Shown here: piece by piece, positions 1-64,000 of the stretch
Numbering within the stretch: position 1 is the first letter of the stretch
Layout: the number at the start of each line of letters is the position of its first letter
Assembly (NCBI GenBank): GCA_963826715.1
Contig: CAWGYA010000002.1
Location: 352,001-416,000 of the forward strand
Source of the DNA: Candidatus Bathyarchaeota archaeon
Lineage (GTDB): Archaea; Thermoproteota; Bathyarchaeia; Bathyarchaeales; Bathycorpusculaceae
DNA length: 64,000 nt
Reading direction: 5' to 3'
The notes under the pieces: generated by a model
The model's input: only the letters and a program-made list of their open reading frames with translations
Told to the model about the DNA's origin: nothing
The model's database searches: none
Made by a program: the position numbers and the translations under genes

Positions 1-147
1 ATTCTCTATATTTTCTACGATTTGGCGCGACTGACATCGATTGAAATCTCAGATCTCATTCTCTACCCAATCTTCTTTATAGCTACACTGTCAATGCTCT
101 GGGTCATCATACTGATTTACAAAGAAAAAGCAGGTACAACTTCCTAA
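1..147 (+). CDS. 3' end of a membrane protein (partial at window edge)
   Basis: Frame 1 is open from base 1: ILYIFYDLARLTSIEISDLILYPIFFIATLSMLWVIILIYKEKAGTTS*, hydrophobic. Confidence 0.55.
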   Translation: MLYIFYDLARLTSIEISDLILYPIFFIATLSMLWVIILIYKEKAGTTS

Positions 148-154
148 GTTTGGA

Positions 155-182
155 TCAAGGGTTCAAATCCCTCTCTGCCCGT
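155..182 (+). other. degenerate tRNA 3'-half fragment (possible att-site relic)
   Basis: AGGG-TTCAAAT-CCCT T-arm followed by an acceptor-like CTCTGCCCG; no 5' half upstream. Confidence 0.45.
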
Positions 183-754
183 TAAGAAAACCTATGCCAC
201 AGTCCAGGCACAGGTATGTTTGGGTCTTACCTTTACACTTTCCGTTCTTGCATATTCTCTGGCTACCACATCTGGACAGAGATTATTTTGCCGCAATGTG
301 GACAGTTAATGATCTTATGGTCCATCTTGATTCAACTCCTGGAACAATGCTCTCAAAAAAATGGTGAACTTACGAGTGACGCCTCGAGGGGGTGGTATGT
401 CCCACCGAACAATAGTTGTGTCTTTTTTGAGGTGAACAGATCTGCTTGAGCGATTTTGATATTTATGTTTTGGCGAAAACGCTTGCTGGAAGGAAGAAGG
501 AGAACGCGGGAGATGTCACTAGTCAACTATTGCTAGTGCATTATTCATTGTTTCTTTGGTAGTTTAAAAAAAGGGGAGGATACGTTTCGCTGAGAGAAAG
601 CCTGAAGGTGATATCCCTTTTGAGGTTATGACGTGCTAGGCTACGAGCCCGAAATATAATAAACTAAACAACACAATAATGGTGTTGCATTAAAAGATTT
701 ATGGTAATTCTTATAAACCCACATTAATATTAGAATCAGTCACCTCAAAAATGG

Positions 755-832
755 GGGCCGGTAGCTCAGCACGGCTGGAGCGTTCGACTGATAATCGAAA
801 GGTCGGCAGTTCAAATCCGCCTCGGCCCACCA
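755..832 (+). tRNA. tRNA-Ile(GAT)
   Basis: GGGCCGG/TCGGCCC acceptor, GCTC/GAGC D-stem, TTCGA-CT-GAT-AA-TCGAA anticodon arm, TTCAAAT T-loop, encoded CCA. Confidence 0.95.
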
Positions 833-1058
833 TTGTACCCACTTTTAGCTATTTTCCATCCATGTTTCTCGCTGGCTTTGTTTTTTACTTCAATTTCAAC
901 ACTATTTCCCTAATTCTACAGTATAATTTGTGGATGCAGCGTTTCTTCTAATATTGATTTGACTTCGATTAAACCTTATTTCAGATTCTAAATATTCGAA
1001 TCAGTGAATTAACTATCTCATCTAATAGCCTGATCTGGCACTAACCAACAATTGTTTT

Positions 1059-1925
1059 TCATTCAACCACAGTTAAATGCATCTGTGAATGGGTCCCTAC
1101 AGTTTTAGCATAGACTTTTGAGACTTCGGCGCCGAAAAGCACGATTTCGTTTAGGACAAAAATCCAAAGCAAAATAATTAGCAAAGACCCAGCAGCACCT
1201 GTGACGGTGGTTATTGCAAATGTTTGAATGTAGAATCCAAATATGTAGTTTGTCACGGTGAAAGCAATGCCAGTCACCAATGCGGCTAACGCTACATCTC
1301 GCCAGTGGACTTTGGCTTCTGGAAGCATCTTGTAGATTATCGCAAAAAGCAGAGTAACCACCATAAACGAGAGCATAACCTGAGTTATGGTAAGCACCAT
1401 GTTGGTTAAGATTTCGTTAATTGAAAGCAGCCTAATGGCAGTAAATATGCTGCCCGCAAACGCCGTCCAAGCAACCACAATTAACCCGAGCAAAGAAACC
1501 ACAACGAAAGGCACAATTTTCTGCCGGATCCTCTTCAGAAGTGGCAACCCCTTAGGCATTTTAAATTCCCAGATGCAGTCCATTGCGTCCCGCAGGACCG
1601 AAAATGCACCAATTGCTCCACCAATCGAAAAAGCAATCACAACCACAGCCGTCCACACCGAAGTGAAAAGACCCGTATTCAAAAGTAACTGACTAAACAA
1701 ATCTGCCACAGCCGGTCCTACCACAGCGGTTATTTGCTGAACTATTATCTGAACGGCTTGGGCTTCGCCAACGAAATATGTTAAGATAATGTTAATTATC
1801 AACAATAAGGTTGGTAGGGGCAATATGATGAAGAAGCTAAGGGCTGCTGCCCGTAGAGTGGTGTTGTCATCTATCCAATCAATAAAGGCGGTCTGGAAAA
1901 TAGTGTAAAGTTCCCGTTTAATCAT
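1059..1925 (-). CDS. YihY/BrkB family membrane protein
   Basis: AAALSFF..LP.L N-terminal motif, YKMLP..KV.WR, GAAGSL.I.LLW...I.LFGAE. Confidence 0.9.
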   Translation of the reverse strand: MIKRELYTIFQTAFIDWIDDNTTLRAAALSFFIILPLPTLLLIINIILTYFVGEAQAVQIIVQQITAVVGPAVADLFSQLLLNTGLFTSVWTAVVVIAFSIGGAIGAFSVLRDAMDCIWEFKMPKGLPLLKRIRQKIVPFVVVSLLGLIVVAWTAFAGSIFTAIRLLSINEILTNMVLTITQVMLSFMVVTLLFAIIYKMLPEAKVHWRDVALAALVTGIAFTVTNYIFGFYIQTFAITTVTGAAGSLLIILLWIFVLNEIVLFGAEVSKVYAKTVGTHSQMHLTVVE

Positions 1926-2073
1926 TTTATAGTTCCGTTTTTGTTTTGGAATGAGAGTTATGTGTGAATCTTTTCCCAGCTAATAATTTTTGGATCTATA
2001 AGTGTATCACAATAAATGAGTTTGCCATAGTTTTTTAAGGTGGCGGTAAGAATACCAGTTAGGGGTAAATGTT

Positions 2074-2442
2074 TTGAGTAAAGAAGAAGAAATGTTAGCT
2101 GAATTAAAAAAAATCAGAGAAGCTCTAGAGAAAGCGCCTCCACCTCAACCACCTAAAGGTTTATGGAACGAATTCAAAGACTTCCTCTCGAAATACAAGA
2201 TTTTCGGATTAGCTGTTGCTTTCATAATTGCCTTATACGTGGGTACGCTAGTTCAGGCGCTAGTCAAAGACATCTTGCTGCCTCTGATTGGCTTGGCAAT
2301 TCCAGGCATTGACAACCTAGCAACCACCACTGCAGGACCATTTGCTATCGGAGACTTCCTTGTCGCTTTGATTACTTTCCTAATCGTTGCCTTGCTAGTG
2401 TTCATTGTTGTTAAGGCAGCAAAGAAATTAAACATCGACTAA
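2074..2442 (+). CDS. mscL: large-conductance mechanosensitive channel MscL
   Basis: EFKDFL..GLAVAFII...LV..LVKDILLP and IGDFL.ALITFLIVA; TTG start. Confidence 0.85.
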   Translation: MSKEEEMLAELKKIREALEKAPPPQPPKGLWNEFKDFLSKYKIFGLAVAFIIALYVGTLVQALVKDILLPLIGLAIPGIDNLATTTAGPFAIGDFLVALITFLIVALLVFIVVKAAKKLNID

Positions 2443-2643
2443 AAGGATCTATTCAAAATCAGATCCTCCCTTATTTTTTATTAAACTACGACACAGTTCC
2501 CGGCACACCCAATCTTTCACAGTTCTCTAAACCCTTACTAAAGAGAGCCAAACTGGTTATATTCACCCGTAGTTACCCATATCTCGATCTTTTCACGAAC
2601 GGTTTATATCAAACAACCGTTTTTCTTTATTAGAGGAATTGTA

Positions 2644-2967
2644 ATGAGCAGCGAACCTTTTCATGTAACAGATGCAAATTTTGAGCAAACCATCAAAAAC
2701 AACAAGCTTGTGCTAGTAGATTTTTGGGCTAACTGGTGTGGTCCCTGTAGGGCCCTAGCGCCTATCATAGTGGAGATTGCGCAGGAATACAACGGCAAAA
2801 TGGTGGTAGGTAAACTTGACGTGGATGAGAACCCTGCGACTGCGGAGCGCTTCCAAGTTTTCAGTATCCCAACTATGATACTGTTCAAGGATGGACAAGA
2901 AGCGGAGAGACTAGTTGGGCTTTGCCCAAAAAACCGAATAACTGATGCTCTACAAAAACATCAATAA
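2644..2967 (+). CDS. trxA: thioredoxin
   Basis: DFWANWCGPC active site, SIPT cis-Pro. Confidence 0.95.
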   Translation: MSSEPFHVTDANFEQTIKNNKLVLVDFWANWCGPCRALAPIIVEIAQEYNGKMVVGKLDVDENPATAERFQVFSIPTMILFKDGQEAERLVGLCPKNRITDALQKHQ

Positions 2968-2971
2968 CACA

Positions 2972-3610
2972 TTATTCGCCATTCATTTTTTCAAACATTT
3001 TCTCAAAAGTCCAGCGTATGCTTGATTTAAGCTCTTTTAGCCTCTCTTCATCAACATTTTTTATAATGATTTCGCGGATTTGATCGCCTTCGCGCACGAT
3101 GTTGTAGCTAAACATTCTATCTGGCGTTAGTTGCCCTAGCCTAACAAGTTCTTTATCTTTTTCCTGCATCTTCGAGAAAACTTTCTCGACTAAAAAGTTG
3201 CTAAACGGGGGGATGTTTACACTGAAGTCCTTGCTCTCATCTGGCATAACATGAATTGTGTGTTTATCAAAGTACATAATCGCCAATGGTTCATCAGTCA
3301 TTGTTTTTAGCGGTATCACAGTTTCTAACGGGGCAGTTGATTGAGCGGAAGGTTTTGGTTCAGCTGCCGGTTTGGGTAAAACCACTTCTTTAGGCATCGA
3401 ATCAGGCACCGTGGGGACCTCTTTTATATCGCCACGTTTGAAACCCTTCTCCAGCAGAATAGTATTAACGGTATCTAGCGTCGCCTGGACTTCCTGTGTC
3501 TCAGTCATTAATTTTTCAAGCTGTTCTTCCAATCTTTTTTTGAAAGCAATCATGGATTTCATTTTTTCAGAGTCTTGAGCCAAACCAATCCCACGCCATA
3601 CAATGCTCAC
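2972..3610 (-). CDS. hypothetical protein with N-terminal coiled coil
   Basis: 212-aa ORF co-oriented downstream of the ligase; true start may be the TTG near 3583. Confidence 0.75.
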   Translation of the reverse strand: MSIVWRGIGLAQDSEKMKSMIAFKKRLEEQLEKLMTETQEVQATLDTVNTILLEKGFKRGDIKEVPTVPDSMPKEVVLPKPAAEPKPSAQSTAPLETVIPLKTMTDEPLAIMYFDKHTIHVMPDESKDFSVNIPPFSNFLVEKVFSKMQEKDKELVRLGQLTPDRMFSYNIVREGDQIREIIIKNVDEERLKELKSSIRWTFEKMFEKMNGE

Positions 3611-3636
3611 TTGTAGCTTATCAGTTTTTAGCTATG

Positions 3637-5406
3637 CTAAGATCCTGAGGAACCGATTTTTTTAAGCTGCAAATTATACATCTCCACAATTTCTTTGGAG
3701 GTAGTAGCATCCTGAGGACTCTTATCAATGCGGTATTTTCCAGTGAATCGTGGAAAACGGATTGCCATTCCACTTCCTTTGCGGATTGAATTCATTGCAG
3801 CCATATGAATAGGACTCAAAGTGACTTCAGCGCCTAATATTTCCAGAACCACCGCCGGTTCAAACCATACGTCTGCCTCCAAGGTGGATTGGACCCGATT
3901 GTTTTTGCGTGGAACTACATGTTTTTGGAGCATTTCGTGAAGCTTGGCAAGATCTTTGTCGGTGAAACCCGTACCGCATTTGGTAACGGTTTCAAAAATG
4001 TCAGAGCCAGGATTGTATGTTGCCAGCAACAGTGCACCATACGCTCCCACACGTTTACCTCGCCCATGAAAAGCCCCTACAACAACTAAATCCACTGTAT
4101 CAGTCATTTCGCTTTTGTAGTCTCGCTTATATTTTATCCAAAGCCAGCCTCGGTTACCAGCCTGATAAATAGAGTCTTTGCCGACTGATTTACATATCAA
4201 TCCTTCGCAACCATCTTCGATAGCTTCCTCAAAAAAGTCCTCGAGAGCCTTCAGGTTTCTCACAAGTTTCTGAGTAGCCGGTCGGATGCGAATGTTTTCT
4301 TTAATTATTTCCTCCAACCTTTTGCGGCGTTCAGGAAACGGTTTCTGAGTCAAATCTACCCCATCTACATAAAGCGCATCGAAGGCGAATAACGAAATGG
4401 GGTATTGGTTAATGGCTTCCTCTACACCGTATTTACGTCTGCGATGCATCAGCTCTTGGAAGGGGCGCATATCACCTGTTTCAAGGTCCATGGCGACGCA
4501 TTCAGCTTCAATAATAATGTCTTTGGCGCTTATTTGGGTACGGATTAAATCAACTGCATCAGGGTACTGCCCTGAAATGTTTTCCAGACGCCTTGAGTAC
4601 AATATGACTTTGTCTCCACTTTTATGCGCCTGAACACGCTCGCCATCATACTTGTATTCGGCTATGCATTTGCCGGCAAATTTGTCGAGTATATCTTGAG
4701 GCTCGCCTAAGCGCTCTGCAAGCATGGGACGGATGGGCTCAAAAACTATCACTTGGAATTTCTCGATGCCTACTAAGCCTTCCTTAGCAACGACATTAGC
4801 GACTCTGCCAAGGTCCGAGGAAATGTTGTAGGCGCGCTCGATTTTTTCGCGGGTTTCTTTACCGCCGCCATACGCAACCGCTAACGCATCCAGCACAGTC
4901 ATATCTGCGATGCCTAATCGTAAATTGCCTGTAACCGTGCGGATAATCCACTTAGCCTCAGTGGGAGAAGCATCTGTGAGAAGCCCTGAGAGCAACGCCA
5001 TCTTGGTGTCTACAGTTCCGCTTCCAGAGGTTTTAGCCAGTTTATCAAGGGTCTCATAAACTCTCTCAATTGTGAGTTTTTTGGTGAAAAACGTAGATTG
5101 CTTGCGTTTAGACAACTGTTTTTCAGCGGTTTCGCCTATATCACCACTTTTCTGAAGATCTTCCTGAATGCTACTTTCACTGCAGCCTGATGCCCGCTTC
5201 AATGCTTTAATCGCTAGTTTCTCAGCAACACCCATCTCGACGCCTTCAAAGTCGGGGTAGAGTTTACCCTGCGTCAAATACACCACCTTGGCAATCACAT
5301 CTTTAGGCGTCCTCTTTAGGAGCTCAACGAGGTAGTCAGTCATCTCCAGCCGCTTAGCAGTTGCTTCGATTTTCTCATAAGAATCAGCGATTACTGCATA
5401 ATCCAT
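3637..5406 (-). CDS. lig: ATP-dependent DNA ligase
   Basis: EYKYDGER (motif I), EGLICK, WIKYKRDY, DLVVVGA, IRFPRF; likely ATG at 5406. Confidence 0.97.
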   Translation of the reverse strand: MDYAVIADSYEKIEATAKRLEMTDYLVELLKRTPKDVIAKVVYLTQGKLYPDFEGVEMGVAEKLAIKALKRASGCSESSIQEDLQKSGDIGETAEKQLSKRKQSTFFTKKLTIERVYETLDKLAKTSGSGTVDTKMALLSGLLTDASPTEAKWIIRTVTGNLRLGIADMTVLDALAVAYGGGKETREKIERAYNISSDLGRVANVVAKEGLVGIEKFQVIVFEPIRPMLAERLGEPQDILDKFAGKCIAEYKYDGERVQAHKSGDKVILYSRRLENISGQYPDAVDLIRTQISAKDIIIEAECVAMDLETGDMRPFQELMHRRRKYGVEEAINQYPISLFAFDALYVDGVDLTQKPFPERRKRLEEIIKENIRIRPATQKLVRNLKALEDFFEEAIEDGCEGLICKSVGKDSIYQAGNRGWLWIKYKRDYKSEMTDTVDLVVVGAFHGRGKRVGAYGALLLATYNPGSDIFETVTKCGTGFTDKDLAKLHEMLQKHVVPRKNNRVQSTLEADVWFEPAVVLEILGAEVTLSPIHMAAMNSIRKGSGMAIRFPRFTGKYRIDKSPQDATTSKEIVEMYNLQLKKIGSSGS

Positions 5407-5994
5407 CTGGGTCACAAGGAAAATACAGCAATGCAACTATTAAAATCAAATCTCGACAACACCCGCTAGCAGCATCAGTTCAACTTGAAAAACAAATGCA
5501 CAAAAAGAAAAAAAGGTTGATTCGCCATTTCGCTAGTATGTATAGCCGAGTTTTCTTCATTCATTCGATAGTCAAAGCATTTACTTGGGTAAACTTTTGG
5601 GAGAAAAAATGTTTAGACCTAAATAAAAAAGCAACAATTATCTCTGACAAACAGACTTCAATTCTATACATACCTAACCCATTCTCATCCCATCCCAACA
5701 AACATAGCACAACATACCATTTGAAGCAAAAAAAACAATTTTCCCCATTTCAACAGCAGCTGAAAAAAAGCCTAAACCAAAAAACCAAACAGCCCCACAA
5801 CCCACCATGGGATGGGAAAAACCAAAACCGCCCCATCCCCACACATTAAGAAAAAAGAAAAGCACACACTATAAAACAGAAGCATACAAAACGGTAACCC
5901 CAATTTCGGGGCTAATTTGTGTTTTTGTGCAGTGTGTCTGCGTAGCTTTTATTAAGGCACAACTCCTTTAGATGCCAAACAAGGTGCACCAAGT

Positions 5995-7047
5995 ATGCCA
6001 TCAGTTAAAGTTGCATTAATCGGTGTAGGAAACTGCGCTTCATCATTCATCCAAGGCATCCAATATTACAGTAAACTTGAGAAACCCCAAGATAACATTG
6101 GGCTACGCAACCCCCAACTTGCTGGAATATACCCCAAAGACATTGAGGTTGTTGCAGCATTCGATATAGATAGAGAAAAAATTGGCAAAGACCTCTCAGA
6201 AGCCATATTCTCCAAGCCCAACAATGCACCCAGAGTCTGCGAAATCTCGGAAATCGGGATTAAGGTTACGAAAGGTCCCTTACTTGACGGCATAAGCGAC
6301 TCAGCCAAAGCCATAATTCAAGTTAGCAACGAAACAGACGCTGACGTTGCTCAAGTACTCAAAGAGTCAGGTGCAGAAATCGTCATAAACCTGTTACCAA
6401 GCGGCGCAGCCCAAGCGACCCAATACTATGCCAAACAGGCAATAGATGCTGGATGCGCATTCGTGAATGCCACTCCAAACTTCATCGCAAGTGATCTCAA
6501 CTGGGCAAAAAAATTCGCAGATGCAGGCTTACCCCTTGTGGGCGATGACCTCGTGGATCAAGTCGGTTCAACCTCACTCCACAAAACTCTCCTAAAACTC
6601 CTAAGCAACAATGGAGTTCATATAGACGAAACATATCAGCTTGACGTCGGCGGAGGAACTGAATCCGCAGAAACCATGGAACGTTCACGCGACGCTAAAC
6701 GCAACATCAAAACCGAATCCGTCGCATCTGCACTGCCTTACAAAACCGAAGTTGTTGCAGGCTCAACTGACTATGTGGATTTTCTACAAAACAAGCGAGA
6801 CAGCTACTTCTGGATAAGCGGCAACTACTTCTGCAACACACCCATGAAAATTGACCTCAAATTCCAAACTGTAGATGCTCCAAATGCAGGGTCGGTACTT
6901 TTTGATGTGGTCCGAGCAGTGAAAGTAGCAATAACAAAGAAACAGAGCGGTGCAGTGGATGCAGTTTGCGCCTATGGATTTAAACATCCCCCAAAAATCC
7001 TACCGCTGGACTCTGCAGAAGCAGAATTCACAAAATTCCTCGCTTAA
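5995..7047 (+). CDS. ino1: myo-inositol-1-phosphate synthase
   Basis: GVGNCASS Rossmann motif, FVNATP, GDD..Q.G, D.PNAG. Confidence 0.9.
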   Translation: MPSVKVALIGVGNCASSFIQGIQYYSKLEKPQDNIGLRNPQLAGIYPKDIEVVAAFDIDREKIGKDLSEAIFSKPNNAPRVCEISEIGIKVTKGPLLDGISDSAKAIIQVSNETDADVAQVLKESGAEIVINLLPSGAAQATQYYAKQAIDAGCAFVNATPNFIASDLNWAKKFADAGLPLVGDDLVDQVGSTSLHKTLLKLLSNNGVHIDETYQLDVGGGTESAETMERSRDAKRNIKTESVASALPYKTEVVAGSTDYVDFLQNKRDSYFWISGNYFCNTPMKIDLKFQTVDAPNAGSVLFDVVRAVKVAITKKQSGAVDAVCAYGFKHPPKILPLDSAEAEFTKFLA

Positions 7048-8144
7048 AAACCGTCAAGACCAGCAATTATTTTCTCTTTTACCCCATTATCTTTCAAGGT
7101 ATCTTTTAGCAAATCTATGGTCCGCACAGGCGTAGGATCCACACCGCGAAGAATCGCCAAATAAACACTCACAAAATCCCCAAGAACCACAGTTGAGAGC
7201 ATTCTAGCCAAAAGACTTATCCCCTGTGCTTCAACCTCAAACATCATCAAACCAGCTTTCTCCATAATTTGCTTAGTTATCTCAATGCGACTCTCAATCT
7301 CCACAGACTCATCGATGTCACGGATAAAAATAATAGAGAAGTACCGAACGCATTCGCCACGGTTTTCCCATCCAACAATTTCGTTGTGGTCAAGCTCTGA
7401 GAAATACTCCCATTTCGCCGGGGATTTACTGTTTTCATTAAATTGAGTCTTAAAACGCTGCGCTACACTTCGGTAAACCCCAAAGCCATAGATTATGGGC
7501 ACAGTTTCATCGATATGCTGAGCCAAATCCTTTGAAGGATTATCTAAAACCGCAATTTCAGGCCCGTTATCTTTACAGACCTTCGCTAAAACCTTCACTG
7601 CTTCATCAAGTTCCATAACTGAACCTGAAACTACACCAATCTTATCCATTAAAACCAAAAGCGGCACAAACAAATAAGGTAACGCAGCACGCGGCGGCAT
7701 TCCACCCGGAACCTGCAGATAGGACACATTATGCTTCCGCGCATACTTGAGCAAGGCACCACCACTACTAATACAGTAAACCATACATTCACGTTCGAGA
7801 GCATCATGAAATGCACTAAGTGACTCCTCAGTATCTCCTGAATAACTAATAACTACCACCAAAGTTTTCTTATCCGCATAATCTGGCAAAGTATATTCCC
7901 GGTACACCTCAATAGGAACTTCTGCCTTGTTTTTAGCCCAATCTTTTAACAAATCCCCACCGATAGCTGAGCCACCCATTCCCGCAACAACAATATTATC
8001 CGGAATAGGAATGTTAAATGTGATTTTCTGCGCTATTTCCAAAGCCTTCTGGTAATGAATTGGTGCATCAACACAGTAATTTAGCATACCACTTCTATCT
8101 ACAGAGCGGATTCTTTCAATATCATCTAAAACAGTTGTGGTCAA
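7044..8144 (-). CDS. bifunctional phosphoglucose/phosphomannose isomerase
   Basis: GMGGSAIGG, SYSGDTEE, PRAA, Q.NENSK, ELDHNEIVGW. Confidence 0.92.
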   Translation of the reverse strand: MTTTVLDDIERIRSVDRSGMLNYCVDAPIHYQKALEIAQKITFNIPIPDNIVVAGMGGSAIGGDLLKDWAKNKAEVPIEVYREYTLPDYADKKTLVVVISYSGDTEESLSAFHDALERECMVYCISSGGALLKYARKHNVSYLQVPGGMPPRAALPYLFVPLLVLMDKIGVVSGSVMELDEAVKVLAKVCKDNGPEIAVLDNPSKDLAQHIDETVPIIYGFGVYRSVAQRFKTQFNENSKSPAKWEYFSELDHNEIVGWENRGECVRYFSIIFIRDIDESVEIESRIEITKQIMEKAGLMMFEVEAQGISLLARMLSTVVLGDFVSVYLAILRGVDPTPVRTIDLLKDTLKDNGVKEKIIAGLDGF

Positions 8145-8234
8145 GTCATATAGCCTCCACGTGACCCGCAGTTTTATATCTCAATCCACCCTTTTAAGCA
8201 CAACGCAGTCAACACAGAGTAAGGAGCAAGGGTC

Positions 8235-9089
8235 ATGGTTAAAAAGAAAATCTCCATCGCTATTCCAACATCAATCATCTCAGATACCCCTCATTTACGT
8301 GAGAAAACCTCCAAAATTGGGTTAATTGCTCGCTCCGCCGCTATTTTCAGAGTTGACCAAATCATCGTTTACCCAGACACCCCAAAAACAAACCAAAAGC
8401 GAGACCAAGAATTCATCGCACTTCTGCTTAACTACTTAGAAACCCCCCAATACCTACGCAAAACGCTCTTCAAACTTGAACCTGACCTGCAATACGCCGG
8501 AATTCTGCCCCCACTACGTACCCCCAATCATCCCCTCAGCGGTAAAACCAAACATCTCAAAGTCGGCGAATACCGCGAAGGCTTGGTGATATCCGAGAGC
8601 AAAGAAGGATTAGCCGTAGATATTGGGGTACAACAACCTGCACTTCTTCGGGAGAAACAGTTCCGTGCCAGGGAACGCTTAACACTACAAGTGGTTAGTT
8701 GTGGTGAATTAATAGAGGTGCAACCAGTTAGCCGTGACGAGGTACCGTTTTACTGGGGCTACTGTGTGAAAGTGGAAGAACACACGTTTGGGAAATTCTC
8801 CAAAACTGGCGATTTCGATTTGAAGATTGCAACAGCAAAGGTAGGAGCCAATTTCGCTGATGTTTCAAATAAGATAAGCAAAAAATGGCAGAGCAGCAAC
8901 AATATACTGATTGCATTTGGTGCACCATCCCGCGGTTTGCACGAAATAGCCGCTGACGAGGGCTTGGAACTCTGTGAACTATCAGATTTTGTCGTGAACA
9001 CTGTCCCAAATCAAGGTACGGTAACTGTTCGAACTGAAGAAGCTCTTTTGGCAACGCTGGCGCTCTTCAACATCTACTTCGTCAACTAA
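8235..9089 (+). CDS. SPOUT-family RNA methyltransferase (DUF171 type)
   Basis: ARSAAIFRVD, YLETPQYLRK, LPPLRTP.H, NTVPNQGT.TVRTEEA. Confidence 0.9.
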   Translation: MVKKKISIAIPTSIISDTPHLREKTSKIGLIARSAAIFRVDQIIVYPDTPKTNQKRDQEFIALLLNYLETPQYLRKTLFKLEPDLQYAGILPPLRTPNHPLSGKTKHLKVGEYREGLVISESKEGLAVDIGVQQPALLREKQFRARERLTLQVVSCGELIEVQPVSRDEVPFYWGYCVKVEEHTFGKFSKTGDFDLKIATAKVGANFADVSNKISKKWQSSNNILIAFGAPSRGLHEIAADEGLELCELSDFVVNTVPNQGTVTVRTEEALLATLALFNIYFVN

Positions 9090-9140
9090 GACAAAAGTTG
9101 TTTTTACTTTGTGTTTTGACTAAAGGAATAAATTCTCCTT

Positions 9141-10280
9141 TTGGTTATTGGTGGGTTTATGCCCTCACTCGATATTGCTATGCCCATCGCCCTGTTAGTT
9201 GTTATAACCGTTGCCATGCTTCTAAACAAGCGTGTAGAGAACAAATTGATGGCAACAGTTGAGCAAAAAGAATTCAAAACTCGAGATATAGTTCTCCTTG
9301 TTGTTTTCATGGTGATTATGATATCCGTCATCGCCTATACCTCAATGATTAATCCAGGAGGCATAGTACCTAACATCCTACTTATCCTCTTTATGGGATC
9401 CTACACTATGCTGCTCTTCACTTTCTCCTACGTCTTCACTAACATGACTAAAGTACGGGCAAAACAAGTTTCAACAGTGTTTGGGATCAGCAGCTTGACC
9501 GCGGCTATAGCCAGTTTTCTAGGTCCACTTACCGACGCCTACACAATTCCCCGTGCAGCAACATTCTTTTTGCTTGCAGCCCTCTGCTTTAGCGTTGTAG
9601 CATATGAACAGAAAAAAACCATAACAAAAAGTCGCTGGTACGTTGCTGCACAGCCACCTGCACTATTTGTTCTACTATTCCTCTTCTTTGCAGCTCTTTA
9701 TGATGGAACAGTTAATTTGTGGTTCCCAATTCTTATGGATGCCTTTGCTTTCACATTTGCACTCTTGATTATCATGTATCTTTCGTCGCTATTTAACTGG
9801 AAAACAGTCTGGGTCTTCGCAGCTCTACTACCGATCATAGATGTAATACTAGTTTTCACCGGACCAATGGTTGCTGCAGCGCACACATTCACAGGTCTCG
9901 GGTTACCAGTGTTGGTTTACCTACCGAATATTCCAGTGATTTTAAGCACTGCAGGCGAGATTGGCCTTCGGGGACTAGGACTTGGAGATTTCTTCTTTGC
10001 AGGCATACTTGTTGTTCAAACTTACAAAAAATTCGGACAAAAAACAGGACTCATAGCAGCTGCCGCGATAGCCTTATCGTTTGGCATCTGGGAAGCTTTC
10101 CTTCCAGACATATTCAACATCTTAAAAATCGAAGGCTTCCCCGCTACAGTTTGTATTATCACTGGGTGGCTACCAATTGTTGCCTGGAAACTATTAATAT
10201 CAAGAAAAGAACCCCCTGCAGTGGTTGTTGTAGAGCAAACACAACACCCATCGGAAACCCCAACAACACAACCACTATAA
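9141..10280 (+). CDS. presenilin/signal-peptide-peptidase-like GxGD intramembrane protease
   Basis: multi-TM; IDV.LVF (YD-equivalent Asp), GLGLGDFF, FPAT (PAL-like). Confidence 0.75.
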   Translation: MVIGGFMPSLDIAMPIALLVVITVAMLLNKRVENKLMATVEQKEFKTRDIVLLVVFMVIMISVIAYTSMINPGGIVPNILLILFMGSYTMLLFTFSYVFTNMTKVRAKQVSTVFGISSLTAAIASFLGPLTDAYTIPRAATFFLLAALCFSVVAYEQKKTITKSRWYVAAQPPALFVLLFLFFAALYDGTVNLWFPILMDAFAFTFALLIIMYLSSLFNWKTVWVFAALLPIIDVILVFTGPMVAAAHTFTGLGLPVLVYLPNIPVILSTAGEIGLRGLGLGDFFFAGILVVQTYKKFGQKTGLIAAAAIALSFGIWEAFLPDIFNILKIEGFPATVCIITGWLPIVAWKLLISRKEPPAVVVVEQTQHPSETPTTQPL

Positions 10281-10523
10281 ACTTAATTAATTATTTTTTT
10301 AAAGTGAAAAGAGATTGGGGAAAAAGTGATTAAAAATAAGAGGTGAGGCTTTTACCCGAATAAGGCATCCGTTAACGTCCGTATTATTATTTTTATATGT
10401 CAATTTGGTAACTGGAGGTTGGTAATATGTATGCAAACCAATTCCTTAAAGTCTAAACGGGAAAGGGAATCGCACCTCAACTCAAAAGCCCATCCCCAGT
10501 ACAAATACTGACATGGATGTTTA

Positions 10524-10550
10524 GGGTTCGGTTCCCCAGCGAGCCCGCCA
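10524..10550 (+). other. degenerate tRNA 3'-half fragment
   Basis: GGGTTCGGTTCCCCAG-CGAGCCC-G-CCA resembles T-arm + acceptor + CCA; no 5' half. Confidence 0.45.
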
Positions 10551-10592
10551 CCCCCCGTGCGAATATGTACTTTTTTGATTTGGGTTAGATTC

Positions 10593-10662
10593 AGTCAAGA
10601 AACTTTTGCGACAAGAAATAGTCAAGAAATCTGAACTAAAAAAGTAGAGCCTAGTCAAGAAA
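10593..10662 (+). repeat. three AGTCAAGAAA direct repeats upstream of the secreted-protein gene
   Basis: copies at 10593, 10620 and 10653, plus a partial ACAAGAAA at 10611. Confidence 0.6.
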
Positions 10663-10708
10663 CCTGTACAAAAAGGTTTTTTTACCGATACAACTCTTTC
10701 AGATTTAA

Positions 10709-11689
10709 ATGAAACCGCTCAAACTGTTAGGTCTGCTGATTATCGGCGTGTTTTTGGCGTCCACCCTAACAGCGACTGCTCAAATGTACCCAAAGGCATT
10801 GAACCCGACAGTTTACGGGGATACAACCATTTACGAGTTCAATGGTAACCCTATAAACCTAACCGCAGTCATCGACTCTTTGGAAATCAGAAACAACCAC
10901 ACCGAAGTCGCTTTTACCTTGACGCTTAACTCGCAGACATTTGATATGATGGGCGAAGAGATGAATTCGAGCCAATACCACAAACCCGAAGAAACAGGAG
11001 TCCTTCAATACTATTTGTGGTCAGGTTTGACATTTGATTTAGACAGAAATTTCACCATAAACGCTGTTTGGGTCAACTGGTTAGCTGGAAGTGGAAAAGA
11101 CATTGAAAATGGTTACACAACACTGGATGCATATAGCCACTATTTTTCATTAAATCAATCAGGAGACAGCTTCCATGGCAACGCTGTTTTGCCAAAGCTC
11201 TCAGAAGGTGTTCATAACGTTACTTTTTGGGTTACAGCTAGGCAGAATTACATCTCATACTTCAATCCCCTTTGGGCGGTTTTCTCCAAAACTGTCATAT
11301 TTACTGCGGATACCACAGCCCCAACCGTCACTGTAATGTCTCCTGCAAACCAAACCTACGCTGCCGATAGGGTTCCGCTGGATTTCTTTGTTAACGAATC
11401 CAGCCCCAGAATGAGTTACAGTTTAGACGGAATGGAGAATGTTAACGTCTCAGGCAACACTACACTAGCAGAGTTGTCCAATGGCGTACACAGCATAATA
11501 ATCTATGCTGAAGACGCGTTTGGTAACGTCGGTGCCTCAGAAACAGTCGCCTTCACCGTTGCAAAGCCTGATACTTCACTAACAACATTAGTAATAATTA
11601 TCACGGCGGCAGTGGTGACAGGCGCAGGCTTGCTGCTTTACTTCAAGAAACACAAACACCCGAAAAATTCACTTTTTAATGCGTCTTGA
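10709..11689 (+). CDS. secreted Ig-like-domain protein with C-terminal TM anchor
   Basis: signal peptide; DTTAPTVTVMSP...SYSLDG...L.NG.HSIIIYAED..GN Ig-like module; TM followed by KKHKH. Confidence 0.85.
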   Translation: MKPLKLLGLLIIGVFLASTLTATAQMYPKALNPTVYGDTTIYEFNGNPINLTAVIDSLEIRNNHTEVAFTLTLNSQTFDMMGEEMNSSQYHKPEETGVLQYYLWSGLTFDLDRNFTINAVWVNWLAGSGKDIENGYTTLDAYSHYFSLNQSGDSFHGNAVLPKLSEGVHNVTFWVTARQNYISYFNPLWAVFSKTVIFTADTTAPTVTVMSPANQTYAADRVPLDFFVNESSPRMSYSLDGMENVNVSGNTTLAELSNGVHSIIIYAEDAFGNVGASETVAFTVAKPDTSLTTLVIIITAAVVTGAGLLLYFKKHKHPKNSLFNAS

Positions 11690-11825
11690 ACCAGTTATGG
11701 CGTCATAGATTTTTTTGATGCTGGGATAATTCAAGTATTCTCTAGCGAACTTGCGCATAAGTGTTGCCTAAAATGAATAAGGGGAAAAAGAAGTATATAA
11801 AATAATACACCCGTTAACGGGGTGC

Positions 11826-12140
11826 TTACCCGAATAGGGCGCCTAATCCTTCTAATGCTGCTTCTTCTTTGGCTTTTTCGTCTTCTGCTTTCTTCTTCTT
11901 GTCTTCTGGAGCTGCTGCTGCGGGTTTAGATTCTGCCGCTGCAACTGGAGCTGCTGCCATCATAGTTGGTGCTGCTTTAATGGCTTCATCGATGTTAACT
12001 TCGCTAAGGGAAGCTACAAGAGCTTTAACTTTAACTGCGTCAACTTCGAGTCCTGCTGCTGCGAGAACTTTTGTTACGGATTCTTCGTTGATTTCTTTAC
12101 CTGCCTTGTGAAGGAGCATTGCTGCGTAAATGTTTTCCAT
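11826..12140 (-). CDS. rpl12: 50S ribosomal stalk protein aP1/L12
   Basis: [11 protein letters not shown]..., Ala-rich hinge, GLGALFG C-terminus; GAGGTGA SD. Confidence 0.97.
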
Positions 12141-12188
12141 ACCTTTTCACCTCTTCATTCGAGTATTTTAACCTTTTTAGTTAGCATG

Positions 12189-12249
12189 ACCCACTTCCAT
12201 TGGAAGCTGGCCGTTACTGAATTGGCAGTTCGGTCCGCCGAATCTTGCC
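12189..12249 (-). promoter_or_regulatory. structured 5' leader of rpl12 (two hairpins)
   Basis: GGCA-AGA-TTCGG-CGGA-CCGAA-C-TGCC and CCA-G-CTTCC-AAT-GGAAG-TGG, GC-rich within an AT-rich intergenic region. Confidence 0.45.
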
Positions 12250-12581
12250 GTTTAGATGAATACCCAATACCTTAAGAACCTTTCGTCCATATAATAACAG
12301 GTAAAATTTAGATATTGACTGTTTTTCATTAGTTACCTATTCGCAATCAACACGTACTGCGAATGCAAAAAATTAACTATACCTTGACACTGAGGACAAA
12401 AGCAGAAGAAGTTCATGGTGTCTCGTTGGAGTTTTCGGTTTTTTCTGATTATTCCCGTTCAGCAGGATTTGATGAATTAGAAAACCCACCTCTTTTCTAT
12501 TGAAGCATAAAGAAAACAAACTGACTCTCATAACACTTATCTTATAGACAACCCACATGCCCTTATCTACAGGTCATACCC

Positions 12582-13541
12582 ATGGGAAATATAACCATCG
12601 CCATACTTGGCAAATTGGACTATGGCAGTGCCCTCGCTAAAAAAGGCACCTCAACTGACATCACACTATATAACCTCAAAAAAGGCGAAGCGACTATAAC
12701 TTTTATCGAACCTACCAGATACCCCGAACGACTTGCACCTCTCTTCTATGCCTGCGCCCTAGCTAAAAAAGCACTAGTCATTGTAGATGAACTTAACGCA
12801 TCGTTCGGTGAACAACTAGTTATGCTCCAATGTAGCGACATCAAAAGCGGCTACTTTGTGCTCCGCAACTACATCCCAAAAGAAAAAATCGAGCCGCTTC
12901 TTAAAGGAACTAATCTAGAAAATTTTGAGTTTCTTGAAGACGACCCTAACCTAATACGTGAAAAGCTCCTAACAGAAGCGGACCAACAAAAATCCCCTGA
13001 ACCCTCAACTGTTGGATCAGTGCCCATTGACCACGCGTTTAACGTGAAAGGGGTCGGAGTAGTTGTCTTAGGCATAGTTATCAATGGAATCGTGCAGAAA
13101 CACTCAACTCTCAACGTCCTTCCAGGCACAAAAACCTCTCAGGTCCGCTCTATACAAAAACATGATGACGAATTTGACATAGCAAGCGAAGGAGACCGGG
13201 TAGGATTGGCACTAAAAAACGTTGTTGTGGAAGATTTGGACCGCGGTAATGTATTAACCAATGATCCAGCCATTAAGACCTCTAACAAGCTTCAAACAAC
13301 TGCTTCGCTGGTAAAATATTGGCAAACGCCAATAAAGGCAGGAATGGTGATGCATGTGGGGCATTGGACACAGTTTATAACCTCTAAAGTTGAAGCTATC
13401 ATAAAAGAAGATATTAGAAATCCCACCATCATGTTATCGCTAGATAAACCCTTGGTATATCGCCCAGGCGACAAGGCTGTTTTAATGTATCTTGAAGGCA
13501 CTAAGCTACGTGTAGCAGGAACCATAGAGCTATTTGCATAG
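12582..13541 (+). CDS. archaeal SelB-like/EF-Tu-like protein with degenerate G domain (aSelBL)
   Basis: IDHAFNVKGVGVVVLG, VRSIQKHD, GDRVGLALK, DLDRG (domain II); no GxxxxGKT or NKxD. Confidence 0.85.
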   Translation: MGNITIAILGKLDYGSALAKKGTSTDITLYNLKKGEATITFIEPTRYPERLAPLFYACALAKKALVIVDELNASFGEQLVMLQCSDIKSGYFVLRNYIPKEKIEPLLKGTNLENFEFLEDDPNLIREKLLTEADQQKSPEPSTVGSVPIDHAFNVKGVGVVVLGIVINGIVQKHSTLNVLPGTKTSQVRSIQKHDDEFDIASEGDRVGLALKNVVVEDLDRGNVLTNDPAIKTSNKLQTTASLVKYWQTPIKAGMVMHVGHWTQFITSKVEAIIKEDIRNPTIMLSLDKPLVYRPGDKAVLMYLEGTKLRVAGTIELFA

Positions 13542-13711
13542 AAACATGTAGTCAACATCTTGAGTACAGGTTGTTCAATTGATCGAGGCATTAAGGTAAA
13601 TGCGGTCTGCGTTGGTACCCTAAGTGGTAAACAAGGAATTTCTGCATCTATCGCTTGTGCCACCCAATACAAATTCTTAAAACATACAATCGCCATAACC
13701 TTTTACTGATT

Positions 13712-14296
13712 ATGATGCCGTTCTCAAGAAAAGTCGGAGCCGCTGCAGGAATCGCTACACCAATATTCGCCTTCACCTGCATCTTTATAGCCATCGCCAT
13801 TACCCCTCACTTTAGCTGGACCAACAACGCACTCAGTGATCTAGGGGTAATCTCAGGCATAACGGGTCCGCTATTCAACGTGGGTCTAATCATAAGCGGA
13901 GTTTTAGGATGCGTATTCGCAATTTTTGGCTTGCTCGACTATGCGGGAAAAACTTGGGTAGGCAAGTTCGGCGCGGTGCTTTTTAATTTTGCATCATTAG
14001 TGCTTGTTTTGATAGGCATATTCAACGAACACTTTTCACCCATACACTACATTGTTTCAGTTGCGTTTTTCAGTTTGACGCCAATTGCCCTTTTCATTCT
14101 AACATACGCGTTCTATCTCAACATCAACCGAGGTTTAGTTGCGTTTACAGTCGCAATTGCGCTTTTCGCAGCCGTACCCTGGGTACTTCAATTAACCGTT
14201 CATTATGTACCCAATGTCGCTATCCCTGAAACATTATCTGCGCTTGCGGTTTCAGCCTGGGCAATTGTACTTTCCGCAAAAATCCTCCGACATTAA
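13712..14296 (+). CDS. DUF998-like membrane protein
   Basis: FSW..NALSDLG, LFN.GLII.G, LIGIF.E...H..VS..FF. Confidence 0.8.
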   Translation: MMPFSRKVGAAAGIATPIFAFTCIFIAIAITPHFSWTNNALSDLGVISGITGPLFNVGLIISGVLGCVFAIFGLLDYAGKTWVGKFGAVLFNFASLVLVLIGIFNEHFSPIHYIVSVAFFSLTPIALFILTYAFYLNINRGLVAFTVAIALFAAVPWVLQLTVHYVPNVAIPETLSALAVSAWAIVLSAKILRH

Positions 14297-14305
14297 TCAT
14301 TAAGG

Positions 14306-15295
14306 TTAAACAACATCCAAATACATTTGGGCGCAACAAGATGATGAAAAAATCGACTGATACCCTTTGCATTTTGCATAATCTATTGCTTCGGGGCTTG
14401 GAAACGCAATGGCATCCACACCTGCCTTAAGCGCCAAAATATCAATTTCTGAGCGAAGTTTACCCTTGGGACGCATACAGCCTAAAGCCAATGGTGCCTT
14501 AGGAAACATTATCCGCGCAGCGGAAACGACTCTAACGATATCAAGCGAAGATGGCGGTAGAGTCTGACCCATTTCTGTACCTCGGATAGGCATGAAAGCA
14601 ATAATCACAACTGCTGCCGGCTTGATGGTTTGTGATATAATTTCAAGAGCATGAAATTCACTGTCTAGTTCTCCATTATTTAAGCCAACCAAAATATGTG
14701 GCACAACTTTGAGCCCTGCATTATCAAGTGCAAGGAGCGATTGCATATAATCTTCAACTTGAACGTCTAAATTAAGGGCTTGCAAGGCTGTTTGACGTGA
14801 ACCCAAAATATCAATTAACGCTGCATCAACCCCTGCCTTCTTCAAAGCTAAAGCTGTAGAAAAGCTGATTACGCCCGTATGAACAAACACAGTTAATTCT
14901 AGCTCCTTCTTAAACCGTGCCAAAACAGGGGTGAAATCGTCCAGCGGAACAGAACCGTCTGGGAGACATCCACCACTAACCAGCACCCCCCTCGCTCCAT
15001 CGTTTTTGAGCTTTAACCCCAAATTCCAAAGTTGTTCCGGATCAATCGCAGGATGCATTGTTTCCAACACTCTGCCGCCACAGTGCTTGCAGTTAAGTGC
15101 ACAAGCGTTGCCTGTAACGGAGATAGTCGGGAACTCGTTGGTTGACGGACAGAACCGAGAGTCTTTATAGTAGCTAAAACTTGGCACATAGAAACGGATA
15201 ATATCACATCGGGGTTTTAGATAACCTGAATCCAATAAATTCTGAAGCTCAGTTTTGGTGCAGTTCCAGATAGTTTGAGGATTTATTTTTTGCAT
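14306..15295 (-). CDS. lipS1: radical SAM protein, LipS1-type lipoyl synthase component
   Basis: ISVTG..CALNCKHC, LVSGGC, GCMR and C-terminal CC motifs. Confidence 0.75.
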   Translation of the reverse strand: MQKINPQTIWNCTKTELQNLLDSGYLKPRCDIIRFYVPSFSYYKDSRFCPSTNEFPTISVTGNACALNCKHCGGRVLETMHPAIDPEQLWNLGLKLKNDGARGVLVSGGCLPDGSVPLDDFTPVLARFKKELELTVFVHTGVISFSTALALKKAGVDAALIDILGSRQTALQALNLDVQVEDYMQSLLALDNAGLKVVPHILVGLNNGELDSEFHALEIISQTIKPAAVVIIAFMPIRGTEMGQTLPPSSLDIVRVVSAARIMFPKAPLALGCMRPKGKLRSEIDILALKAGVDAIAFPSPEAIDYAKCKGYQSIFSSSCCAQMYLDVV

Positions 15296-15660
15296 AGACT
15301 TTATAGATAGAATTCAGCATCTGCCTTAATAGTTTACGTAAAAAATTGACGAAGCAAAAAAACTAAAGTTAGGAATCAAATAGTCACTCCAAACCAACGC
15401 GCTCCATCACTTTCAGCGCCCATAAAGCAGCCCTAAGAATCGCAGAATTGCTACAAATCACGTGGTCTCCTAAAAGACTAACCACTTCCAATCGCTTCAC
15501 AATTCTAGAAAATAAAACGCCATAAAAGGATAAAATGCTTGCTAAAAACATCGAACTTTGAGGATCAGTGAAAGGTAATAGTTTTTTAATTCTGTCTATT
15601 TAAAGTCTTGAGCTTTACAATGTTTAAATTCTACTTATCCCAATTGAGATTAGTGATTCG

Positions 15661-16842
15661 ATGTCTTTATCAGCAACTGTTAAGGATGTATATTCCGGAA
15701 AATTTAATACCGTATTAGAAAACGATAGTGCATCAAAATGCCTGGAAGGCTTCAAAAAAGGGTTACCACCAGTTTTAGCGGTTCTAGATGACCATGGAAG
15801 ATATGTTGGCATGGTTAGTCGCCGTTCAATTCTGCGGTCTCGCCTCGATTTGAGTCGACTTAAAGTTAAGGGTTTAATGGTAAATGCCCCCGAAGTTACC
15901 TTAAACGATTCGCTGAGTCGGGTAGCAAAGTTGATGATTGGAAGCGGAGTCCGGCAACTTCCAGTATTTGAGAAAAACATGATTGTTGGTTTCATTACTG
16001 ATGAAGACGTAATTCACGCCGTTGTCCTTTGTGAATGGGGCAACAACTCGATTGAAACGATTATGACTCGCGCACCACATACAATGGAGTCAAATCGCAG
16101 CGTTGGCGCTGTTTTAAGTTTAATGCGTGAATCTGGTGCCTCTCATGTTCCCATCATGGAACATGGACACCTTACAGGATTGATAAGTGATGAGGACATT
16201 TTGGAAAGTGTCTATTACCCACCTAAACGTATGGGCAACAAAGACGTGGTAGGCGAACAAATTGACACCTTGGGCATCGCAGCAAAGGGCATTATGCACA
16301 GTCCCGTAATTACTGTTGAGCCAAAAAAGAGTCTGCGTGAATGCGAAAAAATGATGCATGATCAGGATGTTTCAAGTTTATGCGTGATTGATGGCGAACG
16401 CTTAATGGGGATCGTAACGAAACTTGATTTCCTCGAACCAATTAGTGAATTCGAGAAAGCCGAACGCAAGTTCACCGTACAATTCGGTGTAAAAGAAGTT
16501 GACGTCAGCCAAGATCAAAAAGAGTTTATGATGAACGAGTTTGATTCATTTACTCATCGCTTCCAAGAAGCCTTCCAACTTGGCACATTATTTGTTTATA
16601 TGAAAAGCCATCGCGGAACCAACATGCGCGAAACTCCAATGGTTCAATGTCGACTACAGTTCCGAACCACACGCGGCAACTTTTATGTTTCAAGCGAGGG
16701 TTGGGGGATTGAGCCAACCTTCAAAGTTGCACTTGAACGCTTAGAACGACGTTTACTGCGCAGTAAAGAGTTGCTGGCCTACAATCCACGGTTTGCACGA
16801 GATTACCTCCGTCAAATGGGGTTACCAGAGGAAGAAACTTAG
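15661..16842 (+). CDS. 4xCBS protein with C-terminal HPF/RaiA-like domain (Hib-type hibernation factor candidate)
   Basis: four CBS repeats; C-terminal beta/alpha domain ending EGWG...F..AL.RLERRL. Confidence 0.75.
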   Translation: MSLSATVKDVYSGKFNTVLENDSASKCLEGFKKGLPPVLAVLDDHGRYVGMVSRRSILRSRLDLSRLKVKGLMVNAPEVTLNDSLSRVAKLMIGSGVRQLPVFEKNMIVGFITDEDVIHAVVLCEWGNNSIETIMTRAPHTMESNRSVGAVLSLMRESGASHVPIMEHGHLTGLISDEDILESVYYPPKRMGNKDVVGEQIDTLGIAAKGIMHSPVITVEPKKSLRECEKMMHDQDVSSLCVIDGERLMGIVTKLDFLEPISEFEKAERKFTVQFGVKEVDVSQDQKEFMMNEFDSFTHRFQEAFQLGTLFVYMKSHRGTNMRETPMVQCRLQFRTTRGNFYVSSEGWGIEPTFKVALERLERRLLRSKELLAYNPRFARDYLRQMGLPEEET

Positions 16843-17041
16843 CTGAGAACAATTTTTTTCTTTTTTCACCCTCATTTGTGATATAACAACTAAAACAAGA
16901 CACCTTCTTTTTTATCAACAGCCTCCTGCTGAAAAAATGCTTGATTTATTATGTGTAGAGAATCAAAAGCTGAAACTACCCATAAATCTTGTAACAAAAA
17001 TAGAAATGGAGCTTTGAGCACAGCACCACTTCTCAGGTACA

Positions 17042-17860
17042 TTAAACTGAAATTCGAGAGCCGTCAAAACCAATCTTTGAAATTCCAAGCTCATCTCTCA
17101 CATCGCGAAGTTGCGCCGAATTAAACACAGGGCCATCTCGACAAACACGGTATTTGCCTATAACGCAACTACCACAAAGACCAATGCCACAACGCATTAA
17201 CCTTTCCAAACTCGCCTCCAAAGGCAATTTCCGCTGCTCAGTCATCTCAAAGATTTTCTTGACCATAACTTCTGGTCCACAGGTGTAAATCATGTCAAAA
17301 GATTCTTTGTCAAGGAGATTAGCAAGAGGCTGCGTTACGAGACATTGTAATCCAGCAGTACCATCTTCAGTAGTTGTTATGATATTTTTTTCTTGGCATA
17401 CCCCTTCAAGTTCCTGCACAAAAAGTAGGTCATTTTTTGATTTAGCACCTTCTACAAATGACAACCGCTCAGTTTTAGCCGCGAGTTTCTTGGCTAGAAA
17501 GAGCAGGGGGGCAGTTCCTGTTCCGCCGCCCACTAAAAGAACTCTGCCTCGGCTTTCTGTAAAGCAGTTGCCGAACGGTCCACGCACCCCCACGGTAGCG
17601 CCAGTTTGCAAAGTGTGCATGTGCCGTGTGGCATCCCCAACAGCTTTAACGGAAACTGAAACCAGCCCATTTGAAACATTCATTATACTCAATGGAATTT
17701 CATCGATACCTGGAATCCATAACATCAGAAACTGCCCTGGCTTAGCCTTAGAGCAGAGGCGATCGAATAAAACAAAGGTTTTCACTGAGGGGCTTTCAGA
17801 ACGCATCTGCACCACACTCGTGGTTCGCATAGTGTTATTTGCGGTGAGCAAGCCCAACAA
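17042..17860 (-). CDS. pyrK: dihydroorotate dehydrogenase electron-transfer subunit
   Basis: PGQFLM, RGPFG, GGG.G.APL, CGP, CGIGLCGSC, VC.DGPVF. Confidence 0.93.
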   Translation of the reverse strand: MLGLLTANNTMRTTSVVQMRSESPSVKTFVLFDRLCSKAKPGQFLMLWIPGIDEIPLSIMNVSNGLVSVSVKAVGDATRHMHTLQTGATVGVRGPFGNCFTESRGRVLLVGGGTGTAPLLFLAKKLAAKTERLSFVEGAKSKNDLLFVQELEGVCQEKNIITTTEDGTAGLQCLVTQPLANLLDKESFDMIYTCGPEVMVKKIFEMTEQRKLPLEASLERLMRCGIGLCGSCVIGKYRVCRDGPVFNSAQLRDVRDELGISKIGFDGSRISV

Positions 17861-18753
17861 TATCTTTTACACTCCTATAATGTTTCTTTCTCAAGTACAT
17901 CTCCACGCCCTTGGTCACATGTCTAAAAACTTCTATATCATATGCAACTGCCGTACCAATCTGGACAGAGGACGCCCCAGCCAAAAAGAATTCAACCGCG
18001 TCCCGCCAGGTCTGTGATACCACCGCAGCCAATAATAGGCACCTCAAACTGCTCGGCGATGTCGAAAACACAACGCAGTGCCACAGGCTTTATGGCTGGA
18101 CCTGACAAACCACCTTTAATATTAGTCAAGATAGGCATTAGGGTTTCCGCGTCTATCGCCAAGGCTTTTAGGGTATTAACGACTGTTAATGCATCAGCTC
18201 CAGCCTCTATAGCTACCTGGGCTAGCACTGTAATATCAGATACATTCGGTGAAAGCTTCACAATCAGAGGCTTGCCTATCACGGCTTTTACCTGTTGAAC
18301 CACTTCGGAGAGAAACTCGGGGCTTTGCCCAATCTCCGCACCCGTCTGCTTAACATGTGGACATGAGACATTAAGCTCGATTGCATCTGCACCAGCATCC
18401 GCCGCCTTCTTCGCTACTACGGCATACTCTTCCGCAGAATAACCGAAAACGCTAACGATTAGGGGCACATGCAGCACTTTCTTTGAGAACTCGATCTCCT
18501 CTTTGAAAAAGTCTATACCTGGGTTAGGTAAGCCCATGGCGTTAATCAAGCCTGCATCCGCTGCCACCAAGGTAGGGTTACTGTAGCCAACCCGCGGCGA
18601 CAAGCCAACAGATTTCGTAACCACTGCTCCCGCGCCTGCTTTTACAATACGCTTCATCGATTGAGAAGAGTATCCCATGATGCCTGAGGCAAGCATAGTA
18701 GGATTGGGCAGCCGTAGCCCAGCAAAGCTTGTGCTCAACATGTTGCTCTCCAA
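17835..18753 (-). pseudogene. pyrD: dihydroorotate dehydrogenase catalytic subunit with a 1-nt frameshift (or sequence error)
   Basis: ELNVSCPH, VKLSPN, GGLSG..IKP in one frame; WRDAVEF.LAGASSVQIGTA continues in another; extra C at ~18009. Confidence 0.85.
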
Positions 18754-18923
18754 ATAATTTCACGCTTCAATCCAAGCTTAATACGCCTTGAAAGATAAAG
18801 TTTCGTTTCAATCAATGTGATGATGGTAGCGTTCGTTTGTATGTTTTTATGTCTATTTTTAACATACCAAAAAAACGACTGTATAAAAAGAAAAATGAGG
18901 GTAAAGCCAGACTGATTTGGGCT

Positions 18924-18975
18924 TTATTTCTTCTTTTTAGCCTTTTTCAGTAGTCTTTTTAACAGCTTTAGCCAC
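18924..18975 (-). CDS. putative tiny Lys-rich peptide
   Basis: GAGGT SD, then GTG start; MAKAVKKTTEKG* (stop 18937), or MAKAVKKTTEKAKKKK* if one A is removed; TTTTAAATAT box upstream. Confidence 0.35.
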
Positions 18976-19448
18976 GCTAATAACCTCAAAGATCTTTATC
19001 GCCACAAATTATATTTAAAATTTGCTAAAAGCTAATGCGTCTGCCTCGATAAGTCAATCAACCCAAAAACACCCTCTAATAGCAAAATAACTGTAAAATC
19101 AAGCTATAAAAATAGGCCTTTTTCCATGAATAGTCTCGAAATTCAAATTATACATTTAGATGTAAAATATTAAATCTTTCATAAGCCGAATCAAGAGTAT
19201 CCGTCACGAGGACACAACAAAGTAGATACACGCCTGACTTCCAAATTCTGCGCTATTCTGCAGATTTTTAGGTATGACATTGAAATGAGGATCGTATAGC
19301 GGTTTCGTTGAAATCAACTTGAGGATGTTTTTTGCAGGCTTAACTTTGGAGGTTGCTAATGGAAAAATCTACATAGCAAATCTTTTATAGTGTGATGTAA
19401 TGTAAAAAATTACACAACGCTGAAGAAAAGTACACGGAGTTATAAACC

Positions 19449-20213
19449 ATGAACAACATAACAGCCCGTCAAGTCGCATTAGCAACCATCTTTGCAGCAT
19501 TATACGTCGTAGTAAACGTCACTACTCCCCCAATTCCAGTTGGGGTCGGCGGCTTAACAATCACCATATCAGCCCTCCTCGCAACCCTCTTAGGCATTAT
19601 CATAGGACCCTACCTCGGAACCGCCTCAGCCCTCCTAGGCGCAGTTGTCTCATTTGCCCTCACCGGCATGTCACCGCTCAACCTGCCCTTCCTATTATCT
19701 CCACCTCTGAATGCTTTTGTTTCAGGTTCACTATTCTACAAGAAATGGATACAAGCTACAATCCCATTTGTCGTTATAATGGTGGCCTTCGTCTTCACTC
19801 CGCCAGTATTCTCCTTTGGAAACCCCCAAGTAGCAATTTGGGTGCTTTGGGACAAAATTATCGCAGTGGCCCTCATCTTACCGCTAATGATGTTTAAGAA
19901 ACGCTTGGCCATCGGATATGGTTCAGCCTTATTCTTCCTCGTAGCATTCATCGGTAACCAAGCAGACAATATCTGGGGGTCTTTCGCCTTCGCATTACCA
20001 CAGGTTTACAACGGAATCTATGGCATGCCAATAGAAGCCGTTCAAGTAGCATTCCTTGCAGGACCATTCCTCTATCCAGCGATACGTCTCCTACAAGCTT
20101 TCATCATAACCCTTATCGCCGTACCACTCATCCCAGTGCTATCGAACAGCAACTGGCTTTGGAGCAAAAACAACATCCTAACGCCAGATGCCCCTAAACC
20201 CTCGAAAGCGTAG
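19449..20213 (+). CDS. ECF-transporter S-component-like membrane protein
   Basis: VALATIFAALY, LGII.GPY.G...ALLG; multi-TM. Confidence 0.65.
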   Translation: MNNITARQVALATIFAALYVVVNVTTPPIPVGVGGLTITISALLATLLGIIIGPYLGTASALLGAVVSFALTGMSPLNLPFLLSPPLNAFVSGSLFYKKWIQATIPFVVIMVAFVFTPPVFSFGNPQVAIWVLWDKIIAVALILPLMMFKKRLAIGYGSALFFLVAFIGNQADNIWGSFAFALPQVYNGIYGMPIEAVQVAFLAGPFLYPAIRLLQAFIITLIAVPLIPVLSNSNWLWSKNNILTPDAPKPSKA

Positions 20214-20403
20214 TCAAGTAAATCACTTTTCTTTTTTTATTTTAGGCAGCAAAAGCCATCGGGTTTAGAACCTATTCTCGATAGTTAAAAACGCCAAATA
20301 AAGAACAAAATAATAAAGGTCACTTGCGGAACAAAGAGTAATGAGAAAATGTCGCTCAAAGGGGCTTCAAAAGAAGTAAAACAAAATCATGAAGGGGTAA
20401 ATA

Positions 20404-20973
20404 ATGAAGAAGAAAAGCCTAATTCCCCAAAGCATAAGCACAATACGATTAGCAACCTTGCCGCTTATCCTCTACTTCTTTATCACCGGAGCTCAAGTTT
20501 GGTGCCTATTGGTTTTCGGAATAGCAATTGTCACCGATTTAATAGATGGTTATATCGCCAGAAAACTCAATGCCGCCACAAAGTGGGGCGCCTACTTTGA
20601 CGCAACCATTGACTTCACATTCATAATTGGCATCTTCATCGCTTTCATAATAAAGGGTTACTATCCGGCATGGATTATGCTACTGATTGTCCTCTCGTTT
20701 GGACAATTTATTATCTCCAGCCGGTACTCCAAAAAAATTTATGACCCTCTGGGAAAGTACATTGGCAGCGTACTCTATATCGCCATTGCTTTAACATTAA
20801 TCTCACCCATAAATGTCATCTTCACACTGGTAAAAGTGGCTTTTCCAGTTTTTATCGCTGCATCATTTGCCTCGCGTATGACACCCTCCACCATTAATTA
20901 CAGAAAAAATATCTTGGCACACAAAAATAAATTAGACATCCTCAAACGTGCAAAATTTAGGCCAAGGTCGTAG
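20404..20973 (+). CDS. CDP-alcohol phosphatidyltransferase
   Basis: TDLIDGYIARK...TKWGAYFDATID signature. Confidence 0.92.
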   Translation: MKKKSLIPQSISTIRLATLPLILYFFITGAQVWCLLVFGIAIVTDLIDGYIARKLNAATKWGAYFDATIDFTFIIGIFIAFIIKGYYPAWIMLLIVLSFGQFIISSRYSKKIYDPLGKYIGSVLYIAIALTLISPINVIFTLVKVAFPVFIAASFASRMTPSTINYRKNILAHKNKLDILKRAKFRPRS

Positions 20974-20979
20974 AGCAAA

Positions 20980-21972
20980 ATGCTGCAGACAAACAGTTTA
21001 CCCTCTAAAATTCGTGTGTCGATTGGCACCGCCATTACTCTTGGACTAACCCAGGGGAAAATTGATGTGGCTCCTACCACCGCCTACCTCATGACTTACC
21101 GCGAGGGCAAGTGCACATCAAAATGCGACTTCTGTCCTCAAGCAAACACAAGTAAAAGTAGCAGCCAATTACTCTCTAGGGTCACATGGCCAACCTACCC
21201 AATGATTGATGTACTTTCGGCACTCCCCGTAGCTGTGAAGCAGCAGAAAATCCATCGTGTTTGCATTCAAGCACTAAACTACCCGCAGGTCTTCAACAAT
21301 CTAAATGCAATGGTAAGAAAAATTAAAGCATCGACAACAGTAGCGGTTTCGGTTTCATGCCAATCTAGAAATAGAATTGAAATTGAGCAGTTGAAGGACG
21401 CCGGAGTTGACAGGGTGGGGATCGCTCTTGATGGAGCAACTGAGGAAATATTTGAAAGAGTAAAGGGGAGCTGCAATAACTGGAATATGGTTTTTGGGAT
21501 GCTCAGGGAAGCTTTGACAATTTTGGGCAAGGGCAATGTTAGCACCCATTTGATTATAGGATTAGGTGAATCAGAATGGGAAGCTATAGAAACTATTCAG
21601 AAATGTGCTGATTTGGGTGTTTTGCCAGCACTTTTTGCGTTTACACCGATAAGGGGAACTGTTTTAGAGAAAAACGCACCGCCTAAGCTGGAGTCGTATA
21701 GACGCTTGCAGCTTGCTAGATTCCTAATAGTCACTGGCAAGACTAAAGCGCAAAACATGAGTTTTAGTGCTGATGGAAAAATCATTTGTTTCGGGTTAAG
21801 CAACGAAGCTTTAGAGCGCATAATATTCAGCGGAGAACCATTTCGCACTTCAGGTTGCCCAGAATGCAACCGTCCCTTCTACAATGAGAAGCCAAGCGGA
21901 CCAATCTACAATTTCCCAGTTAAACCAACAACAGAAGAGATAATGAAAATAAAAAAAGAACTAAGTAATTAG
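20980..21972 (+). CDS. lipS2: radical SAM protein, LipS2-type lipoyl synthase component
   Basis: TTAYLM, CTSKCDFCPQ, TSGCPECNRP motif. Confidence 0.78.
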   Translation: MLQTNSLPSKIRVSIGTAITLGLTQGKIDVAPTTAYLMTYREGKCTSKCDFCPQANTSKSSSQLLSRVTWPTYPMIDVLSALPVAVKQQKIHRVCIQALNYPQVFNNLNAMVRKIKASTTVAVSVSCQSRNRIEIEQLKDAGVDRVGIALDGATEEIFERVKGSCNNWNMVFGMLREALTILGKGNVSTHLIIGLGESEWEAIETIQKCADLGVLPALFAFTPIRGTVLEKNAPPKLESYRRLQLARFLIVTGKTKAQNMSFSADGKIICFGLSNEALERIIFSGEPFRTSGCPECNRPFYNEKPSGPIYNFPVKPTTEEIMKIKKELSN

Positions 21973-23304
21973 CTCATCTGCATTCGCAGATTTCTTTGAG
22001 GGCTTAGAAAGCTTTGGTCGCTGTCGTGTGACTTGCTCAACTAACCGCCAGAACTCATCCATCGTGTAGCCTTTCAACAGTTCCTTCATAAGCTTCTTGA
22101 CTTGATAATAAGTCATCTGAGCTTCACCTTTGTCGAGGCTCTCCTGTGGACCTTTAATGCGACGGAAAAGTTCATCCATTTGCCGAGGAGATGCACGAAT
22201 ACCAGCATTTTCCAGAAGTTTCTGGATAAGGGTTTGCCCAGTGTTTCTCCCTATGAAAATCATGGTTTCTCTTCCGACGATTTCCGGTGGAAACGGCTCA
22301 AATACCAACGGCTGCGACATCATTTCCTCGACTTCTTCTTCGACTTCATGAGTGAATATGTTTTCACCAATTATGGGTTTATGGAATTGGATGGGCATAG
22401 CAAACGCTTTTTCAGCGGATTGAGCGATACGATAGATTTTGCCCATATCGATACCTGTGTCTATGTTGTAGAGGAGTTCTGCCGCAGTCACGACTTCCTC
22501 AAAGGGCGCTATTCCTGCGCGTTCCCCAAACCCAGCGATACAGGTATGAAGGTAGGATACACCTTCCTCCATGGCGGCTAAGGTGTTGGCGGAAGCTAAC
22601 CCAAAGTCGTTATGACAATGAATGGCTAACGGGGCATTCTTTTTTACAACCTCAGATAAACCATCCCGGACATGAGAAATCAAGTAACGCATTGAGAGTG
22701 GGCGTATGAAACCGACGCTGTCAGCAATAGCTAGTCGGCAGGCACCTACTTTTGCAGCTTCTTCAAAAACTTGAATAATATCCTCCAGAGGGGTGCGGGT
22801 TCCATCCTTCAAAGTGAAGTTTACAGTTGCACCGTGCTTTTTGGCGTATTCGATACCTTCAATTATTCGTTGAAGCGCTTGGTCTTTCGTGATTTTTAGT
22901 TTGGACTGTAAGTTTAATCCATTAATGGGAGATTCAATTGTTATCTCTTTTATGCCGCATTCCAAACAAGCATTAACACTGTTTTTAGTGGGTTCAGCGG
23001 AGGCAGTAAGTTTGGCTTGAGTAAAGCTTTCATTGACTATGCGTTTAACTGTGCGTTTTTCGTCTTCGGAGATTGCAGGAAAACCCATGTTTATGACGGA
23101 AACGCCTGCTTCATCCATAAGTTTGGCAAGACGAACCTGCTCCACGTATGTTAAGTAAACCGTGGGTGCCTTGAGACCTTCCCGGAACGTTTCATCCCAG
23201 ATGAAAACTCGATCTGGAAGTTTAGGTGGGAGATTCTTGCGTAATCGGTTATAATTTGCAATTAGCCCCTGTGCTTCAAGTTTTTTGAATATTGTCTTCC
23301 TCAT
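21961..23304 (-). CDS. LeuA/CimA/AksA (DRE-TIM) family protein with degenerate active site
   Basis: HCHNDFGLA.ANTLAA, GFGERAG, KPIIGEN.F.HE; catalytic motifs altered. Confidence 0.85.
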   Translation of the reverse strand: MRKTIFKKLEAQGLIANYNRLRKNLPPKLPDRVFIWDETFREGLKAPTVYLTYVEQVRLAKLMDEAGVSVINMGFPAISEDEKRTVKRIVNESFTQAKLTASAEPTKNSVNACLECGIKEITIESPINGLNLQSKLKITKDQALQRIIEGIEYAKKHGATVNFTLKDGTRTPLEDIIQVFEEAAKVGACRLAIADSVGFIRPLSMRYLISHVRDGLSEVVKKNAPLAIHCHNDFGLASANTLAAMEEGVSYLHTCIAGFGERAGIAPFEEVVTAAELLYNIDTGIDMGKIYRIAQSAEKAFAMPIQFHKPIIGENIFTHEVEEEVEEMMSQPLVFEPFPPEIVGRETMIFIGRNTGQTLIQKLLENAGIRASPRQMDELFRRIKGPQESLDKGEAQMTYYQVKKLMKELLKGYTMDEFWRLVEQVTRQRPKLSKPSKKSANADELIT

Positions 23305-23491
23305 TTAGACACAGTCCAACAATACGAGCAAATTAGTCATGTCTAATTTGCTACAACCTATATAAAACTGCATCTATCAAAGGCACGCGCACATTCTAAT
23401 TCTTGAAAACTTTGAATGAACTCAGCTATGAATCAACAATACATAAATCTTAAGTGCAAAAACAACCAATTTACTAAATACAAGGGAACTA

Positions 23492-23701
23492 TTGATGAGC
23501 AGCCTAAAGAGCACCATAGATAAAATCAAGAGTTTAGAAGCAGAAAAAAAGAGCCTTCTTTTAGAGATTGAAGCACTAAAAAAGATGGCTGATACAAAAG
23601 CAAACACACTCGAAAACGAAGTTGGTGCTCTGAGGGATGAAGTTAAATCGATTAAAACAATAATCGGGTCCGAGCCCACCATTGACAAAATCCAAATCTA
23701 A
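23492..23701 (+). CDS. small coiled-coil protein
   Basis: 69-aa heptad-rich ORF. Confidence 0.65.
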   Translation: MMSSLKSTIDKIKSLEAEKKSLLLEIEALKKMADTKANTLENEVGALRDEVKSIKTIIGSEPTIDKIQI

Positions 23702-23917
23702 CAATTTTTTGTTCAAAGGAAAGAAGAGGACATTATTTGCTTTAAAGGTCTAATAACTAGTAATCAAGTCAAAGGGCTTAATTAACAATGGATAGACCCG
23801 TCATTAACTGGTAATCTTTAGTAGTTAACGATCAATGTTGCTTTAAACTGATATTTGAATCAGTAAATGTTAAAGCACAAACGGAAAAATAGAAGCGGTT
23901 AATTGAAACGGCACCAA

Positions 23918-24763
23918 TTAATTAGAATGAGGAATTCGTTGAAATAGATCATTGATAGCTTTTGTGAGTGCATTACAAGCGATTTGCCTTGCCTCCACGG
24001 AGGTATCTGTTTCAAGTTTCTCGAGTTCCTTATTCAAGCGATTTGAGATTTCGAACAAGTCCTGTTTACGTTTTTCGTAATTGTCATGCAATTTATCTTG
24101 TTCCATAGCAAAGTTCTGAAGAATAACTTCGAGCTCGTTTTTGGCAGTTTCTAAATCGTGTGTGGTTTTGTACAATTTTTCTGCCGCTAAGCGTTTCTCT
24201 TTAAACTTGAAGAATCCTAGTTTAAGATCTTGTTGCTGTGTCAAGTCGTCTTCAAGCTGGTGTACATTGTTACTAAGGCGTTGTATGTCACTGTTGCGCC
24301 TTTTGCTTAATTCACGGGTTTGCTCAGCGTATTCTTTGTCTGCTTCAACGATTTTATGGTTATTATCTGATAAAGCTTTAGCTTCATCAGTTAAATAGGA
24401 TTCCACAAGCCGTTTTTCAGCAAGAGAAGCTTCAACATCGACAAAGATCTGCGCCCGGGTCTTCTCGAATAAATCGTCAACTTTTATCGCTGGATTAATT
24501 TCAAATTCAGAAACAATTTGGCGAAGATTAACCACCCAATCATCATAGTAATGACTAAATGGAGAGAGCGCAAAGATTTGACCACCCAATCTAGTAATGC
24601 CCCCAAGAGCACGCGCTGCAACTTCTGCAGAGGAAGCCTGTGGTGTTTCCACCTGAAGATACTTTGCACCTTGACGCGACTTCTTAGCTTTAGTTTTTTT
24701 TTCACGGGTGCTTTTAGCAAAATTTTTGCTAGCGCCTTTACGGCCTTGTGTTCTAGAACTCAT
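23918..24763 (-). CDS. coiled-coil hypothetical protein with basic N-terminus
   Basis: 281-aa ORF, long heptad pattern. Confidence 0.75.
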   Translation of the reverse strand: MSSRTQGRKGASKNFAKSTREKKTKAKKSRQGAKYLQVETPQASSAEVAARALGGITRLGGQIFALSPFSHYYDDWVVNLRQIVSEFEINPAIKVDDLFEKTRAQIFVDVEASLAEKRLVESYLTDEAKALSDNNHKIVEADKEYAEQTRELSKRRNSDIQRLSNNVHQLEDDLTQQQDLKLGFFKFKEKRLAAEKLYKTTHDLETAKNELEVILQNFAMEQDKLHDNYEKRKQDLFEISNRLNKELEKLETDTSVEARQIACNALTKAINDLFQRIPHSN

Positions 24764-24837
24764 AATAAAACCAGTGGGTTAAGGAAATATTTAAAGAATA
24801 GCACTCACTGCGATGTCTTTGTTACAAGGCAGAAGGC

Positions 24838-25821
24838 TTATTTCCTTTTGGCTTTTGATTTGCGGCTCAGACTCTTTGAAGAGGACTGGGTCTCGCCAGT
24901 TTGTTTGGGTCTTTGGCGACGTGTTAGCAGCAACAAAGCAGCCACCACAATAACAATAACAACAACGATGCCTATGGCCAAAGTTAAGTTTTGTTCAGAA
25001 CCTGTCGCTCCGCTTCCATTGCCGTTGTCAGAGCCTGAAATTGGACTGGGTGTTTCGATAACAACAGGTCCTGGAGCAGGTGTAGCAACTGGAACAGGCG
25101 CAGAGCCTTCGAGCAGTGGACCGCTAACTTGGAGAAGAACGTTGTAGTTAGCTATTTTTTTTTCGGATGGCGCATCCGTTTGGTTGAGGTCAAATGCTCC
25201 TGCTCTGAGAAACACTGTATCGCCTGGGGCTATATCAGTTTGGTTTGAGTAACCGACTGCCACCACCTGCCCGGTGGAGTTATAGAAGGCGACTGACATG
25301 ATTGTTCCTGAAGCTAAATGACTGCCTGTGTTTTTAATTTGGCAGTCAACAAAGTATTCCCCAACAGTGGTTTGAGTAGGGTGTTGACTGGTAATAGCTA
25401 AATCTGGATACTGGTACTCAGCGGTTGCAGGGGCCTCGCTGATTTCGAGGCTAATGTCAGATATTGTTAAACCATAAAATGTTCCTTCAGTGTTACTTTG
25501 AGAATGGAATTCCAGATAAAAAGGAGCTTTCTGGTTGGGTGTTAATTGGAACCCCCAAGCGTTGACGCCTGAGTTAACCTGAACGTCATCAGTAGTGGTC
25601 AGAGTTCCCGTGACCAAGACGTGGTCAATTATATTGGGTCCAATATTTTGGATTTCCCCTACTACAACCAGATAACCAAGTGAGTCAATGTAGTAACTGT
25701 AACTGACGATTTTCACTGTGCTAACTTGGCTGGTTCCATTTGGAACCAGAGTTAAACTTAGGGAGATAGCTACAAGAAAAACAATTAGACACACATATAA
25801 TTTCTTCATTACCGTATGCAC
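24838..25821 (-). CDS. secreted FxLYD-like beta-sandwich protein with TM anchor
   Basis: signal peptide, VVGEIQN.G, IKNTG...VAFYNSTGQVV, Pro/Ser linker, C-terminal TM followed by a basic tail. Confidence 0.8.
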   Translation of the reverse strand: MHTVMKKLYVCLIVFLVAISLSLTLVPNGTSQVSTVKIVSYSYYIDSLGYLVVVGEIQNIGPNIIDHVLVTGTLTTTDDVQVNSGVNAWGFQLTPNQKAPFYLEFHSQSNTEGTFYGLTISDISLEISEAPATAEYQYPDLAITSQHPTQTTVGEYFVDCQIKNTGSHLASGTIMSVAFYNSTGQVVAVGYSNQTDIAPGDTVFLRAGAFDLNQTDAPSEKKIANYNVLLQVSGPLLEGSAPVPVATPAPGPVVIETPSPISGSDNGNGSGATGSEQNLTLAIGIVVVIVIVVAALLLLTRRQRPKQTGETQSSSKSLSRKSKAKRK

Positions 25822-25960
25822 CTTTGCGTTTGTTTTGACTCATCAATGCCACGTGTGGTATAAAATGGTTTTTCCAAATTAGTATTTCCTGTGTTATCAG
25901 TTGCCAATGGTAAAATGTACGAAATTTTTAAATGCAAATTTGCTCCTTATGCAAGTAAAT

Positions 25961-26449
25961 ATGGTGCAAGCGATGGAAAAGTTACGTCCATATGTAGTTT
26001 TTCTTCCTATGGAAAAAAAAGACAAAATCTTATCTGCTATTTTCGGCTCCAAAGCAGGTGTTGACATCCTTCGCTTCTCTCTAAAGCAGGGCATAGCCAA
26101 AAACATCTACCAAAAAGATTTAGTGAACAAACTAAACTACTCCAACAAAACTATTATCGCAAACCTCAAATCGCTTACAACTCTGGGCGTCTTAAATGAA
26201 AGTATGGAGAAAAACGATAAGGAAGGACGCATAATCTGGATCAAAGTCTACCAGCTCACTAACCTTGGACGTTGGTTTGCTTTGCTCTTGGCAGAGGAGC
26301 ATGAAATCAGCGAGCATGAAAAAAGTGAGATTCTGCAGAGTCTTTTTCGAACCTATGTTAAACAGGTAAAGCGGCTAGCGGAGGAAATTGGCATAAACAA
26401 GAAAATGCTCGAGGAAACTTTCCGTGAAGAAATGAAAAGCGTTTCGTAG
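25961..26449 (+). CDS. winged-helix DNA-binding protein
   Basis: YQKDLV.KLNYSNKTII.NLK.L...GVL ... YQLT.LG; start uncertain (25901-25973). Confidence 0.8.
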   Translation: MVQAMEKLRPYVVFLPMEKKDKILSAIFGSKAGVDILRFSLKQGIAKNIYQKDLVNKLNYSNKTIIANLKSLTTLGVLNESMEKNDKEGRIIWIKVYQLTNLGRWFALLLAEEHEISEHEKSEILQSLFRTYVKQVKRLAEEIGINKKMLEETFREEMKSVS

Positions 26450-26803
26450 GTTAAGTATTTGTTAGTTACTCGTCACTACTTACAAAGTACTTATTGATAT
26501 CATTATCAACTTGCTCGATAGTGTATTGAGTCCAAAAGTTATCTTCTGTTGAAAATCACTTTATTCCTAAACCAGGTGTATTTTGAGTGTTATATGCTGA
26601 ACAGTTTTGTCTATCTTTGTTGCGCAAAACGAAAAAGAGGCATGTTTAATTTATTTCAAAAACTGTCATGCTTTTTTGAGCGCTAAATTTTTGGGTTGTG
26701 GGGTTTGGAGATAGTTTGAGGGGGAGAAGGGAGAGCGTACAAAAATTATTGTTCTCCAAACCTTTCCACCCAACCCGTTTTTCGGTTTCTTTTTTGCCCT
26801 CCA

Positions 26804-27994
26804 TTAAAGTGCCTTGAACGCTTCGAACCAGCGATTATACATCGACAGCATATCAAGTGAAACACTGGGTTTGCGTTCCTCAAGTATCTGGCGAAAATCA
26901 GCCATTGTCAAAGGACGGGGCTTAGCTTCTTTATCCATTGCTTTACCTGACTCGAAGAATTCACCTATGAGCTTAAGTTGTGCTGATTGACAAACGTCCC
27001 GTATGTCGCTACCGGAAAAGCCCTCGGCTAGCCGCGCAAGTTCATGCAGATCTACGTCTCGAGCAATCTGCAAAGTGCTCGAATATAGCTTTAGCATACT
27101 AAGACGAGTGGAATGGTCTGCCAGCGGAACCAAGATACGTTTCTGGAATCTTCGAATAAACGCCCAATCCAAATCCCATGGCTTATTAGTTGCGCCAATC
27201 ACGTACACGTGCAATGCTTTGCCTTTATCCATTATGCCATCCATTTCTTTAAGGAACTGGTTGCGAACACGGATTTCGCCACCAACCTCGTTGGTATGTG
27301 CTCCCATAAGCGAATCCAATTCGTCAACGAATACTATGGCAGGTTTGCCTTCGTTGCTACTTTTGCGTGCAGAACCAAAAAGTTTCGCTACATTCTGTTC
27401 AGCTTCTCCTAGCCACTTTGACATAATCGATGCTGCATCAATTGAGTAAAAATTCGCCTCGATTTCAGTTGCTACTGCCGCCGCTAGCAAAGTTTTACCA
27501 CACCCCGGCGGGCCAAAAAGCAGAATGCCTCGTGGCCACCCAAGCGGGAATAGGTCGGGGCGTTGAACGGGATAAACTATAGCTTCTTTGACCGCTTTTT
27601 TGGCGGTGTCTAAACCCACAACTTCATCCCAGTTAACTTTAGGTTTCTCTGTCATTACAAGTTCTTCATTGTTTGGTTTTCCTACTGCGTTGGTTCCGTT
27701 TCCATCCATCGTTGCTGCTCCCCCGTTATCGCTATCTTCATTACTTGCTTGATTCATCTCCATTGGCGAAACGGCTCCCTGAAGCGCTTTTATGCGTTCT
27801 TGGTATGCGATTGCCCGTTGAACGTAAACTTTATTCAAGCCGTACTCTGGGTAAAGCTGCACAAGCTGCAGAAGACTCTCGATGGCTTTCTGGTAGAGAG
27901 TTATAGCTCTACCTTTTTGTCCCTGCTTATCTAACCGCACAGCATCTAAAGCGTAAGCTGTTGCTGCTTTTTCTAATTCATTTGACGCGCTCAT
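26804..27994 (-). CDS. cdvC: Vps4/CdvC AAA ATPase with MIT domain
   Basis: N-terminal MIT (A..YA..AV.LD..G), GPPGCGKT, SKWLGE, DELD, ATNKPW.LD.A..RRF. Confidence 0.93.
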   Translation of the reverse strand: MSASNELEKAATAYALDAVRLDKQGQKGRAITLYQKAIESLLQLVQLYPEYGLNKVYVQRAIAYQERIKALQGAVSPMEMNQASNEDSDNGGAATMDGNGTNAVGKPNNEELVMTEKPKVNWDEVVGLDTAKKAVKEAIVYPVQRPDLFPLGWPRGILLFGPPGCGKTLLAAAVATEIEANFYSIDAASIMSKWLGEAEQNVAKLFGSARKSSNEGKPAIVFVDELDSLMGAHTNEVGGEIRVRNQFLKEMDGIMDKGKALHVYVIGATNKPWDLDWAFIRRFQKRILVPLADHSTRLSMLKLYSSTLQIARDVDLHELARLAEGFSGSDIRDVCQSAQLKLIGEFFESGKAMDKEAKPRPLTMADFRQILEERKPSVSLDMLSMYNRWFEAFKAL

Positions 27995-28015
27995 GTGATT
28001 TTCTCTCCTTCTCTC

Positions 28016-28951
28016 TTATTCAGGTGAACGTAACTCGATTTTGATTTTGCCCTTTGTTCCTAAACTTTCTAGGGCACGCTCAATTTCTTCATTGGAAGTC
28101 TGCAATTCATTAGAGCATCTACTTAAATCGATTTCCCCGTTGGTTTTGCGCACATATTCTAAAAGCAGAACTTCTAATGCAGGCTTCTCAACTTTAAGTG
28201 AGAACTCTTTAATTTCAGATTTCTTGTAGGTGAACAAAGCTTTTTCTGGGTCAAAGCCAGATTCCTCCACGGTTTTCTTGCCGAATACCTGCGATGAACT
28301 TGCCGTTAACGCTACCATTTCACGGATCGGTGTAGGAACTTTTTCTTTAGCTGGTGAAGATATTGAAGACAAAGGTGGTTCTGGTAATTCTTCAGCTATT
28401 TTTTGCTCCATGAAGCAGGAGACTTCCTTAAGGATTTCTTCGCCCGCTTCAGTTTTCTTTCCTACTGGAACCAAATTTTCGTCAGCTGTCAATTTGGTTG
28501 CGTGAAGGGTTTCCTGTATTGTTGAGTTAACATTGTTAAGTTCAGTGCTAACATCAGGTAGCACCTGGAAAAGTTCTTGGGATACACCTTGGAGTAGTCG
28601 CAACGCGGGTTTGAGATCGGCAACTATGTCGCCGAGTTCTTTGATAGTTTCAAGGCGCATAACAACCCTTTCAATTGCTAATTGGACATTGTAAAGGAAT
28701 TTTACAAGTTTGCGGACTTCCGCAATTTCGGTGGCACACATGGCGGCTTTTTCTTTGTTGTTTTTTTTGAGTGCGCTCATGCAAGTTTCAAAAAGAATAC
28801 GGTCTCGCTCTTTTAGGCGATAGTTTGCTTGCTCCAGCTTGTTTTGCTGGGTTTTTAGTGTATAAATCGATTTAGTGGCAACTTCACGTATAGGGGGAGG
28901 GGTTTGGTTGGTGAAGCTTTTCGTGTCTTGTCCCTCCGCCCATTCGTTTAT
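28016..28951 (-). CDS. cdvB: ESCRT-III protein CdvB with MIM2 and C-terminal winged helix; non-canonical start
   Basis: A.EIAEVRK, LA.ERV..RLET..ELGD, ELPEPP, wH tail; frame is open 60 codons upstream of ATG 28780 to the cdvA stop with no ATG/GTG/TTG; ATA at 28951 assumed. Confidence 0.85.
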   Translation of the reverse strand: MNEWAEGQDTKSFTNQTPPPIREVATKSIYTLKTQQNKLEQANYRLKERDRILFETCMSALKKNNKEKAAMCATEIAEVRKLVKFLYNVQLAIERVVMRLETIKELGDIVADLKPALRLLQGVSQELFQVLPDVSTELNNVNSTIQETLHATKLTADENLVPVGKKTEAGEEILKEVSCFMEQKIAEELPEPPLSSISSPAKEKVPTPIREMVALTASSSQVFGKKTVEESGFDPEKALFTYKKSEIKEFSLKVEKPALEVLLLEYVRKTNGEIDLSRCSNELQTSNEEIERALESLGTKGKIKIELRSPE

Positions 28952-28960
28952 TTTTAGATC

Positions 28961-29686
28961 CTAAATGCTTGTTTTTCCGATTTCTTTAACGTAGACGACA
29001 ACTGGGGGTTCAGGTAGTTTTGTGGCCGTGTTACTGACTTGTTCCGCATAGACCTTGTTTGCAATTGGTTTGGGTGCCATTTGGGATTGCTCGCCCAAAA
29101 GCACACTTGAAAGCCTACTTTTTGTCAGTTCAAAATCAGTTTTTTCTGAGGTTGCGCGTCGAAGTGTTTCTTGGAGTAAACCAAAGGCTACTTTGTAGTT
29201 TTCTTCGTCAACTTTGCCGATCTCATGCTCAATTTCTAAGTTAGCAATCGCGTAACTTAGTGAGGTGATTTCTTCTTCACATCTTTCGATTTCTATTGCG
29301 GATTCGTCAATGATAACTTGGGCTTCTTTTTTGAGTTGGGAAAGGACGCTTTCGAAGCTGCTGTGAAGATCCTGGTAGATTTCAGGGGTGATTTTCTTTT
29401 TGTCTACTAGGTCCTTTAGGGCTTCATCTTTGCGCCAGATTAGGGGAATATGATCACAAAGTACACCTGCTTGTGATTTGATTTTTGATATAAATGTAAT
29501 TTCAGCGCCACCAAAACATAAGCTTTCCATGGGCTGTTTTGAGAATTGACCGTCGCCAAATTCAATGTATACTGCGTCGAATTTGCCGTTTGGTGAGAGT
29601 GCGAAGGAAGCAACTTTACCGATTATACGTCCGTATTCGTTCTTAATGGGTTTACCGATAGAAAGAAAAAGATTGGAGTTAGACAT
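28961..29686 (-). CDS. cdvA: CdvA-like cell division protein
   Basis: IGKPIKNEYGRIIGKV PRC-barrel start, coiled coil, position inside the ESCRT-III/Vps4 operon. Confidence 0.85.
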   Translation of the reverse strand: MSNSNLFLSIGKPIKNEYGRIIGKVASFALSPNGKFDAVYIEFGDGQFSKQPMESLCFGGAEITFISKIKSQAGVLCDHIPLIWRKDEALKDLVDKKKITPEIYQDLHSSFESVLSQLKKEAQVIIDESAIEIERCEEEITSLSYAIANLEIEHEIGKVDEENYKVAFGLLQETLRRATSEKTDFELTKSRLSSVLLGEQSQMAPKPIANKVYAEQVSNTATKLPEPPVVVYVKEIGKTSI

Positions 29687-29707
29687 TTTTGTTTTTTCCT
29701 CCTTATC

Positions 29708-30367
29708 TTAGAACGTTGTTTTCTCTGCCTGTGAAGCTGGGGTTGATGGCATTCCTGCGGGTAGATCTGGGAACTTGTCTTTTATCTTCTGCTCTGCAAC
29801 TGTTGCTGCTTCGGTGAGTATCTTTGATGCATCTTCGTTAACAGTGTCGAAGTTTAGTGTCATACCGCTGCCTTGGCCTGCTTCAATCATGATTCCGCTG
29901 AGCATGTTACCTATTTCGCCAAGTTCATTTTCGGCTTCTGGGAATACACTTACTAAACCTGCTCTGACCGAACGTAGCACACCGACGGCTGGGCCGAGTG
30001 TTGAGACTACGTCACCTAATTCTGAGACTGTTCGTAATCTTAATGTGATCTGTTCTAAGGCTAGTTTAGCATTCATGATTAATTTTGACATTTTTCTAAC
30101 TTCAGCTAGTTCGTTGGCGAAAACATTGGCACGTGCACTATCATGTTTTGTATATGCGTCGACAATGCGGGCGAAGATCGCTTTGTCTCGTTGGCTGAAT
30201 CTTTCGTTTGCTTGATCTAATTTTTGAACTTGGAGTTCGATACGTCTGACGGCGAAGTCAAGGCGTGGTTTAAGTGGACCCGGTGGCTTTACTGCATCTT
30301 TAATACGGTCCCCGAATGCTTGTTCATCACGTTTTGCTTCCCACTTTTTAGCGAATCTTTCTGACAA
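29708..30367 (-). CDS. ESCRT-III (Snf7 family) CdvB1/B2 paralog
   Basis: ANELAEVRK, LALEQI.LRL.TV.ELGD, EA.KIL.EA..VAE, FPDLP; TTG start with GAGG SD. Confidence 0.9.
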   Translation of the reverse strand: MSERFAKKWEAKRDEQAFGDRIKDAVKPPGPLKPRLDFAVRRIELQVQKLDQANERFSQRDKAIFARIVDAYTKHDSARANVFANELAEVRKMSKLIMNAKLALEQITLRLRTVSELGDVVSTLGPAVGVLRSVRAGLVSVFPEAENELGEIGNMLSGIMIEAGQGSGMTLNFDTVNEDASKILTEAATVAEQKIKDKFPDLPAGMPSTPASQAEKTTF

Positions 30368-30593
30368 TTTGATTACCTCTATTCAGGCGTAGAGTGTAGG
30401 AAAATGAATTATACATTGTTAATATGTTGGAAATATGTAGGTATATATGTACGGATATACGTCGCGTCAAATTGTCAATGAAGATTTAAATTTTGCAGTT
30501 AAACATGGGCTTGATGCTTGTTGTTTTAGACATAAACATGTTAGTTACACTAAAAAGAAGCGTTAACGCATCGGTTAATAAAAGGTGAATTAA

Positions 30594-30818
30594 ATGAACA
30601 GTAGATTGAAAGTATTCGGTATAATAGCCATTTTGGGTTTCCTCGCAGGTGTAATCGCACAACTTACTGCAACAGTCGTTCTACCATGGCTCGTAACTAT
30701 TTTGCCTCTGCTTGGCGGCGCTACAAACTATCTCATTTCCGGGTTTGCAGGCGCATGCTTAACTGTCGCTCTTGTCAGCGTTTGGGTGTACATGACAGGC
30801 AAAAAAGACCCCTACTAA
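30594..30818 (+). CDS. small two-TM membrane protein
   Basis: AGGTGA SD, 74 aa hydrophobic. Confidence 0.7.
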   Translation: MNSRLKVFGIIAILGFLAGVIAQLTATVVLPWLVTILPLLGGATNYLISGFAGACLTVALVSVWVYMTGKKDPY

Positions 30819-31117
30819 ACACAATAAATTCCTTCCGCCTCTTTCTTTCCCAAAATATAAATCACCATTTATTTGTTTAAAAATGAGTTTGAGGAATTAT
30901 AGTGGTGTTTTCGTTGTTGGTTGAGATTATGTCAGTTACAATTTTTCCTGTTTGTCCACTAATAACTGAGCCTATTATTAGATAGTTTTAGACTCACTTA
31001 TGCGACATATTGTATGTTGCTAGTTGATAGTGTAAATAATCCATTGCTTTCTCTTTCCTATTCTTAAAATAGTTGAAAATTATAGAAAAAAATTAAAAAC
31101 TTGCTAGAAAAAATTTT

Positions 31118-31675
31118 TTATTGACCGTTTTCTTCAGGCACAAATACAGCCGCCGCAACAGTTGTCGTCCAAAGACCGTTTTTATCCCCTGAAGCCGACT
31201 GGGTTATGTTAGCGGTTTTTATGATAAGCCCCGTGGTTTTAAAGAGTTGCTTGCGTTCATCCCAAGCAGTTTCAGAGTCAAACTGGATACCCATAGTTGT
31301 TGCGAGCATGGTGGCAGCGAGATCTTCCGCATAGTCACCCGCAGTTTCATCAGTTTGTCCAAATGAGTGGTGCTCAGATAAATAGCCATATTGATTTTTG
31401 CCGCTAGGAATAGCAACACCGACAGATGACGCCACTAGACGATGGGGTTCGTTGGTTGCATTACGTGCTATGACTACAAATGTAATTTCGCCTGGCTGAA
31501 TCATCTTCAAACCTTTTTCGCGCGTTAAAAGCTCACAGCCGGGGGGTACTATGCTTGATACACTGACTAGATTGCACATTTGAATGCCTGCATCTCGAAG
31601 GGCTAATTCGAAGGATTGGAGTTGCTCTTTGTGTTTCCCAACTCCTTTGGTGAAGAAGAAGTATTTTGGTATCAT
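31118..31675 (-). CDS. pdaD: pyruvoyl-dependent arginine decarboxylase
   Basis: [21 protein letters not shown] self-cleavage motif, GYLSEHH. Confidence 0.92.
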
Positions 31676-31912
31676 ATTTGGTTTCGGAAAATATGGATTA
31701 CAGTATTCATTTATTAGGGTTTTGTTTAAAAATTAAACTCTGACATCCAATCTTTAAACCGTTTTCTCGGGTTATCTTTTGTATTTTTGGCGACTAAACA
31801 CCAATAAAAATGGAGAAGTATTTTTGCTTTAGTTTTAAGTTAAACCTTAATAGTCGTCAATTTGAAAGGTAATATCTAAAGTAGTTGTAATAACTACTAA
31901 GGACGTAACCTG

Positions 31913-33100
31913 TTGCCCCATCAAACCGTATTCAAAGATGAAACGAAACTAGACATAAACTTCATACCGCTGAGACTACCCCATCGAGAAACTCAACAAA
32001 GGCTACTAATGGAGTTCTTTGGGTTTGTCCTACGGTGCCCCGAAGGGATGGCACAACGGGTCATTTTAACAGGGGATGTTGGAACAGGGAAAACTGCTTT
32101 AGCGCAAAATTTCGGCACAACTCTAACCTCTGAAGCTAACAAACGGGGCTTAAAATTCCGTTACGTTCATATTAACTGCCGAGAGTTCCGCGGAAGCCTC
32201 CAGCCGATTTTGCACCGAGTAGTCACGGTTTTCCGACCCAACTACCCAGCAAGGGGATATAGCGCAGAAGAAATCCTCACAACACTAATGCAAGTTCTTG
32301 ATGAAGAAGAAGTTACTCTAATACTGGCTCTTGATGAGTTCGACAGCCTTATCGAAAAAGAAGGCTCTGACGCGGTCTACAAACTTACCCGCCTTTCAGA
32401 GATGCGCCAAGGCAAACCTCAAAGACTTTCATTCATATTCATCATGCGCAACCTCGAAGCCACCGAAAAACTGGACGATAGCACAAGAAGTACCCTACAA
32501 CGTAGCATAATAAGCCTGCAGCGCTATGGAAAAAACCAGCTAGTTGATATCCTAATTGACCGCGTCAAAATGGCATTTGAGTTGGGATCAGTGAGCGAAG
32601 ACGTGGTTGACTTGATTGCAGAATTGGCGTTTTCAGAGACCGGAAATGCTCGGTTCGGAATCGAGTTGCTTTGGCGTGCAGGCAAATACGCGGATGCGAA
32701 GGACTCGGAAGTTGTTGAGCCTGAGTGTGTTCGATTGGCTGTTTCCAGCATAGTCCCGAGCTTGCGGCGTAGCGAACTGATGTCCTTGGGTCTCCATGAA
32801 CAACTATTTTTGCTTGCGGTAGCAAGGTACTTTAAGGAAAACGAAGAGGTTTACGCCTCACTCTCAGAATTGGAAAAGGCTTATGCGATTATTTGTGAAG
32901 AATACGACGAGACGCCGAATAACCATACCCAAATCTACAACTACAGCATCTATCTCAAAAAGCTGGGGGTACTCAAAACAGAAGTTGAATCGGTTGAGAC
33001 CCGAGGACGCACCACGAAGGTTTCGCTGCCCACAATTCCGGCTGAGGAATTAGAAAAGCAGATGGTCGCCATCATAGAAGTATCGCGGAGAGATGCATAA
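31913..33100 (+). CDS. cdc6: Orc1/Cdc6 replication initiator
   Basis: P.RLPHRE, G.VGTGKT, INC, LDEFD, GNAR, C-terminal wH with RGRT. Confidence 0.92.
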   Translation: MPHQTVFKDETKLDINFIPLRLPHRETQQRLLMEFFGFVLRCPEGMAQRVILTGDVGTGKTALAQNFGTTLTSEANKRGLKFRYVHINCREFRGSLQPILHRVVTVFRPNYPARGYSAEEILTTLMQVLDEEEVTLILALDEFDSLIEKEGSDAVYKLTRLSEMRQGKPQRLSFIFIMRNLEATEKLDDSTRSTLQRSIISLQRYGKNQLVDILIDRVKMAFELGSVSEDVVDLIAELAFSETGNARFGIELLWRAGKYADAKDSEVVEPECVRLAVSSIVPSLRRSELMSLGLHEQLFLLAVARYFKENEEVYASLSELEKAYAIICEEYDETPNNHTQIYNYSIYLKKLGVLKTEVESVETRGRTTKVSLPTIPAEELEKQMVAIIEVSRRDA

Positions 33101-33370
33101 GTGGAAATTGAAGAGGTTTTCTCTTCTAAACCTCGCATGAAGATTCTAAAACTCATTTACACATTGGGGCAACTGAATGTTTCCGATGTGGCGCGCCGCA
33201 TAAAAATGAACTATTCCGCAACTGCGAAGCACCTTAAACTATTGGAGACTGAAGGCATTTTGGAACCTCGCGTATATGGTCGCGTGCATATGTACCGTTT
33301 CAGCGAATCCACAAAGGCAAAAGCGGTTGCATCTTTGATTGAAACATGGGAGCAGCATACGGACGAATGA
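33101..33370 (+). CDS. ArsR-type winged-helix protein
   Basis: FSSKPRMKILK..., HLKLLE.EGIL...YGR. Confidence 0.85.
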   Translation: MEIEEVFSSKPRMKILKLIYTLGQLNVSDVARRIKMNYSATAKHLKLLETEGILEPRVYGRVHMYRFSESTKAKAVASLIETWEQHTDE

Positions 33371-33414
33371 ATTTTGAGCGATACCTTACTGCTCACCAAT
33401 ATGGAACAAGAAAT

Positions 33415-34041
33415 TTAGTCGCTTTCTTCTTTTACTTTAGGTTGAGTTTCTTCCTGCTTTAATTCTTCCATTTCTGCTGTTTTCTGTTTCTCAACAAACA
33501 ATAGCAACTCGATGAGTTTTTTCTCGTCCACTTCAGCTCGCGTACGCCAATCCAGAAATAGCATACCAGGCTCATCCTGAGTAAGATAGCCACTCCGTAT
33601 ATAGCGTTCGAGGTTTAAGCTGACTTTCCAGTTTGGGATTTTCTCACTCAACATAACTTCAACGTCTTTGCGGAGAGCCTGACCTTTTTTGCTGATTATA
33701 TAGCTAATTGTTATTGCTAATCCTGCAAGGTCGTCGACCCGCCAACCCATCAGTTTATCTTTGGAGGCCACATCACGCAGCGCTATAAAGAACCGTGCCC
33801 TATCCAATTCGTTGAGGCTGGGTTTATCAGGAATTTTTTCTTCTTCAAAAACAGTCTTAACTTGGAGATCTAATGGCGCCAAATATTCCTCCAAGACATC
33901 CAGCACCTTGGGGTAGTCAGAGCCCAAGGCATTATGGAGTTCCCAGCCTTTCACACCGGGTTTAGAGTGGCGTTTATAGAAAAGCATTTGAGTTGCTTTC
34001 TTGATTTTGGTTGCATAAATACCTTTTTTTCTTGCACTCAT
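33415..34041 (-). CDS. tandem winged-helix KITE-like (Nse3/MAGE/ScpB-like) protein
   Basis: GLAITISYII...G.A....V...L ... YIRSGYL ... WRTRAEV; ATGA overlap with the upstream gene. Confidence 0.6.
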   Translation of the reverse strand: MSARKKGIYATKIKKATQMLFYKRHSKPGVKGWELHNALGSDYPKVLDVLEEYLAPLDLQVKTVFEEEKIPDKPSLNELDRARFFIALRDVASKDKLMGWRVDDLAGLAITISYIISKKGQALRKDVEVMLSEKIPNWKVSLNLERYIRSGYLTQDEPGMLFLDWRTRAEVDEKKLIELLLFVEKQKTAEMEELKQEETQPKVKEESD

Positions 34042-34865
34042 TGCTTTTTGCCTTCTTTCCATTTTTTCCAATCTTCAACTGAAACAGAAATTGGGACCGA
34101 TGTTGACTGTAAAGTTAATGCTGCTTCGCGGGGTTTGTTGTAGGGTATTATGTGGATAATTTCTTCAAGGCGGTCGATTTCGAGCGTTGCATACCCATAT
34201 GTGACCAGAAATGCTGTCAGAAAGGCGCGCTGGACGGTCTCCTCGTAGGTATCGGCGCTGATGAAATCCCAATACTCAATTTTGCCTTCACTGCCCCTCT
34301 CAGCAACTTTGGTTTTGAGTTCACGCCAATAGCATTCGAGATCCTCACCGAATTCCCGCTCGCCTAGCACCCGTTGCTTAACCATTTCATCGCGGCTAAC
34401 ACTACCCATCTCTACCGCGTTCACGTTAATACTCGCCCAACGATCTCGCAATTGAGCCAGCGCTTTCCAATATATTAACCCTTGTGAGATATTGTGGAGA
34501 GTAAGCTGCTCGGATTCAACCAGCGGTGACCAAGTAGAAAGAAATATTTTAACCATATCTTCTTTGTTGATTTGGCGGATTTTCTCTTCCAGTAGAAATG
34601 GATCGGTATATAGTGATGATGAGCGTTGTTTTACCCATTCGCTCTGGAGTTTGATTACAGACGCGAGATGGTGAAGCGCTTCAGCATCGAGCCGAAGTTC
34701 GTCGGGATGCTGCCAATGAGGAAAATATTCACGAACTACTTGGATTATATCTTCTACCTGTAAGGTGAAGGGGTCAACTTGACGGTTTTCAATTGCAACG
34801 CACATTTCGATGATACGTTCTAGGCGTTCTTTACCTATTTTTTTATGGTGTATTTCCGTTGGCAT
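34038..34865 (-). CDS. kleisin (ScpA-like)
   Basis: VDPFTLQVEDII N-terminal motif, C-terminal V..AFL..FLV..G...LE wH; coupled to the SMC gene. Confidence 0.65.
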   Translation of the reverse strand: MPTEIHHKKIGKERLERIIEMCVAIENRQVDPFTLQVEDIIQVVREYFPHWQHPDELRLDAEALHHLASVIKLQSEWVKQRSSSLYTDPFLLEEKIRQINKEDMVKIFLSTWSPLVESEQLTLHNISQGLIYWKALAQLRDRWASINVNAVEMGSVSRDEMVKQRVLGEREFGEDLECYWRELKTKVAERGSEGKIEYWDFISADTYEETVQRAFLTAFLVTYGYATLEIDRLEEIIHIIPYNKPREAALTLQSTSVPISVSVEDWKKWKEGKKQ

Positions 34866-36781
34866 TAGGCGACTTCACGCACCAAACTTTTTCCCTCCAA
34901 ATTCTGCACTGTAATGACGTTAGCGTCATGTTGGGCGAAAGTAATTTGACTTGGAGTGATCACTACATACTGTGCTGAAGCATCTTTTATCATGGAGACA
35001 AGAACTTTGGCTATCATTTCGCGGTTTTTAGGGTCCATGTGGATGTCATATTCGTCTACTGCTCTGAATGGTGAGCGAACGTGCTGCTGTAAAGCCAACA
35101 AAAAGCCCATTGTCGCAGTTGTGCGTTCGCCACCGCTCTGCGTGTATGCGTCAAGAGCAACCGGCTTACTGCCTTTAAAGCCCACATAGATATCGAGACC
35201 TGAGGTTTCGATATCCTGAGAGTTAGAAAGCGTCACTTCGCCTGTCGCCAAGGTTTGGTTCATAATTCGCTGGTACTCGATGTTCACACGGAACAACAAT
35301 TGCTCAATAACGGTTCGCCAAGCAGCCATACGAGTTTTCACTTCCTCCAGGGTCTTCTCTCGGTTGTCGGCCACGAGCTGCACCTTTTCCTTGAGCTCGA
35401 GGTAGAGCTTTGAGTATGATTCGTATTGCCGTTCAATTTCCTCCGAAACGCTCGACAAAGCAGCTAAATGTCCGTTAGTTTGCCCCATTTCCTCTTGAAT
35501 TTCACATGCACTTTTGAGCACAGCAATGCGTTCGCCAGTCTCTTGAGCTTTGATAATCGCAGTATTGAGATTCTCTTTGGCTTCCTTTAGAGTTTTCTCT
35601 AATATTTTCTTCTCGTTTAATGCACGGTCACGCTTAAAATCCAGCAGTGCAAAGCTGACGCGTTTATCGAGCAATATAGAAGAGATTTTGTCGGTGGATT
35701 CCTCAAGAGTGAGTTGTTCTTTTTGATTTAAGTTGATTTTTTGGGCAATTTTTTGAATTTGGTCCTGGGAGACATTTAACATCTCTCTAAGGGTTTCTGT
35801 GCGCAGTAACTTAAACTGGATTTTGTTTGAAAAAGATTCAAGAAGCTTCGCCTCGCCGAGTAATTGTTCAATAAGTGAAAGAGAGGATTGGTTCTGGGCA
35901 ATTTTTCGCTCTAAATCTAGGCGTTCATCAAAAACCGCTTTAGTTTGTGTTTTAAGGGTCTGCTGCAGACTCGCCTGAGTATCCAAATCGCCTATTAAAG
36001 ATTGGCGTTCATTCTCGATTTTATCAAGCCCCTGCTGGCTCTTGTAAAAAGTCGACTGTAACCCCTTCACAATGCCCTCTCGGCGTTCCACCTCCGCCCA
36101 AATCAGTTCCCGATCCAAAAACTGCCTCTTCATTTGAAGTTGCTTTTTCTCCTGGAACTTCTCATACTGCTCTCGCCAATAATTGAGGGTTTGTTCCGCT
36201 TGTTCAAGGAGTTTGCCAACGGATTCCTCTTGGCTTAATATGCGGGTTAGCTTGGTTTTAGCTTGCAAGACATTAATGCGAAAAGGTTCCAGCCCCACCG
36301 CATCTTCGACCATACGGAGCTTGTCGATGTTACTTAGAACGCTAAACTGTTCAACCATGTTTTGGTGCATTATGATTAGCATATTGTCTGGGTCAACGCC
36401 AAATTTTCCAAGTAACCTTTCTACTTCCAGTTTACTGGCAGCACGGTTTTCAAGTTCAAACCAGTATTTACCGTCCCGACGCAGAACCCTTGTCAGAAAG
36501 AGCTGATCTTTTTGATATTTTGGTTCGGGCCGACGGTTACCCATTTTAGTATTATCCAAAATTAAAGTGACGCGGGCTTGGTCTTGTCCCCAGCGGATTA
36601 AGTCACTGAGTTTCCGTGATCGCTCAGTGTAGGTTTGGCCCAGTCCTACTGAGATAGCAAGGAGTAGTGAAGATTTGCCTGCACCGTTGGGTCCTCCAAT
36701 TATGTTAACACCCTGTTTGAAGGGAACGCGGGCGTATTCGTAGCTCATAAAGTTTTCAACGATAAGTTCACGGATAAGCAT
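34865..36781 (-). CDS. short SMC-family ATPase (Smc5/6-, ClsN/Sph-like)
   Basis: ENFMSY, GPNGAGKSS, HQ Q-loop, coiled coil, QSGGER, SPFRAVDEYDIHMD. Confidence 0.9.
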   Translation of the reverse strand: MLIRELIVENFMSYEYARVPFKQGVNIIGGPNGAGKSSLLLAISVGLGQTYTERSRKLSDLIRWGQDQARVTLILDNTKMGNRRPEPKYQKDQLFLTRVLRRDGKYWFELENRAASKLEVERLLGKFGVDPDNMLIIMHQNMVEQFSVLSNIDKLRMVEDAVGLEPFRINVLQAKTKLTRILSQEESVGKLLEQAEQTLNYWREQYEKFQEKKQLQMKRQFLDRELIWAEVERREGIVKGLQSTFYKSQQGLDKIENERQSLIGDLDTQASLQQTLKTQTKAVFDERLDLERKIAQNQSSLSLIEQLLGEAKLLESFSNKIQFKLLRTETLREMLNVSQDQIQKIAQKINLNQKEQLTLEESTDKISSILLDKRVSFALLDFKRDRALNEKKILEKTLKEAKENLNTAIIKAQETGERIAVLKSACEIQEEMGQTNGHLAALSSVSEEIERQYESYSKLYLELKEKVQLVADNREKTLEEVKTRMAAWRTVIEQLLFRVNIEYQRIMNQTLATGEVTLSNSQDIETSGLDIYVGFKGSKPVALDAYTQSGGERTTATMGFLLALQQHVRSPFRAVDEYDIHMDPKNREMIAKVLVSMIKDASAQYVVITPSQITFAQHDANVITVQNLEGKSLVREVA

Positions 36782-37034
36782 GATTTACTACTTTGCCTCT
36801 ATACAGTAGAAAATAGTAGTGGATGAATCTCTTATTTAACTAAATTGGCATGTTTTTGATCAATTTAGTAGGTAATTCCAAAACAGCACATAACCTTCGT
36901 TTTAAGTAAACTTGATTAATAGTTTAACAACTTTGATGGCAAAAGAAATTAGCACTCGTACTTGACCATAATAAAAAGTAGAAGATAGACGCTTTTCAAA
37001 ACCGTAAACGCTAAACTATCTGATACATTTTCGA

Positions 37035-37823
37035 TTACTTTTCTCTCTTAAAAGAGCCTTGCCCGCCACTCTTAGTTATGTTACCAATTACAGTTTCGCT
37101 TACTTTGTCAAGAACCTCTTCAGCCCGTTTCCAACTATCAGCTGAAACCTCCAAACTATATTTTGGCGCTGCTATAACGGCAAACTCAACTTTAGCATCC
37201 TTAGCCTTCTGAGACGATTTTGCGTTGCTGAAAGCTTCTTTTATACATTTTACACCGTTCGGTTTCATACATCGAACTTCAAGGATACCCCGAACTTGCA
37301 CCAATTTGATTTTTATACGTTCTTCGGCAACCTGAGCGATGGCAGTAGCCATATCTTCGGGTATACCAATTTTTGTGAGGAATTCAGAACCTTCTTTAAC
37401 GGCTTTCTCGAAGCCCTCATATAAACCAAATTTTTCTTCGAGTGGGGCACCTGCGGTCTGGTAGACTTGCTCTATGGGTAAACCGACTTTTTCGGCCACT
37501 GCATTCAGCATTGCATCGGCTTTGCGTTCTTTTTTCCACGATTTGATTTTTTCGATGCGTTCACGTTTAGTTACACGCCTTAGCGATAAGTCTATGTGTC
37601 CTTTGTCCATGTCTATTCGGACGACTTTTAAGACTAATTTCTGGTTTTCTCTGACAAAATCACGAACATTTCGTATGCGGGCACTAGCGATTTCAGAGAT
37701 GTGAAGAAACCCTCTGCGATGATACTCGTCAAGGTTTGCGTAGGCACCATAATCCATGACGCTCTCGATGGTAGCAATGACGAGGTCACCTGACTCGGGC
37801 CATTGATTTTTATGTTCAGACAT
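37035..37823 (-). CDS. eif2a: translation initiation factor aIF2 alpha
   Basis: WPE.GDLV, YGAY..LDEY, LHISE, KGHIDLSLRRV, AP.Y. Confidence 0.95.
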   Translation of the reverse strand: MSEHKNQWPESGDLVIATIESVMDYGAYANLDEYHRRGFLHISEIASARIRNVRDFVRENQKLVLKVVRIDMDKGHIDLSLRRVTKRERIEKIKSWKKERKADAMLNAVAEKVGLPIEQVYQTAGAPLEEKFGLYEGFEKAVKEGSEFLTKIGIPEDMATAIAQVAEERIKIKLVQVRGILEVRCMKPNGVKCIKEAFSNAKSSQKAKDAKVEFAVIAAPKYSLEVSADSWKRAEEVLDKVSETVIGNITKSGGQGSFKREK

Positions 37824-38028
37824 TTTAGCTTATCTCGTTTTGTGATCTTTTCTTTTAAGAGACCTAAGGATTTCCTTAATGAAGCTTTTCCGTAAAGATA
37901 AGGTTTTCCACTATAATGAACAAATGTATCGTTTCCAAAAACAAAAATATAAAAGCGGTCATTGAAAAAGAGCAAAAAAACCGAAAAATAACTAAAACCA
38001 TTTTTATTAGTACAACATATCTATTCAT

Positions 38029-38277
38029 ATGAAATTTGCAGAAATAGCGATTTTGCTCAGGGAAATCGTGGACCGATGCCCAGGGCTAGATGGAAGCACA
38101 ATTACTTTGATTCCTCAAAAAGCAATTCACCCTCATTATCAGGGATACCATGTTAACATTAAAGCTAACTTCTCCAAAGAAACAATTGGTGGACTACGTA
38201 AAATCGTAGAGGGGCACGACTTGCTTATGCAAATAAAAAGCGATGCCATTATCGTCTATGAAAGCCGACCCACATAA
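38029..38277 (+). CDS. hypothetical protein
   Basis: 82-aa ORF filling the intergenic gap. Confidence 0.55.
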   Translation: MKFAEIAILLREIVDRCPGLDGSTITLIPQKAIHPHYQGYHVNIKANFSKETIGGLRKIVEGHDLLMQIKSDAIIVYESRPT

Positions 38278-38426
38278 ATCGACTTTCCTTGCTTAAACTT
38301 CTTGACTTTGCAGAATACACTCTTAGTCAAACTGCAAAAATCTAAACTAAGCTACGTTAGATTTAACTTTACCTTATGTAGCCAGCAACGTTTCATCGCC
38401 TAGCCAACCGACTCAGCGGCATAGGC

Positions 38427-38864
38427 TTAGGTGATGCTTACGTTCTGAATGTCAAAGTATCGTTTTGCCAAAAATCGCAAGCGTTCTGCGTTCTTTCCAT
38501 TTTTACCTATTGCGACGCCCTTATCTTTAGGGTTCACGGTTATGACTGCCATTTTTTTGCCGTCTGTACGTTCAGTGACTCGGATTTCTCGAACGGCAGC
38601 AGGTTTAAGGGCGTTTTTCATGAAAGTTACGGGATCTTCGCTGTACTCAATAATTTCGTGTTTTTTGCCGGTCATGCGTTCAAGCGTATGGATGTTGCGT
38701 CCGCCTTTGCCGATAGCAACACCTACTTGACCTTGGTTAACGATGAATATGGCGCGTTCCTGTTCTTCGTCGATTATGCAGTCTTTCACGCTGGCGCCGC
38801 TTATGCTTTCAAAGAGGGCAATATAGCGCATTTCGTCGCAGGTGATTTTTATGCCAGTTGTCAG
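38427..38864 (-). CDS. nusA: archaeal NusA (KH domains); probable CTG start
   Basis: YIALFES, AIGKGG.N, AIGKNG.N; GGAGG SD precedes CTG at 38864, giving LTTGIKITCDEMRY. Confidence 0.93.
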   Translation of the reverse strand: MTTGIKITCDEMRYIALFESISGASVKDCIIDEEQERAIFIVNQGQVGVAIGKGGRNIHTLERMTGKKHEIIEYSEDPVTFMKNALKPAAVREIRVTERTDGKKMAVITVNPKDKGVAIGKNGKNAERLRFLAKRYFDIQNVSIT

Positions 38865-38886
38865 TTTTTTTCCTCCATTTAATTTT

Positions 38887-39189
38887 TTATTGTTCGGTTA
38901 CCTTAAGAATTTCTGAGTCCCCAGCTTCGCGGATGCTCATGGCTGAAATAATAAACAATTTACTGCAAACTTCAGCTAGATCCATTGAGCCACCTTTGTA
39001 TGTAATCACGGGGATTTTAGAGATTTCTCCACAGTATTCAATTTGTTCTTTTATGTCTTTTGGACAGTTTGCGGCTAAAACAATCATTTTAGCTTTGCCT
39101 GTTTTGGCGTTTTGCAATGCAACATTGGATCCGAAGGATACCTTGCCTGTTTTCACTGCGGACGCTAATGCTTTATCTATGTCTATCAT
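38887..39189 (-). CDS. rpl30e: 50S ribosomal protein L30e
   Basis: AVKTGKV..G, AKMIVLA.NCP, G.SEIL. Confidence 0.95.
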   Translation of the reverse strand: MIDIDKALASAVKTGKVSFGSNVALQNAKTGKAKMIVLAANCPKDIKEQIEYCGEISKIPVITYKGGSMDLAEVCSKLFIISAMSIREAGDSEILKVTEQ

Positions 39190-42100
39190 TGTTCTGTTTT
39201 TCCTCCATCTTTACTTTGACGTTCGAAAGTTGACATATACAATTCAACTAAGCCTGTGCCGATTGGTATAGATTGCCCTACTATAACGTTTTCTGTTACT
39301 CCAGCCAAAGGATCACTTTCACCTTTAACTGCTGCTTCAACAATGTTCGGAACGGTGATTTCGAAGGCGGCGCGCGCGAGCACGCTGGCTTTTTTGCCGC
39401 TGATACCGTGTCTGCCGATTTGTTGTACATCACCGGTGGTAGTCATCATGTCTGCGACGAGCATAACGTGCCGTACGTCAACGTCTAAGCCCTGGTCTTC
39501 GAGAACGCCTTTGGCTTCATTCACCAATGCATTTCTTGAAGCTTCAACGCCTAAAGTTTTGGCGATTTCGTGGATGTTATTGGTGGTTGTTCGTGATGTG
39601 TCGACGCCTTCAACTTCCAGCACCTTTGCCAAGTTTGAGCCATCAGTCCGAATGACCCATTCGCCGCTTTCTTCTGTGACTAGGACACGTTTAATGTCAG
39701 GAACGCCCTTCACTTGGAACCCTGGAATCTTTGTGAGCATTCGTTTTATTTGTTCAGCTTTCTTTGGTTTAATTTCTACAGTGAGGTCGGTAATTGTGAC
39801 GGTTGCGTTCTGTAATTCCAATCGTTCCTTGAGTTCTTCCATGCTAATATTACGGTCATCCATCATTTGTTGGTTCAGTTCGATGATGATTTCTTCTCGA
39901 ACTGGGTCCTCGTAGATGGTAGATGCAAGATTCTCGACTGATGTATAGATGATATGGCGTGCAACTTCAACAGCGGCTTCTTTGCTTTTTGCATGTTCAC
40001 CTGTTAAGTAGATAGTCATAATGGGTGTTGAGGGTATTCTGCGGGCATCCACGATTTCGATTAGACGAGGCAAACCCAAGGTTACGTTTTGTTCTTTGAC
40101 ACCTGCATAGTGGAAAGTTCTAAGGGTCATCTGTGTACCAGGTTCACCAATTGACTGTGCAGCAACAATACCGACTGCTTCCCCTGGTTCCATCAAAGCA
40201 CGCTTGTATTGTTCGGCGGTGACAGTGGCGGCTTTTGTAACGCCCTTCTCTGAAAGTTTGTTTTTAGCAAAGTTTTGTTTAAGCTGGTTTAGCAATATAG
40301 GTGTAATTTGGCCTTCAACACTTTTTAGTTGTTTCTTAATGTATTCGGATGATGCAACTTCGCCCTTTTCTTCGCCGAGCTTTACTTGATCAATGAGTCG
40401 ACTGACGTTAACAGCTTTGCCGTGGTCACTTTTTGCAGGGTCAACACCGTCTTCACCATATCGGAACTGGATGATATCACCCGCGCTATCGCGAACTGTA
40501 CTGTCATATTCAAGACGAATGTGCTCAAGTGCGTTGATAAGTCGACGCTGCATATAACCGCTTTGTTGTGTACGGACAGCTGTGTCGACAAGCCCTTCTC
40601 TGCCTCCCATAGCATGGAAGAAGAATTCAATCGCATCTAGGCCAGTTTGATAGCTGTTATAGACGAACCCTCTTGCCCGAGGACGAGGATCATTTGGTGT
40701 AAAATGCGGCAAAGCGCGATTGGCGTACCCTCTAAGGATACGTTTACCTCGGACTGATTGTTGTCCAACACAAGCGGCCATCTGACCGATGTTGAGGCTT
40801 GATCCTCTTGCACCTGTTCGAGTCATGACGATGCCAGCGTTTTCTAAAGTGAAGTCGTCGTCGGCTATTTTGCCTGATTCGTCTCTGGCTACGGCAAGTT
40901 CATGCATTACGTAGATTTCGAAAGATTCTTCAAGGGTTTGTCCGGGTAATCTGGGGAGGGTGCCATTGCGGTAGTTTTCGATGTGCTCATCGATTTTCTT
41001 TTGGATTCGCTCCATAGTTTTCGCCATGCGGTTTCGTGCACGAGGAGAGAGAACCAATTGCTCGTATGTATAGCTGAATCCACGCATGGATATGTAGAGT
41101 TTGAGGAGATGGGTAATGTTGTTTAGGAACTGGCGTCCAGCTTGGGTACCGTAGTCTTTGATTATTCTGTGAAGCAAACTTTCGGATTGCTCAGAGCCTA
41201 TACTTCGACGGTCGATAATTCCTGAGACGAGCTGACCGTTTTTGACAACTACGTATGCATCATGTTTGCATTCTTCTTCTTCGCATTTATTGCAACCTTG
41301 GCAAATGTTGGCTTTTAATACGTAATTGAGAGTTTTCGGCAGGAAAAGGCTGAAGATTTGTTTGCCTGACCACATAGGTTGGGGTTCTTTGATTTCTGGC
41401 TCGGGTAAATCTCCCGTGTAGTTTGTAGAGGTTAGAAGTCTATCAACTTGACCGCGGGGTAGGTAGCTGCCGGTTCTTGTGAAGTAATATGCCCCTGTAA
41501 TGAAATCCCTAATTGCGCCGATGATGGGTCCACCGAATCTTGGTGATAGAATTTGGTCCTGAACCTGCATGAGCAACAAAGATTCAGTTCGAGCTTCTTC
41601 GCTTTGGGGCACGTGAAGGTTCATTTCGTCGCCATCAAAGTCTGCGTTATAGGGTGGGCAGACACAAAGATGAAGCCTAAAGGTTTTGTAAGGCAATACA
41701 CGGACGTAATGTGCCATGATAGACATGCGGTGAAGTGATGGCTGCCGGTTAAAGATTGCTATATCACCATTTTTGAGGTGACGTTCAACAATAAAGCCGA
41801 GTTCAACTGCTTCAGCGATTTTTGTGCGGTCTACCACGAATTCAAGTCTAATGCGTTTGCCATCTGGGCGGATGATGTAGAGCGCACCAGGGTAGGTTTC
41901 AGGCCCATTAATGACGAGTTTCTTCATTTCCTCAAGGTTCCATGCAGTGATTTTTTCTGGAACACTGAGGCGCATTGCTATATCTCTTGGAACACCAACT
42001 TCGTTTATATCTAAATTGGGGTCGGGTGAAATAACTGTGCGGGCACTGAAGTCAACACGTTTCCCCGATAAGTTGCTTCGGAAACGACCTTCTTTGCCTT

Positions 42101-43022
42101 TTAGGCGCTGACTAAGGGTTTTGAGTGCTCTTCCGCTCCGATGACGTGCTGGGGGAATCCCTGAGGCCTCGTTATTGAAGTAAGTTGTAACGTGATATTG
42201 CAATAGCTCTGAGAGGTCTTGTATAATGAGAGTGGGTGCTCCTGCCTCCATGTTTTCTTTGAGACGCTGGTTGATACGAATTATGTCCACGAGTTTGTGG
42301 GTTAAGTCATCTTCACTTCGGATACCTGATTCAAGAGTGATTGAAGGACGCACATAAACGGGCGGCACAGGTAAAACCTGCAGAACCATCCATTCGGGGC
42401 GCGCGACCTTTGGGTTGAAACCCAATACTTCTAAATCTTCATCCGAGACGCGTTCGAGACGTTCACGTATCATACTGGGTGTAAGAGGTTCGCTTCCTGC
42501 TTCTGTCTGCTCAATAAATTTGGTTGGTTTCTCAAATGTGATTTTGAATTGTGGCGCAGCACAGTAGGGGCATTGTTTGGCTTTAATGTCAGTCATTATT
42601 TCTTTATAAACTTCGTCGGGTATGGTACCTAAAAGTTCATTATATCGTTCTATGCGTTGTCGAGCTTTTTTAGATGCATCCTCGCTTAGCAGAATACGCC
42701 CGCAAGTGCGGCAGGTAGATTTGAGGAGGTCGAAAATGATTTTTGTAAATTCTATGTGTACAATTGGCACAGCAAGTTCGATGTGACCAAAGTGACCGGG
42801 GCAGCGAATGGCGGTGTTACCACATGTTTTACATCTTTGGCGCGGTTCTAAGGTACCTAGTCTGCCGTCCATTAAACCTGCGGTAATTGGTGCACCATCC
42901 TCATCGTATGTGTCTGGTGTTTGAACTTCTACGACGGATTGTTTTCTGAGGTCTTTAGGTGAGATTAGTCCGAACGAGATTTCATCTACAACTTTATGAA
43001 TTAATTCTTCCTGTTGTGCCAT
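39186..43022 (-). CDS. rpoA1: RNA polymerase largest subunit, fused A'/A''
   Basis: NADFDGDEMN, GREGLVDTAVRT, AAQSIGEPGTQMTLRTFH, all in one ORF. Confidence 0.98.
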   Translation of the reverse strand: MAQQEELIHKVVDEISFGLISPKDLRKQSVVEVQTPDTYDEDGAPITAGLMDGRLGTLEPRQRCKTCGNTAIRCPGHFGHIELAVPIVHIEFTKIIFDLLKSTCRTCGRILLSEDASKKARQRIERYNELLGTIPDEVYKEIMTDIKAKQCPYCAAPQFKITFEKPTKFIEQTEAGSEPLTPSMIRERLERVSDEDLEVLGFNPKVARPEWMVLQVLPVPPVYVRPSITLESGIRSEDDLTHKLVDIIRINQRLKENMEAGAPTLIIQDLSELLQYHVTTYFNNEASGIPPARHRSGRALKTLSQRLKGKEGRFRSNLSGKRVDFSARTVISPDPNLDINEVGVPRDIAMRLSVPEKITAWNLEEMKKLVINGPETYPGALYIIRPDGKRIRLEFVVDRTKIAEAVELGFIVERHLKNGDIAIFNRQPSLHRMSIMAHYVRVLPYKTFRLHLCVCPPYNADFDGDEMNLHVPQSEEARTESLLLMQVQDQILSPRFGGPIIGAIRDFITGAYYFTRTGSYLPRGQVDRLLTSTNYTGDLPEPEIKEPQPMWSGKQIFSLFLPKTLNYVLKANICQGCNKCEEEECKHDAYVVVKNGQLVSGIIDRRSIGSEQSESLLHRIIKDYGTQAGRQFLNNITHLLKLYISMRGFSYTYEQLVLSPRARNRMAKTMERIQKKIDEHIENYRNGTLPRLPGQTLEESFEIYVMHELAVARDESGKIADDDFTLENAGIVMTRTGARGSSLNIGQMAACVGQQSVRGKRILRGYANRALPHFTPNDPRPRARGFVYNSYQTGLDAIEFFFHAMGGREGLVDTAVRTQQSGYMQRRLINALEHIRLEYDSTVRDSAGDIIQFRYGEDGVDPAKSDHGKAVNVSRLIDQVKLGEEKGEVASSEYIKKQLKSVEGQITPILLNQLKQNFAKNKLSEKGVTKAATVTAEQYKRALMEPGEAVGIVAAQSIGEPGTQMTLRTFHYAGVKEQNVTLGLPRLIEIVDARRIPSTPIMTIYLTGEHAKSKEAAVEVARHIIYTSVENLASTIYEDPVREEIIIELNQQMMDDRNISMEELKERLELQNATVTITDLTVEIKPKKAEQIKRMLTKIPGFQVKGVPDIKRVLVTEESGEWVIRTDGSNLAKVLEVEGVDTSRTTTNNIHEIAKTLGVEASRNALVNEAKGVLEDQGLDVDVRHVMLVADMMTTTGDVQQIGRHGISGKKASVLARAAFEITVPNIVEAAVKGESDPLAGVTENVIVGQSIPIGTGLVELYMSTFERQSKDGGKTEQ

Positions 43023-43023
43023 G

Positions 43024-46000
43024 TTAAGCCTTCTCCTTTAGTCTGAGTTTGGGGGTAATGCATAAGCTTTGAAGCTCTTGAAGCAGAAGCTTGAAAGCGT
43101 ATGATACGATCACTGGGGCAATCTTTGCTTTTTCATCGCATATCTTGCACACATAACGCCTTTGTTTCATATCGAAGAATGCAATTTGTCCGCAGTTCTC
43201 GCAGATGTAGAGGGTGTATTTATCGGATTCCTCCAACAACCTGTCACGTAGCAGCATTGCTGCACCGTGGCCGATTAAGCAATCTCGCTCCATTTCACCG
43301 AAACGAAGACCACCACCTCGGGCGCGACCTTCAGTTGGTTGGCGCGTAAGCATCTGTACTTGTCCACGCGCTCGAGCGTGAATCTTGTCAGCGACCATAT
43401 GGTGGAGTTTCTGGTAGTAAACTACACCTATGAAGACGTCTGCTACGAATTTCTCGCCGCTTGTTCCGTTATAGAAAACTTCACCACCAGTATGGCTGAA
43501 GCCTAATTTAATGAGACTTTTACGTATTTCGTCAGGTCCTTCGTTTGAGAAAGGTGTGCCGTCTGCTGGTTTGCCTCTGGCTGCTGCTGCTTTACCTGCG
43601 AGTGATTCTATGAATTGTCCAATGGTCATTCTTGATGGGATTGCGTGCGGGTTAATTATTAGGTCTGGTACCATACCGTCGTCTGTGAAAGGTAGGTCTT
43701 CTTGTGGAACAATTAAGCCAATAACTCCTTTCTGACCATGGCGACTTGCGAATTTGTCTCCGAGTTCAGGGATGCGTTGGTCTCGGACACGAACCTTTAC
43801 AAGTTGGCTGCCTTCGCCTGATTCTGTGACAAATATTCCGTCAACTGTACCAGTTTCGGATGGGCGCATGTCAACTGATGTGTCGCGCATACTGGGACCT
43901 TTAACTTCAAATTCTTTGTATTCTTCAAGGAATCTTGGAGGGCTGATTCTTCCGATAAGCACATCTCCACCGACTACTTGGGATTCAAGACTAATTATGC
44001 CGTCCGGTTCAAGTAGGCGATAGTATTGTTCACCGCGGTATCCACGAGTTCCTGGTTCGGGGACGGTAAACTTGTCTTTTAGGCCTCCGAGATATTGGCG
44101 ACATTCTGCTTCGTAGATACGGTAAAATGTGGAACGCGCTAAGCCTCGTTCAATTGAGGCTTTGTTGAAAATGATGGCGTCTTCCATGTTGTAGCCTTCA
44201 AAACTCAACACGGCGACTATACAGTTTTGTCCTGTGGGACGCTGCTTGTAGCCCATAACATCCATGTTTTCAGTTTGAACCAATGGAACTTGGGGGTAAT
44301 GGAGGATATGAGAGCGTGAGTCTGTTCGGTTATGGAAGTTTGTGCCGTAAACACCTAGGGCTTGTTTTGCCATAGCAGCTTGGTATGAGTTACGTGGTGA
44401 CTGATTATGTTCAGGGTATGGGATTGTTGATGCACAGATGCCAAGAATTGTATATGTTGCGATTTCTGAATGGGTAGTCTGTGGAGTTATGGCATCGTAG
44501 GACAGGGCTATATACGCGTTTTCTTCTTCTTCAGCATCGAGATATTCTACTAAACCGTTTTTGATGACATCTTCCCAGGTCCATTCGCCAAGACCTATTT
44601 TTTCGAAGTGTTTGTTCTGAAGTTTTGGAACGCCGTTTTCCACGATTATTAATGGGCGTCGAACTCTACCTTCGTCACAGTTAGCGTGGACTTCTTCGGT
44701 TTCAGTTTGATCTTTTGAAAAGTATGTTACATTAACTTCTGTTGATATTTCGCCTGTGCGCCTTTTTTGCCGGAAAGACTGCACCATGTCCTGTGGATTG
44801 CTACAGTAACCAATTATGTTTCCATCCACGAAGACCTTAGCACCTGAAATACGCAGATCAATACTAGATTCGTATGCTGGGACGGTCCCCATTTCGAAAA
44901 GCATCTGTTTGATCCTGTCAGGATTTACGCCGACCGCAATGGAGGCTGAAAGTGCGAGATTCTTGACAAGACCACAATTTGAACCTTCAGGGGTTTCGTT
45001 GGGGCATAATCTTCCCCAGTGAGTTGGGTGCAAGTCTCTGGCTTCGAAGTTTGGTTGACTTCTACTTAGTGGTGACTGAAGCCTTCGAAGGTGACTCAGT
45101 GTTGAGATGTAGTTTGTTCGGTCGAGAAGTTGGGTGATTCCAACTCTTCCTCTGCCCCAGTTACCGGTTGCCAGAGCGTGCTGAAAACGTTCGGTAATTA
45201 TTCCTGGACGCACAGCGGCGGAAACAGTAATGATTGGACCTTTAACTCCGATACGTTCGAGTTGGTATTTAATGTCGCGAGTAAGGTTGCGGAATGATAC
45301 ACGAAATAGGTCTGCTAGAAGTGGACCACCTAATCGTAGACGTTTGTTTTTAAAGTGATCTTTATCGTCTGGCTGGCGTCTGCCTGTTTTAAGTTGGATA
45401 ACTCGAGTTGCCATTTCACCTAAGAATATGGCTTTGTCTTTTCGATTTTTGTCGCTTCTGCCAAGGTGTGGTAAGAAGTTTTTGTCAAGTGCAGTTTCTG
45501 CTTTTTGAAGCCTGTATTCTTCGACTTGCCCGTGGGCTACTCGGTTGCCTATAAAGAGGATAGCGTCTTGTGGTGTGTCTACACCGATAGCTTTTTCGAA
45601 TGAGGCTGCGAGTTGGCTTTGGGTGTCTGGGTCAAGCGATACTGCTTCGGCAATGTCTTTGTCTTTTTCGAGTGTTAGTGCACGCATTATTACGACAAAT
45701 GGGATTTCAGTTGGCACTCCAGGCATGGTAACATAGATTGCGTCATCTGATTTCAGCTTAAGCTCGATTCGGGCTCTAAAACCGACAGTGGTTGAAAAGA
45801 TTTTAGCCTGATAGACAGGAGAAGTACCTTTCTCATCGATGTCAACAATAACACGGTTTGGTGCAAGGTCTTCCATTGCAACTATGACACGCTCGCTCCC
45901 GTTGACAACAAAATATCCTCCAGCATCATCTGGGTCTTCGCCTGCAGAGATGAGTTCTTCGCGGCTAAGTTGGCTAAGGAAACAGAGTTTACTCTTGAGC

Positions 46001-46398
46001 ATAACTGGAATATTTCCGATATATACAAGTTCGGTATCTTGTTCTCGGCCATCAATTACAGGAGTCATTTCCAATGCGATAGGAGCAGAATATGCCAAGT
46101 TTCTAAGTCTCGCTTCCATTGGGTAAATTTCATGCTTTGTTCCGTCAACTTCGGTCGCGTAGGGTCCTGTAATGCGACTTTGCGGGTCAATGACCCAGAT
46201 TTGTCCGAGCTTGACTTTATAGGGGTTTTCGGGAACCTCTATTGGAATTTCAGCTACTTCATCCACTACTTCTTGGAGTCCATGGTCGATGAATTCATTA
46301 TAGCTATCCAGGTGCTGGCGAACAAGTCCTTTTTCGTTAAAGAATGTTTTGAGGAGGTAATGAACGTCTTCTTTTTGGATTTTTTGTATAGTTGTCAA
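43024..46398 (-). CDS. rpoB: RNA polymerase subunit B (unsplit)
   Basis: GDKFASRHGQKG, RFGEMERD, C-terminal Zn ribbon; TTG start. Confidence 0.98.
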   Translation of the reverse strand: MTTIQKIQKEDVHYLLKTFFNEKGLVRQHLDSYNEFIDHGLQEVVDEVAEIPIEVPENPYKVKLGQIWVIDPQSRITGPYATEVDGTKHEIYPMEARLRNLAYSAPIALEMTPVIDGREQDTELVYIGNIPVMLKSKLCFLSQLSREELISAGEDPDDAGGYFVVNGSERVIVAMEDLAPNRVIVDIDEKGTSPVYQAKIFSTTVGFRARIELKLKSDDAIYVTMPGVPTEIPFVVIMRALTLEKDKDIAEAVSLDPDTQSQLAASFEKAIGVDTPQDAILFIGNRVAHGQVEEYRLQKAETALDKNFLPHLGRSDKNRKDKAIFLGEMATRVIQLKTGRRQPDDKDHFKNKRLRLGGPLLADLFRVSFRNLTRDIKYQLERIGVKGPIITVSAAVRPGIITERFQHALATGNWGRGRVGITQLLDRTNYISTLSHLRRLQSPLSRSQPNFEARDLHPTHWGRLCPNETPEGSNCGLVKNLALSASIAVGVNPDRIKQMLFEMGTVPAYESSIDLRISGAKVFVDGNIIGYCSNPQDMVQSFRQKRRTGEISTEVNVTYFSKDQTETEEVHANCDEGRVRRPLIIVENGVPKLQNKHFEKIGLGEWTWEDVIKNGLVEYLDAEEEENAYIALSYDAITPQTTHSEIATYTILGICASTIPYPEHNQSPRNSYQAAMAKQALGVYGTNFHNRTDSRSHILHYPQVPLVQTENMDVMGYKQRPTGQNCIVAVLSFEGYNMEDAIIFNKASIERGLARSTFYRIYEAECRQYLGGLKDKFTVPEPGTRGYRGEQYYRLLEPDGIISLESQVVGGDVLIGRISPPRFLEEYKEFEVKGPSMRDTSVDMRPSETGTVDGIFVTESGEGSQLVKVRVRDQRIPELGDKFASRHGQKGVIGLIVPQEDLPFTDDGMVPDLIINPHAIPSRMTIGQFIESLAGKAAAARGKPADGTPFSNEGPDEIRKSLIKLGFSHTGGEVFYNGTSGEKFVADVFIGVVYYQKLHHMVADKIHARARGQVQMLTRQPTEGRARGGGLRFGEMERDCLIGHGAAMLLRDRLLEESDKYTLYICENCGQIAFFDMKQRRYVCKICDEKAKIAPVIVSYAFKLLLQELQSLCITPKLRLKEKA

Positions 46399-46949
46399 TT
46401 TTTCAGTTCTCCAATAAATTTAAAATAAGTTGATAATGATGACTGTGATTTGTGGTTTGGCATGTTTTTTTCAACCCATCAGTTCCCCCAATGCTGGAAA
46501 CATCCAACGCGAAAAAGGGTTCACTAAAGTTTTCTAAGAGCACAATCAGATGCTGCATAGCTAACTAATAAACATTTTTATAGATATTGCGGGAGAAGTT
46601 AAGTGCTTCTAAACTTTCATTGAGTTTTCTGTTGATAAAAGTTTCTGAGTTCACCCTCCAGGAAGAAAAACCTAAAAAAGCTTTCCAGAACAAATAAAAA
46701 TGAAAACGAGTGAAAATAATCTTTTTGCATAAAAACGGTCCTCATTCAACCTTTTAATTATTTTTTTGCAGACATCAACACATAGATTTTTGGCTTCTTG
46801 CAGAAAGCAAAAGGTTAGCCTTGGACCGGTTTGAACTTCCAGAATATTTTCATCCAATGATTTTATAAACTTTAATTCTACAAAAAGAACGATCACAAGA
46901 TTCGTCACTAATTTGCTTATTTCAATAAAACGCCAAGACAAAGAATCAG

Positions 46950-47261
46950 TTAGTATCTAACAATTCTATAGCGGTTTCTGCCCAACTGGCGTTTCCTCTT
47001 CAGCTGCGCCTCGGTAACCTTAGAATTACCCTTTTTAACTTCAAATACCGTCGGATCCCCATCTTTTTGACCAAAGAAATCTCTTTTCTGCACAATAAAG
47101 TCTCCGCCTTTACGGATTTTTGTACAGTCATTCCCAGCCATTGCCTGGTCGAAAGCAAATCGGTCCTTTGCGATACTGCCTTTTTGGCGTTTGGCTTGGG
47201 GAAAGCGGCGTGATGTGTTACCGAATCCGTATGGTTTATCTAAGGAATCCTTTGCACCCAA
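46950..47261 (-). CDS. small PD-(D/E)XK nuclease-like protein
   Basis: GGDFIV...FEVKKG.S..T.AQ pattern; TTG at 47261 preferred over the upstream ATG. Confidence 0.55.
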   Translation of the reverse strand: MGAKDSLDKPYGFGNTSRRFPQAKRQKGSIAKDRFAFDQAMAGNDCTKIRKGGDFIVQKRDFFGQKDGDPTVFEVKKGNSKVTEAQLKRKRQLGRNRYRIVRY

Positions 47262-47582
47262 AAGGTTACAGCTCTTTTTGTTAAAAATAGGTAGGGGAAA
47301 TATTAACAATTTGTTTAGATAGATGATTTTTACCATAGTTTTTAGGTCTAACTGAAAAAAAGCGACAATTTTTGATTATTTCGAAAAAACCTAAAAATGG
47401 GTTTTTCAAGAAGTGTCTAAAAAGGTAAAATCATTGGTGACTTTTCGGAGTCATTAGTTGCCGATGTTTCGCGGCTTCTATAATATCAACATTTTCTTAG
47501 TAACACTGTGTAGTCTTAAATAATAAAAGACTCATGAAAATAATTATTAATCCTGTGCAAACAGGGTTTAGAAGTTATCGTT

Positions 47583-48470
47583 TTAGTGTTCTGTTATTGT
47601 AACCGCGGTGTCTATGGTTTGGGTACATTCTGCTATCTTTTTGTTGATTGTAGATATCAAGTTTTTGTCAACCTCATAACCGACACTATTGCGCCCTGTT
47701 TCTATTGCAACCTTCATTGTGGTTCCTGAACCCAAAAAAGGGTCTAAAACTGTTTCACCCTTAACACTGAACATACGAATCAGTCTCGTTGCCACCTCAT
47801 CGGGATAGGCTGCTGTGCGTCGCTCAAGCTCGGAGACTATTTGGCGTGTACCCTTAAAATCCCAAATCTGGCTAAACCATTCATCTCGCTGGGGTTTTGT
47901 GAATTTGCTCTCATAGCGAACCTTATGATGAGGTGGAAACTTACGCAAATTTCCCTTCCGAAACAGCAGAACAAACTCACAGTCTAAGGTGACATATGCG
48001 TTGGGCGGCAGGAATCCTGAACCTAGAAAAGCGCCTTTGCCTTTGTAGGTGGGTTTAGTGGTGGGTTTCTTCCAGAGAATATATGGCAACGTGGTATAGC
48101 CGATTTCTTCGCAAACTTCAATGACACGACTGTGGTTGGGAAAAAGCTGGAATTTTCCGTTTATGTTGCGGGTAGCATCGCCAATATTTATGGCTGCTAT
48201 GCCGCCTTTGTCTAGAACACGATATGTCTCCATCCAAACTTTTGTGAGGCAGTCGTGCATTGAATCATAGATTTGCCGTACCGTTTCCTCGTTATCTTTT
48301 GCACCCAGTTTTTCCCAGAGGGAAGCAATTTTTTGGTCTTCGCAAAAGAGCTTGTCCCACATTGCAATCATAGGGTAAGGCGGAGAAGTCACCATTAAAT
48401 GGATACTTTCGTCGCCAAGTTCGCTCATCTGCTGGCTGTTGCCGAGGATAATGCGGTGCTGAGTAGTCAT
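47583..48470 (-). CDS. site-specific DNA amino-methyltransferase (beta class, probably m4C)
   Basis: VTSPPY motif IV precedes DPFLGSGTT motif I. Confidence 0.93.
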   Translation of the reverse strand: MTTQHRIILGNSQQMSELGDESIHLMVTSPPYPMIAMWDKLFCEDQKIASLWEKLGAKDNEETVRQIYDSMHDCLTKVWMETYRVLDKGGIAAINIGDATRNINGKFQLFPNHSRVIEVCEEIGYTTLPYILWKKPTTKPTYKGKGAFLGSGFLPPNAYVTLDCEFVLLFRKGNLRKFPPHHKVRYESKFTKPQRDEWFSQIWDFKGTRQIVSELERRTAAYPDEVATRLIRMFSVKGETVLDPFLGSGTTMKVAIETGRNSVGYEVDKNLISTINKKIAECTQTIDTAVTITEH

Positions 48471-48565
48471 GGTGCCTTTACTATCTTTGAATACTGTTTT
48501 TACTTTTGCGGTGTCGACAAATGATTAATAAGCCAGAACCCAACCATTCTGGTACTGAAACTATC

Positions 48566-48689
48566 GCTACGGTAACCAAGCCAGGTCAAAGGTGAAGGAC
48601 TCAAGATCTCGACGCTTTGACTCAAAGGCGCCTGATGGGAAATCCTTTCCCGCAGGGGTTCGCAGGTTCGAATCCTGCCCGTAGCACCA
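48566..48689 (+). tRNA. tRNA-Leu(CAA) with a 36-nt intron at 37/38
   Basis: GCTACGG/CCGTAGC acceptor, AAGGA-CT-CAA-G[48606-48641]A-TCCTT, BHB-type pairing CTCA/TGGG, long variable arm, GCAGG-TTCGAAT-CCTGC, CCA. Confidence 0.95.
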
Positions 48690-48705
48690 TTCCAGATAAG
48701 CATTT

Positions 48706-50130
48706 TTACGTCTCCGCGGCTTTGCGAAGTATATCCCTAAGCTGCACCGTGAGAACCGATAACTGATGATTCTCAATATCTCCAACTGCTGATATGTTAC
48801 CCGTACAAAGAGCTTCTCTGGACAGCAGCTGCTCAGGGTTTTCGCCTAGCGCCCGTATCATTTCTTTGATGGTATCAAGTTTGCTAATCTGAGTTTTCTT
48901 TCGTATTGCCAATCCTGCAGCGGCATATATAGATCGCATTCTGTCAATGCCTAAGCTCTGAATATCGTGGTAAGTATCAACTGTGTGACCCATAAAGTAG
49001 TCAACGTAATCGGGTTGCACGCCTAATGCAAGCATTTGGGTTTTGAAAAATTTGCGAATGCTGTGAACTCTTAGGTTGTAGAGGGTTCCAGTCTTGTTAG
49101 GTTTAATGAAACCTGCCTTAACGTAAAGGTCGTGAACGGTTTTTCTTAACTGTTTTGTGCTGATGCCTTTGGGGTTTCTGTGGGTTTCATCTCGGATTAA
49201 CGGGGATTCATCGGTTATGATTTCTGGCGGTATTTTATCGGTGCCTCTGCGGCGTTGATCAAAGTACAGTTTAAGGTAGTAAGTTGCTTCAGGTCCCAGA
49301 AACGTATCGTAGTCATGGTATTTGCCCTTGGTGATCTCTGCTTCTATATGCAGATGAATTGGTGTTATGTTGTCTTCGAGGTCTTCTTTGACATGGCTAT
49401 AGGTTAGCTTGGTGAAAGTTTCTTCTCGGAAGGCGCCTAAGGCAAGGCATGAAACTATGACTTCGCCTCTCAGGTTAGTTAACTCAAGCATTTTTGCGAG
49501 TTCATCAGGCTTTGGGGCTCTATCTTTGTAGATTACGCGTCTACTAAGAGGTTCGGATAATTCTATTTTTACTCCGTTGACTCGGTAGAAGGTTTTGACT
49601 GCTTTGATGTAGTTTTCTACTGACCCAGGTTTCAATCCGTCATCTTGGAGCTGTGCTAAATAGTCGCTTAGGAACCCAGCATGATTTTGTGTACGCTGGG
49701 GGTCAGGTATGTTGCCGACTGGTTTGAGGTCAGCTATTATCAGGTCGGGTGTGTAACCCAGCCATGTCGAGTACTTGTATATGTTGACGGTGTAAACTAG
49801 GCAGCTTTTGTGTGAGGCTGAACAGTGGCGAAGCAGGTATCGGGCCATTTTTAGTAAGCTCTGGTTGTCAAAGACGAATGTCAAAAGGGTTGGGCGGTCA
49901 CTTATGAAACTCCGTATAACATAGTCAACCAACCCTTTTTCTTTAGCATCGAGAACTTTGTTAAGATTAAGATTTACTGGCTTCTGTAGTTTCCAGTCAG
50001 TTAGGCTTTTTTCAATGCGGATACCAGTATCTTCTACTTGGATTGGCAGATTGAGGCTTTTGAGATCGTCAACCGTGAGTTGTGTTTCGCGAACGATAGG
50101 CGATGCTAGTGCTAATGTGCTGTTTAGCAT
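48706..50130 (-). CDS. tyrosine recombinase/integrase
   Basis: R (AFREE), K (TKGK), HSIR, MGH and Y (DTYH) catalytic set; SAM-like N-terminal domain. Confidence 0.92.
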   Translation of the reverse strand: MLNSTLALASPIVRETQLTVDDLKSLNLPIQVEDTGIRIEKSLTDWKLQKPVNLNLNKVLDAKEKGLVDYVIRSFISDRPTLLTFVFDNQSLLKMARYLLRHCSASHKSCLVYTVNIYKYSTWLGYTPDLIIADLKPVGNIPDPQRTQNHAGFLSDYLAQLQDDGLKPGSVENYIKAVKTFYRVNGVKIELSEPLSRRVIYKDRAPKPDELAKMLELTNLRGEVIVSCLALGAFREETFTKLTYSHVKEDLEDNITPIHLHIEAEITKGKYHDYDTFLGPEATYYLKLYFDQRRRGTDKIPPEIITDESPLIRDETHRNPKGISTKQLRKTVHDLYVKAGFIKPNKTGTLYNLRVHSIRKFFKTQMLALGVQPDYVDYFMGHTVDTYHDIQSLGIDRMRSIYAAAGLAIRKKTQISKLDTIKEMIRALGENPEQLLSREALCTGNISAVGDIENHQLSVLTVQLRDILRKAAET

Positions 50131-50561
50131 TTTTCTTTCTCTCCTTTTCTTAGAGTTTTTCGCTCCGATGGTCGGAACGCGAACTCATCCTTAACTATGG
50201 GCTGAGCTGAATTTAAGACCCTATCAACACCTCCATGTGAAATCTGAGCCTCGACTTTTAGGTTTTCCAACGCAATTATGTCTGATTTTAACAAGACCAA
50301 GCCCGAAGCTTTGGGGTCGCCACCCTTTAGTGTAGGCGGCTCAGCATCTCGATCCCAAATTAAGGTAACGTAATAATCGCATTCATAAACCAACCAACCT
50401 ACAGCCTCTCTAAGCAGAGGCTTCATCGCCAAACCCGAAGTACGATTAAAGATTACATGATCAAAATAGCGAACAAAAATTAAGCCACACCACTCACCGC
50501 TGAAGCTTTGGGGATATACGGTTTTGGACCCTGCAGAATATTCTTTTTTGGCTTCATCCAT
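50124..50561 (-). CDS. hypothetical protein (small beta-barrel-like)
   Basis: VRYFDH...EAVGWLV.E...V.L; overlaps the integrase start. Confidence 0.7.
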   Translation of the reverse strand: MDEAKKEYSAGSKTVYPQSFSGEWCGLIFVRYFDHVIFNRTSGLAMKPLLREAVGWLVYECDYYVTLIWDRDAEPPTLKGGDPKASGLVLLKSDIIALENLKVEAQISHGGVDRVLNSAQPIVKDEFAFRPSERKTLRKGEKEKC

Positions 50562-50563
50562 AA

Positions 50564-51037
50564 TTAGCTCTCCCAGATTTTATGAGAGTCTATTCTCCAA
50601 GCTGGACTCAATTTGATGCCTTCTAGATGCTTGTTGCAGACAAAGTGTTCTTGGTCTTTAGCCTTGTAGAATGCCTTTGCAACAGCTGGCAATTTACAGT
50701 CCTGAAAGGTGCACCTTTGGGTAACTCGCTCTTTTTCTTCAACAATTTCCTCTGTATAATACCGACGGACACGCTTAACATCCCTCACCAATGTAAGGTC
50801 AATTTTGGGGCTCTGGTGTACCAGCTCAATCTTTTCTTCCACACCATACAACCAGCCAGTAAACAACCCCTCGGCAACATGACACGTACTAAGCCCCAAT
50901 TGCCTTGTCCGCTCAGTAAAAGCCTGCTTAACCTCAGGTAAAATCCTAAGCGACATAGTAGTTCTTTTGCCATGAAGACGATGGTGTACCATTGTCTTAC
51001 AATCAGAATCCGTGTCTTTAATGTCAGCAAGCATCAC
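50564..51037 (-). CDS. RHH-like protein with C-terminal Zn finger
   Basis: TTMSLRI.PEVKQAF; CxxxxC...CxxH. Confidence 0.65.
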   Translation of the reverse strand: MMLADIKDTDSDCKTMVHHRLHGKRTTMSLRILPEVKQAFTERTRQLGLSTCHVAEGLFTGWLYGVEEKIELVHQSPKIDLTLVRDVKRVRRYYTEEIVEEKERVTQRCTFQDCKLPAVAKAFYKAKDQEHFVCNKHLEGIKLSPAWRIDSHKIWES

Positions 51038-51246
51038 GTTATCCCCGCATTTTTCTCTTGGTTAAACGCTTCATAAACTGCTATGTAGACACCTAACTCC
51101 GCCACAAATACCAAAGTCCTAACCGTAGGATTCACCGATGTATGCTCCCTTCGGCAAGCCTCCGCACGGGCAACAGCTAACAAAGAACCCACATCAACCG
51201 TACGCTCATTAGGCGTTATCACTATTGCCTTAAACATCCAGAACAC
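51034..51246 (-). CDS. hypothetical protein
   Basis: 70-aa ORF in an overlapping operon. Confidence 0.5.
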   Translation of the reverse strand: MFWMFKAIVITPNERTVDVGSLLAVARAEACRREHTSVNPTVRTLVFVAELGVYIAVYEAFNQEKNAGIT

Positions 51247-52148
51247 CTACCGCAACAAAGACTCAATTTGTTGGCGATTACTTCTTGCAATGGTTTCTTC
51301 GGGGTCTCAATCACTTCAAACCTTACTTTGCGGGAGTGGTCTTGCTCATGCACATAAATTCTTGCAAGCTCCCCACACCACATCTTAAAAGTAATGTTGA
51401 AAGCTTCGCCGCTGAACTCTTGAGCGGAGTCCTTCCCGTAGTGCCACATAACAATCTTCCAAACCTCGACAGAGGTAATACTATTGTCTGTTAGCTTTGC
51501 ATCAACAAGTCTGCATGCATTGAGCAACTGGTTTCTAATACCGCCGATAAATGCGGCCATACTTACAAAACCTATAGGGCTTGCCTCTACTGGACAATTT
51601 CCACAATCTAAAACAAATGTAACCGTCCCATTACAGTGGAGGATAACTTGAACCGAGCGGTATTTGGACCATTCAAAAGAACCAAAGCAAATATCCTTGG
51701 ACCCGACTGCAGGTTTGTATTTACCTGTGCTTAACAGAAGCTCATATAACTGGTCCGCAACAAAGGCTAACCGGACATCGTGAACCCTGCACAGTTCTTC
51801 TGCAGGCAAAGAATCTAACAACACTGTAAGGTCAATCGTGACGCGCCCAAGCCCCCTACCCCCCATACGGGAGAGTGTCACAGGTTTCTTGATTTTAGAC
51901 CTATCAATGGATTTCAGCTTATAGAATGCAAACCCAGATTTGCAGTACAACTCTACTATTTGCAGCTTCTTTAATTTGCAATTTATGTTGCGAGCGGTTC
52001 CTTTGGAGTATATTCCTGCGAACTCCATCAAATCCGCTGAACAATAAGGTCTATTTTCATCAAGCAGTATCCACCTTAGCGCTTTCCTCTCAACAGGGGA
52101 CAACAAACCCTCCCACTGCTCCAGATTGTCATTGTCATTGGCTGCCAA
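51222..52148 (-). CDS. wHTH-containing protein, possible replication initiator
   Basis: N-terminal wHTH; C-terminal WHYGKD ... RIY ... RFE. Confidence 0.65.
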   Translation of the reverse strand: MAANDNDNLEQWEGLLSPVERKALRWILLDENRPYCSADLMEFAGIYSKGTARNINCKLKKLQIVELYCKSGFAFYKLKSIDRSKIKKPVTLSRMGGRGLGRVTIDLTVLLDSLPAEELCRVHDVRLAFVADQLYELLLSTGKYKPAVGSKDICFGSFEWSKYRSVQVILHCNGTVTFVLDCGNCPVEASPIGFVSMAAFIGGIRNQLLNACRLVDAKLTDNSITSVEVWKIVMWHYGKDSAQEFSGEAFNITFKMWCGELARIYVHEQDHSRKVRFEVIETPKKPLQEVIANKLSLCCGRCSGCLRQ

Positions 52149-52323
52149 GGGGTGTCACCTTCTTTATGGGCTCAAGAATTATCCGTTGTTTCTCATCCAA
52201 TTTTACTATGAAAAGGTCTGTGTTTTCTTCGCCCAGATAGCGTCGTAACTTTATGGGTATGACGACTGCTTTGGAGTTGTCTGTGTGGTATGCTTTTGCT
52301 GTTGTTATTATTTGTTCAACCAA
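52135..52323 (-). CDS. AbrB/MazE-type DNA-binding protein
   Basis: S..VVIP..LRR.LG....D.F.V......IILEP. Confidence 0.8.
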   Translation of the reverse strand: MVEQIITTAKAYHTDNSKAVVIPIKLRRYLGEENTDLFIVKLDEKQRIILEPIKKVTPLGSQ

Positions 52324-52384
52324 TTAGCTTATACACCTCTATCTTCGATATTAGAAATATAATCTACTACCCCCTAGGGGTGTT

Positions 52385-53539
52385 TTGGTAATGAGTAAAT
52401 CAATGGAAGACAAGCCAAAGGTGGGTGACTACATTGCCCTAACTTGGAAGAACTTTGACAATTCTATCTGGGAGGGAACTGAAGGTTTAGTTGTAGGAAC
52501 TTTCGAAGATAATAAGCGGTCAAAATATCTTCTTATCGATAGAAGTGCCTATTCGGATTCATTGAAATCGGTTTTTTACTCCTTGGGTCTCATGGACCTC
52601 TTTATGGTTGATACCTCTGAAATTGAGTCAATTCTCAACCTTCCGCAACGCGACAGACCCCCAGGAATAAAGGAGGATATGCGGTTTAAGATGGAGATTG
52701 ATTATAAGTCAAATGTCGACTACGAAGCCACCCGGTCTAAACTGGCTAAAAAAAGAGATGACTATTTTGTCGATGTCAATCAACCAGTCCAAACTGATGG
52801 GGCTGCTAATTTTTCAATTAAGGAAATAGATTCAGTTAAAGACGCCTCTATCAGTTTTTCGCCTTTAGGTAATGTACAGATACATTGTTTGCCAAAGCAG
52901 TTGAACCAGTGCGTTGAATGGTTGAAAGCAAATGTTGAAATTCTACCAGGGCACAAGCATCTGGTTTTAATTCCCACTCATTTTATGCTTAATATTCACG
53001 ATAATTTTAAAGAAAATGCTGAACCTACTGATGAGTTAATTGAAAAATTAGCGATGATTAAGCAAAAAGAAGAAATAATTTTCCCGCTTGGATGGGTTAA
53101 CCATTTTTTTAATGACCTGGATGATAATGCCTTAAAGCTTCTTTTCCCTGAATGCAACAACATCGAGGAAATGGTCTTAAAGACTAAAAAAGGAAAATCG
53201 GATAGCTGCAAGGCAGAGAAAAAGTCTCTTGATAAGACGTATCTATACATTAACTTTGGTTTCCCATCGAGTTCGGTTACTTCACTTAAGCAGCCGTTGT
53301 CTGCTGAACCACCCGTTTTGTCTCTTGGTGGTCTGATTCTGAAGGATGAAGAGGCAGACGGGATGAAAAATATGTGGTTCCGTTCTAGATTTGATCAATG
53401 GGTAAATCTCAACACTGGTTCTCCATTAGTCCGGCTCAATGAGAAAGTTCTGATTAGAAACGTAATAATAAATCGAATGACTGGAAAATATGAGGTCAAC
53501 TTCAGAAAATACTATGGAACAAATTTTGAGACTTGGTAG
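52385..53539 (+). CDS. hypothetical protein
   Basis: 384-aa ORF divergent from the AbrB operon. Confidence 0.75.
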   Translation: MVMSKSMEDKPKVGDYIALTWKNFDNSIWEGTEGLVVGTFEDNKRSKYLLIDRSAYSDSLKSVFYSLGLMDLFMVDTSEIESILNLPQRDRPPGIKEDMRFKMEIDYKSNVDYEATRSKLAKKRDDYFVDVNQPVQTDGAANFSIKEIDSVKDASISFSPLGNVQIHCLPKQLNQCVEWLKANVEILPGHKHLVLIPTHFMLNIHDNFKENAEPTDELIEKLAMIKQKEEIIFPLGWVNHFFNDLDDNALKLLFPECNNIEEMVLKTKKGKSDSCKAEKKSLDKTYLYINFGFPSSSVTSLKQPLSAEPPVLSLGGLILKDEEADGMKNMWFRSRFDQWVNLNTGSPLVRLNEKVLIRNVIINRMTGKYEVNFRKYYGTNFETW

Positions 53540-53584
53540 ATTTAGGTAATTATTTTATATTAAAGCAAAGAGTAACTTGCCTTT

Positions 53585-53755
53585 ATGCTTGACATTAAGA
53601 CGCTTGAGGGTTGGCTCTGGGACGCAGCCTGCAAAATCCGCGACCCCGTCGACGCCCCAAAATACAAAGACCACATCCTACCACTAATCTTCCTAAAACG
53701 CCTCTCCGACGTCTTTGATGAAGAAATCGAAAAACTCGCAGCTCAATACGGTGAT
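53585..53755 (+). pseudogene. hsdM: N-terminal fragment of type I R-M HsdM
   Basis: [32 protein letters not shown], then homology stops after ~57 aa. Confidence 0.85.
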
Positions 53756-53925
53756 TTTAGACCTTTTTCGTGTGCTTCGATTGCATGCACTAACCTTGCT
53801 TCCCGTGATTCTAAACGTGACATTCTCCACTGTAACAACGCTGACAATGTTTGAGGTTTTTTCTCTTTTTGTTTAAGTTTTTCAGGTACTTTTTTTACAT
53901 TTTGACTTGTACTTGGACTTGACAT
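53743..53925 (-). CDS. small basic hypothetical protein
   Basis: 60 aa, GGTGA SD upstream, abuts the hsdM breakpoint. Confidence 0.4.
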
Positions 53926-54159
53926 TCATATCACCAACTTGTTTAACCGTCAATCGATACTTAACTGGTCGGTGACAGAACGGTTCAATATTTATGAAGA
54001 ATTGACTGATTGTTTGGGTTTTGCCCAAATAGAGCGTAGCACTCGCTATCTTGGTCACTTCTCTAATATAAAAAACGCTCAAACCCTTGGGAAACATTCA
54101 TGCTTTAACGCTTATATTCCAAAGACCCCTAAATAGAAGCGCTGTAGCGAGAAACTGAT

Positions 54160-54786
54160 ATGCAATCTAAGGATAAAATTCTGCAAAGACTAGAAAACTC
54201 GATATCGGAATTAGACCTTAATTTTGCGGCTCTTAAGCAAGCAGAGATAGAAGTATGGATGCCTAAATATCCAGCCGATTTTACTATGGAATACGCTAAT
54301 AAGAGTATGACCAAAGCGCTTAAAATTTACTCACTCTGTTTGCATAATTACTTAGGTTCTTTCTTTTCCTTATTGCAGCATATTAGAAAAGCAAAAAGTA
54401 ACATAGATAATCCACAAATTGCGACTGAGTATGATAACGAAAAAAAGAAATACGCCATTATCGAGCTTCACTTTTTACAAGACTTGTCAGACTACTCGCG
54501 ACACAATGAATTACCAATGTCTGGTCAAAACACCGGATTATTCTATGGCACTCATGATCAGCCAAAAGACAGTAGCATACCTTCAATGATATCGTTATGT
54601 CCCCCCAGTCTATTAATCCCCAAACTCTTGGAAGACAAAAAACTTTCTGCCAAGTCAAATGCTTACTTAAACCATTACATTGAACAACAGGGAGCTGAGT
54701 TGATATTACCTCAAATAATAGATAAGGGACATAGTTCATTAAGACAATCAGCGCTTCTTTTATACAAAAAAATTGTTGAGTTCTAA
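54160..54786 (+). CDS. helical hypothetical protein (HEPN-like, degenerate)
   Basis: LHNYL.S..SL..H and FLQDLSDYSRH (R-x4-H-like with the Arg absent). Confidence 0.6.
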   Translation: MQSKDKILQRLENSISELDLNFAALKQAEIEVWMPKYPADFTMEYANKSMTKALKIYSLCLHNYLGSFFSLLQHIRKAKSNIDNPQIATEYDNEKKKYAIIELHFLQDLSDYSRHNELPMSGQNTGLFYGTHDQPKDSSIPSMISLCPPSLLIPKLLEDKKLSAKSNAYLNHYIEQQGAELILPQIIDKGHSSLRQSALLLYKKIVEF

Positions 54787-54948
54787 AAGGAGCAGCGCGC
54801 GCTCTCGGGCTGGCTACTTTATTTCAGGGAATGGGAGGCTGACTGTTACTTGAATCGGGTAGAGTAAACCGTAGTCATAACGGGGCTAACTATTTAGCTG
54901 AGAGAAATTTGGCAAAATCTAAATACACTTTATGTCAAATTAACGTGC

Positions 54949-55080
54949 ATGTCCACCATAGACTTTGTTGTAAGCAACGGTTGAGCTATTGTTACCGCGA
55001 TTCTTACAGGGGGTATATCTTTCATTTTTGGTGAACTATTATGGGCTTACTGGAAGAAGCCTAAGTTTGTAATTGAATGT
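54949..55080 (+). pseudogene. membrane-anchored protein fragment with in-frame TGA
   Basis: MSTIDFVVSNG*AIVTAILTGGISFIFGELLWAYWKKPKFVIE; TGA at 54982. Confidence 0.4.
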
Positions 55081-55260
55081 TCCAATATCAAGCGCGGAAA
55101 GTTACCCCATTATTGGTTGAGGCAACGTCATTATTACTCTAAACTGTTGCTCACCGGGTCTTGTTGGTCTATATCTTATGTCTTTATCTTGAAAATCGCC
55201 CACCACACCCTCTTGTGCGCTGATTTTCTGCTATAGGCGGGGGACTACTATTTTGGTGGT

Positions 55261-55473
55261 TCAAACAGTCCGCCGCACATGGGGCATAATAGAGGTTGTG
55301 CTTTTGAGGTTTTTGGTTATTTGTTTATAGCATAAGTCCATGTAGCAGATGGGGCAGAGGCTGATTTTGCATTTTGGACACCACTTAAGCCCCGCGTTAA
55401 CGCCGCCGCATGCATCACAGGGCTTAGTTAAATCGTACTTTTCAAAGAAACCCATAACCACACATTCACCCAA
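55261..55473 (-). CDS. small Cys-rich zinc-finger protein
   Basis: CDAC, CPKC, CPIC. Confidence 0.55.
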   Translation of the reverse strand: MGECVVMGFFEKYDLTKPCDACGGVNAGLKWCPKCKISLCPICYMDLCYKQITKNLKSTTSIMPHVRRTV

Positions 55474-55709
55474 GAGGATAAAAGGCGTTAACCTAAAGTA
55501 CCTGCCTAAACCTTAGAGGCTCAAGTGAAAGTAGAGTTTAGCACTTAAGGCAAATAAACTCTATCATTGCGGTATAACTCATGAAGAACTGCTTGACACT
55601 GCCTATCGCTCTTCTCGTTTATTTTTCAAAGACTATACAACGCGCCATGTGCTAATAACTTAAATTTAATATACAGCTTGTATGAATATGCCTAACTAGA
55701 GGCGCTATC

Positions 55710-56423
55710 TTGGTTAAAGTAAACAAGAAATTTGCGGTTAGTATCATTCTTATCTCAGCTATTCTCTTGGTAGTGGTTTTTATTTGGTTTGACTTAAGAC
55801 CCAGTGATTTTGCACCTGAAAGTAGCAAGTTTGAGGTTACTAACATAAGACTAGAGCCTTCTTCTGATTGGACAAGCTCCACTCTTCTTCTATCAGTCAC
55901 TAACATCTACAATTCGCCTGTGAATGTGATAGGGTCGAATGTAAATGGAAAGAGCTTTGGATATTCCACTTTTGAGGTTCCGCCAGGGCAAACAAAAGAC
56001 ATCAGTTTACAACTTCATGATTTGCCTATTACTAACTCTACGAGTTATGATGCCAAGTTGACCTTTACTTTTGAAGATGGAGTGTACCAAGTTTATGAGC
56101 AAACAGTTACACCTAAGAAATATAGCCCTGGCTTTATCATTAAGGATTCTGACCTTACCCCAACCTCTTCAAACTCTATCATGTATAATGTGACATTGCA
56201 GAATACCGGTAATATACCGATGGTAGATGCAAAAGTCATAGTAAATGGTGCTTATCAGACACCGCTACATGTGGCAGATAGGTTGGAACCGAAAGAAACT
56301 GTATCTTTTAGTGCAGAGATTTCTTTACCATTCAAAATTGGTGATAAGTGGACGGTTGAGATAGAGGCTGTCTTCATAGAGGGAAGCACCTTCTCGGCTG
56401 AATCCTCTTTTTCATTCAAGTAG
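55710..56423 (+). CDS. membrane-anchored tandem Ig-like (CARDB-like) protein
   Basis: N-terminal TM, VPPGQT, V.LQNTGN, LEP.ET. Confidence 0.8.
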   Translation: MVKVNKKFAVSIILISAILLVVVFIWFDLRPSDFAPESSKFEVTNIRLEPSSDWTSSTLLLSVTNIYNSPVNVIGSNVNGKSFGYSTFEVPPGQTKDISLQLHDLPITNSTSYDAKLTFTFEDGVYQVYEQTVTPKKYSPGFIIKDSDLTPTSSNSIMYNVTLQNTGNIPMVDAKVIVNGAYQTPLHVADRLEPKETVSFSAEISLPFKIGDKWTVEIEAVFIEGSTFSAESSFSFK

Positions 56424-56601
56424 AATCGACCTATTCCTTAAATTAGCTGGCCTCTAATGGGTTTGGGCGAGAAAACGCTTCACCTCCTTAAGCCGATGTT
56501 TCTGGCCTTAAATCATAAAAGCTCTCGAATTAACTGTATGATAGCAAGAACAGCTAATCGAAAAATACTGAACTGATTTTTTGTATGAGGTGAATAGTGA
56601 T

Positions 56602-56733
56602 ATGGGTAAGAAAGGAGAGACAAGAGAACAAGACAGGGAAAAACCTCAGCCTCAAAAGCAGAAGGATAGAGCTGCTAAACGTAAGGATAAAAAGTCTGCC
56701 CGACTGGAAAGACAAAAATCAAGACAGACTTAA
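56602..56733 (+). CDS. small basic peptide (43 aa)
   Basis: GAGGTGA SD, then ATG; MGKKGETREQDREKPQPQKQKDRAAKRKDKKSARLERQKSRQT*. Confidence 0.55.
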   Translation: MGKKGETREQDREKPQPQKQKDRAAKRKDKKSARLERQKSRQT

Positions 56734-57004
56734 GCAGAATACCACTTAGTGCAGAGACATAGCCGTTTTGAGTTTTTTCTTTAAGCGTAAACCCCGAGGT
56801 ACGGTAGGGAAACGGTTACGCGTTTTCGGCTTAGGTTGTCACGTATTTTATTGTTTATTTTTTGTGTTGCCGCTTTGCTTGAGTGTCCCTGACCGGTTAT
56901 TTTCCAGTTTTTCATATCGATTAAGCAGTAGGTTATTTGTAGGTCGCTGAACTAATCACATTAGGGAACGCACACTTACCATATATGATACGAAGTTGGA
57001 ATCA

Positions 57005-58132
57005 ATGGCTGAAAAAAAGAATTACTACGAGAATTTAGGCATTCCAAAGGACGCATCCAAAGACGCGATAAAAGACGCCTACAGAAAACTAGCCATGCAA
57101 TATCATCCAGACAGAAACAAGTCTCCGGAAGCTGAAGAGAAGTTCAAAGAAATATCGGAAGCCTACGCAGTGCTGTCGAATGATGAGAAACGCCAACAAT
57201 ATGACAACTTAGGTAGCAATGGATTTGATCAAAGGTATAGTCGAGAGGACATTTTCCGAGGGGCCGACTTTGACTCGATATTTCGCGACATGGGTGTCAG
57301 TTCCGGCTTTGATGATCTTTTCAGTGTTTTCTTTGGGGGACGAGGCTTTGAAGGAAGACAAAGAGCAATCCGTGGACGAGATTTGGGCTACGAAGTATAC
57401 ATAACCCTTGAAGAAGCAGAGCGCGGTGTTGAAAAAGAAATTGAGGTCCCAAGAATTGAGCGTTGCCCAGTTTGTGGGGGTTCTGGAGCTACTCCAGGTT
57501 CTTCAGTGCAAACTTGCCCAGTATGCAAAGGTTCTGGAAAAGTCCAAAACACAATAAGAAAACGCTCTGGCACGTTTATACAAATCGCGCAATGCTCTGC
57601 TTGCAACGGCACAGGACAAAAAATTATTTCCCCATGCAGAAACTGCAACGGAAAAGGCCTCATAAAAAGGGAAAGAAAAATCACGGTTAAGATACCAGTT
57701 GGAATAAATGAAGGAAACCAGCTTAGGCTTGAAGGACAAGGAGACGCAGCCCAGGACGGAGGTCCCTCAGGAGATTTATACATAATGATTCACCTGATGC
57801 CTCATCAATACTTCAAAAGAGAAGGCGACGATCTCTTGTACAATCTATACATCAGCATTACGCAAGCATCATTAGGTGCGGAAGTCACCCTACCTGCAAT
57901 CCAAGGAAAAGCTACACTGAAAATTCATCCTGGAACACAACCTGGACAGATTCTAATAGTCAGAGGCAGGGGCATGCCGAGAATGGGCGGATATGGCAAA
58001 GGCGATCTACGCGTCCGTGTGAATGTGGTTGTTCCCAAAAAGCTAACTCAGCGCCAAAGTGCCCTTCTGGAAGAGCTGGCCAAAGAACTAGACCAAAATC
58101 TCGATAAAAGAGCGAAAGCCAATGTACTATAA
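57005..58132 (+). CDS. dnaJ: chaperone DnaJ (class A)
   Basis: J domain with HPD, G/F region, four CxxCxGxG, GDLY. Confidence 0.95.
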
Positions 58133-58165
58133 ACGCATTGATAGGATAGTTGCCTTAAATTATTT

Positions 58166-58627
58166 TTAAGGTTTGTATTGAAGAGAAACCGTTATTCGTT
58201 TACGACTTAAACTAGTTTTAATTTCTGAGTTAATTTTCGAGTTTTCTTTTCCTTTGCTTGCGTGACCAAAACGGGTAATCTTCCAATTTTTGAGATTGCC
58301 TCTGATTAACTGTGGGTTGCTTGTTAGAATGTAGAAGGGCGTTTTTGTTTGGGAAGAGTAGAGTTCAGCGATAAAGTTTAGGAACCGTTTGCCAACTCCG
58401 ACTCCTTGATAGTCCGGTAGCACAACTAGTCGGCTTACTCTGTAGTATTTTGCTTTCATTCTTACGCATGCGACAGCTATGAATGCTATGGGTTTCTCTT
58501 TATAGACTGCCGCGTAACACCGAACACCGGCACCCAAAGAACCGTTTAGATAATGATGCTGCCGAAACATCTTCCAAAGGGATGCGCCGCACCGATAAAC
58601 GCTGAGGTTAACGGGCGGCCGACTTCT
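58166..58627 (-). CDS. Mom-like GNAT acetyltransferase (-1 frame continuation of the ABC ATPase)
   Basis: W.MF.QHHYL, RVSRLVVLPDYQGVGVG, TSNP; frame is open back to the A9 run. Confidence 0.8.
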   Translation of the reverse strand, partial: RSRPPVNLSVYRCGASLWKMFRQHHYLNGSLGAGVRCYAAVYKEKPIAFIAVACVRMKAKYYRVSRLVVLPDYQGVGVGKRFLNFIAELYSSQTKTPFYILTSNPQLIRGNLKNWKITRFGHASKGKENSKINSEIKTSLSRKRITVSLQYKP

Positions 58628-59226
58628 TTTTTTTTGCTAAACTCCATTGTATCGGTGGAGAAAACCCAGTCAGGATCTAACCAATCAACCACATCATAGT
58701 GACAAGTAACAGCAATGAATTTCTTTGCGCTTCTGCGAACTGCCTTGCTGATGGCAAAGGCGCTGACTTTAGCTATTTCTCGATCGACAACGCTTGTGAA
58801 CTCATCAAAAACGATCAAAGGCTGCTCAAGACACAATGCTCTTGCGATGTCTACCCGCATCTTTTCTCCCTGACTCAAACAATCATAACCTTTTAGCCAG
58901 TCCGGTGGACTAGCAAACCCGACACTACAAAGTATCTTTGTAATCTCACCAGTTTCAAGCTCTTGGGGAAAATCATCAAGAACACACTTACCGTTGTAAT
59001 CAAATTCTCGGATGTAGGCTTCCGGGAAAAGCTGCTTAGCTATGCTGGTTTTGCCTGAACCGCTGCGCCCAACAATGACGCCGATTTGCCAATCAAAAGT
59101 TTCCAGTGGCAAATTGCCCTTAAACCGTTTCTCCAACTTTACGTCGTTTAGGGTGTAGCTGCCCACGACGCTCTGGGCTCGGAAGCTGTCGGATTCTTCC
59201 CATTTTTTTACTATGTCAAAATCCAT
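58546..59226 (-). CDS. stand-alone ABC-type ATPase
   Basis: GRSGSGKT, LSQGE, FDEFTSVVDR, VTCH, WL.PDW. Confidence 0.9.
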   Translation of the reverse strand: MDFDIVKKWEESDSFRAQSVVGSYTLNDVKLEKRFKGNLPLETFDWQIGVIVGRSGSGKTSIAKQLFPEAYIREFDYNGKCVLDDFPQELETGEITKILCSVGFASPPDWLKGYDCLSQGEKMRVDIARALCLEQPLIVFDEFTSVVDREIAKVSAFAISKAVRRSAKKFIAVTCHYDVVDWLDPDWVFSTDTMEFSKKKEVGRPLTSAFIGAAHPFGRCFGSIII

Positions 59227-59240
59227 TCTTGTCAGCTCCG

Positions 59241-59816
59241 CTAAAGTGTTAGGATTCTTAGTTTGAACCCCTGGGCTTTTAACTTCTCAAAATATTCTTT
59301 TTGTTGTGCCTCTGATTTACATTCAATTATGAGCTCGTAGGTTTCAGGAACCGAAAAAGAGACCTCTCGATCATCTACCTCTATAGGAAGCTTTTCGCCT
59401 ACGGATTGAAGGAATAACTTTAATTCCTCTTTCTCTCCCTCGTCAATTATGCGCAGGTACTCGGCACTATCCATCTCCCTGTTATGTTTGCCCCGTAGCT
59501 TGTTTAGCACCTGCCGAAGCAAACGGCGATCAACATCCTTAACTGGCAAGCGAATGACGCTGCACTCAGTCATACCAAGCTCCTTCATAGCCGTAACACG
59601 CTGCTGACCATCAGCCACCAAAAGCTCACTGTTAGTGACGACTGGAACGATGTCGCCCCATCGCTTAATTGAAGATTTTAAGCGGTCAAGCTGCATAAGA
59701 GTTAATCTGTTAGGGTTGTCTTGGTCAAACTTGAGCTCGCTGATTCTTACTCGCTCCGACATTGGAATTGGAATTTCTTTTTCATTTTCCACTGATTCTC
59801 TGCTAAGTACGCTCAT
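59241..59816 (-). CDS. ParB/Srx N-terminal domain protein
   Basis: NPN......L.SSI...G...PVV......VADGQQRV.A...LG. Confidence 0.88.
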   Translation of the reverse strand: MSVLSRESVENEKEIPIPMSERVRISELKFDQDNPNRLTLMQLDRLKSSIKRWGDIVPVVTNSELLVADGQQRVTAMKELGMTECSVIRLPVKDVDRRLLRQVLNKLRGKHNREMDSAEYLRIIDEGEKEELKLFLQSVGEKLPIEVDDREVSFSVPETYELIIECKSEAQQKEYFEKLKAQGFKLRILTL

Positions 59817-60595
59817 ATTTTCAAACTCTCCCTAAATGTTAATTGACAAATTTGGTCATTTTCCGATTTTTTCATAAACCAGCCGCACTTTTCAGCACAT
59901 GTTGGACATTTCTCTTTAAGGTAACGTGCATTACGTGCGTCACACTCCGCGTTCTCCGCTTGTTCTTGCTGTTCTTCTAATTCTTCCACCCTTGCTTGCT
60001 CAGCTGTCCTGTTAGCAGTTAACTGTTGAATATTCTGGGTTGTTTTGAAAACGTTATGTGCTTCACAGAAGCGATTAAAACTCTCAGGAGTAAATAAGTC
60101 ATGGTTCCAAGCCGCATAGACGGGGGCTAAGAGTCTTTCTTGTTCACCTTCACATAGTTTCCAATATCCAGGGGTTTTAAAGACTGCTATTTCTGCGTCG
60201 AATTGTTTTTTGAATTTGCGGGTTTCTTCTATTAGCCAATAGAATCGTGTGTAGAAGACCCAGTTGGCCATGGGGTCTTTTAGCGTAACAAAAGCATCTG
60301 TGAAGACTTGAAAAATCTCATATACTCTAGCCATAAACCGGCGGTTAGCTGCATCTACGATTGCTTGATCATCTGGTGACAGGGGGGTACAGGTGGTTTC
60401 TCCCCGATCGGCTGCTTGCTGCAATTCTTCTCCATAAGCCTCCAAGATATGGCTCGCTCGTCTATGTAACTCGTTTTCAGCTCGATCTAACTCTATGTCA
60501 CCGTTGTCCCATGTTATCTTTGTAGTGCCTTCGTGGGGAAGTTCAGGTAGGACATTTTTTTCTAATGCATGGAGTTTCCGGCTTAGGATATTCAT
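59813..60595 (-). CDS. hypothetical protein with C-terminal CxxC...C
   Basis: 260-aa ORF with ATGA overlaps on both sides. Confidence 0.7.
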   Translation of the reverse strand: MNILSRKLHALEKNVLPELPHEGTTKITWDNGDIELDRAENELHRRASHILEAYGEELQQAADRGETTCTPLSPDDQAIVDAANRRFMARVYEIFQVFTDAFVTLKDPMANWVFYTRFYWLIEETRKFKKQFDAEIAVFKTPGYWKLCEGEQERLLAPVYAAWNHDLFTPESFNRFCEAHNVFKTTQNIQQLTANRTAEQARVEELEEQQEQAENAECDARNARYLKEKCPTCAEKCGWFMKKSENDQICQLTFRESLKI

Positions 60596-60876
60596 TTCTT
60601 TTTATCCTCCGGTTTGGGTATTAATATGCTGTTTTTGAGCTTCTCCTCTAAAGTTATCACCCGAAGCTCCAACTCCTCATCCTTTAGCAAGGGACCATAG
60701 GCTGAAACTGCTGAAACCAAAACCCGTGCCCAACCCTGCTTTGCTTTATCGCTGTTTCCCTCGGAATGAATTTTTTTATGAGATAAACCTAATACACCGT
60801 CTAAAACACGAAACAACGTATTTCTACGCTCCTTTGTAGAACGGTTTGATGTTGGTTTCTTGGCGGTTTCAGCCAT
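60592..60876 (-). CDS. small helical protein (terminase-small-subunit-like tail)
   Basis: EELELRV..LEE coiled tail; first gene of the ParB operon. Confidence 0.6.
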   Translation of the reverse strand: MAETAKKPTSNRSTKERRNTLFRVLDGVLGLSHKKIHSEGNSDKAKQGWARVLVSAVSAYGPLLKDEELELRVITLEEKLKNSILIPKPEDKKK

Positions 60877-61427
60877 AGCTCATGCCTTCTTCTCTCCCTC
60901 GTGCTCTTTGCTTACGCGTCTTTAAACGCCAAATAGTTACGCAACTCAGTCGAATGCTTGAAGCCTTTACAGTTGTCCATGACATTGGTTGTTTTAGTTC
61001 AACCATTTAAAAACAGAATAATAATTGTAAGAATACCGGGTCAGAGGTAGGGTGAGAGGGCAAGTTACAACAAAAAACATAAAGTCTTTTTCCCTACCGT
61101 TTACCGCTTTATCTAGAACTACCTGCACAAAATAGCCCCACCATCGAGTCACTTTATAAAAATTAACATATAGTCACGCCCAAGTTGAAGACGGAAATAA
61201 TGAAATTTGATTGCCCCCTGCAACGACTAACTAACATTCAGGGGTTTTCCTCAAACTGTTTATAGCTAACTCAAATAAAAAGGCTTTTGATTAGTCGCAG
61301 ATCAATGAAAGAGACAGGCCCTCACCATGCATCATTGATTACTTCAATAGGAGAATTGACTGAAGAAGCACCGGATTATGTTAATTTAGACAAAAAAGAG
61401 TGGAGTTAAAAAAAATTTGAGCGTCTA

Positions 61428-62153
61428 TTATGAATATTTTTCAAGTAATTCTTTGACTGCTTTGAGCAACTCTGCAGGGTTTTCTTTAAACCGTTCGTCT
61501 AATCTGAAATGCGCTGGTTCCATCACTTCGGGTCGGACTACCCGTATTTTATCTCTGATGGTGCTTATGCGAGAGGCAAGGTTCAATTCGGGATATATTT
61601 CATCGATGACAGCAATAACTACTGAGTCTTCAGGTTGCAGGACTACTTGAGGGTCAAACCAGTGAGCCGGTTCCATGACTTCAGGTCTCACAGCTATTGC
61701 CTTACCGTGGGTTACAGTAGTCAATGTTGGAATCGTAAGCGTTGGTTTTCTGAAATGCGCTGGTTCCATCCAATCCGTCTTAAGTTTGAGTTTTAATGCA
61801 TCAAACCAAATGGCATACAAACAATATTTGCCAACGGACGCTTTGATAGGAGTCTCTTTTAGGTTGCTAAGTGCATGATTTAGTTCGCTTTCAAAAAGGG
61901 TTCCTCGTAGATTATCGCCGCCAATGGTGAGTTTGTTTACATTTCCTTTTTCACCGATTTCAACAACGATAGGAATAGTTGTTGTTACGACGAAACCAAT
62001 TTTTCTTGAAACACTATCAAAAGCATTATCGATAGCTTTTTGGTATTTTTCCTTGATTATTTTGTAAATTGCAAGCAGGTCTTCGTATTGTTTTATGATT
62101 CCGGGGTGTGCAGGTTCCATCCAGTCTCTAAGTCTAAGATTTTTTTCAGCCAA
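61428..62153 (-). CDS. protein with four MEPAH repeats (putative radical SAM substrate)
   Basis: DWMEPAHP, DWMEPAHF, EVMEPAHW, EVMEPAHF; TTG start behind AGGAGGTGA. Confidence 0.85.
   Translation of the reverse strand: MAEKNLRLRDWMEPAHPGIIKQYEDLLAIYKIIKEKYQKAIDNAFDSVSRKIGFVVTTTIPIVVEIGEKGNVNKLTIGGDNLRGTLFESELNHALSNLKETPIKASVGKYCLYAIWFDALKLKLKTDWMEPAHFRKPTLTIPTLTTVTHGKAIAVRPEVMEPAHWFDPQVVLQPEDSVVIAVIDEIYPELNLASRISTIRDKIRVVRPEVMEPAHFRLDERFKENPAELLKAVKELLEKYS
61503..61770. repeat. 22-bp perfect direct repeat encoding MEPAHFR
   Basis: TCTGAAATGCGCTGGTTCCATC at 61503-61524 and 61749-61770. Confidence 0.9.
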
Positions 62154-62157
62154 TTTC

Positions 62158-63906
62158 TCACCTCCTTTGGTCTTCTTCTAATTGTTTTTTGAAGAAGTTA
62201 TATGGAATTACATATGGAGAAAGCCCCATCAAATCAAGTATGCCCGCTTGGGGACCAAGAGATTGACTTTGGAAGCTAGATTTGTCATTGATTGAAAGTA
62301 CCGAGCTTTCTAAGCCGCCATTGGCATAAATTGCGGGCATCATTTTTATCGCGTTATCCCTGTTTTTGTAAGCTTCTTCCATCCAGTCAATGATAGCTTG
62401 ACCCTGCAACCGCAGCACACTACTTTTCTTATCGATTTGTGTACGCATTTGCTGAGTAAAGTTGGCGATGGCTGCTTCATCATGATTTTCTCCAGAAATG
62501 AAATCGTAAATCACACTTAGCCAATGATATGTATCAAGATTTGTCTGTTTTATGAAATTCTTAACTTCACTTCTCAGAGTTTCAGACAATAGGTTAGGGT
62601 AGAAACGCCTTAGCAGTTGGAAGTAGAAATCCACCTGCATGTTGAAGTAATGCAATCCATAGTCACTGAAATTGCGGTCAAAGAACGCATAATTAGCGAT
62701 TTGATGGAATAATTCGCATTTTGAATCTGCAAGACGATAATCGAAGCCGAAATAACTCCCTAACAGACGGTTTTCGGCAGTTAGTTTTGCTTCTAAACCT
62801 GTGCCTGCATAAGCTTCTGCTCGGCAAAAGTTAAACGGATTGTCAAGGTGCCTTTCCATGAAACGAATATTAAGCAGCAAATCTGCCATGGATGCGTCCG
62901 GCTCAAACATCAGAAAATTATAAGCAACATGGATATTGAAATCGTTGAGTACGGTGAGTGCGTTGAGAGTTTGCTCAAGGGTTTGTATTCGGTTTAAATT
63001 ATTTAGTCCATTAGCCGAAGCGTTTTCAACTCCCAAGAAAACCCTAAATAAGCCCAACTCATCAAGGATTTTTATGGATTCTCGATCTATGCTTTCAGGC
63101 CTTGCTTTGATAGCAATAGCGATTCCTTCAACTTTCTCTTGCTTTAAACGGTCTCGAAGAAGTCTAAAACGCTCAATTGCTTGCTGCTGATTGGGCAGGA
63201 AGAAATTATCATCCTGAAAATTAAAAATTCTTATTCCGTGCTCAAAGTACAGTTGCTTCATCTCTGCAACGATGTTTTCTACGCTGCGATAGCGGAATTT
63301 CTTACCTCCAGCCTGATTATACCAAGCGTTAATGCTGCAAAAAGCGCAGTTCCGCCAGCAACCGCGGCTGCTTAGAATGCTGCCGATTTTTTTCCCGAAA
63401 TACTCATGGAAATGCTCCCTTTTTGGGAAAGGCAAAGAATCCAAGTTTTCCCTGTTCCCATTTCCTTTGTTTGTGGAGATTTTGCCATCTGTATTTCGAT
63501 AACATAAAGCTGGAACCGATGCGAGTTTGTCGAGATTATTTGCCAGTGAGACCATAAGGTCTTCACCTTCACCTAAAGCAACCGAGTTTATAGCGGGGTA
63601 ATCAGTAAGTAGCTGTTCGCTGTTGAAAGACGCGAAATGTCCCCCGGCAACTATGTGGCCCTCGTAACCCGACTCTCGAATGCTTTTGGCTAAGTTGAGA
63701 AACTCTCTGGCCCGGCTGGTGAACACCATAGATAAACCTATGATTTGGGGGGTAAAGTTGAGGATGTCTTGAACTACTTTTGCTTGGTCGTAGTTTGAAT
63801 TGAAAGGAATTACTTGTGTTTGATGTTTATGCGCTTCAAGTGAGGCGGCTATGTAGCGTAGCCCCAGATTTTCTTCAAGTTCAGCTCCTACAAGTGCTAT
63901 TTTCAT
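62158..63906 (-). CDS. cobalamin-binding (class B) radical SAM enzyme
   Basis: LGLRYIAASL, IGLS, VAGGHFAS, GEGE (B12 domain); SSRGCWRNCAFC; DDNF; GVE. Confidence 0.93.
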   Translation of the reverse strand: MKIALVGAELEENLGLRYIAASLEAHKHQTQVIPFNSNYDQAKVVQDILNFTPQIIGLSMVFTSRAREFLNLAKSIRESGYEGHIVAGGHFASFNSEQLLTDYPAINSVALGEGEDLMVSLANNLDKLASVPALCYRNTDGKISTNKGNGNRENLDSLPFPKREHFHEYFGKKIGSILSSRGCWRNCAFCSINAWYNQAGGKKFRYRSVENIVAEMKQLYFEHGIRIFNFQDDNFFLPNQQQAIERFRLLRDRLKQEKVEGIAIAIKARPESIDRESIKILDELGLFRVFLGVENASANGLNNLNRIQTLEQTLNALTVLNDFNIHVAYNFLMFEPDASMADLLLNIRFMERHLDNPFNFCRAEAYAGTGLEAKLTAENRLLGSYFGFDYRLADSKCELFHQIANYAFFDRNFSDYGLHYFNMQVDFYFQLLRRFYPNLLSETLRSEVKNFIKQTNLDTYHWLSVIYDFISGENHDEAAIANFTQQMRTQIDKKSSVLRLQGQAIIDWMEEAYKNRDNAIKMMPAIYANGGLESSVLSINDKSSFQSQSLGPQAGILDLMGLSPYVIPYNFFKKQLEEDQRR

Positions 63907-64000
63907 TTTGTTTTTCTCCCAAAGTCTTAAATAGGCAGATGTCTGCTTTCAGCCGACTTATCTATTGTTTCTTAAAGTTCCCTGCTTGCTTTACCTAACT

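Follow-up and report, generated by a model that had tools for sequence, protein, structure and literature searches.

Results

The ABC-GNAT locus and its neighborhood

On the minus strand of the 64,000-nt stretch of DNA analyzed here, referred to as the window (G000:C2:352001-416000, G000 being the source genome), a gene for a soluble ABC ATPase overlaps a second reading frame that encodes a GNAT acyltransferase domain, and a ParB/Srx-like gene lies directly upstream. The genes considered are the following:

58546 to 59226, minus strand: soluble ABC ATPase (to about residue 198) plus tail, 0-frame ORF of 226 aa (PF00005; phrog_11143 positions 11-201; model pLDDT 87)
58166 to 58627, minus strand: GNAT acyltransferase domain, -1 frame ORF of 153 codons (PF13508/PF00583; phrog_11143 positions 198-348, matched from residue 1)
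59241 to 59816, minus strand: ParB/Srx-like protein of 191 aa with a small C-terminal domain (phrog_498/620 and TIGR00180, below cut-off)
59813 to 60876, minus strand: two upstream ORFs (260 aa and 94 aa) of no known family (ORF calling, profile searches)
48706 to 50130, minus strand: tyrosine integrase of a nearby integrated element (profile matches), 8 kb from the ABC-GNAT module

Archaeal RNA polymerase genes were recognized by eye in the window, and the closest named relatives of the ABC ATPase gene are mostly Ca. Bathyarchaeia MAGs. Among 58 long loci of the Bathyarchaeia type, the ParB-like gene was found directly upstream of the ABC gene in 56, and the 260- and 94-aa ORFs accompany some copies (9 and 11 of the 58 loci, respectively, plus two other copies in the source genome). 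We infer from proximity only that the integrase belongs with the module. A DnaJ gene (window 56996-58132, plus strand) converges on the GNAT frame across a gap of 33 bp; because DnaJ adjoins the module in 1 of the 58 related loci, this boundary looks like an edge of the element. The source genome holds seven ABC copies, and an ABC match was obtained in 23 of 400 other genomes of the class, all within the source's own family. GNAT-only remnants with no ABC match also occur in the source genome (C2:28761, C2:338478-342188, C4:23946, C6:87497 and C8:1071055-1074835); together with the seven ABC copies, these read as many decayed insertions of the module in one genome.

Elsewhere in the window, an ORF of 241 aa (61428-62153, minus strand) carries four repeats of a MEPAH-containing motif and adjoins a B12-binding radical SAM gene (62158-63906, minus strand), a pair that could possibly represent a multi-core RiPP precursor and its maturase. 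A short ORF (53585-53854, plus strand) resembles by eye an N-terminal fragment of a type I restriction-modification M subunit, and tRNA-Ile(GAT) (755-832, plus strand) is the only tRNA found in the window.

The ABC and GNAT halves match phrog_11143 in order (E values of 2e-59 and 6e-33). A GNAT coupled to an ABC ATPase has been predicted to acylate a DNA base in PMC7824862, which cites phage pT24, and pT24 is among the homologues matched here. The ParB/ABC-GNAT module is predicted to acylate DNA. A terminase comes next in 2 of the 22 downstream ORFs scanned, neither of them beside this copy, and 20 of the 22 gave no PHROG match. A fold search with a natural fused homologue returned ABC-type ATPases only, among the matches listed.

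A candidate -1 frameshift site between the two frames

The junction of the two frames contains the following features:

58627 to 58635, minus strand: run of nine A (A9), reading AGC AAA AAA AAA GAA in the ABC frame
58633 to 58627, minus strand: in-phase slippery heptamer A_AAA_AAA, of X_XXY_YYZ form in the 0-frame phase
58620 to 58626, minus strand: 7-nt spacer from heptamer to stem (from the sequence)
58586 to 58619, minus strand: stem-loop, candidate 3' stimulator, with seven basal pairs between arms 58619-58613 and 58593-58586 (fold and subgroup conservation)
58546 to 58626, minus strand: 26-codon 0-frame tail, dual-coding with the GNAT start, ending in TAA at 58548-58546
58642 to 58645, minus strand: GGAG, 8 nt 5' of the heptamer, possible weak 5' stimulator (Glu-codon usage)

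One base back at the heptamer gives a 353-aa ATPase-GNAT product. The first-pass annotation had proposed a -1 frameshift at this position, and its A9 run, 7-nt spacer, hairpin, 26-codon 0-frame tail, 353-aa -1 product and junction peptide were all found as it described them. A run of A9 is not by itself rare, with three runs of nine among the 47 A/T runs of at least 7 in the window. Read-level run length had been suggested as a check and was addressed on contigs: among four public runs of one study, possibly including the source sample, contigs of two (X1 record 1 and X4 record 26) span the A9 without a gap and give no A10, which, taken alone, lends weak support.

Judged by folding energy, the hairpin of this copy is not clearly above chance (z of -0.30 for 57 nt, with 69 of 200 shuffles as good, and -1.37 for 45 nt). 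In a subgroup of 80 sequences, drawn from 111 equal-length junctions by the 5' arm only, each of the seven basal pairs is kept in 78-80 sequences, and no consensus fold was obtained for the remaining 31 or for all 111 together. For the 45 nt 3' of the site, mean z is -3.2 across 40 sequences of the subgroup and -0.4 across 34 others, with control positions close to 0. Within the overlap, conservation reaches 0.99-1.00 at six four-fold sites, compared with 0.42-0.46 elsewhere, and five of the six sit in or inside the hairpin. Because all six are second positions of the tail frame, selection on the stem and selection on the tail are not separable, and selection on the tail peptide can also account for the invariance of the stem. 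The first-pass annotation had suggested looking for compensatory stem changes; the stem is near-invariant in 80 relatives, and covariation is absent. The features that rise above chance are thus conserved ones: the phase and frame in homologues and the stem in the 80-sequence subgroup. The upstream GGAG was also weighed as a 5' stimulator; GAG accounts for 77 of 86 Glu codons at this site against a background of 0.54, but a different Glu column is as high as 0.84, so this element is at best a weak candidate.

The split is conserved in relatives

We gathered 601 loci, making 602 records with the window; 42 were unparsable and dropped, 560 were parsed, and 548 passed the core filter (L045 and L353, which have empty cores, were retained in some counts). 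Grouping at 95% identity gave 340 representatives. The conclusions rest on the later homologue scans, which queried the ABC core only and were blind to the junction. An earlier scan had yielded 119 homologues, all of 201-282 aa, among the best 120 of 4098 matches, with a query that contained the tail and was therefore biased; another early scan was partly likewise.

At an ABC-core identity of at least 70%, the GNAT lies in the -1 frame at 169 of 171 loci, and likewise at 117 of 118 in the scans whose queries contained no junction, although the relatives are kin and such counts overstate their independence. The two exceptions among the 171 are L032, which has A10 and is in frame, and L481, which has A8. 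The homologues are consequently not uniformly fused, and the conserved split at a slippery run, which the first-pass annotation had suggested checking, is present. Among the 169 close -1 loci, the run is A7 in 131 and A9 in 35. Five of the other copies in the source genome read as -1, and the sixth has the same site and tail. GNAT frames are mostly intact among the relatives, and some copies are decayed.

Among 117 -1 representatives at 60% identity or more, A_AAA_AAN is present in 114 (AAA in 107, AAG in 4, AAC in 3) and absent from 3, and the longest A run is 7 in 80. The Arg codon preceding the site ends in A in 80 of 80 cases, against a background of 0.32, and the distance to the tyrosine of the HYL motif is 80 nt in 111 of 114. 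Taken together, the comparison demonstrates, at the level of sequence, a conserved layout with selection on the signal and on both frames.

A selected tail in the overlapping frame

In this copy, the tail ends G-x-x-F-x-x-I-I-I and is followed by TAA. Split and fused genes alike keep the tail frame free of stops over 23 codons, in 336 of 337 representatives (184 expected), and in 334 of 337 it terminates immediately past the H-Y-L codons (about 182 expected). Control windows are open far less often, with the lowest values for GC-rich genes (33-62 of 86). Of 338 tails, 164 finish in ITI and 114 in III. Tail positions -1 and -3 are hydrophobic above synonymous expectation in all four groups, and position -6 in all but the type represented by Nonlabens phage P12024S. 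TAT, which makes Ile the final residue, is used in 84 of 86 GC-rich fused genes against a background of 0.31. These patterns establish that the tail frame is under selection in all four groups.

The tail is a coil with a pLDDT of 51-56 in the monomer model, in which no docking of the tail on its own ATPase was seen. The last residues of the ParB-like neighbor resemble the tail. With the P12024S type set aside, a pattern for the ParB C-terminal domain was found upstream of 119 of 148 -1 genes and 103 of 139 fused genes. Among P12024S-type genes, just 1 of 39 has this motif upstream, and they nevertheless keep the tail. The Gly at position -9 is weak evidence for mimicry because it is imposed by the GNAT Trp codon. 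That the tail may mimic the ParB-like C-terminus is offered as a lead only. The small C-terminal domain of the ParB-like protein (window 59241-59330, minus strand) also ends short upstream ORFs in Mu-like phages (L001, L018, L214 and others).

Other -1 lineages and a candidate +1 signal in fused homologues

The gene is likewise split in cultured phages of Oenococcus (Vinitor-27), Lactococcus (P335), Streptococcus and Enterococcus, whose annotations never join the frames. For the 44 remaining -1 representatives, the best site in phase is U_UUU_UUU in 8, A_AAA_AAA in 6, G_GUU_UUU in 6, A_AAU_UUU in 5, A_UUC_CCC in 5 and some other sequence in 8, and 6 have no recognizable heptamer; perfect heptamers occur in 22 of the 44 (11.5 expected), a weaker signal than in the archaeal clade. 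In Enterococcus phage 9184 (L122, 1459-2900), an A_AAA_AAG split lies between genes annotated as "DNA polymerase", and the GNAT-frame ORF itself is so annotated. In a quick, unrooted tree of 142 ABC cores over 144 columns, the archaeal clade (19 rows, support 99) and a U-rich clade (22 rows, support 95) form separate groups; fused and -1 states require 12 changes (shuffled mean 44), of which the well-supported branches force just 2. Several switches of recoding direction are likely on this tree.

Fused homologues in bacterial phages carry, at the same junction, an SD-like pentamer followed after 3 nt by CUU or GUU. The full motif is present in 112 of 180 fused representatives, against 0.81 expected from synonymous shuffling, and absent from 68; it has no match in 49,419 other codons of the same genes. 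A strict SD occurs in 127 of 180 (11.6 expected), and SD-[CG]TT pairs are exactly 3 nt apart in 111 of 121. The +1 hypothesis was formed on distant matches before further sequences were fetched, and the motif is found in 24 of the 29 earlier sequences and 86 of the 149 later ones. CTT is used in 42 of 57 and 31 of 35 genes of two clades (background 0.11-0.12), and GTT is dominant in another clade. The A-site codons in fused genes are sense codons (CGG, AGG, CGA, TGG and CAA), and in all nine listed cases where the next base is G, the Leu codon ends in A. A +1 shift from the fusion enters the frame that is frame 0 in split genes, and 179 of 180 fused representatives (about 96 expected) keep this frame open as far as the fixed stop, which is TAA, TGA or TAG. 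No start codon in frame 0 or +1 was found within 4-12 nt of the SD in the 112 motif-bearing representatives.

Other fused genes differ at this point. Of the 39 genes nearest phage P12024S, one has the full motif and the SD is mostly absent; all 39 have CGG or AGG at the junction (background 0.01 and 0.07), and 20 have CTT_CGG. Bacteroidota rely little on SD pairing. A10 is present in 11 fused representatives, for which slippage or phase variation is no less likely than a ribosomal shift. Two methanogen-bin copies (L509 and L513) have no clear signal and retain the tail, and Aeromonas phage PX29 lacks both the CUU and the stop. In two loci (L035 and L500), the GNAT lies in the +1 frame at a T or A homopolymer, with tail and stop kept; these may be run-length variants or errors. 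A gene annotated as a formyltransferase follows the fused ABC-GNAT gene in two phages (L115 and L116), and none lies beside the window's copy.

Discussion

Probable recoding at the ABC-GNAT junction

We propose, with a probability of roughly 0.85, that a programmed -1 ribosomal frameshift at this locus produces a short ATPase and an ATPase-GNAT protein. Ribosomes would translate the ABC ATPase and arrive at A_AAA_AAA with two Lys tRNAs; the majority would stay in frame 0, read the 26-codon tail and terminate (226 aa), and a fraction, slowed by the stem 7 nt downstream, would slip back one base, re-pair on AAA AAA and enter the GNAT frame (353 aa). That ribosomes shift here, how efficiently and to what end are matters we infer from the sequences compared. 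The slip would set the ratio of short to long subunits, which might be fixed or tRNA-sensitive. The first-pass annotation had spoken of a ratio of free ATPase to ATPase-GNAT; two products remain the best reading, but the short form, being the ATPase with a selected 26-residue tail, is not a free ATPase. Since ABC ATPases function as dimers, mixed dimers with fewer GNAT domains would be the simplest purpose. In the most likely scheme, ATPase dimers or oligomers of mixed composition, in which ATPase domains outnumber acyltransferase domains, would act with the ParB-like protein to acylate the DNA of the element.

The first-pass annotation had preferred a -1 frameshift over transcriptional slippage, phase variation and homopolymer error, and the relatives favor the same choice. 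Slippage of the polymerase on the A-run would add one A to some mRNAs and thereby create the fusion, and it is compatible with the A9 of this copy and of 35 of the 169 close -1 loci, as well as with the 11 fused representatives that have A10; T. thermophilus dnaX employs it (PMC5009743). The slip is nevertheless better assigned to the ribosome than to the polymerase because most relatives (131 of 169) have A7 only, locked to the codon phase, and other lineages use sites that are not homopolymers, such as A_AAU_UUU and G_GUC_CCC. An A7 run is shorter than those usually needed for transcriptional slippage. We regard slippage as an improbable source of the fusion in general, although it may contribute in A9 and A10 copies. 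Translational coupling of a separate GNAT from its own ATG (58570), with no shift at all, appears more improbable still. A start codon of some kind is found at the position of the window's ATG in 80 of 114 representatives (ATG in 73), named phage records annotate two CDS, and ABC clusters are classed as coupled in PMC3711429; however, 34 of the 114 have no start codon there, and just 11 have one at least 20 codons before the tyrosine. This ATG, the first and only one in the frame, falls within the GNAT domain, and in fused homologues it is preceded by the first strand of that domain and by an invariant Trp. The -1 frame is thus coding from the shift site onward with no usable start of its own, and coupling leaves the phased heptamer unexplained. 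Finally, a homopolymer assembly error, a pseudogene or phase variation at the DNA level is scarcely credible: L032 and L481 exist and some copies are decayed, but a single locus among 171 is in frame, GNAT frames are mostly intact, contigs bridge the A9, and the split is present in cultured phages too, among them Lactococcus P335 and Oenococcus Vinitor-27.

For the fused homologues, we consider it probable from the junction sequences that most are not simple fusions and that a +1 exit signal would divert ribosomes into the same tail, keeping both products family-wide. The -1 site could be real and the SD-like motif merely a pause or an RNA element between domains, with no +1 product. The sense codons in the A site agree with this, as do re-pairing that is usually on UUC rather than UUU and P-site codons that in some cases (CAC, CAT and GCT) re-pair poorly. 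The near-universal opening of the +1 frame to its fixed stop and the lack of a start codon 4-12 nt from the SD speak against a mere pause, which we hold to be unlikely while granting it an appreciable chance. With the +1 exit retained as the preferred reading, a broader picture is slightly favored, in which the family, across archaeal and bacterial mobile elements, always makes ATPase plus tail and ATPase-GNAT, while the means of recoding has been replaced several times. The devices would be A_AAA_AAN plus a stem for -1 entry in Bathyarchaeia elements, U-rich heptamers for -1 entry in Firmicute-type phages, an RF2-like +1 exit on sense codons, a +1 exit at CGG or AGG that needs no SD, and A10 runs. 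The tail would then be a functional C-terminal motif, possibly mimicking the last strand of the ParB-like partner, and the ratio may be coupled to tRNA supply during infection through +1 sites at rare codons.

For the definition of archaeal -1 signals, the archaeal clade supplies more than a hundred natural variants. If the +1 reading holds, the family would add, beyond prfB, a +1 shift that is driven by an SD and takes place on sense codons, and a case in which the shift direction varies and both products stay. Whether a gene is annotated as one fusion or as two CDS, it probably yields two chains, and cloning one form alone may overlook the functional complex. Each signal is represented among cultured phages (Lactococcus P335, Arthrobacter EastWest and Pseudoalteromonas SL25).

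Relation to known systems

The nearest precedent is dnaX, in which one ATPase gene yields a short and a long product (gamma and tau) through a -1 shift, the site being an A-rich heptamer accompanied by a stem; some bacteria obtain the long product by the shift, and T. thermophilus relies on slippage (PMC5009743). In contrast to dnaX, the short ABC-GNAT form has a selected 26-residue tail, the appended domain is a GNAT, and the direction appears to flip, from -1 entry to +1 exit, across archaeal and bacterial mobile elements. The statement in the first-pass annotation that few archaeal cases are documented agrees with a 2021 review, whose text gives fucA1 of Saccharolobus solfataricus as the only reported archaeal -1 frameshift, at A-AAA-AAT with a putative stem-loop (PMC8211752). 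The fucA1 split is limited to two strains, whereas the ABC-GNAT split is clade-wide and its short product is a complete ATPase domain. The A_AAA_AAR cluster of magnesium chelatase likewise has a conserved -1 site in an ATPase gene of bacteria and archaea, but the gene is unrelated, and the portions of PMC3711429 available to us describe no +1 counterpart; two of the three supplements of that paper contain no match to the present cluster, and the remaining one may list it. In the available text on the phrog_11143 acylation system (PMC7824862), neither recoding nor a short form is mentioned, and a search of titles and abstract openings, with subscription papers outside its reach, found no paper on recoding in the ABC-GNAT family.

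The +1 signal, a feature of the fused homologues and not of the window's copy, resembles two known sites. An SD spacing of 3 nt stimulates +1 shifts and one of 9-14 nt stimulates -1 shifts, and CUU is the shift codon of both RF2 and Ty1 (PMC5009743). The internal SD of the fused homologues lies 3 nt before CUU, as in RF2 (prfB), and their next codon is often CGG or AGG, recalling the CUU_AGG_C of Ty1 (PMC5009743). Unlike RF2, the fused homologues have no UGA stop in the A site and no release-factor autoregulation, and a shift would bring early termination, not a completed protein; they would be RF2-like in their working and not members of the RF2 class. What seems new is the +1 signal at the same junction in fused homologues, and with it a direction of shift that differs between lineages.

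Follow-up and report, generated by a model that had tools for sequence, protein, structure and literature searches.

The two-gene locus

The window, a stretch of 64,000 nucleotides from a Bathyarchaeia genome, carries near its end two adjacent genes on the reverse strand: (i) a gene for a 582-residue class B (cobalamin-binding) radical SAM enzyme (62158..63906), delineated by the ORF list, Pfam and NCBIfam, and (ii) directly downstream, a gene with a TTG start for a 241-residue protein bearing four EPAH motifs (61428..62153; ORF list), hereafter the EPAH protein. The enzyme gene ends in AGGAGGTGA (62158..62166, reverse strand), which comprises its last two Arg codons and the stop codon, and the junction reads AGG AGG TGA (62166..62158), GAAA and then the TTG at 62153. 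The two genes are separated by 4 nt, with a Shine-Dalgarno-like GGAGG overlapping the end of the enzyme gene just 5' of the TTG. Direct reading of coordinates and sequence confirms this arrangement as first described in the initial annotation, including both protein lengths. At related loci, the junction displays a 4-nt spacing in eight cases, a 4-nt overlap in five and 60-110 nt in most, as judged from rough start-codon calls.

Contigs from four metatranscriptome runs contain relatives ~96-97% identical to both genes, and one such contig spans the gene junction (61516-62258), which is weak evidence given that DNA carry-over is possible. The EPAH-gene contigs exceed the enzyme-gene contigs in word depth in all four runs; because the contigs are assembled and DNA carry-over is possible, word depth is not counted for expression ranking or habitat.

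The radical SAM enzyme

The enzyme comprises a B12-binding domain (residues 12-121; PF02310, 63.5 bits against a cutoff of 32.1), a radical SAM core (residues 179-334; PF04055 Radical_SAM, 68.4 bits against a cutoff of 29.5) and a helical C-terminal domain (residues ~395-514), with the 3' region of the gene encoding a variable linker followed by a conserved C-terminal tail (D/N-L-F-G..P..IPY..FK). The CxxxCxxC motif corresponds to C183/C187/C190, and its three cysteines are invariant in 21/21 aligned enzyme sequences, an alignment with 68% mean column identity. The AlphaFold2 model (pLDDT 76.5) superimposes on OxsB, TsrM, MgmA, CysS and TokK with Foldseek E values from 2e-21 to 1e-14. The cobalamin domain, the core and the fold place the enzyme in class B of the radical SAM superfamily, and the earlier identification as a cobalamin-dependent member holds on both Pfam domains and on the fold match. 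The host genome encodes CobS twice, making a supply of cobamide plausible.

Class B radical SAM enzymes most commonly catalyze the C-methylation of an unactivated carbon, but also reactions other than methylation, and they are among the largest enzyme groups with substrates not known, because the sequence seldom lets one guess the substrate. Compared with the named NCBIfam equivalogs, the enzyme falls far below the curated cutoffs of all 25 families listed, including HpnR, ApyD, the ladderane rSAM enzyme, BchE, rSAM_ocin_1, HpnJ and the MgmA-type TIGR04014; HpnR, a lipid enzyme, scores highest, with 102.8 bits where 650 are required. A Pfam search at E<=0.01, which divergent RiPP recognition elements can escape, detects no such element (PqqD-like) in either protein, and no other peptide-binding domain is detected by Pfam in the enzyme.

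The EPAH motifs and their variation

Sequence reading places the four motifs of the EPAH protein on the reverse strand at (i) residues 13-16, in the context RDW-M-EPAH-P (62106..62117; codons GAA CCT GCA CAC), (ii) residues 130-133, in KLKTDW-M-EPAH-F (61755..61766; GAA CCA GCG CAT), (iii) residues 161-164, in VRPEV-M-EPAH-WFD (61662..61673; GAA CCG GCT CAC), and (iv) residues 212-215, in VRPEV-M-EPAH-F (61509..61520; GAA CCA GCG CAT), each at the site where it had originally been noticed. The synonymous codon differences between copies emphasized at that time are real for copies 1 and 3, but not between copies 2 and 4, which are identical over 22 nt. The protein-level selection on the motif that these differences were taken to imply is nevertheless confirmed by conservation and by variant counts among relatives. 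In an alignment of 19 sequences, W11, E13, P14, A15, H16 and P17 are invariant in all 19 around the first motif, as are W128, E130, P131 and H133 at the second, and E161, P162, H164, W165 and F166 at the third; at the fourth, E212 is invariant and P213 and H215 are kept in at least 90%.

The residue preceding EPAH varies among relatives, with M 210, R 78, V 73, L 39, Q 30 and K 28 among those listed of 512 instances, so the repeated core is EPAH rather than the invariant MEPAH initially proposed. The 279 proteins of the family contain 906 exact EPAH sequences, and among their one-mismatch variants (with W or V at position -2) Glu is changed in 2, Pro in 2, His in 13 (12 of them to Gln) and Ala in 117 (103 to Val). 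Judged by these variants, the putative key residue is more likely Glu, Pro or His than Ala. In the six-frame translation of the 2.64-Mb genome (stop-to-stop frames of at least 60 residues), EP[AV]H occurs seven times, four of them in the EPAH protein, and no second frame contains two; four copies in one protein are far beyond chance.

The number of motifs per protein ranges from 2 to 7 in 120 close relatives, 83 of which have four, and reaches 12 in long relatives through tandem duplication of motif-bearing units ('motif plus helix'). The longer forms comprise 11 proteins of 425-533 residues, none with any precomputed Pfam domain, hence no fusion of the enzyme with the EPAH protein was found. 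The EPAH protein contains six histidines in all, four of them in the motifs, and one cysteine. A diiron-type ExxH reading of the motifs was set aside because they contain Pro and lie outside the confident helices of the model.

Domain architecture and family of the EPAH protein

The structure model of the EPAH protein displays a confidently predicted core domain of ~110 residues (residues 17-125; 61779..62105, reverse strand), with pLDDT values of 79-94 for ten-residue blocks across residues 21-120. Three strands and short helices accompany one long helix in the domain, which includes the near-invariant strand IGFVVTTTxP. All four motifs fall in segments of low pLDDT that flank this core, with motif 1 in one such segment, motif 2 inside residues 127-159, motif 3 at the edge of that same segment and motif 4 inside residues 205-219, although the low values may owe something to the small depth of the alignment (19 sequences). 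Motif 4 is followed by an amphipathic helix at the C-terminus (residues 226-240). Reading by eye reveals no N-terminal hydrophobic or signal-peptide-like stretch. The protein is well conserved outside the motifs too, with 44% mean column identity in the alignment and ~45-55% identity across phyla.

Fold searches with the core domain return TolA/TonB C-terminal domains in all of the top 11 VIA-align rows, with weak Z scores of 3.2-5.1, and the ESM Atlas feature score of residues ~13-121 against TonB_C clusters is 0.89-0.90. Foldseek of the full model against the PDB yields nothing at E<=0.001 (best E>=0.14), and the protein profile finds nothing meaningful among the sequences of solved structures (best E 0.68). 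Relatives at E<=1e-3 number 536. Pfam and NCBIfam hold no family that scores above its cutoff, and PHROGs contains none for the protein; the profile search of 1.84 billion representatives (50% clustering) returns 177 matches, all within the family and with no bridge to a known one. The name DUF1128/UPF0435 (YfkK), which some sources give to relatives, was rejected, the match reaching 22.9 bits against a cutoff of 27 over 29 residues.

Conservation of the pair

The coupling of both genes, the central claim of the initial annotation, is strongly supported from either side. Starting from the EPAH protein, an orthologous full-length enzyme (54-85% identity) is encoded adjacent and on the same strand in 34 of 36 species-genome loci, upstream of the EPAH gene in 33 and downstream in one (L025). 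The two exceptions are L038, in which the contig end cuts the locus and the enzyme lies on another contig of that genome, and L034, in which the EPAH gene is truncated at its N-terminal end and the genome has no enzyme orthologue at E<=1e-60. Starting from the enzyme, 205 metagenome loci were confirmed, and in 76 of the best 80 the EPAH gene lies directly downstream; three of the remaining four have less than 300 nt of contig left and the fourth (L105) carries a truncated enzyme gene. EPAH homologues occurring mostly without the enzyme gene, an observation that would speak against the coupling, were looked for, and EPAH genes are almost never found without it. The pairwise distances of the two proteins correlate with r=0.80 over 77 pairs, a value that none of 999 Mantel permutations reaches. 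The enzyme and the EPAH gene are inherited as a unit.

Clustering of the ORFs at the 36 loci discloses no third conserved gene, each cluster apart from the pair being confined to at most 4 of the 36. A small radical SAM ORF common to four of the loci was rejected as a third component because its positions and orientations vary. A Pfam scan of 150 of the 236 neighbouring ORFs (L003-L022 and one ORF of L023) finds only neighbours shared among kin. No co-conserved protease or transporter is present in the 36 loci, and none recurs in the 150 scanned ORFs except among kin. The pair is a conserved two-gene module of bacteria and archaea, and searches of the literature, including the angles of the EPAH motif, protein substrates and genome mining, found no description of a class B radical SAM enzyme paired with an EPAH protein.

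Distribution and genomic context

The carriers are environmentally relevant anaerobes that include Methanoperedens, ANME-2 methane oxidisers, Brocadia, relatives of Geobacter, soil Acidobacteriota and Bathyarchaeia, with at least one cultured representative, Geobacter hydrogenophilus DSM 13691 (L027). The distribution is patchy and cross-domain, with ~60% identity between archaeal and bacterial enzymes. The pair is rare in the class of the host: a sample of 300 further genomes from it, 14 of them congeneric with the host, yielded no case.

A short multi-copy non-coding sequence lies downstream of the cassette (61101..61198), and its partner is located past the end of the window (L002 8373-8501), ~470 nt from the enzyme gene on its upstream side. 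The two flanking repeats, when compared, are neither direct nor inverted copies of each other, and Rfam finds nothing at E<=0.1 on the cassette flanks. This repeat pair marks a variable slot of a virus-like element family, and the cassette occupies that slot in a degraded element; the other occupants are sensor kinases, not defence genes. Upstream, just past the window, lies a gene for an M3 peptidase (oligoendopeptidase) that has a DNA match in 15/15 same-genus genomes, none of which matches the cassette; it was rejected as a missing protease, being present in all 15 without the cassette. No EPAH relatives occur in 72,556 plasmids, 50,697 phage records or IMG/VR contigs, and PADLOC offers no model match for the EPAH protein and only a generic 48.7-bit match of the enzyme to the candidate PDC-M51A.

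Proposed function and alternatives

On balance, we favour a reading in which the enzyme modifies each EPAH motif on an intact, cytoplasmic EPAH protein. The two genes would form a self-contained enzyme-substrate module: the enzyme would recognize the EPAH protein, with the conserved folded N-terminal domain and/or the helices after the motifs as the probable docking site, modify one residue per exposed (R)-[P/T]-[D/E]-[W/V]-x-E-P-A-H-[F/W/P/Y] segment, and release no excised peptides, the product being an intact, multiply modified cytoplasmic protein. The reaction may be a C-methylation of an unactivated carbon, a guess from the commonest chemistry of class B, and the modified protein might serve in metal or cofactor binding or in regulation. 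The enzyme-substrate relationship is suggested by genomic association, and the motifs are its putative reaction sites. In its favour are the linkage in both directions, the lack of a third conserved gene, the joint inheritance of the pair, the invariance of the motifs, their variable copy number, the low-confidence segments in which they lie and the class B features of the enzyme. The near-fixed Glu, Pro and His, in 2 to 12 copies, behave as expected for a site of both recognition and reaction. Against it stand (i) the best NCBIfam match, HpnR, which acts on lipids and not on peptides, (ii) the closest solved relative, OxsB, which is a small-molecule enzyme, (iii) the enzyme's lack of a recognition element or peptide-binding domain detectable by Pfam, (iv) the conservation outside the motifs, equally compatible with a stable partner subunit, and (v) the nature of Glu and His as classic metal ligands.

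The likeliest alternative, although rather unlikely, is that the EPAH protein is a partner of the enzyme, such as a scaffold, an adaptor or a metal- or corrinoid-binding subunit, with the Glu/His motifs as ligand sites, and that the enzyme acts on a small molecule or lipid. The conserved folded domain and its identity across phyla would suit such a partner, as would Glu and His being the least variable motif residues apart from Pro, and HpnR, OxsB, CysS and TokK, all small-molecule or lipid enzymes, are among the best family and structure matches. The weak TolA/TonB-like fold is compatible with it as well, since such domains bind partner peptides, and the conserved C-terminal tail of the enzyme, following a variable linker, could dock on a domain of this kind. 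Of very weak relevance, the free EPAH tetrapeptide is listed among calcium binders in a food-chemistry review (PMC7601898). However, a copy number varying between 2 and 12 by tandem duplication is odd for a fixed ligand site, and the invariant Pro and the low-confidence segments are more in keeping with a linear motif for recognition than with a metal site that is already formed. The histidine and cysteine content of the EPAH protein, with just two histidines outside the motifs, also speaks against a partner role, as does the absence of co-conserved genes for a pathway supplying the enzyme with a substrate.

A further proposal concerns the biological role and fits either biochemical reading: mobile elements would carry the pair as a conflict or accessory module, serving in virus-host or inter-element competition, or in stress adaptation, and not in housekeeping. 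The patchy cross-domain distribution and the ~60% archaeal-bacterial enzyme identity, the absence from the other sampled genomes of the class and the position in the slot of a virus-like element family argue for this role, but it is improbable in view of the PADLOC outcome, the lack of copies in plasmid, phage and IMG/VR collections, the ordinary housekeeping genes that neighbour the pair elsewhere and the sensor kinases, in place of defence genes, that otherwise occupy the slot.

The weakest alternative, a classical RiPP pathway in which modified EPAH peptides are cut from the 241-residue precursor and exported, could draw on a repeated core motif adjoining a radical SAM maturase, on a copy number that varies as in multi-core precursors, on the sub-cutoff NCBIfam matches to the RiPP methyltransferases ApyD and rSAM_ocin_1 and on the precedent of TvgA/TvgB, in which one radical SAM enzyme acts on each motif repeat (PMC9062424), but it is very improbable because the pair has no conserved protease or transporter gene as a neighbour in the 36 loci, the M3 peptidase belongs to genomes lacking the cassette, the N-terminus does not resemble a signal peptide, Pfam finds no recognition element, and the motifs, each with its own conserved context, are interleaved with helices and a conserved folded domain (residues 17-125) in a protein unlike a short leader with a released core. 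Of the two products originally envisaged, excised peptides or a modified intact protein, the latter fits better, and the former is disfavoured by the folded domain and by the lack of a co-conserved protease or transporter.

Returning to modification of the intact protein, a more specific and tentative version is that EPAH is the site of a novel B12-dependent radical post-translational modification of Glu, Pro or His, occurring 2 to 12 times on an intact cytoplasmic protein and creating a new functional group, such as a residue that binds a metal or cofactor, and that the module has passed between archaea and bacteria and resides here in the slot of a virus-like element. The genome itself would name the likely substrate, a protein with a repeated four-residue site encoded beside the enzyme in nearly every carrier, which makes a new modification directly accessible to mass spectrometry with just the two genes. 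If confirmed, the pair would represent a new enzyme-substrate family, probably with a new modified residue, and EPAH would serve as a short and portable tag by which a radical methylase or a related catalyst recognizes its target.

Comparison with known systems

A functional parallel is MgmA, which methylates a glutamine of methyl-coenzyme M reductase, accepts a 20-residue McrA peptide and displays a large peptide-binding cleft (PMC11796369). MgmA (PDB code, 9CCB) and Mmp10/MamA comprise, like the enzyme described here, a B12-binding domain, a radical SAM core and a C-terminal domain, and the proteins that they methylate, at an unfolded stretch, remain whole. The sequence search of solved structures retrieves just two relatives, one of them MgmA (E 7.5e-7), which is also among the top fold matches (E 1.2e-16); nevertheless, the relationship is distant (TIGR04014, 59 bits against a cutoff of 360), and MgmA modifies one site, whereas here the presumed substrate is encoded adjacent to the enzyme and presents four (2 to 12 in the family) repeated sites and lies outside the known families.

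The other solved relative, OxsB from oxetanocin biosynthesis, is the closest solved structure (sequence E 3.3e-12; fold E 2.4e-21, TM 0.59 on the query). It has the class B architecture in common with the enzyme, but only 18% identity, and no repeat-bearing partner protein. The substrate of OxsB is a nucleotide, and the enzyme is not known to methylate. In the proteusin RiPPs, such as polytheonamide, class B C-methyltransferases of the PoyB/PoyC type act many times on a single ribosomal precursor with a large, protein-like leader. The enzyme scores 87.2 bits for rSAM_ocin_1 (cutoff 281.85) and 89.7 bits for ApyD (cutoff 750), and, unlike the PoyB/PoyC systems, the pair is accompanied by no further tailoring, protease or export genes, and its motifs are interleaved with folded elements and not grouped in a C-terminal core.

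The poly-cyclopropylglycine pathway resembles the pair in that every copy of a short repeated motif in the product of the adjacent gene would be a target: the radical SAM enzyme TvgB modifies every TVGG of the neighbouring precursor TvgA (PMC9062424). TvgB belongs to the multi-[4Fe-4S] (SPASM-type) subfamily, with cobalamin not mentioned in that paper, and an oxidase gene and two transporter/peptidase genes are among the five of the cluster; TvgA is a small peptide expected to be cut up (PMC9062424). Finally, multinuclear non-heme iron enzyme systems offer an analogy for the possible outcome only, involving an unrelated enzyme superfamily and other chemistry: a dedicated enzyme is encoded, as at this locus, beside a repeat-motif protein that stays whole, and the repeated motifs on that intact protein are converted into copper-binding sites (PMC11252979).

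Organization of the gene pair

The two genes lie on the minus strand and comprise (i) a 582-residue class-B radical SAM enzyme (62158..63906), with B12-binding (residues 12-121) and Radical_SAM (residues 179-334) domains both above the Pfam cutoff, and (ii) a 241-residue protein with a TTG start (61428..62153), identified by ORF reading and called here the EPAH protein after its repeated Glu-Pro-Ala-His motif. Direct reading of the sequence agrees with the initial annotation on the gene layout, the enzyme gene ending in AGG AGG TGA and the TTG of the EPAH gene following 4 nt further on, and finds the four motifs exactly where they had been proposed, at residues 13-16, 130-133, 161-164, and 212-215 (motifs 1-4). 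The synonymous codon differences described between copies stand for motifs 1 and 3 and not for motifs 2 and 4, which share an identical 22-nt stretch (61509..61530 and 61755..61776) encoding MEPAHFR; this identity, beside the other codons of motifs 1 and 3, suggests that motifs 2 and 4 were linked by a recent duplication or by gene conversion. Outside this protein the motif is very scarce in the host genome: across all six frames of its 2.64 Mb (frames of at least 60 residues only), EP[AV]H occurs 7 times, 4 of them in the EPAH protein, and no other frame holds two.

Linkage of the enzyme and the EPAH protein

A scan from the EPAH side, with one genome per species, discloses 36 loci with an EPAH relative, in hosts including Acidobacteriota, Desulfobacterota (e.g., Geobacter hydrogenophilus DSM 13691), Brocadia, Methanoperedens, ANME-2, Chlorobium, Nitrospinae, Anaerolinea, and a Bathyarchaeota genome (83% identity). 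A full-length enzyme orthologue (54-85% identity) adjoins the EPAH gene on the same strand in 34 of the 36, upstream in 33 and downstream in one, so that the question raised earlier, whether EPAH homologues mostly occur without the radical SAM gene, is answered in the negative. The two unlinked loci are L038, where the contig breaks off 192 nt ahead of the EPAH gene while the enzyme lies at the end of another contig of the same genome, and L034, where the EPAH gene (8004..8570 of the locus) is without its first 45 residues and the locus has no enzyme gene, no orthologue being found in that genome at E ≤ 1e-60. The reverse test, performed from the enzyme alignment on the best 80 of 205 confirmed metagenome loci, places the EPAH gene directly downstream of the enzyme in 76; three of the other four have less than 300 nt of contig left, and the fourth, L105, displays a shortened enzyme gene and no EPAH gene. 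The pairwise distances of the two proteins are correlated (r = 0.80, 77 pairs; 0 of 999 permutations as high), which shows co-inheritance of the pair and not physical contact.

L034 and L105 are two decayed copies of the module. The sole locus of the 36 with the EPAH gene before the enzyme gene is L025 (208..3036 of an ANME-2 contig); this contig stops 220 nt past the enzyme gene, and a second, downstream EPAH copy is possible.

Clustering of all ORFs from the 36 loci reveals no third conserved gene, no further cluster occurring in more than 4 loci, and no fusion of the enzyme with the EPAH protein was found. The neighboring ORFs encode heterogeneous housekeeping functions that repeat only among close kin, according to a Pfam scan of 150 of the 236 (those of loci L003-L022 plus one of L023).

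The EPAH protein

No Pfam or NCBIfam family matches the EPAH protein above its cutoff, DUF1128 scoring 22.9 bits against a Pfam cutoff of 27. A collection of 5.8 billion proteins contains 536 relatives at E ≤ 1e-3, and a profile search of 1.84 billion cluster representatives returns 177 matches, all inside the EPAH family and none bridging to another. The alignment of 19 archaeal and bacterial sequences highlights as invariant (i) W11, E13, P14, A15, H16, and P17 in motif 1; (ii) W128, E130, P131, and H133 in motif 2; (iii) E161, P162, H164, W165, and F166 in motif 3; and (iv) E212 in motif 4. Among 120 close relatives, the proteins carry 2 (n = 1), 3 (7), 4 (83), 5 (18), 6 (10), or 7 (1) motifs, with the consensus R-[P/T]-[D/E]-[W/V]-x-E-P-[A/V]-H-[F/W/P/Y]. 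Since the residue preceding Glu varies in these relatives, the core is EPAH and not the invariant MEPAH of the initial annotation. Exact EPAH occurs 906 times in 279 family proteins. Among the one-mismatch variants of these proteins, counted only where W or V stands at -2, Ala is the residue replaced in 117 cases (103 by Val) and His in 13 (12 by Gln), against two each for Glu and Pro. Long variants reach up to 12 motifs via tandem duplication of a 22-residue or 'motif plus amphipathic helix' unit. Four expanded relatives (P0270, P0278, P0281, and P0344; 386-477 aa, 5-12 EPAH motifs each) contain in tandem either 'QWPG[T/I]REPAHY..' (22 residues) or 'GVREPAH plus helix ending RYG'.

The AlphaFold2 model of the EPAH protein, built on the 19-sequence alignment (mean pLDDT 71.4), comprises a confident core (residues 17-125) and helices at residues 174-186, 192-204, and 226-240, with all four motifs inside or at the edge of segments with pLDDT <50 (residues 1-7, 9-13, 127-159, and 205-219). 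Foldseek finds no match to the model in the PDB at E ≤ 0.001. The top 11 rows of an exhaustive structural alignment are TolA/TonB C-terminal domains, at a Z of just 3.2-5.1, and TonB_C clusters are among the matches of a language-model feature search (0.89-0.90), a weak lead toward a predicted core of a small, peptide-docking type.

The radical SAM enzyme

Archaeal and bacterial orthologues of the enzyme share about 60% identity, and a 21-sequence alignment (mean column identity 68%) displays invariant C183, C187, and C190 and a strongly conserved domain after the radical SAM core. Toward the C-terminus, a linker that varies in sequence and is modelled with low confidence (about residues 520-560) leads to a tail conserved across phyla. 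This tail (62158..62230, residues ~560-582) reads D/N-L-F-G..P..IPY..FK, P568 and F572 being invariant, and may serve as a docking peptide for the folded domain of the EPAH protein.

No named NCBIfam family comes near its cutoff: HpnR scores highest (102.8 bits, cutoff 650), and ApyD, the ladderane-lipid enzyme, BchE, and rSAM_ocin_1 come next. A sequence search of solved structures yields two relatives, OxsB (E 3.3e-12) and 9CCB (E 7.5e-7); the latter is MgmA, which C-methylates a glutamine of methyl-coenzyme M reductase in a B12-dependent manner and is reported to act on a peptide mimic and to have a large peptide-binding cleft (PMC11796369). The fold of the AlphaFold2 model (pLDDT 76.5) matches OxsB, TsrM, MgmA, CysS, and TokK; the enzyme is a class-B radical SAM protein, and its fold gives no pointer to the substrate.

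Functional interpretation

The simplest account of this strict, portable two-gene unit, and on balance the favored one, is an enzyme encoded with its own protein substrate. The only extreme feature of the EPAH protein is an invariant motif of variable copy number in low-confidence segments. The class-B radical SAM enzyme would act on a co-encoded protein with a repeated four-residue motif. C-methylation is the commonest class-B chemistry, and other reactions exist. Judging from the family variants, the Ala of the motif is an unlikely target, because A-to-V exchanges are tolerated whereas E, P, and H hardly vary.

The main rival, in which the EPAH protein serves as a partner or ligand-binding subunit and the enzyme acts on a small molecule, is conceivable and rather unlikely. 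A classical RiPP, with EPAH peptides excised, as the initial annotation had offered, and then exported, fits poorly and is highly improbable: no conserved protease or exporter stands beside the pair, reading the sequence by eye reveals no signal-like N-terminus, and the motifs are interspersed with a conserved folded domain.

For the enzyme with its own substrate, the principle of a radical SAM enzyme and a co-encoded ribosomal substrate is known; undescribed are this substrate family, its motif and, probably, the modified residue. Literature searches directed at the motif or at class-B enzymes with repetitive partner proteins, and a general one on genome mining, found no published description of the pair, supplementary files being outside their scope.

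Genomic context

The pair is a rare accessory in the host lineage: none of 300 other sampled genomes of the class, 14 of the same genus included, encodes an EPAH relative, and none of 15 same-genus genomes matches the cassette DNA. An M3 oligoendopeptidase gene 2 kb upstream of the cassette was rejected as part of the system, because its DNA matches in all 15 of these genomes, each without a cassette match.

Just downstream of the cassette, Pfam and PHROG searches disclose an operon of five genes whose stops and starts overlap (58166..60876, minus strand), comprising two unknown proteins (94 and 260 aa), a ParB-like protein (191 aa), an ATPase (226 aa), and a GNAT protein (134 aa). The operon, about 2.7 kb long, recurs as a module in the host genome and genus, with other copies on host contigs at C8:470247-472907 (79%), C4:8979-11637 (78%), C8:600398-601720, and C7:154900-156066. 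The ATPase and GNAT ORFs jointly match one PHROG, phrog_11143 (positions 11-201 and 217-348 of 357), and could reflect a natural gene split or programmed frameshifting. These two ORFs (58166..59226, minus strand) share 25 nt, read in different frames, and the copy on host contig C5 is arranged likewise.

On C5 (locus L119, C5:150000-169999), the module is part of an element (5958..16052 of the locus) comprising, in order, the ParB-like, ATPase, and GNAT genes, a 178-aa ORF, the terminase large subunit (phrog_2, E 3e-29), a reverse-strand sensor kinase (PocR-PAS histidine kinase), a 302-aa ORF, a head scaffolding protein, and a major head protein, an arrangement that looks like a provirus. The cassette itself is flanked by two short bracket sequences, unrelated to each other, one downstream (61101..61198) and one of 130 nt about 470 nt upstream of the enzyme gene, past the window end (8373..8501 of the own-genome locus L002, about 64372..64500). 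The bracket pair recurs with order and orientation kept at four other sites (C5 once, genome G315 twice, and genome G314 once). At these sites the second bracket coincides with the terminase 3' end, and the intervening 1.2-3.7 kb are different DNA each time, namely the PocR-PAS histidine kinase, a CheB-CheR-PAS-kinase fusion, and unknown ORFs. Because the same brackets surround different DNA at these sites, the cassette is placed in the variable slot of a virus-like element that has degraded, one of a family in this archaeal genus, and this position fits horizontal acquisition. No EPAH relatives were found in plasmid, phage, and IMG/VR collections.

Cofactor supply and expression

Cobamide supply in the host is plausible, since CobS is encoded twice in its genome. 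Relatives of both genes, at about 96-97% identity, are present in salt-marsh metatranscriptome contigs from four runs (four studies); as contigs assembled from RNA libraries, they suggest transcription of both genes in the salt-marsh relatives. One such contig (run X1, about 97% identity) spans the gene junction (61516..62258).
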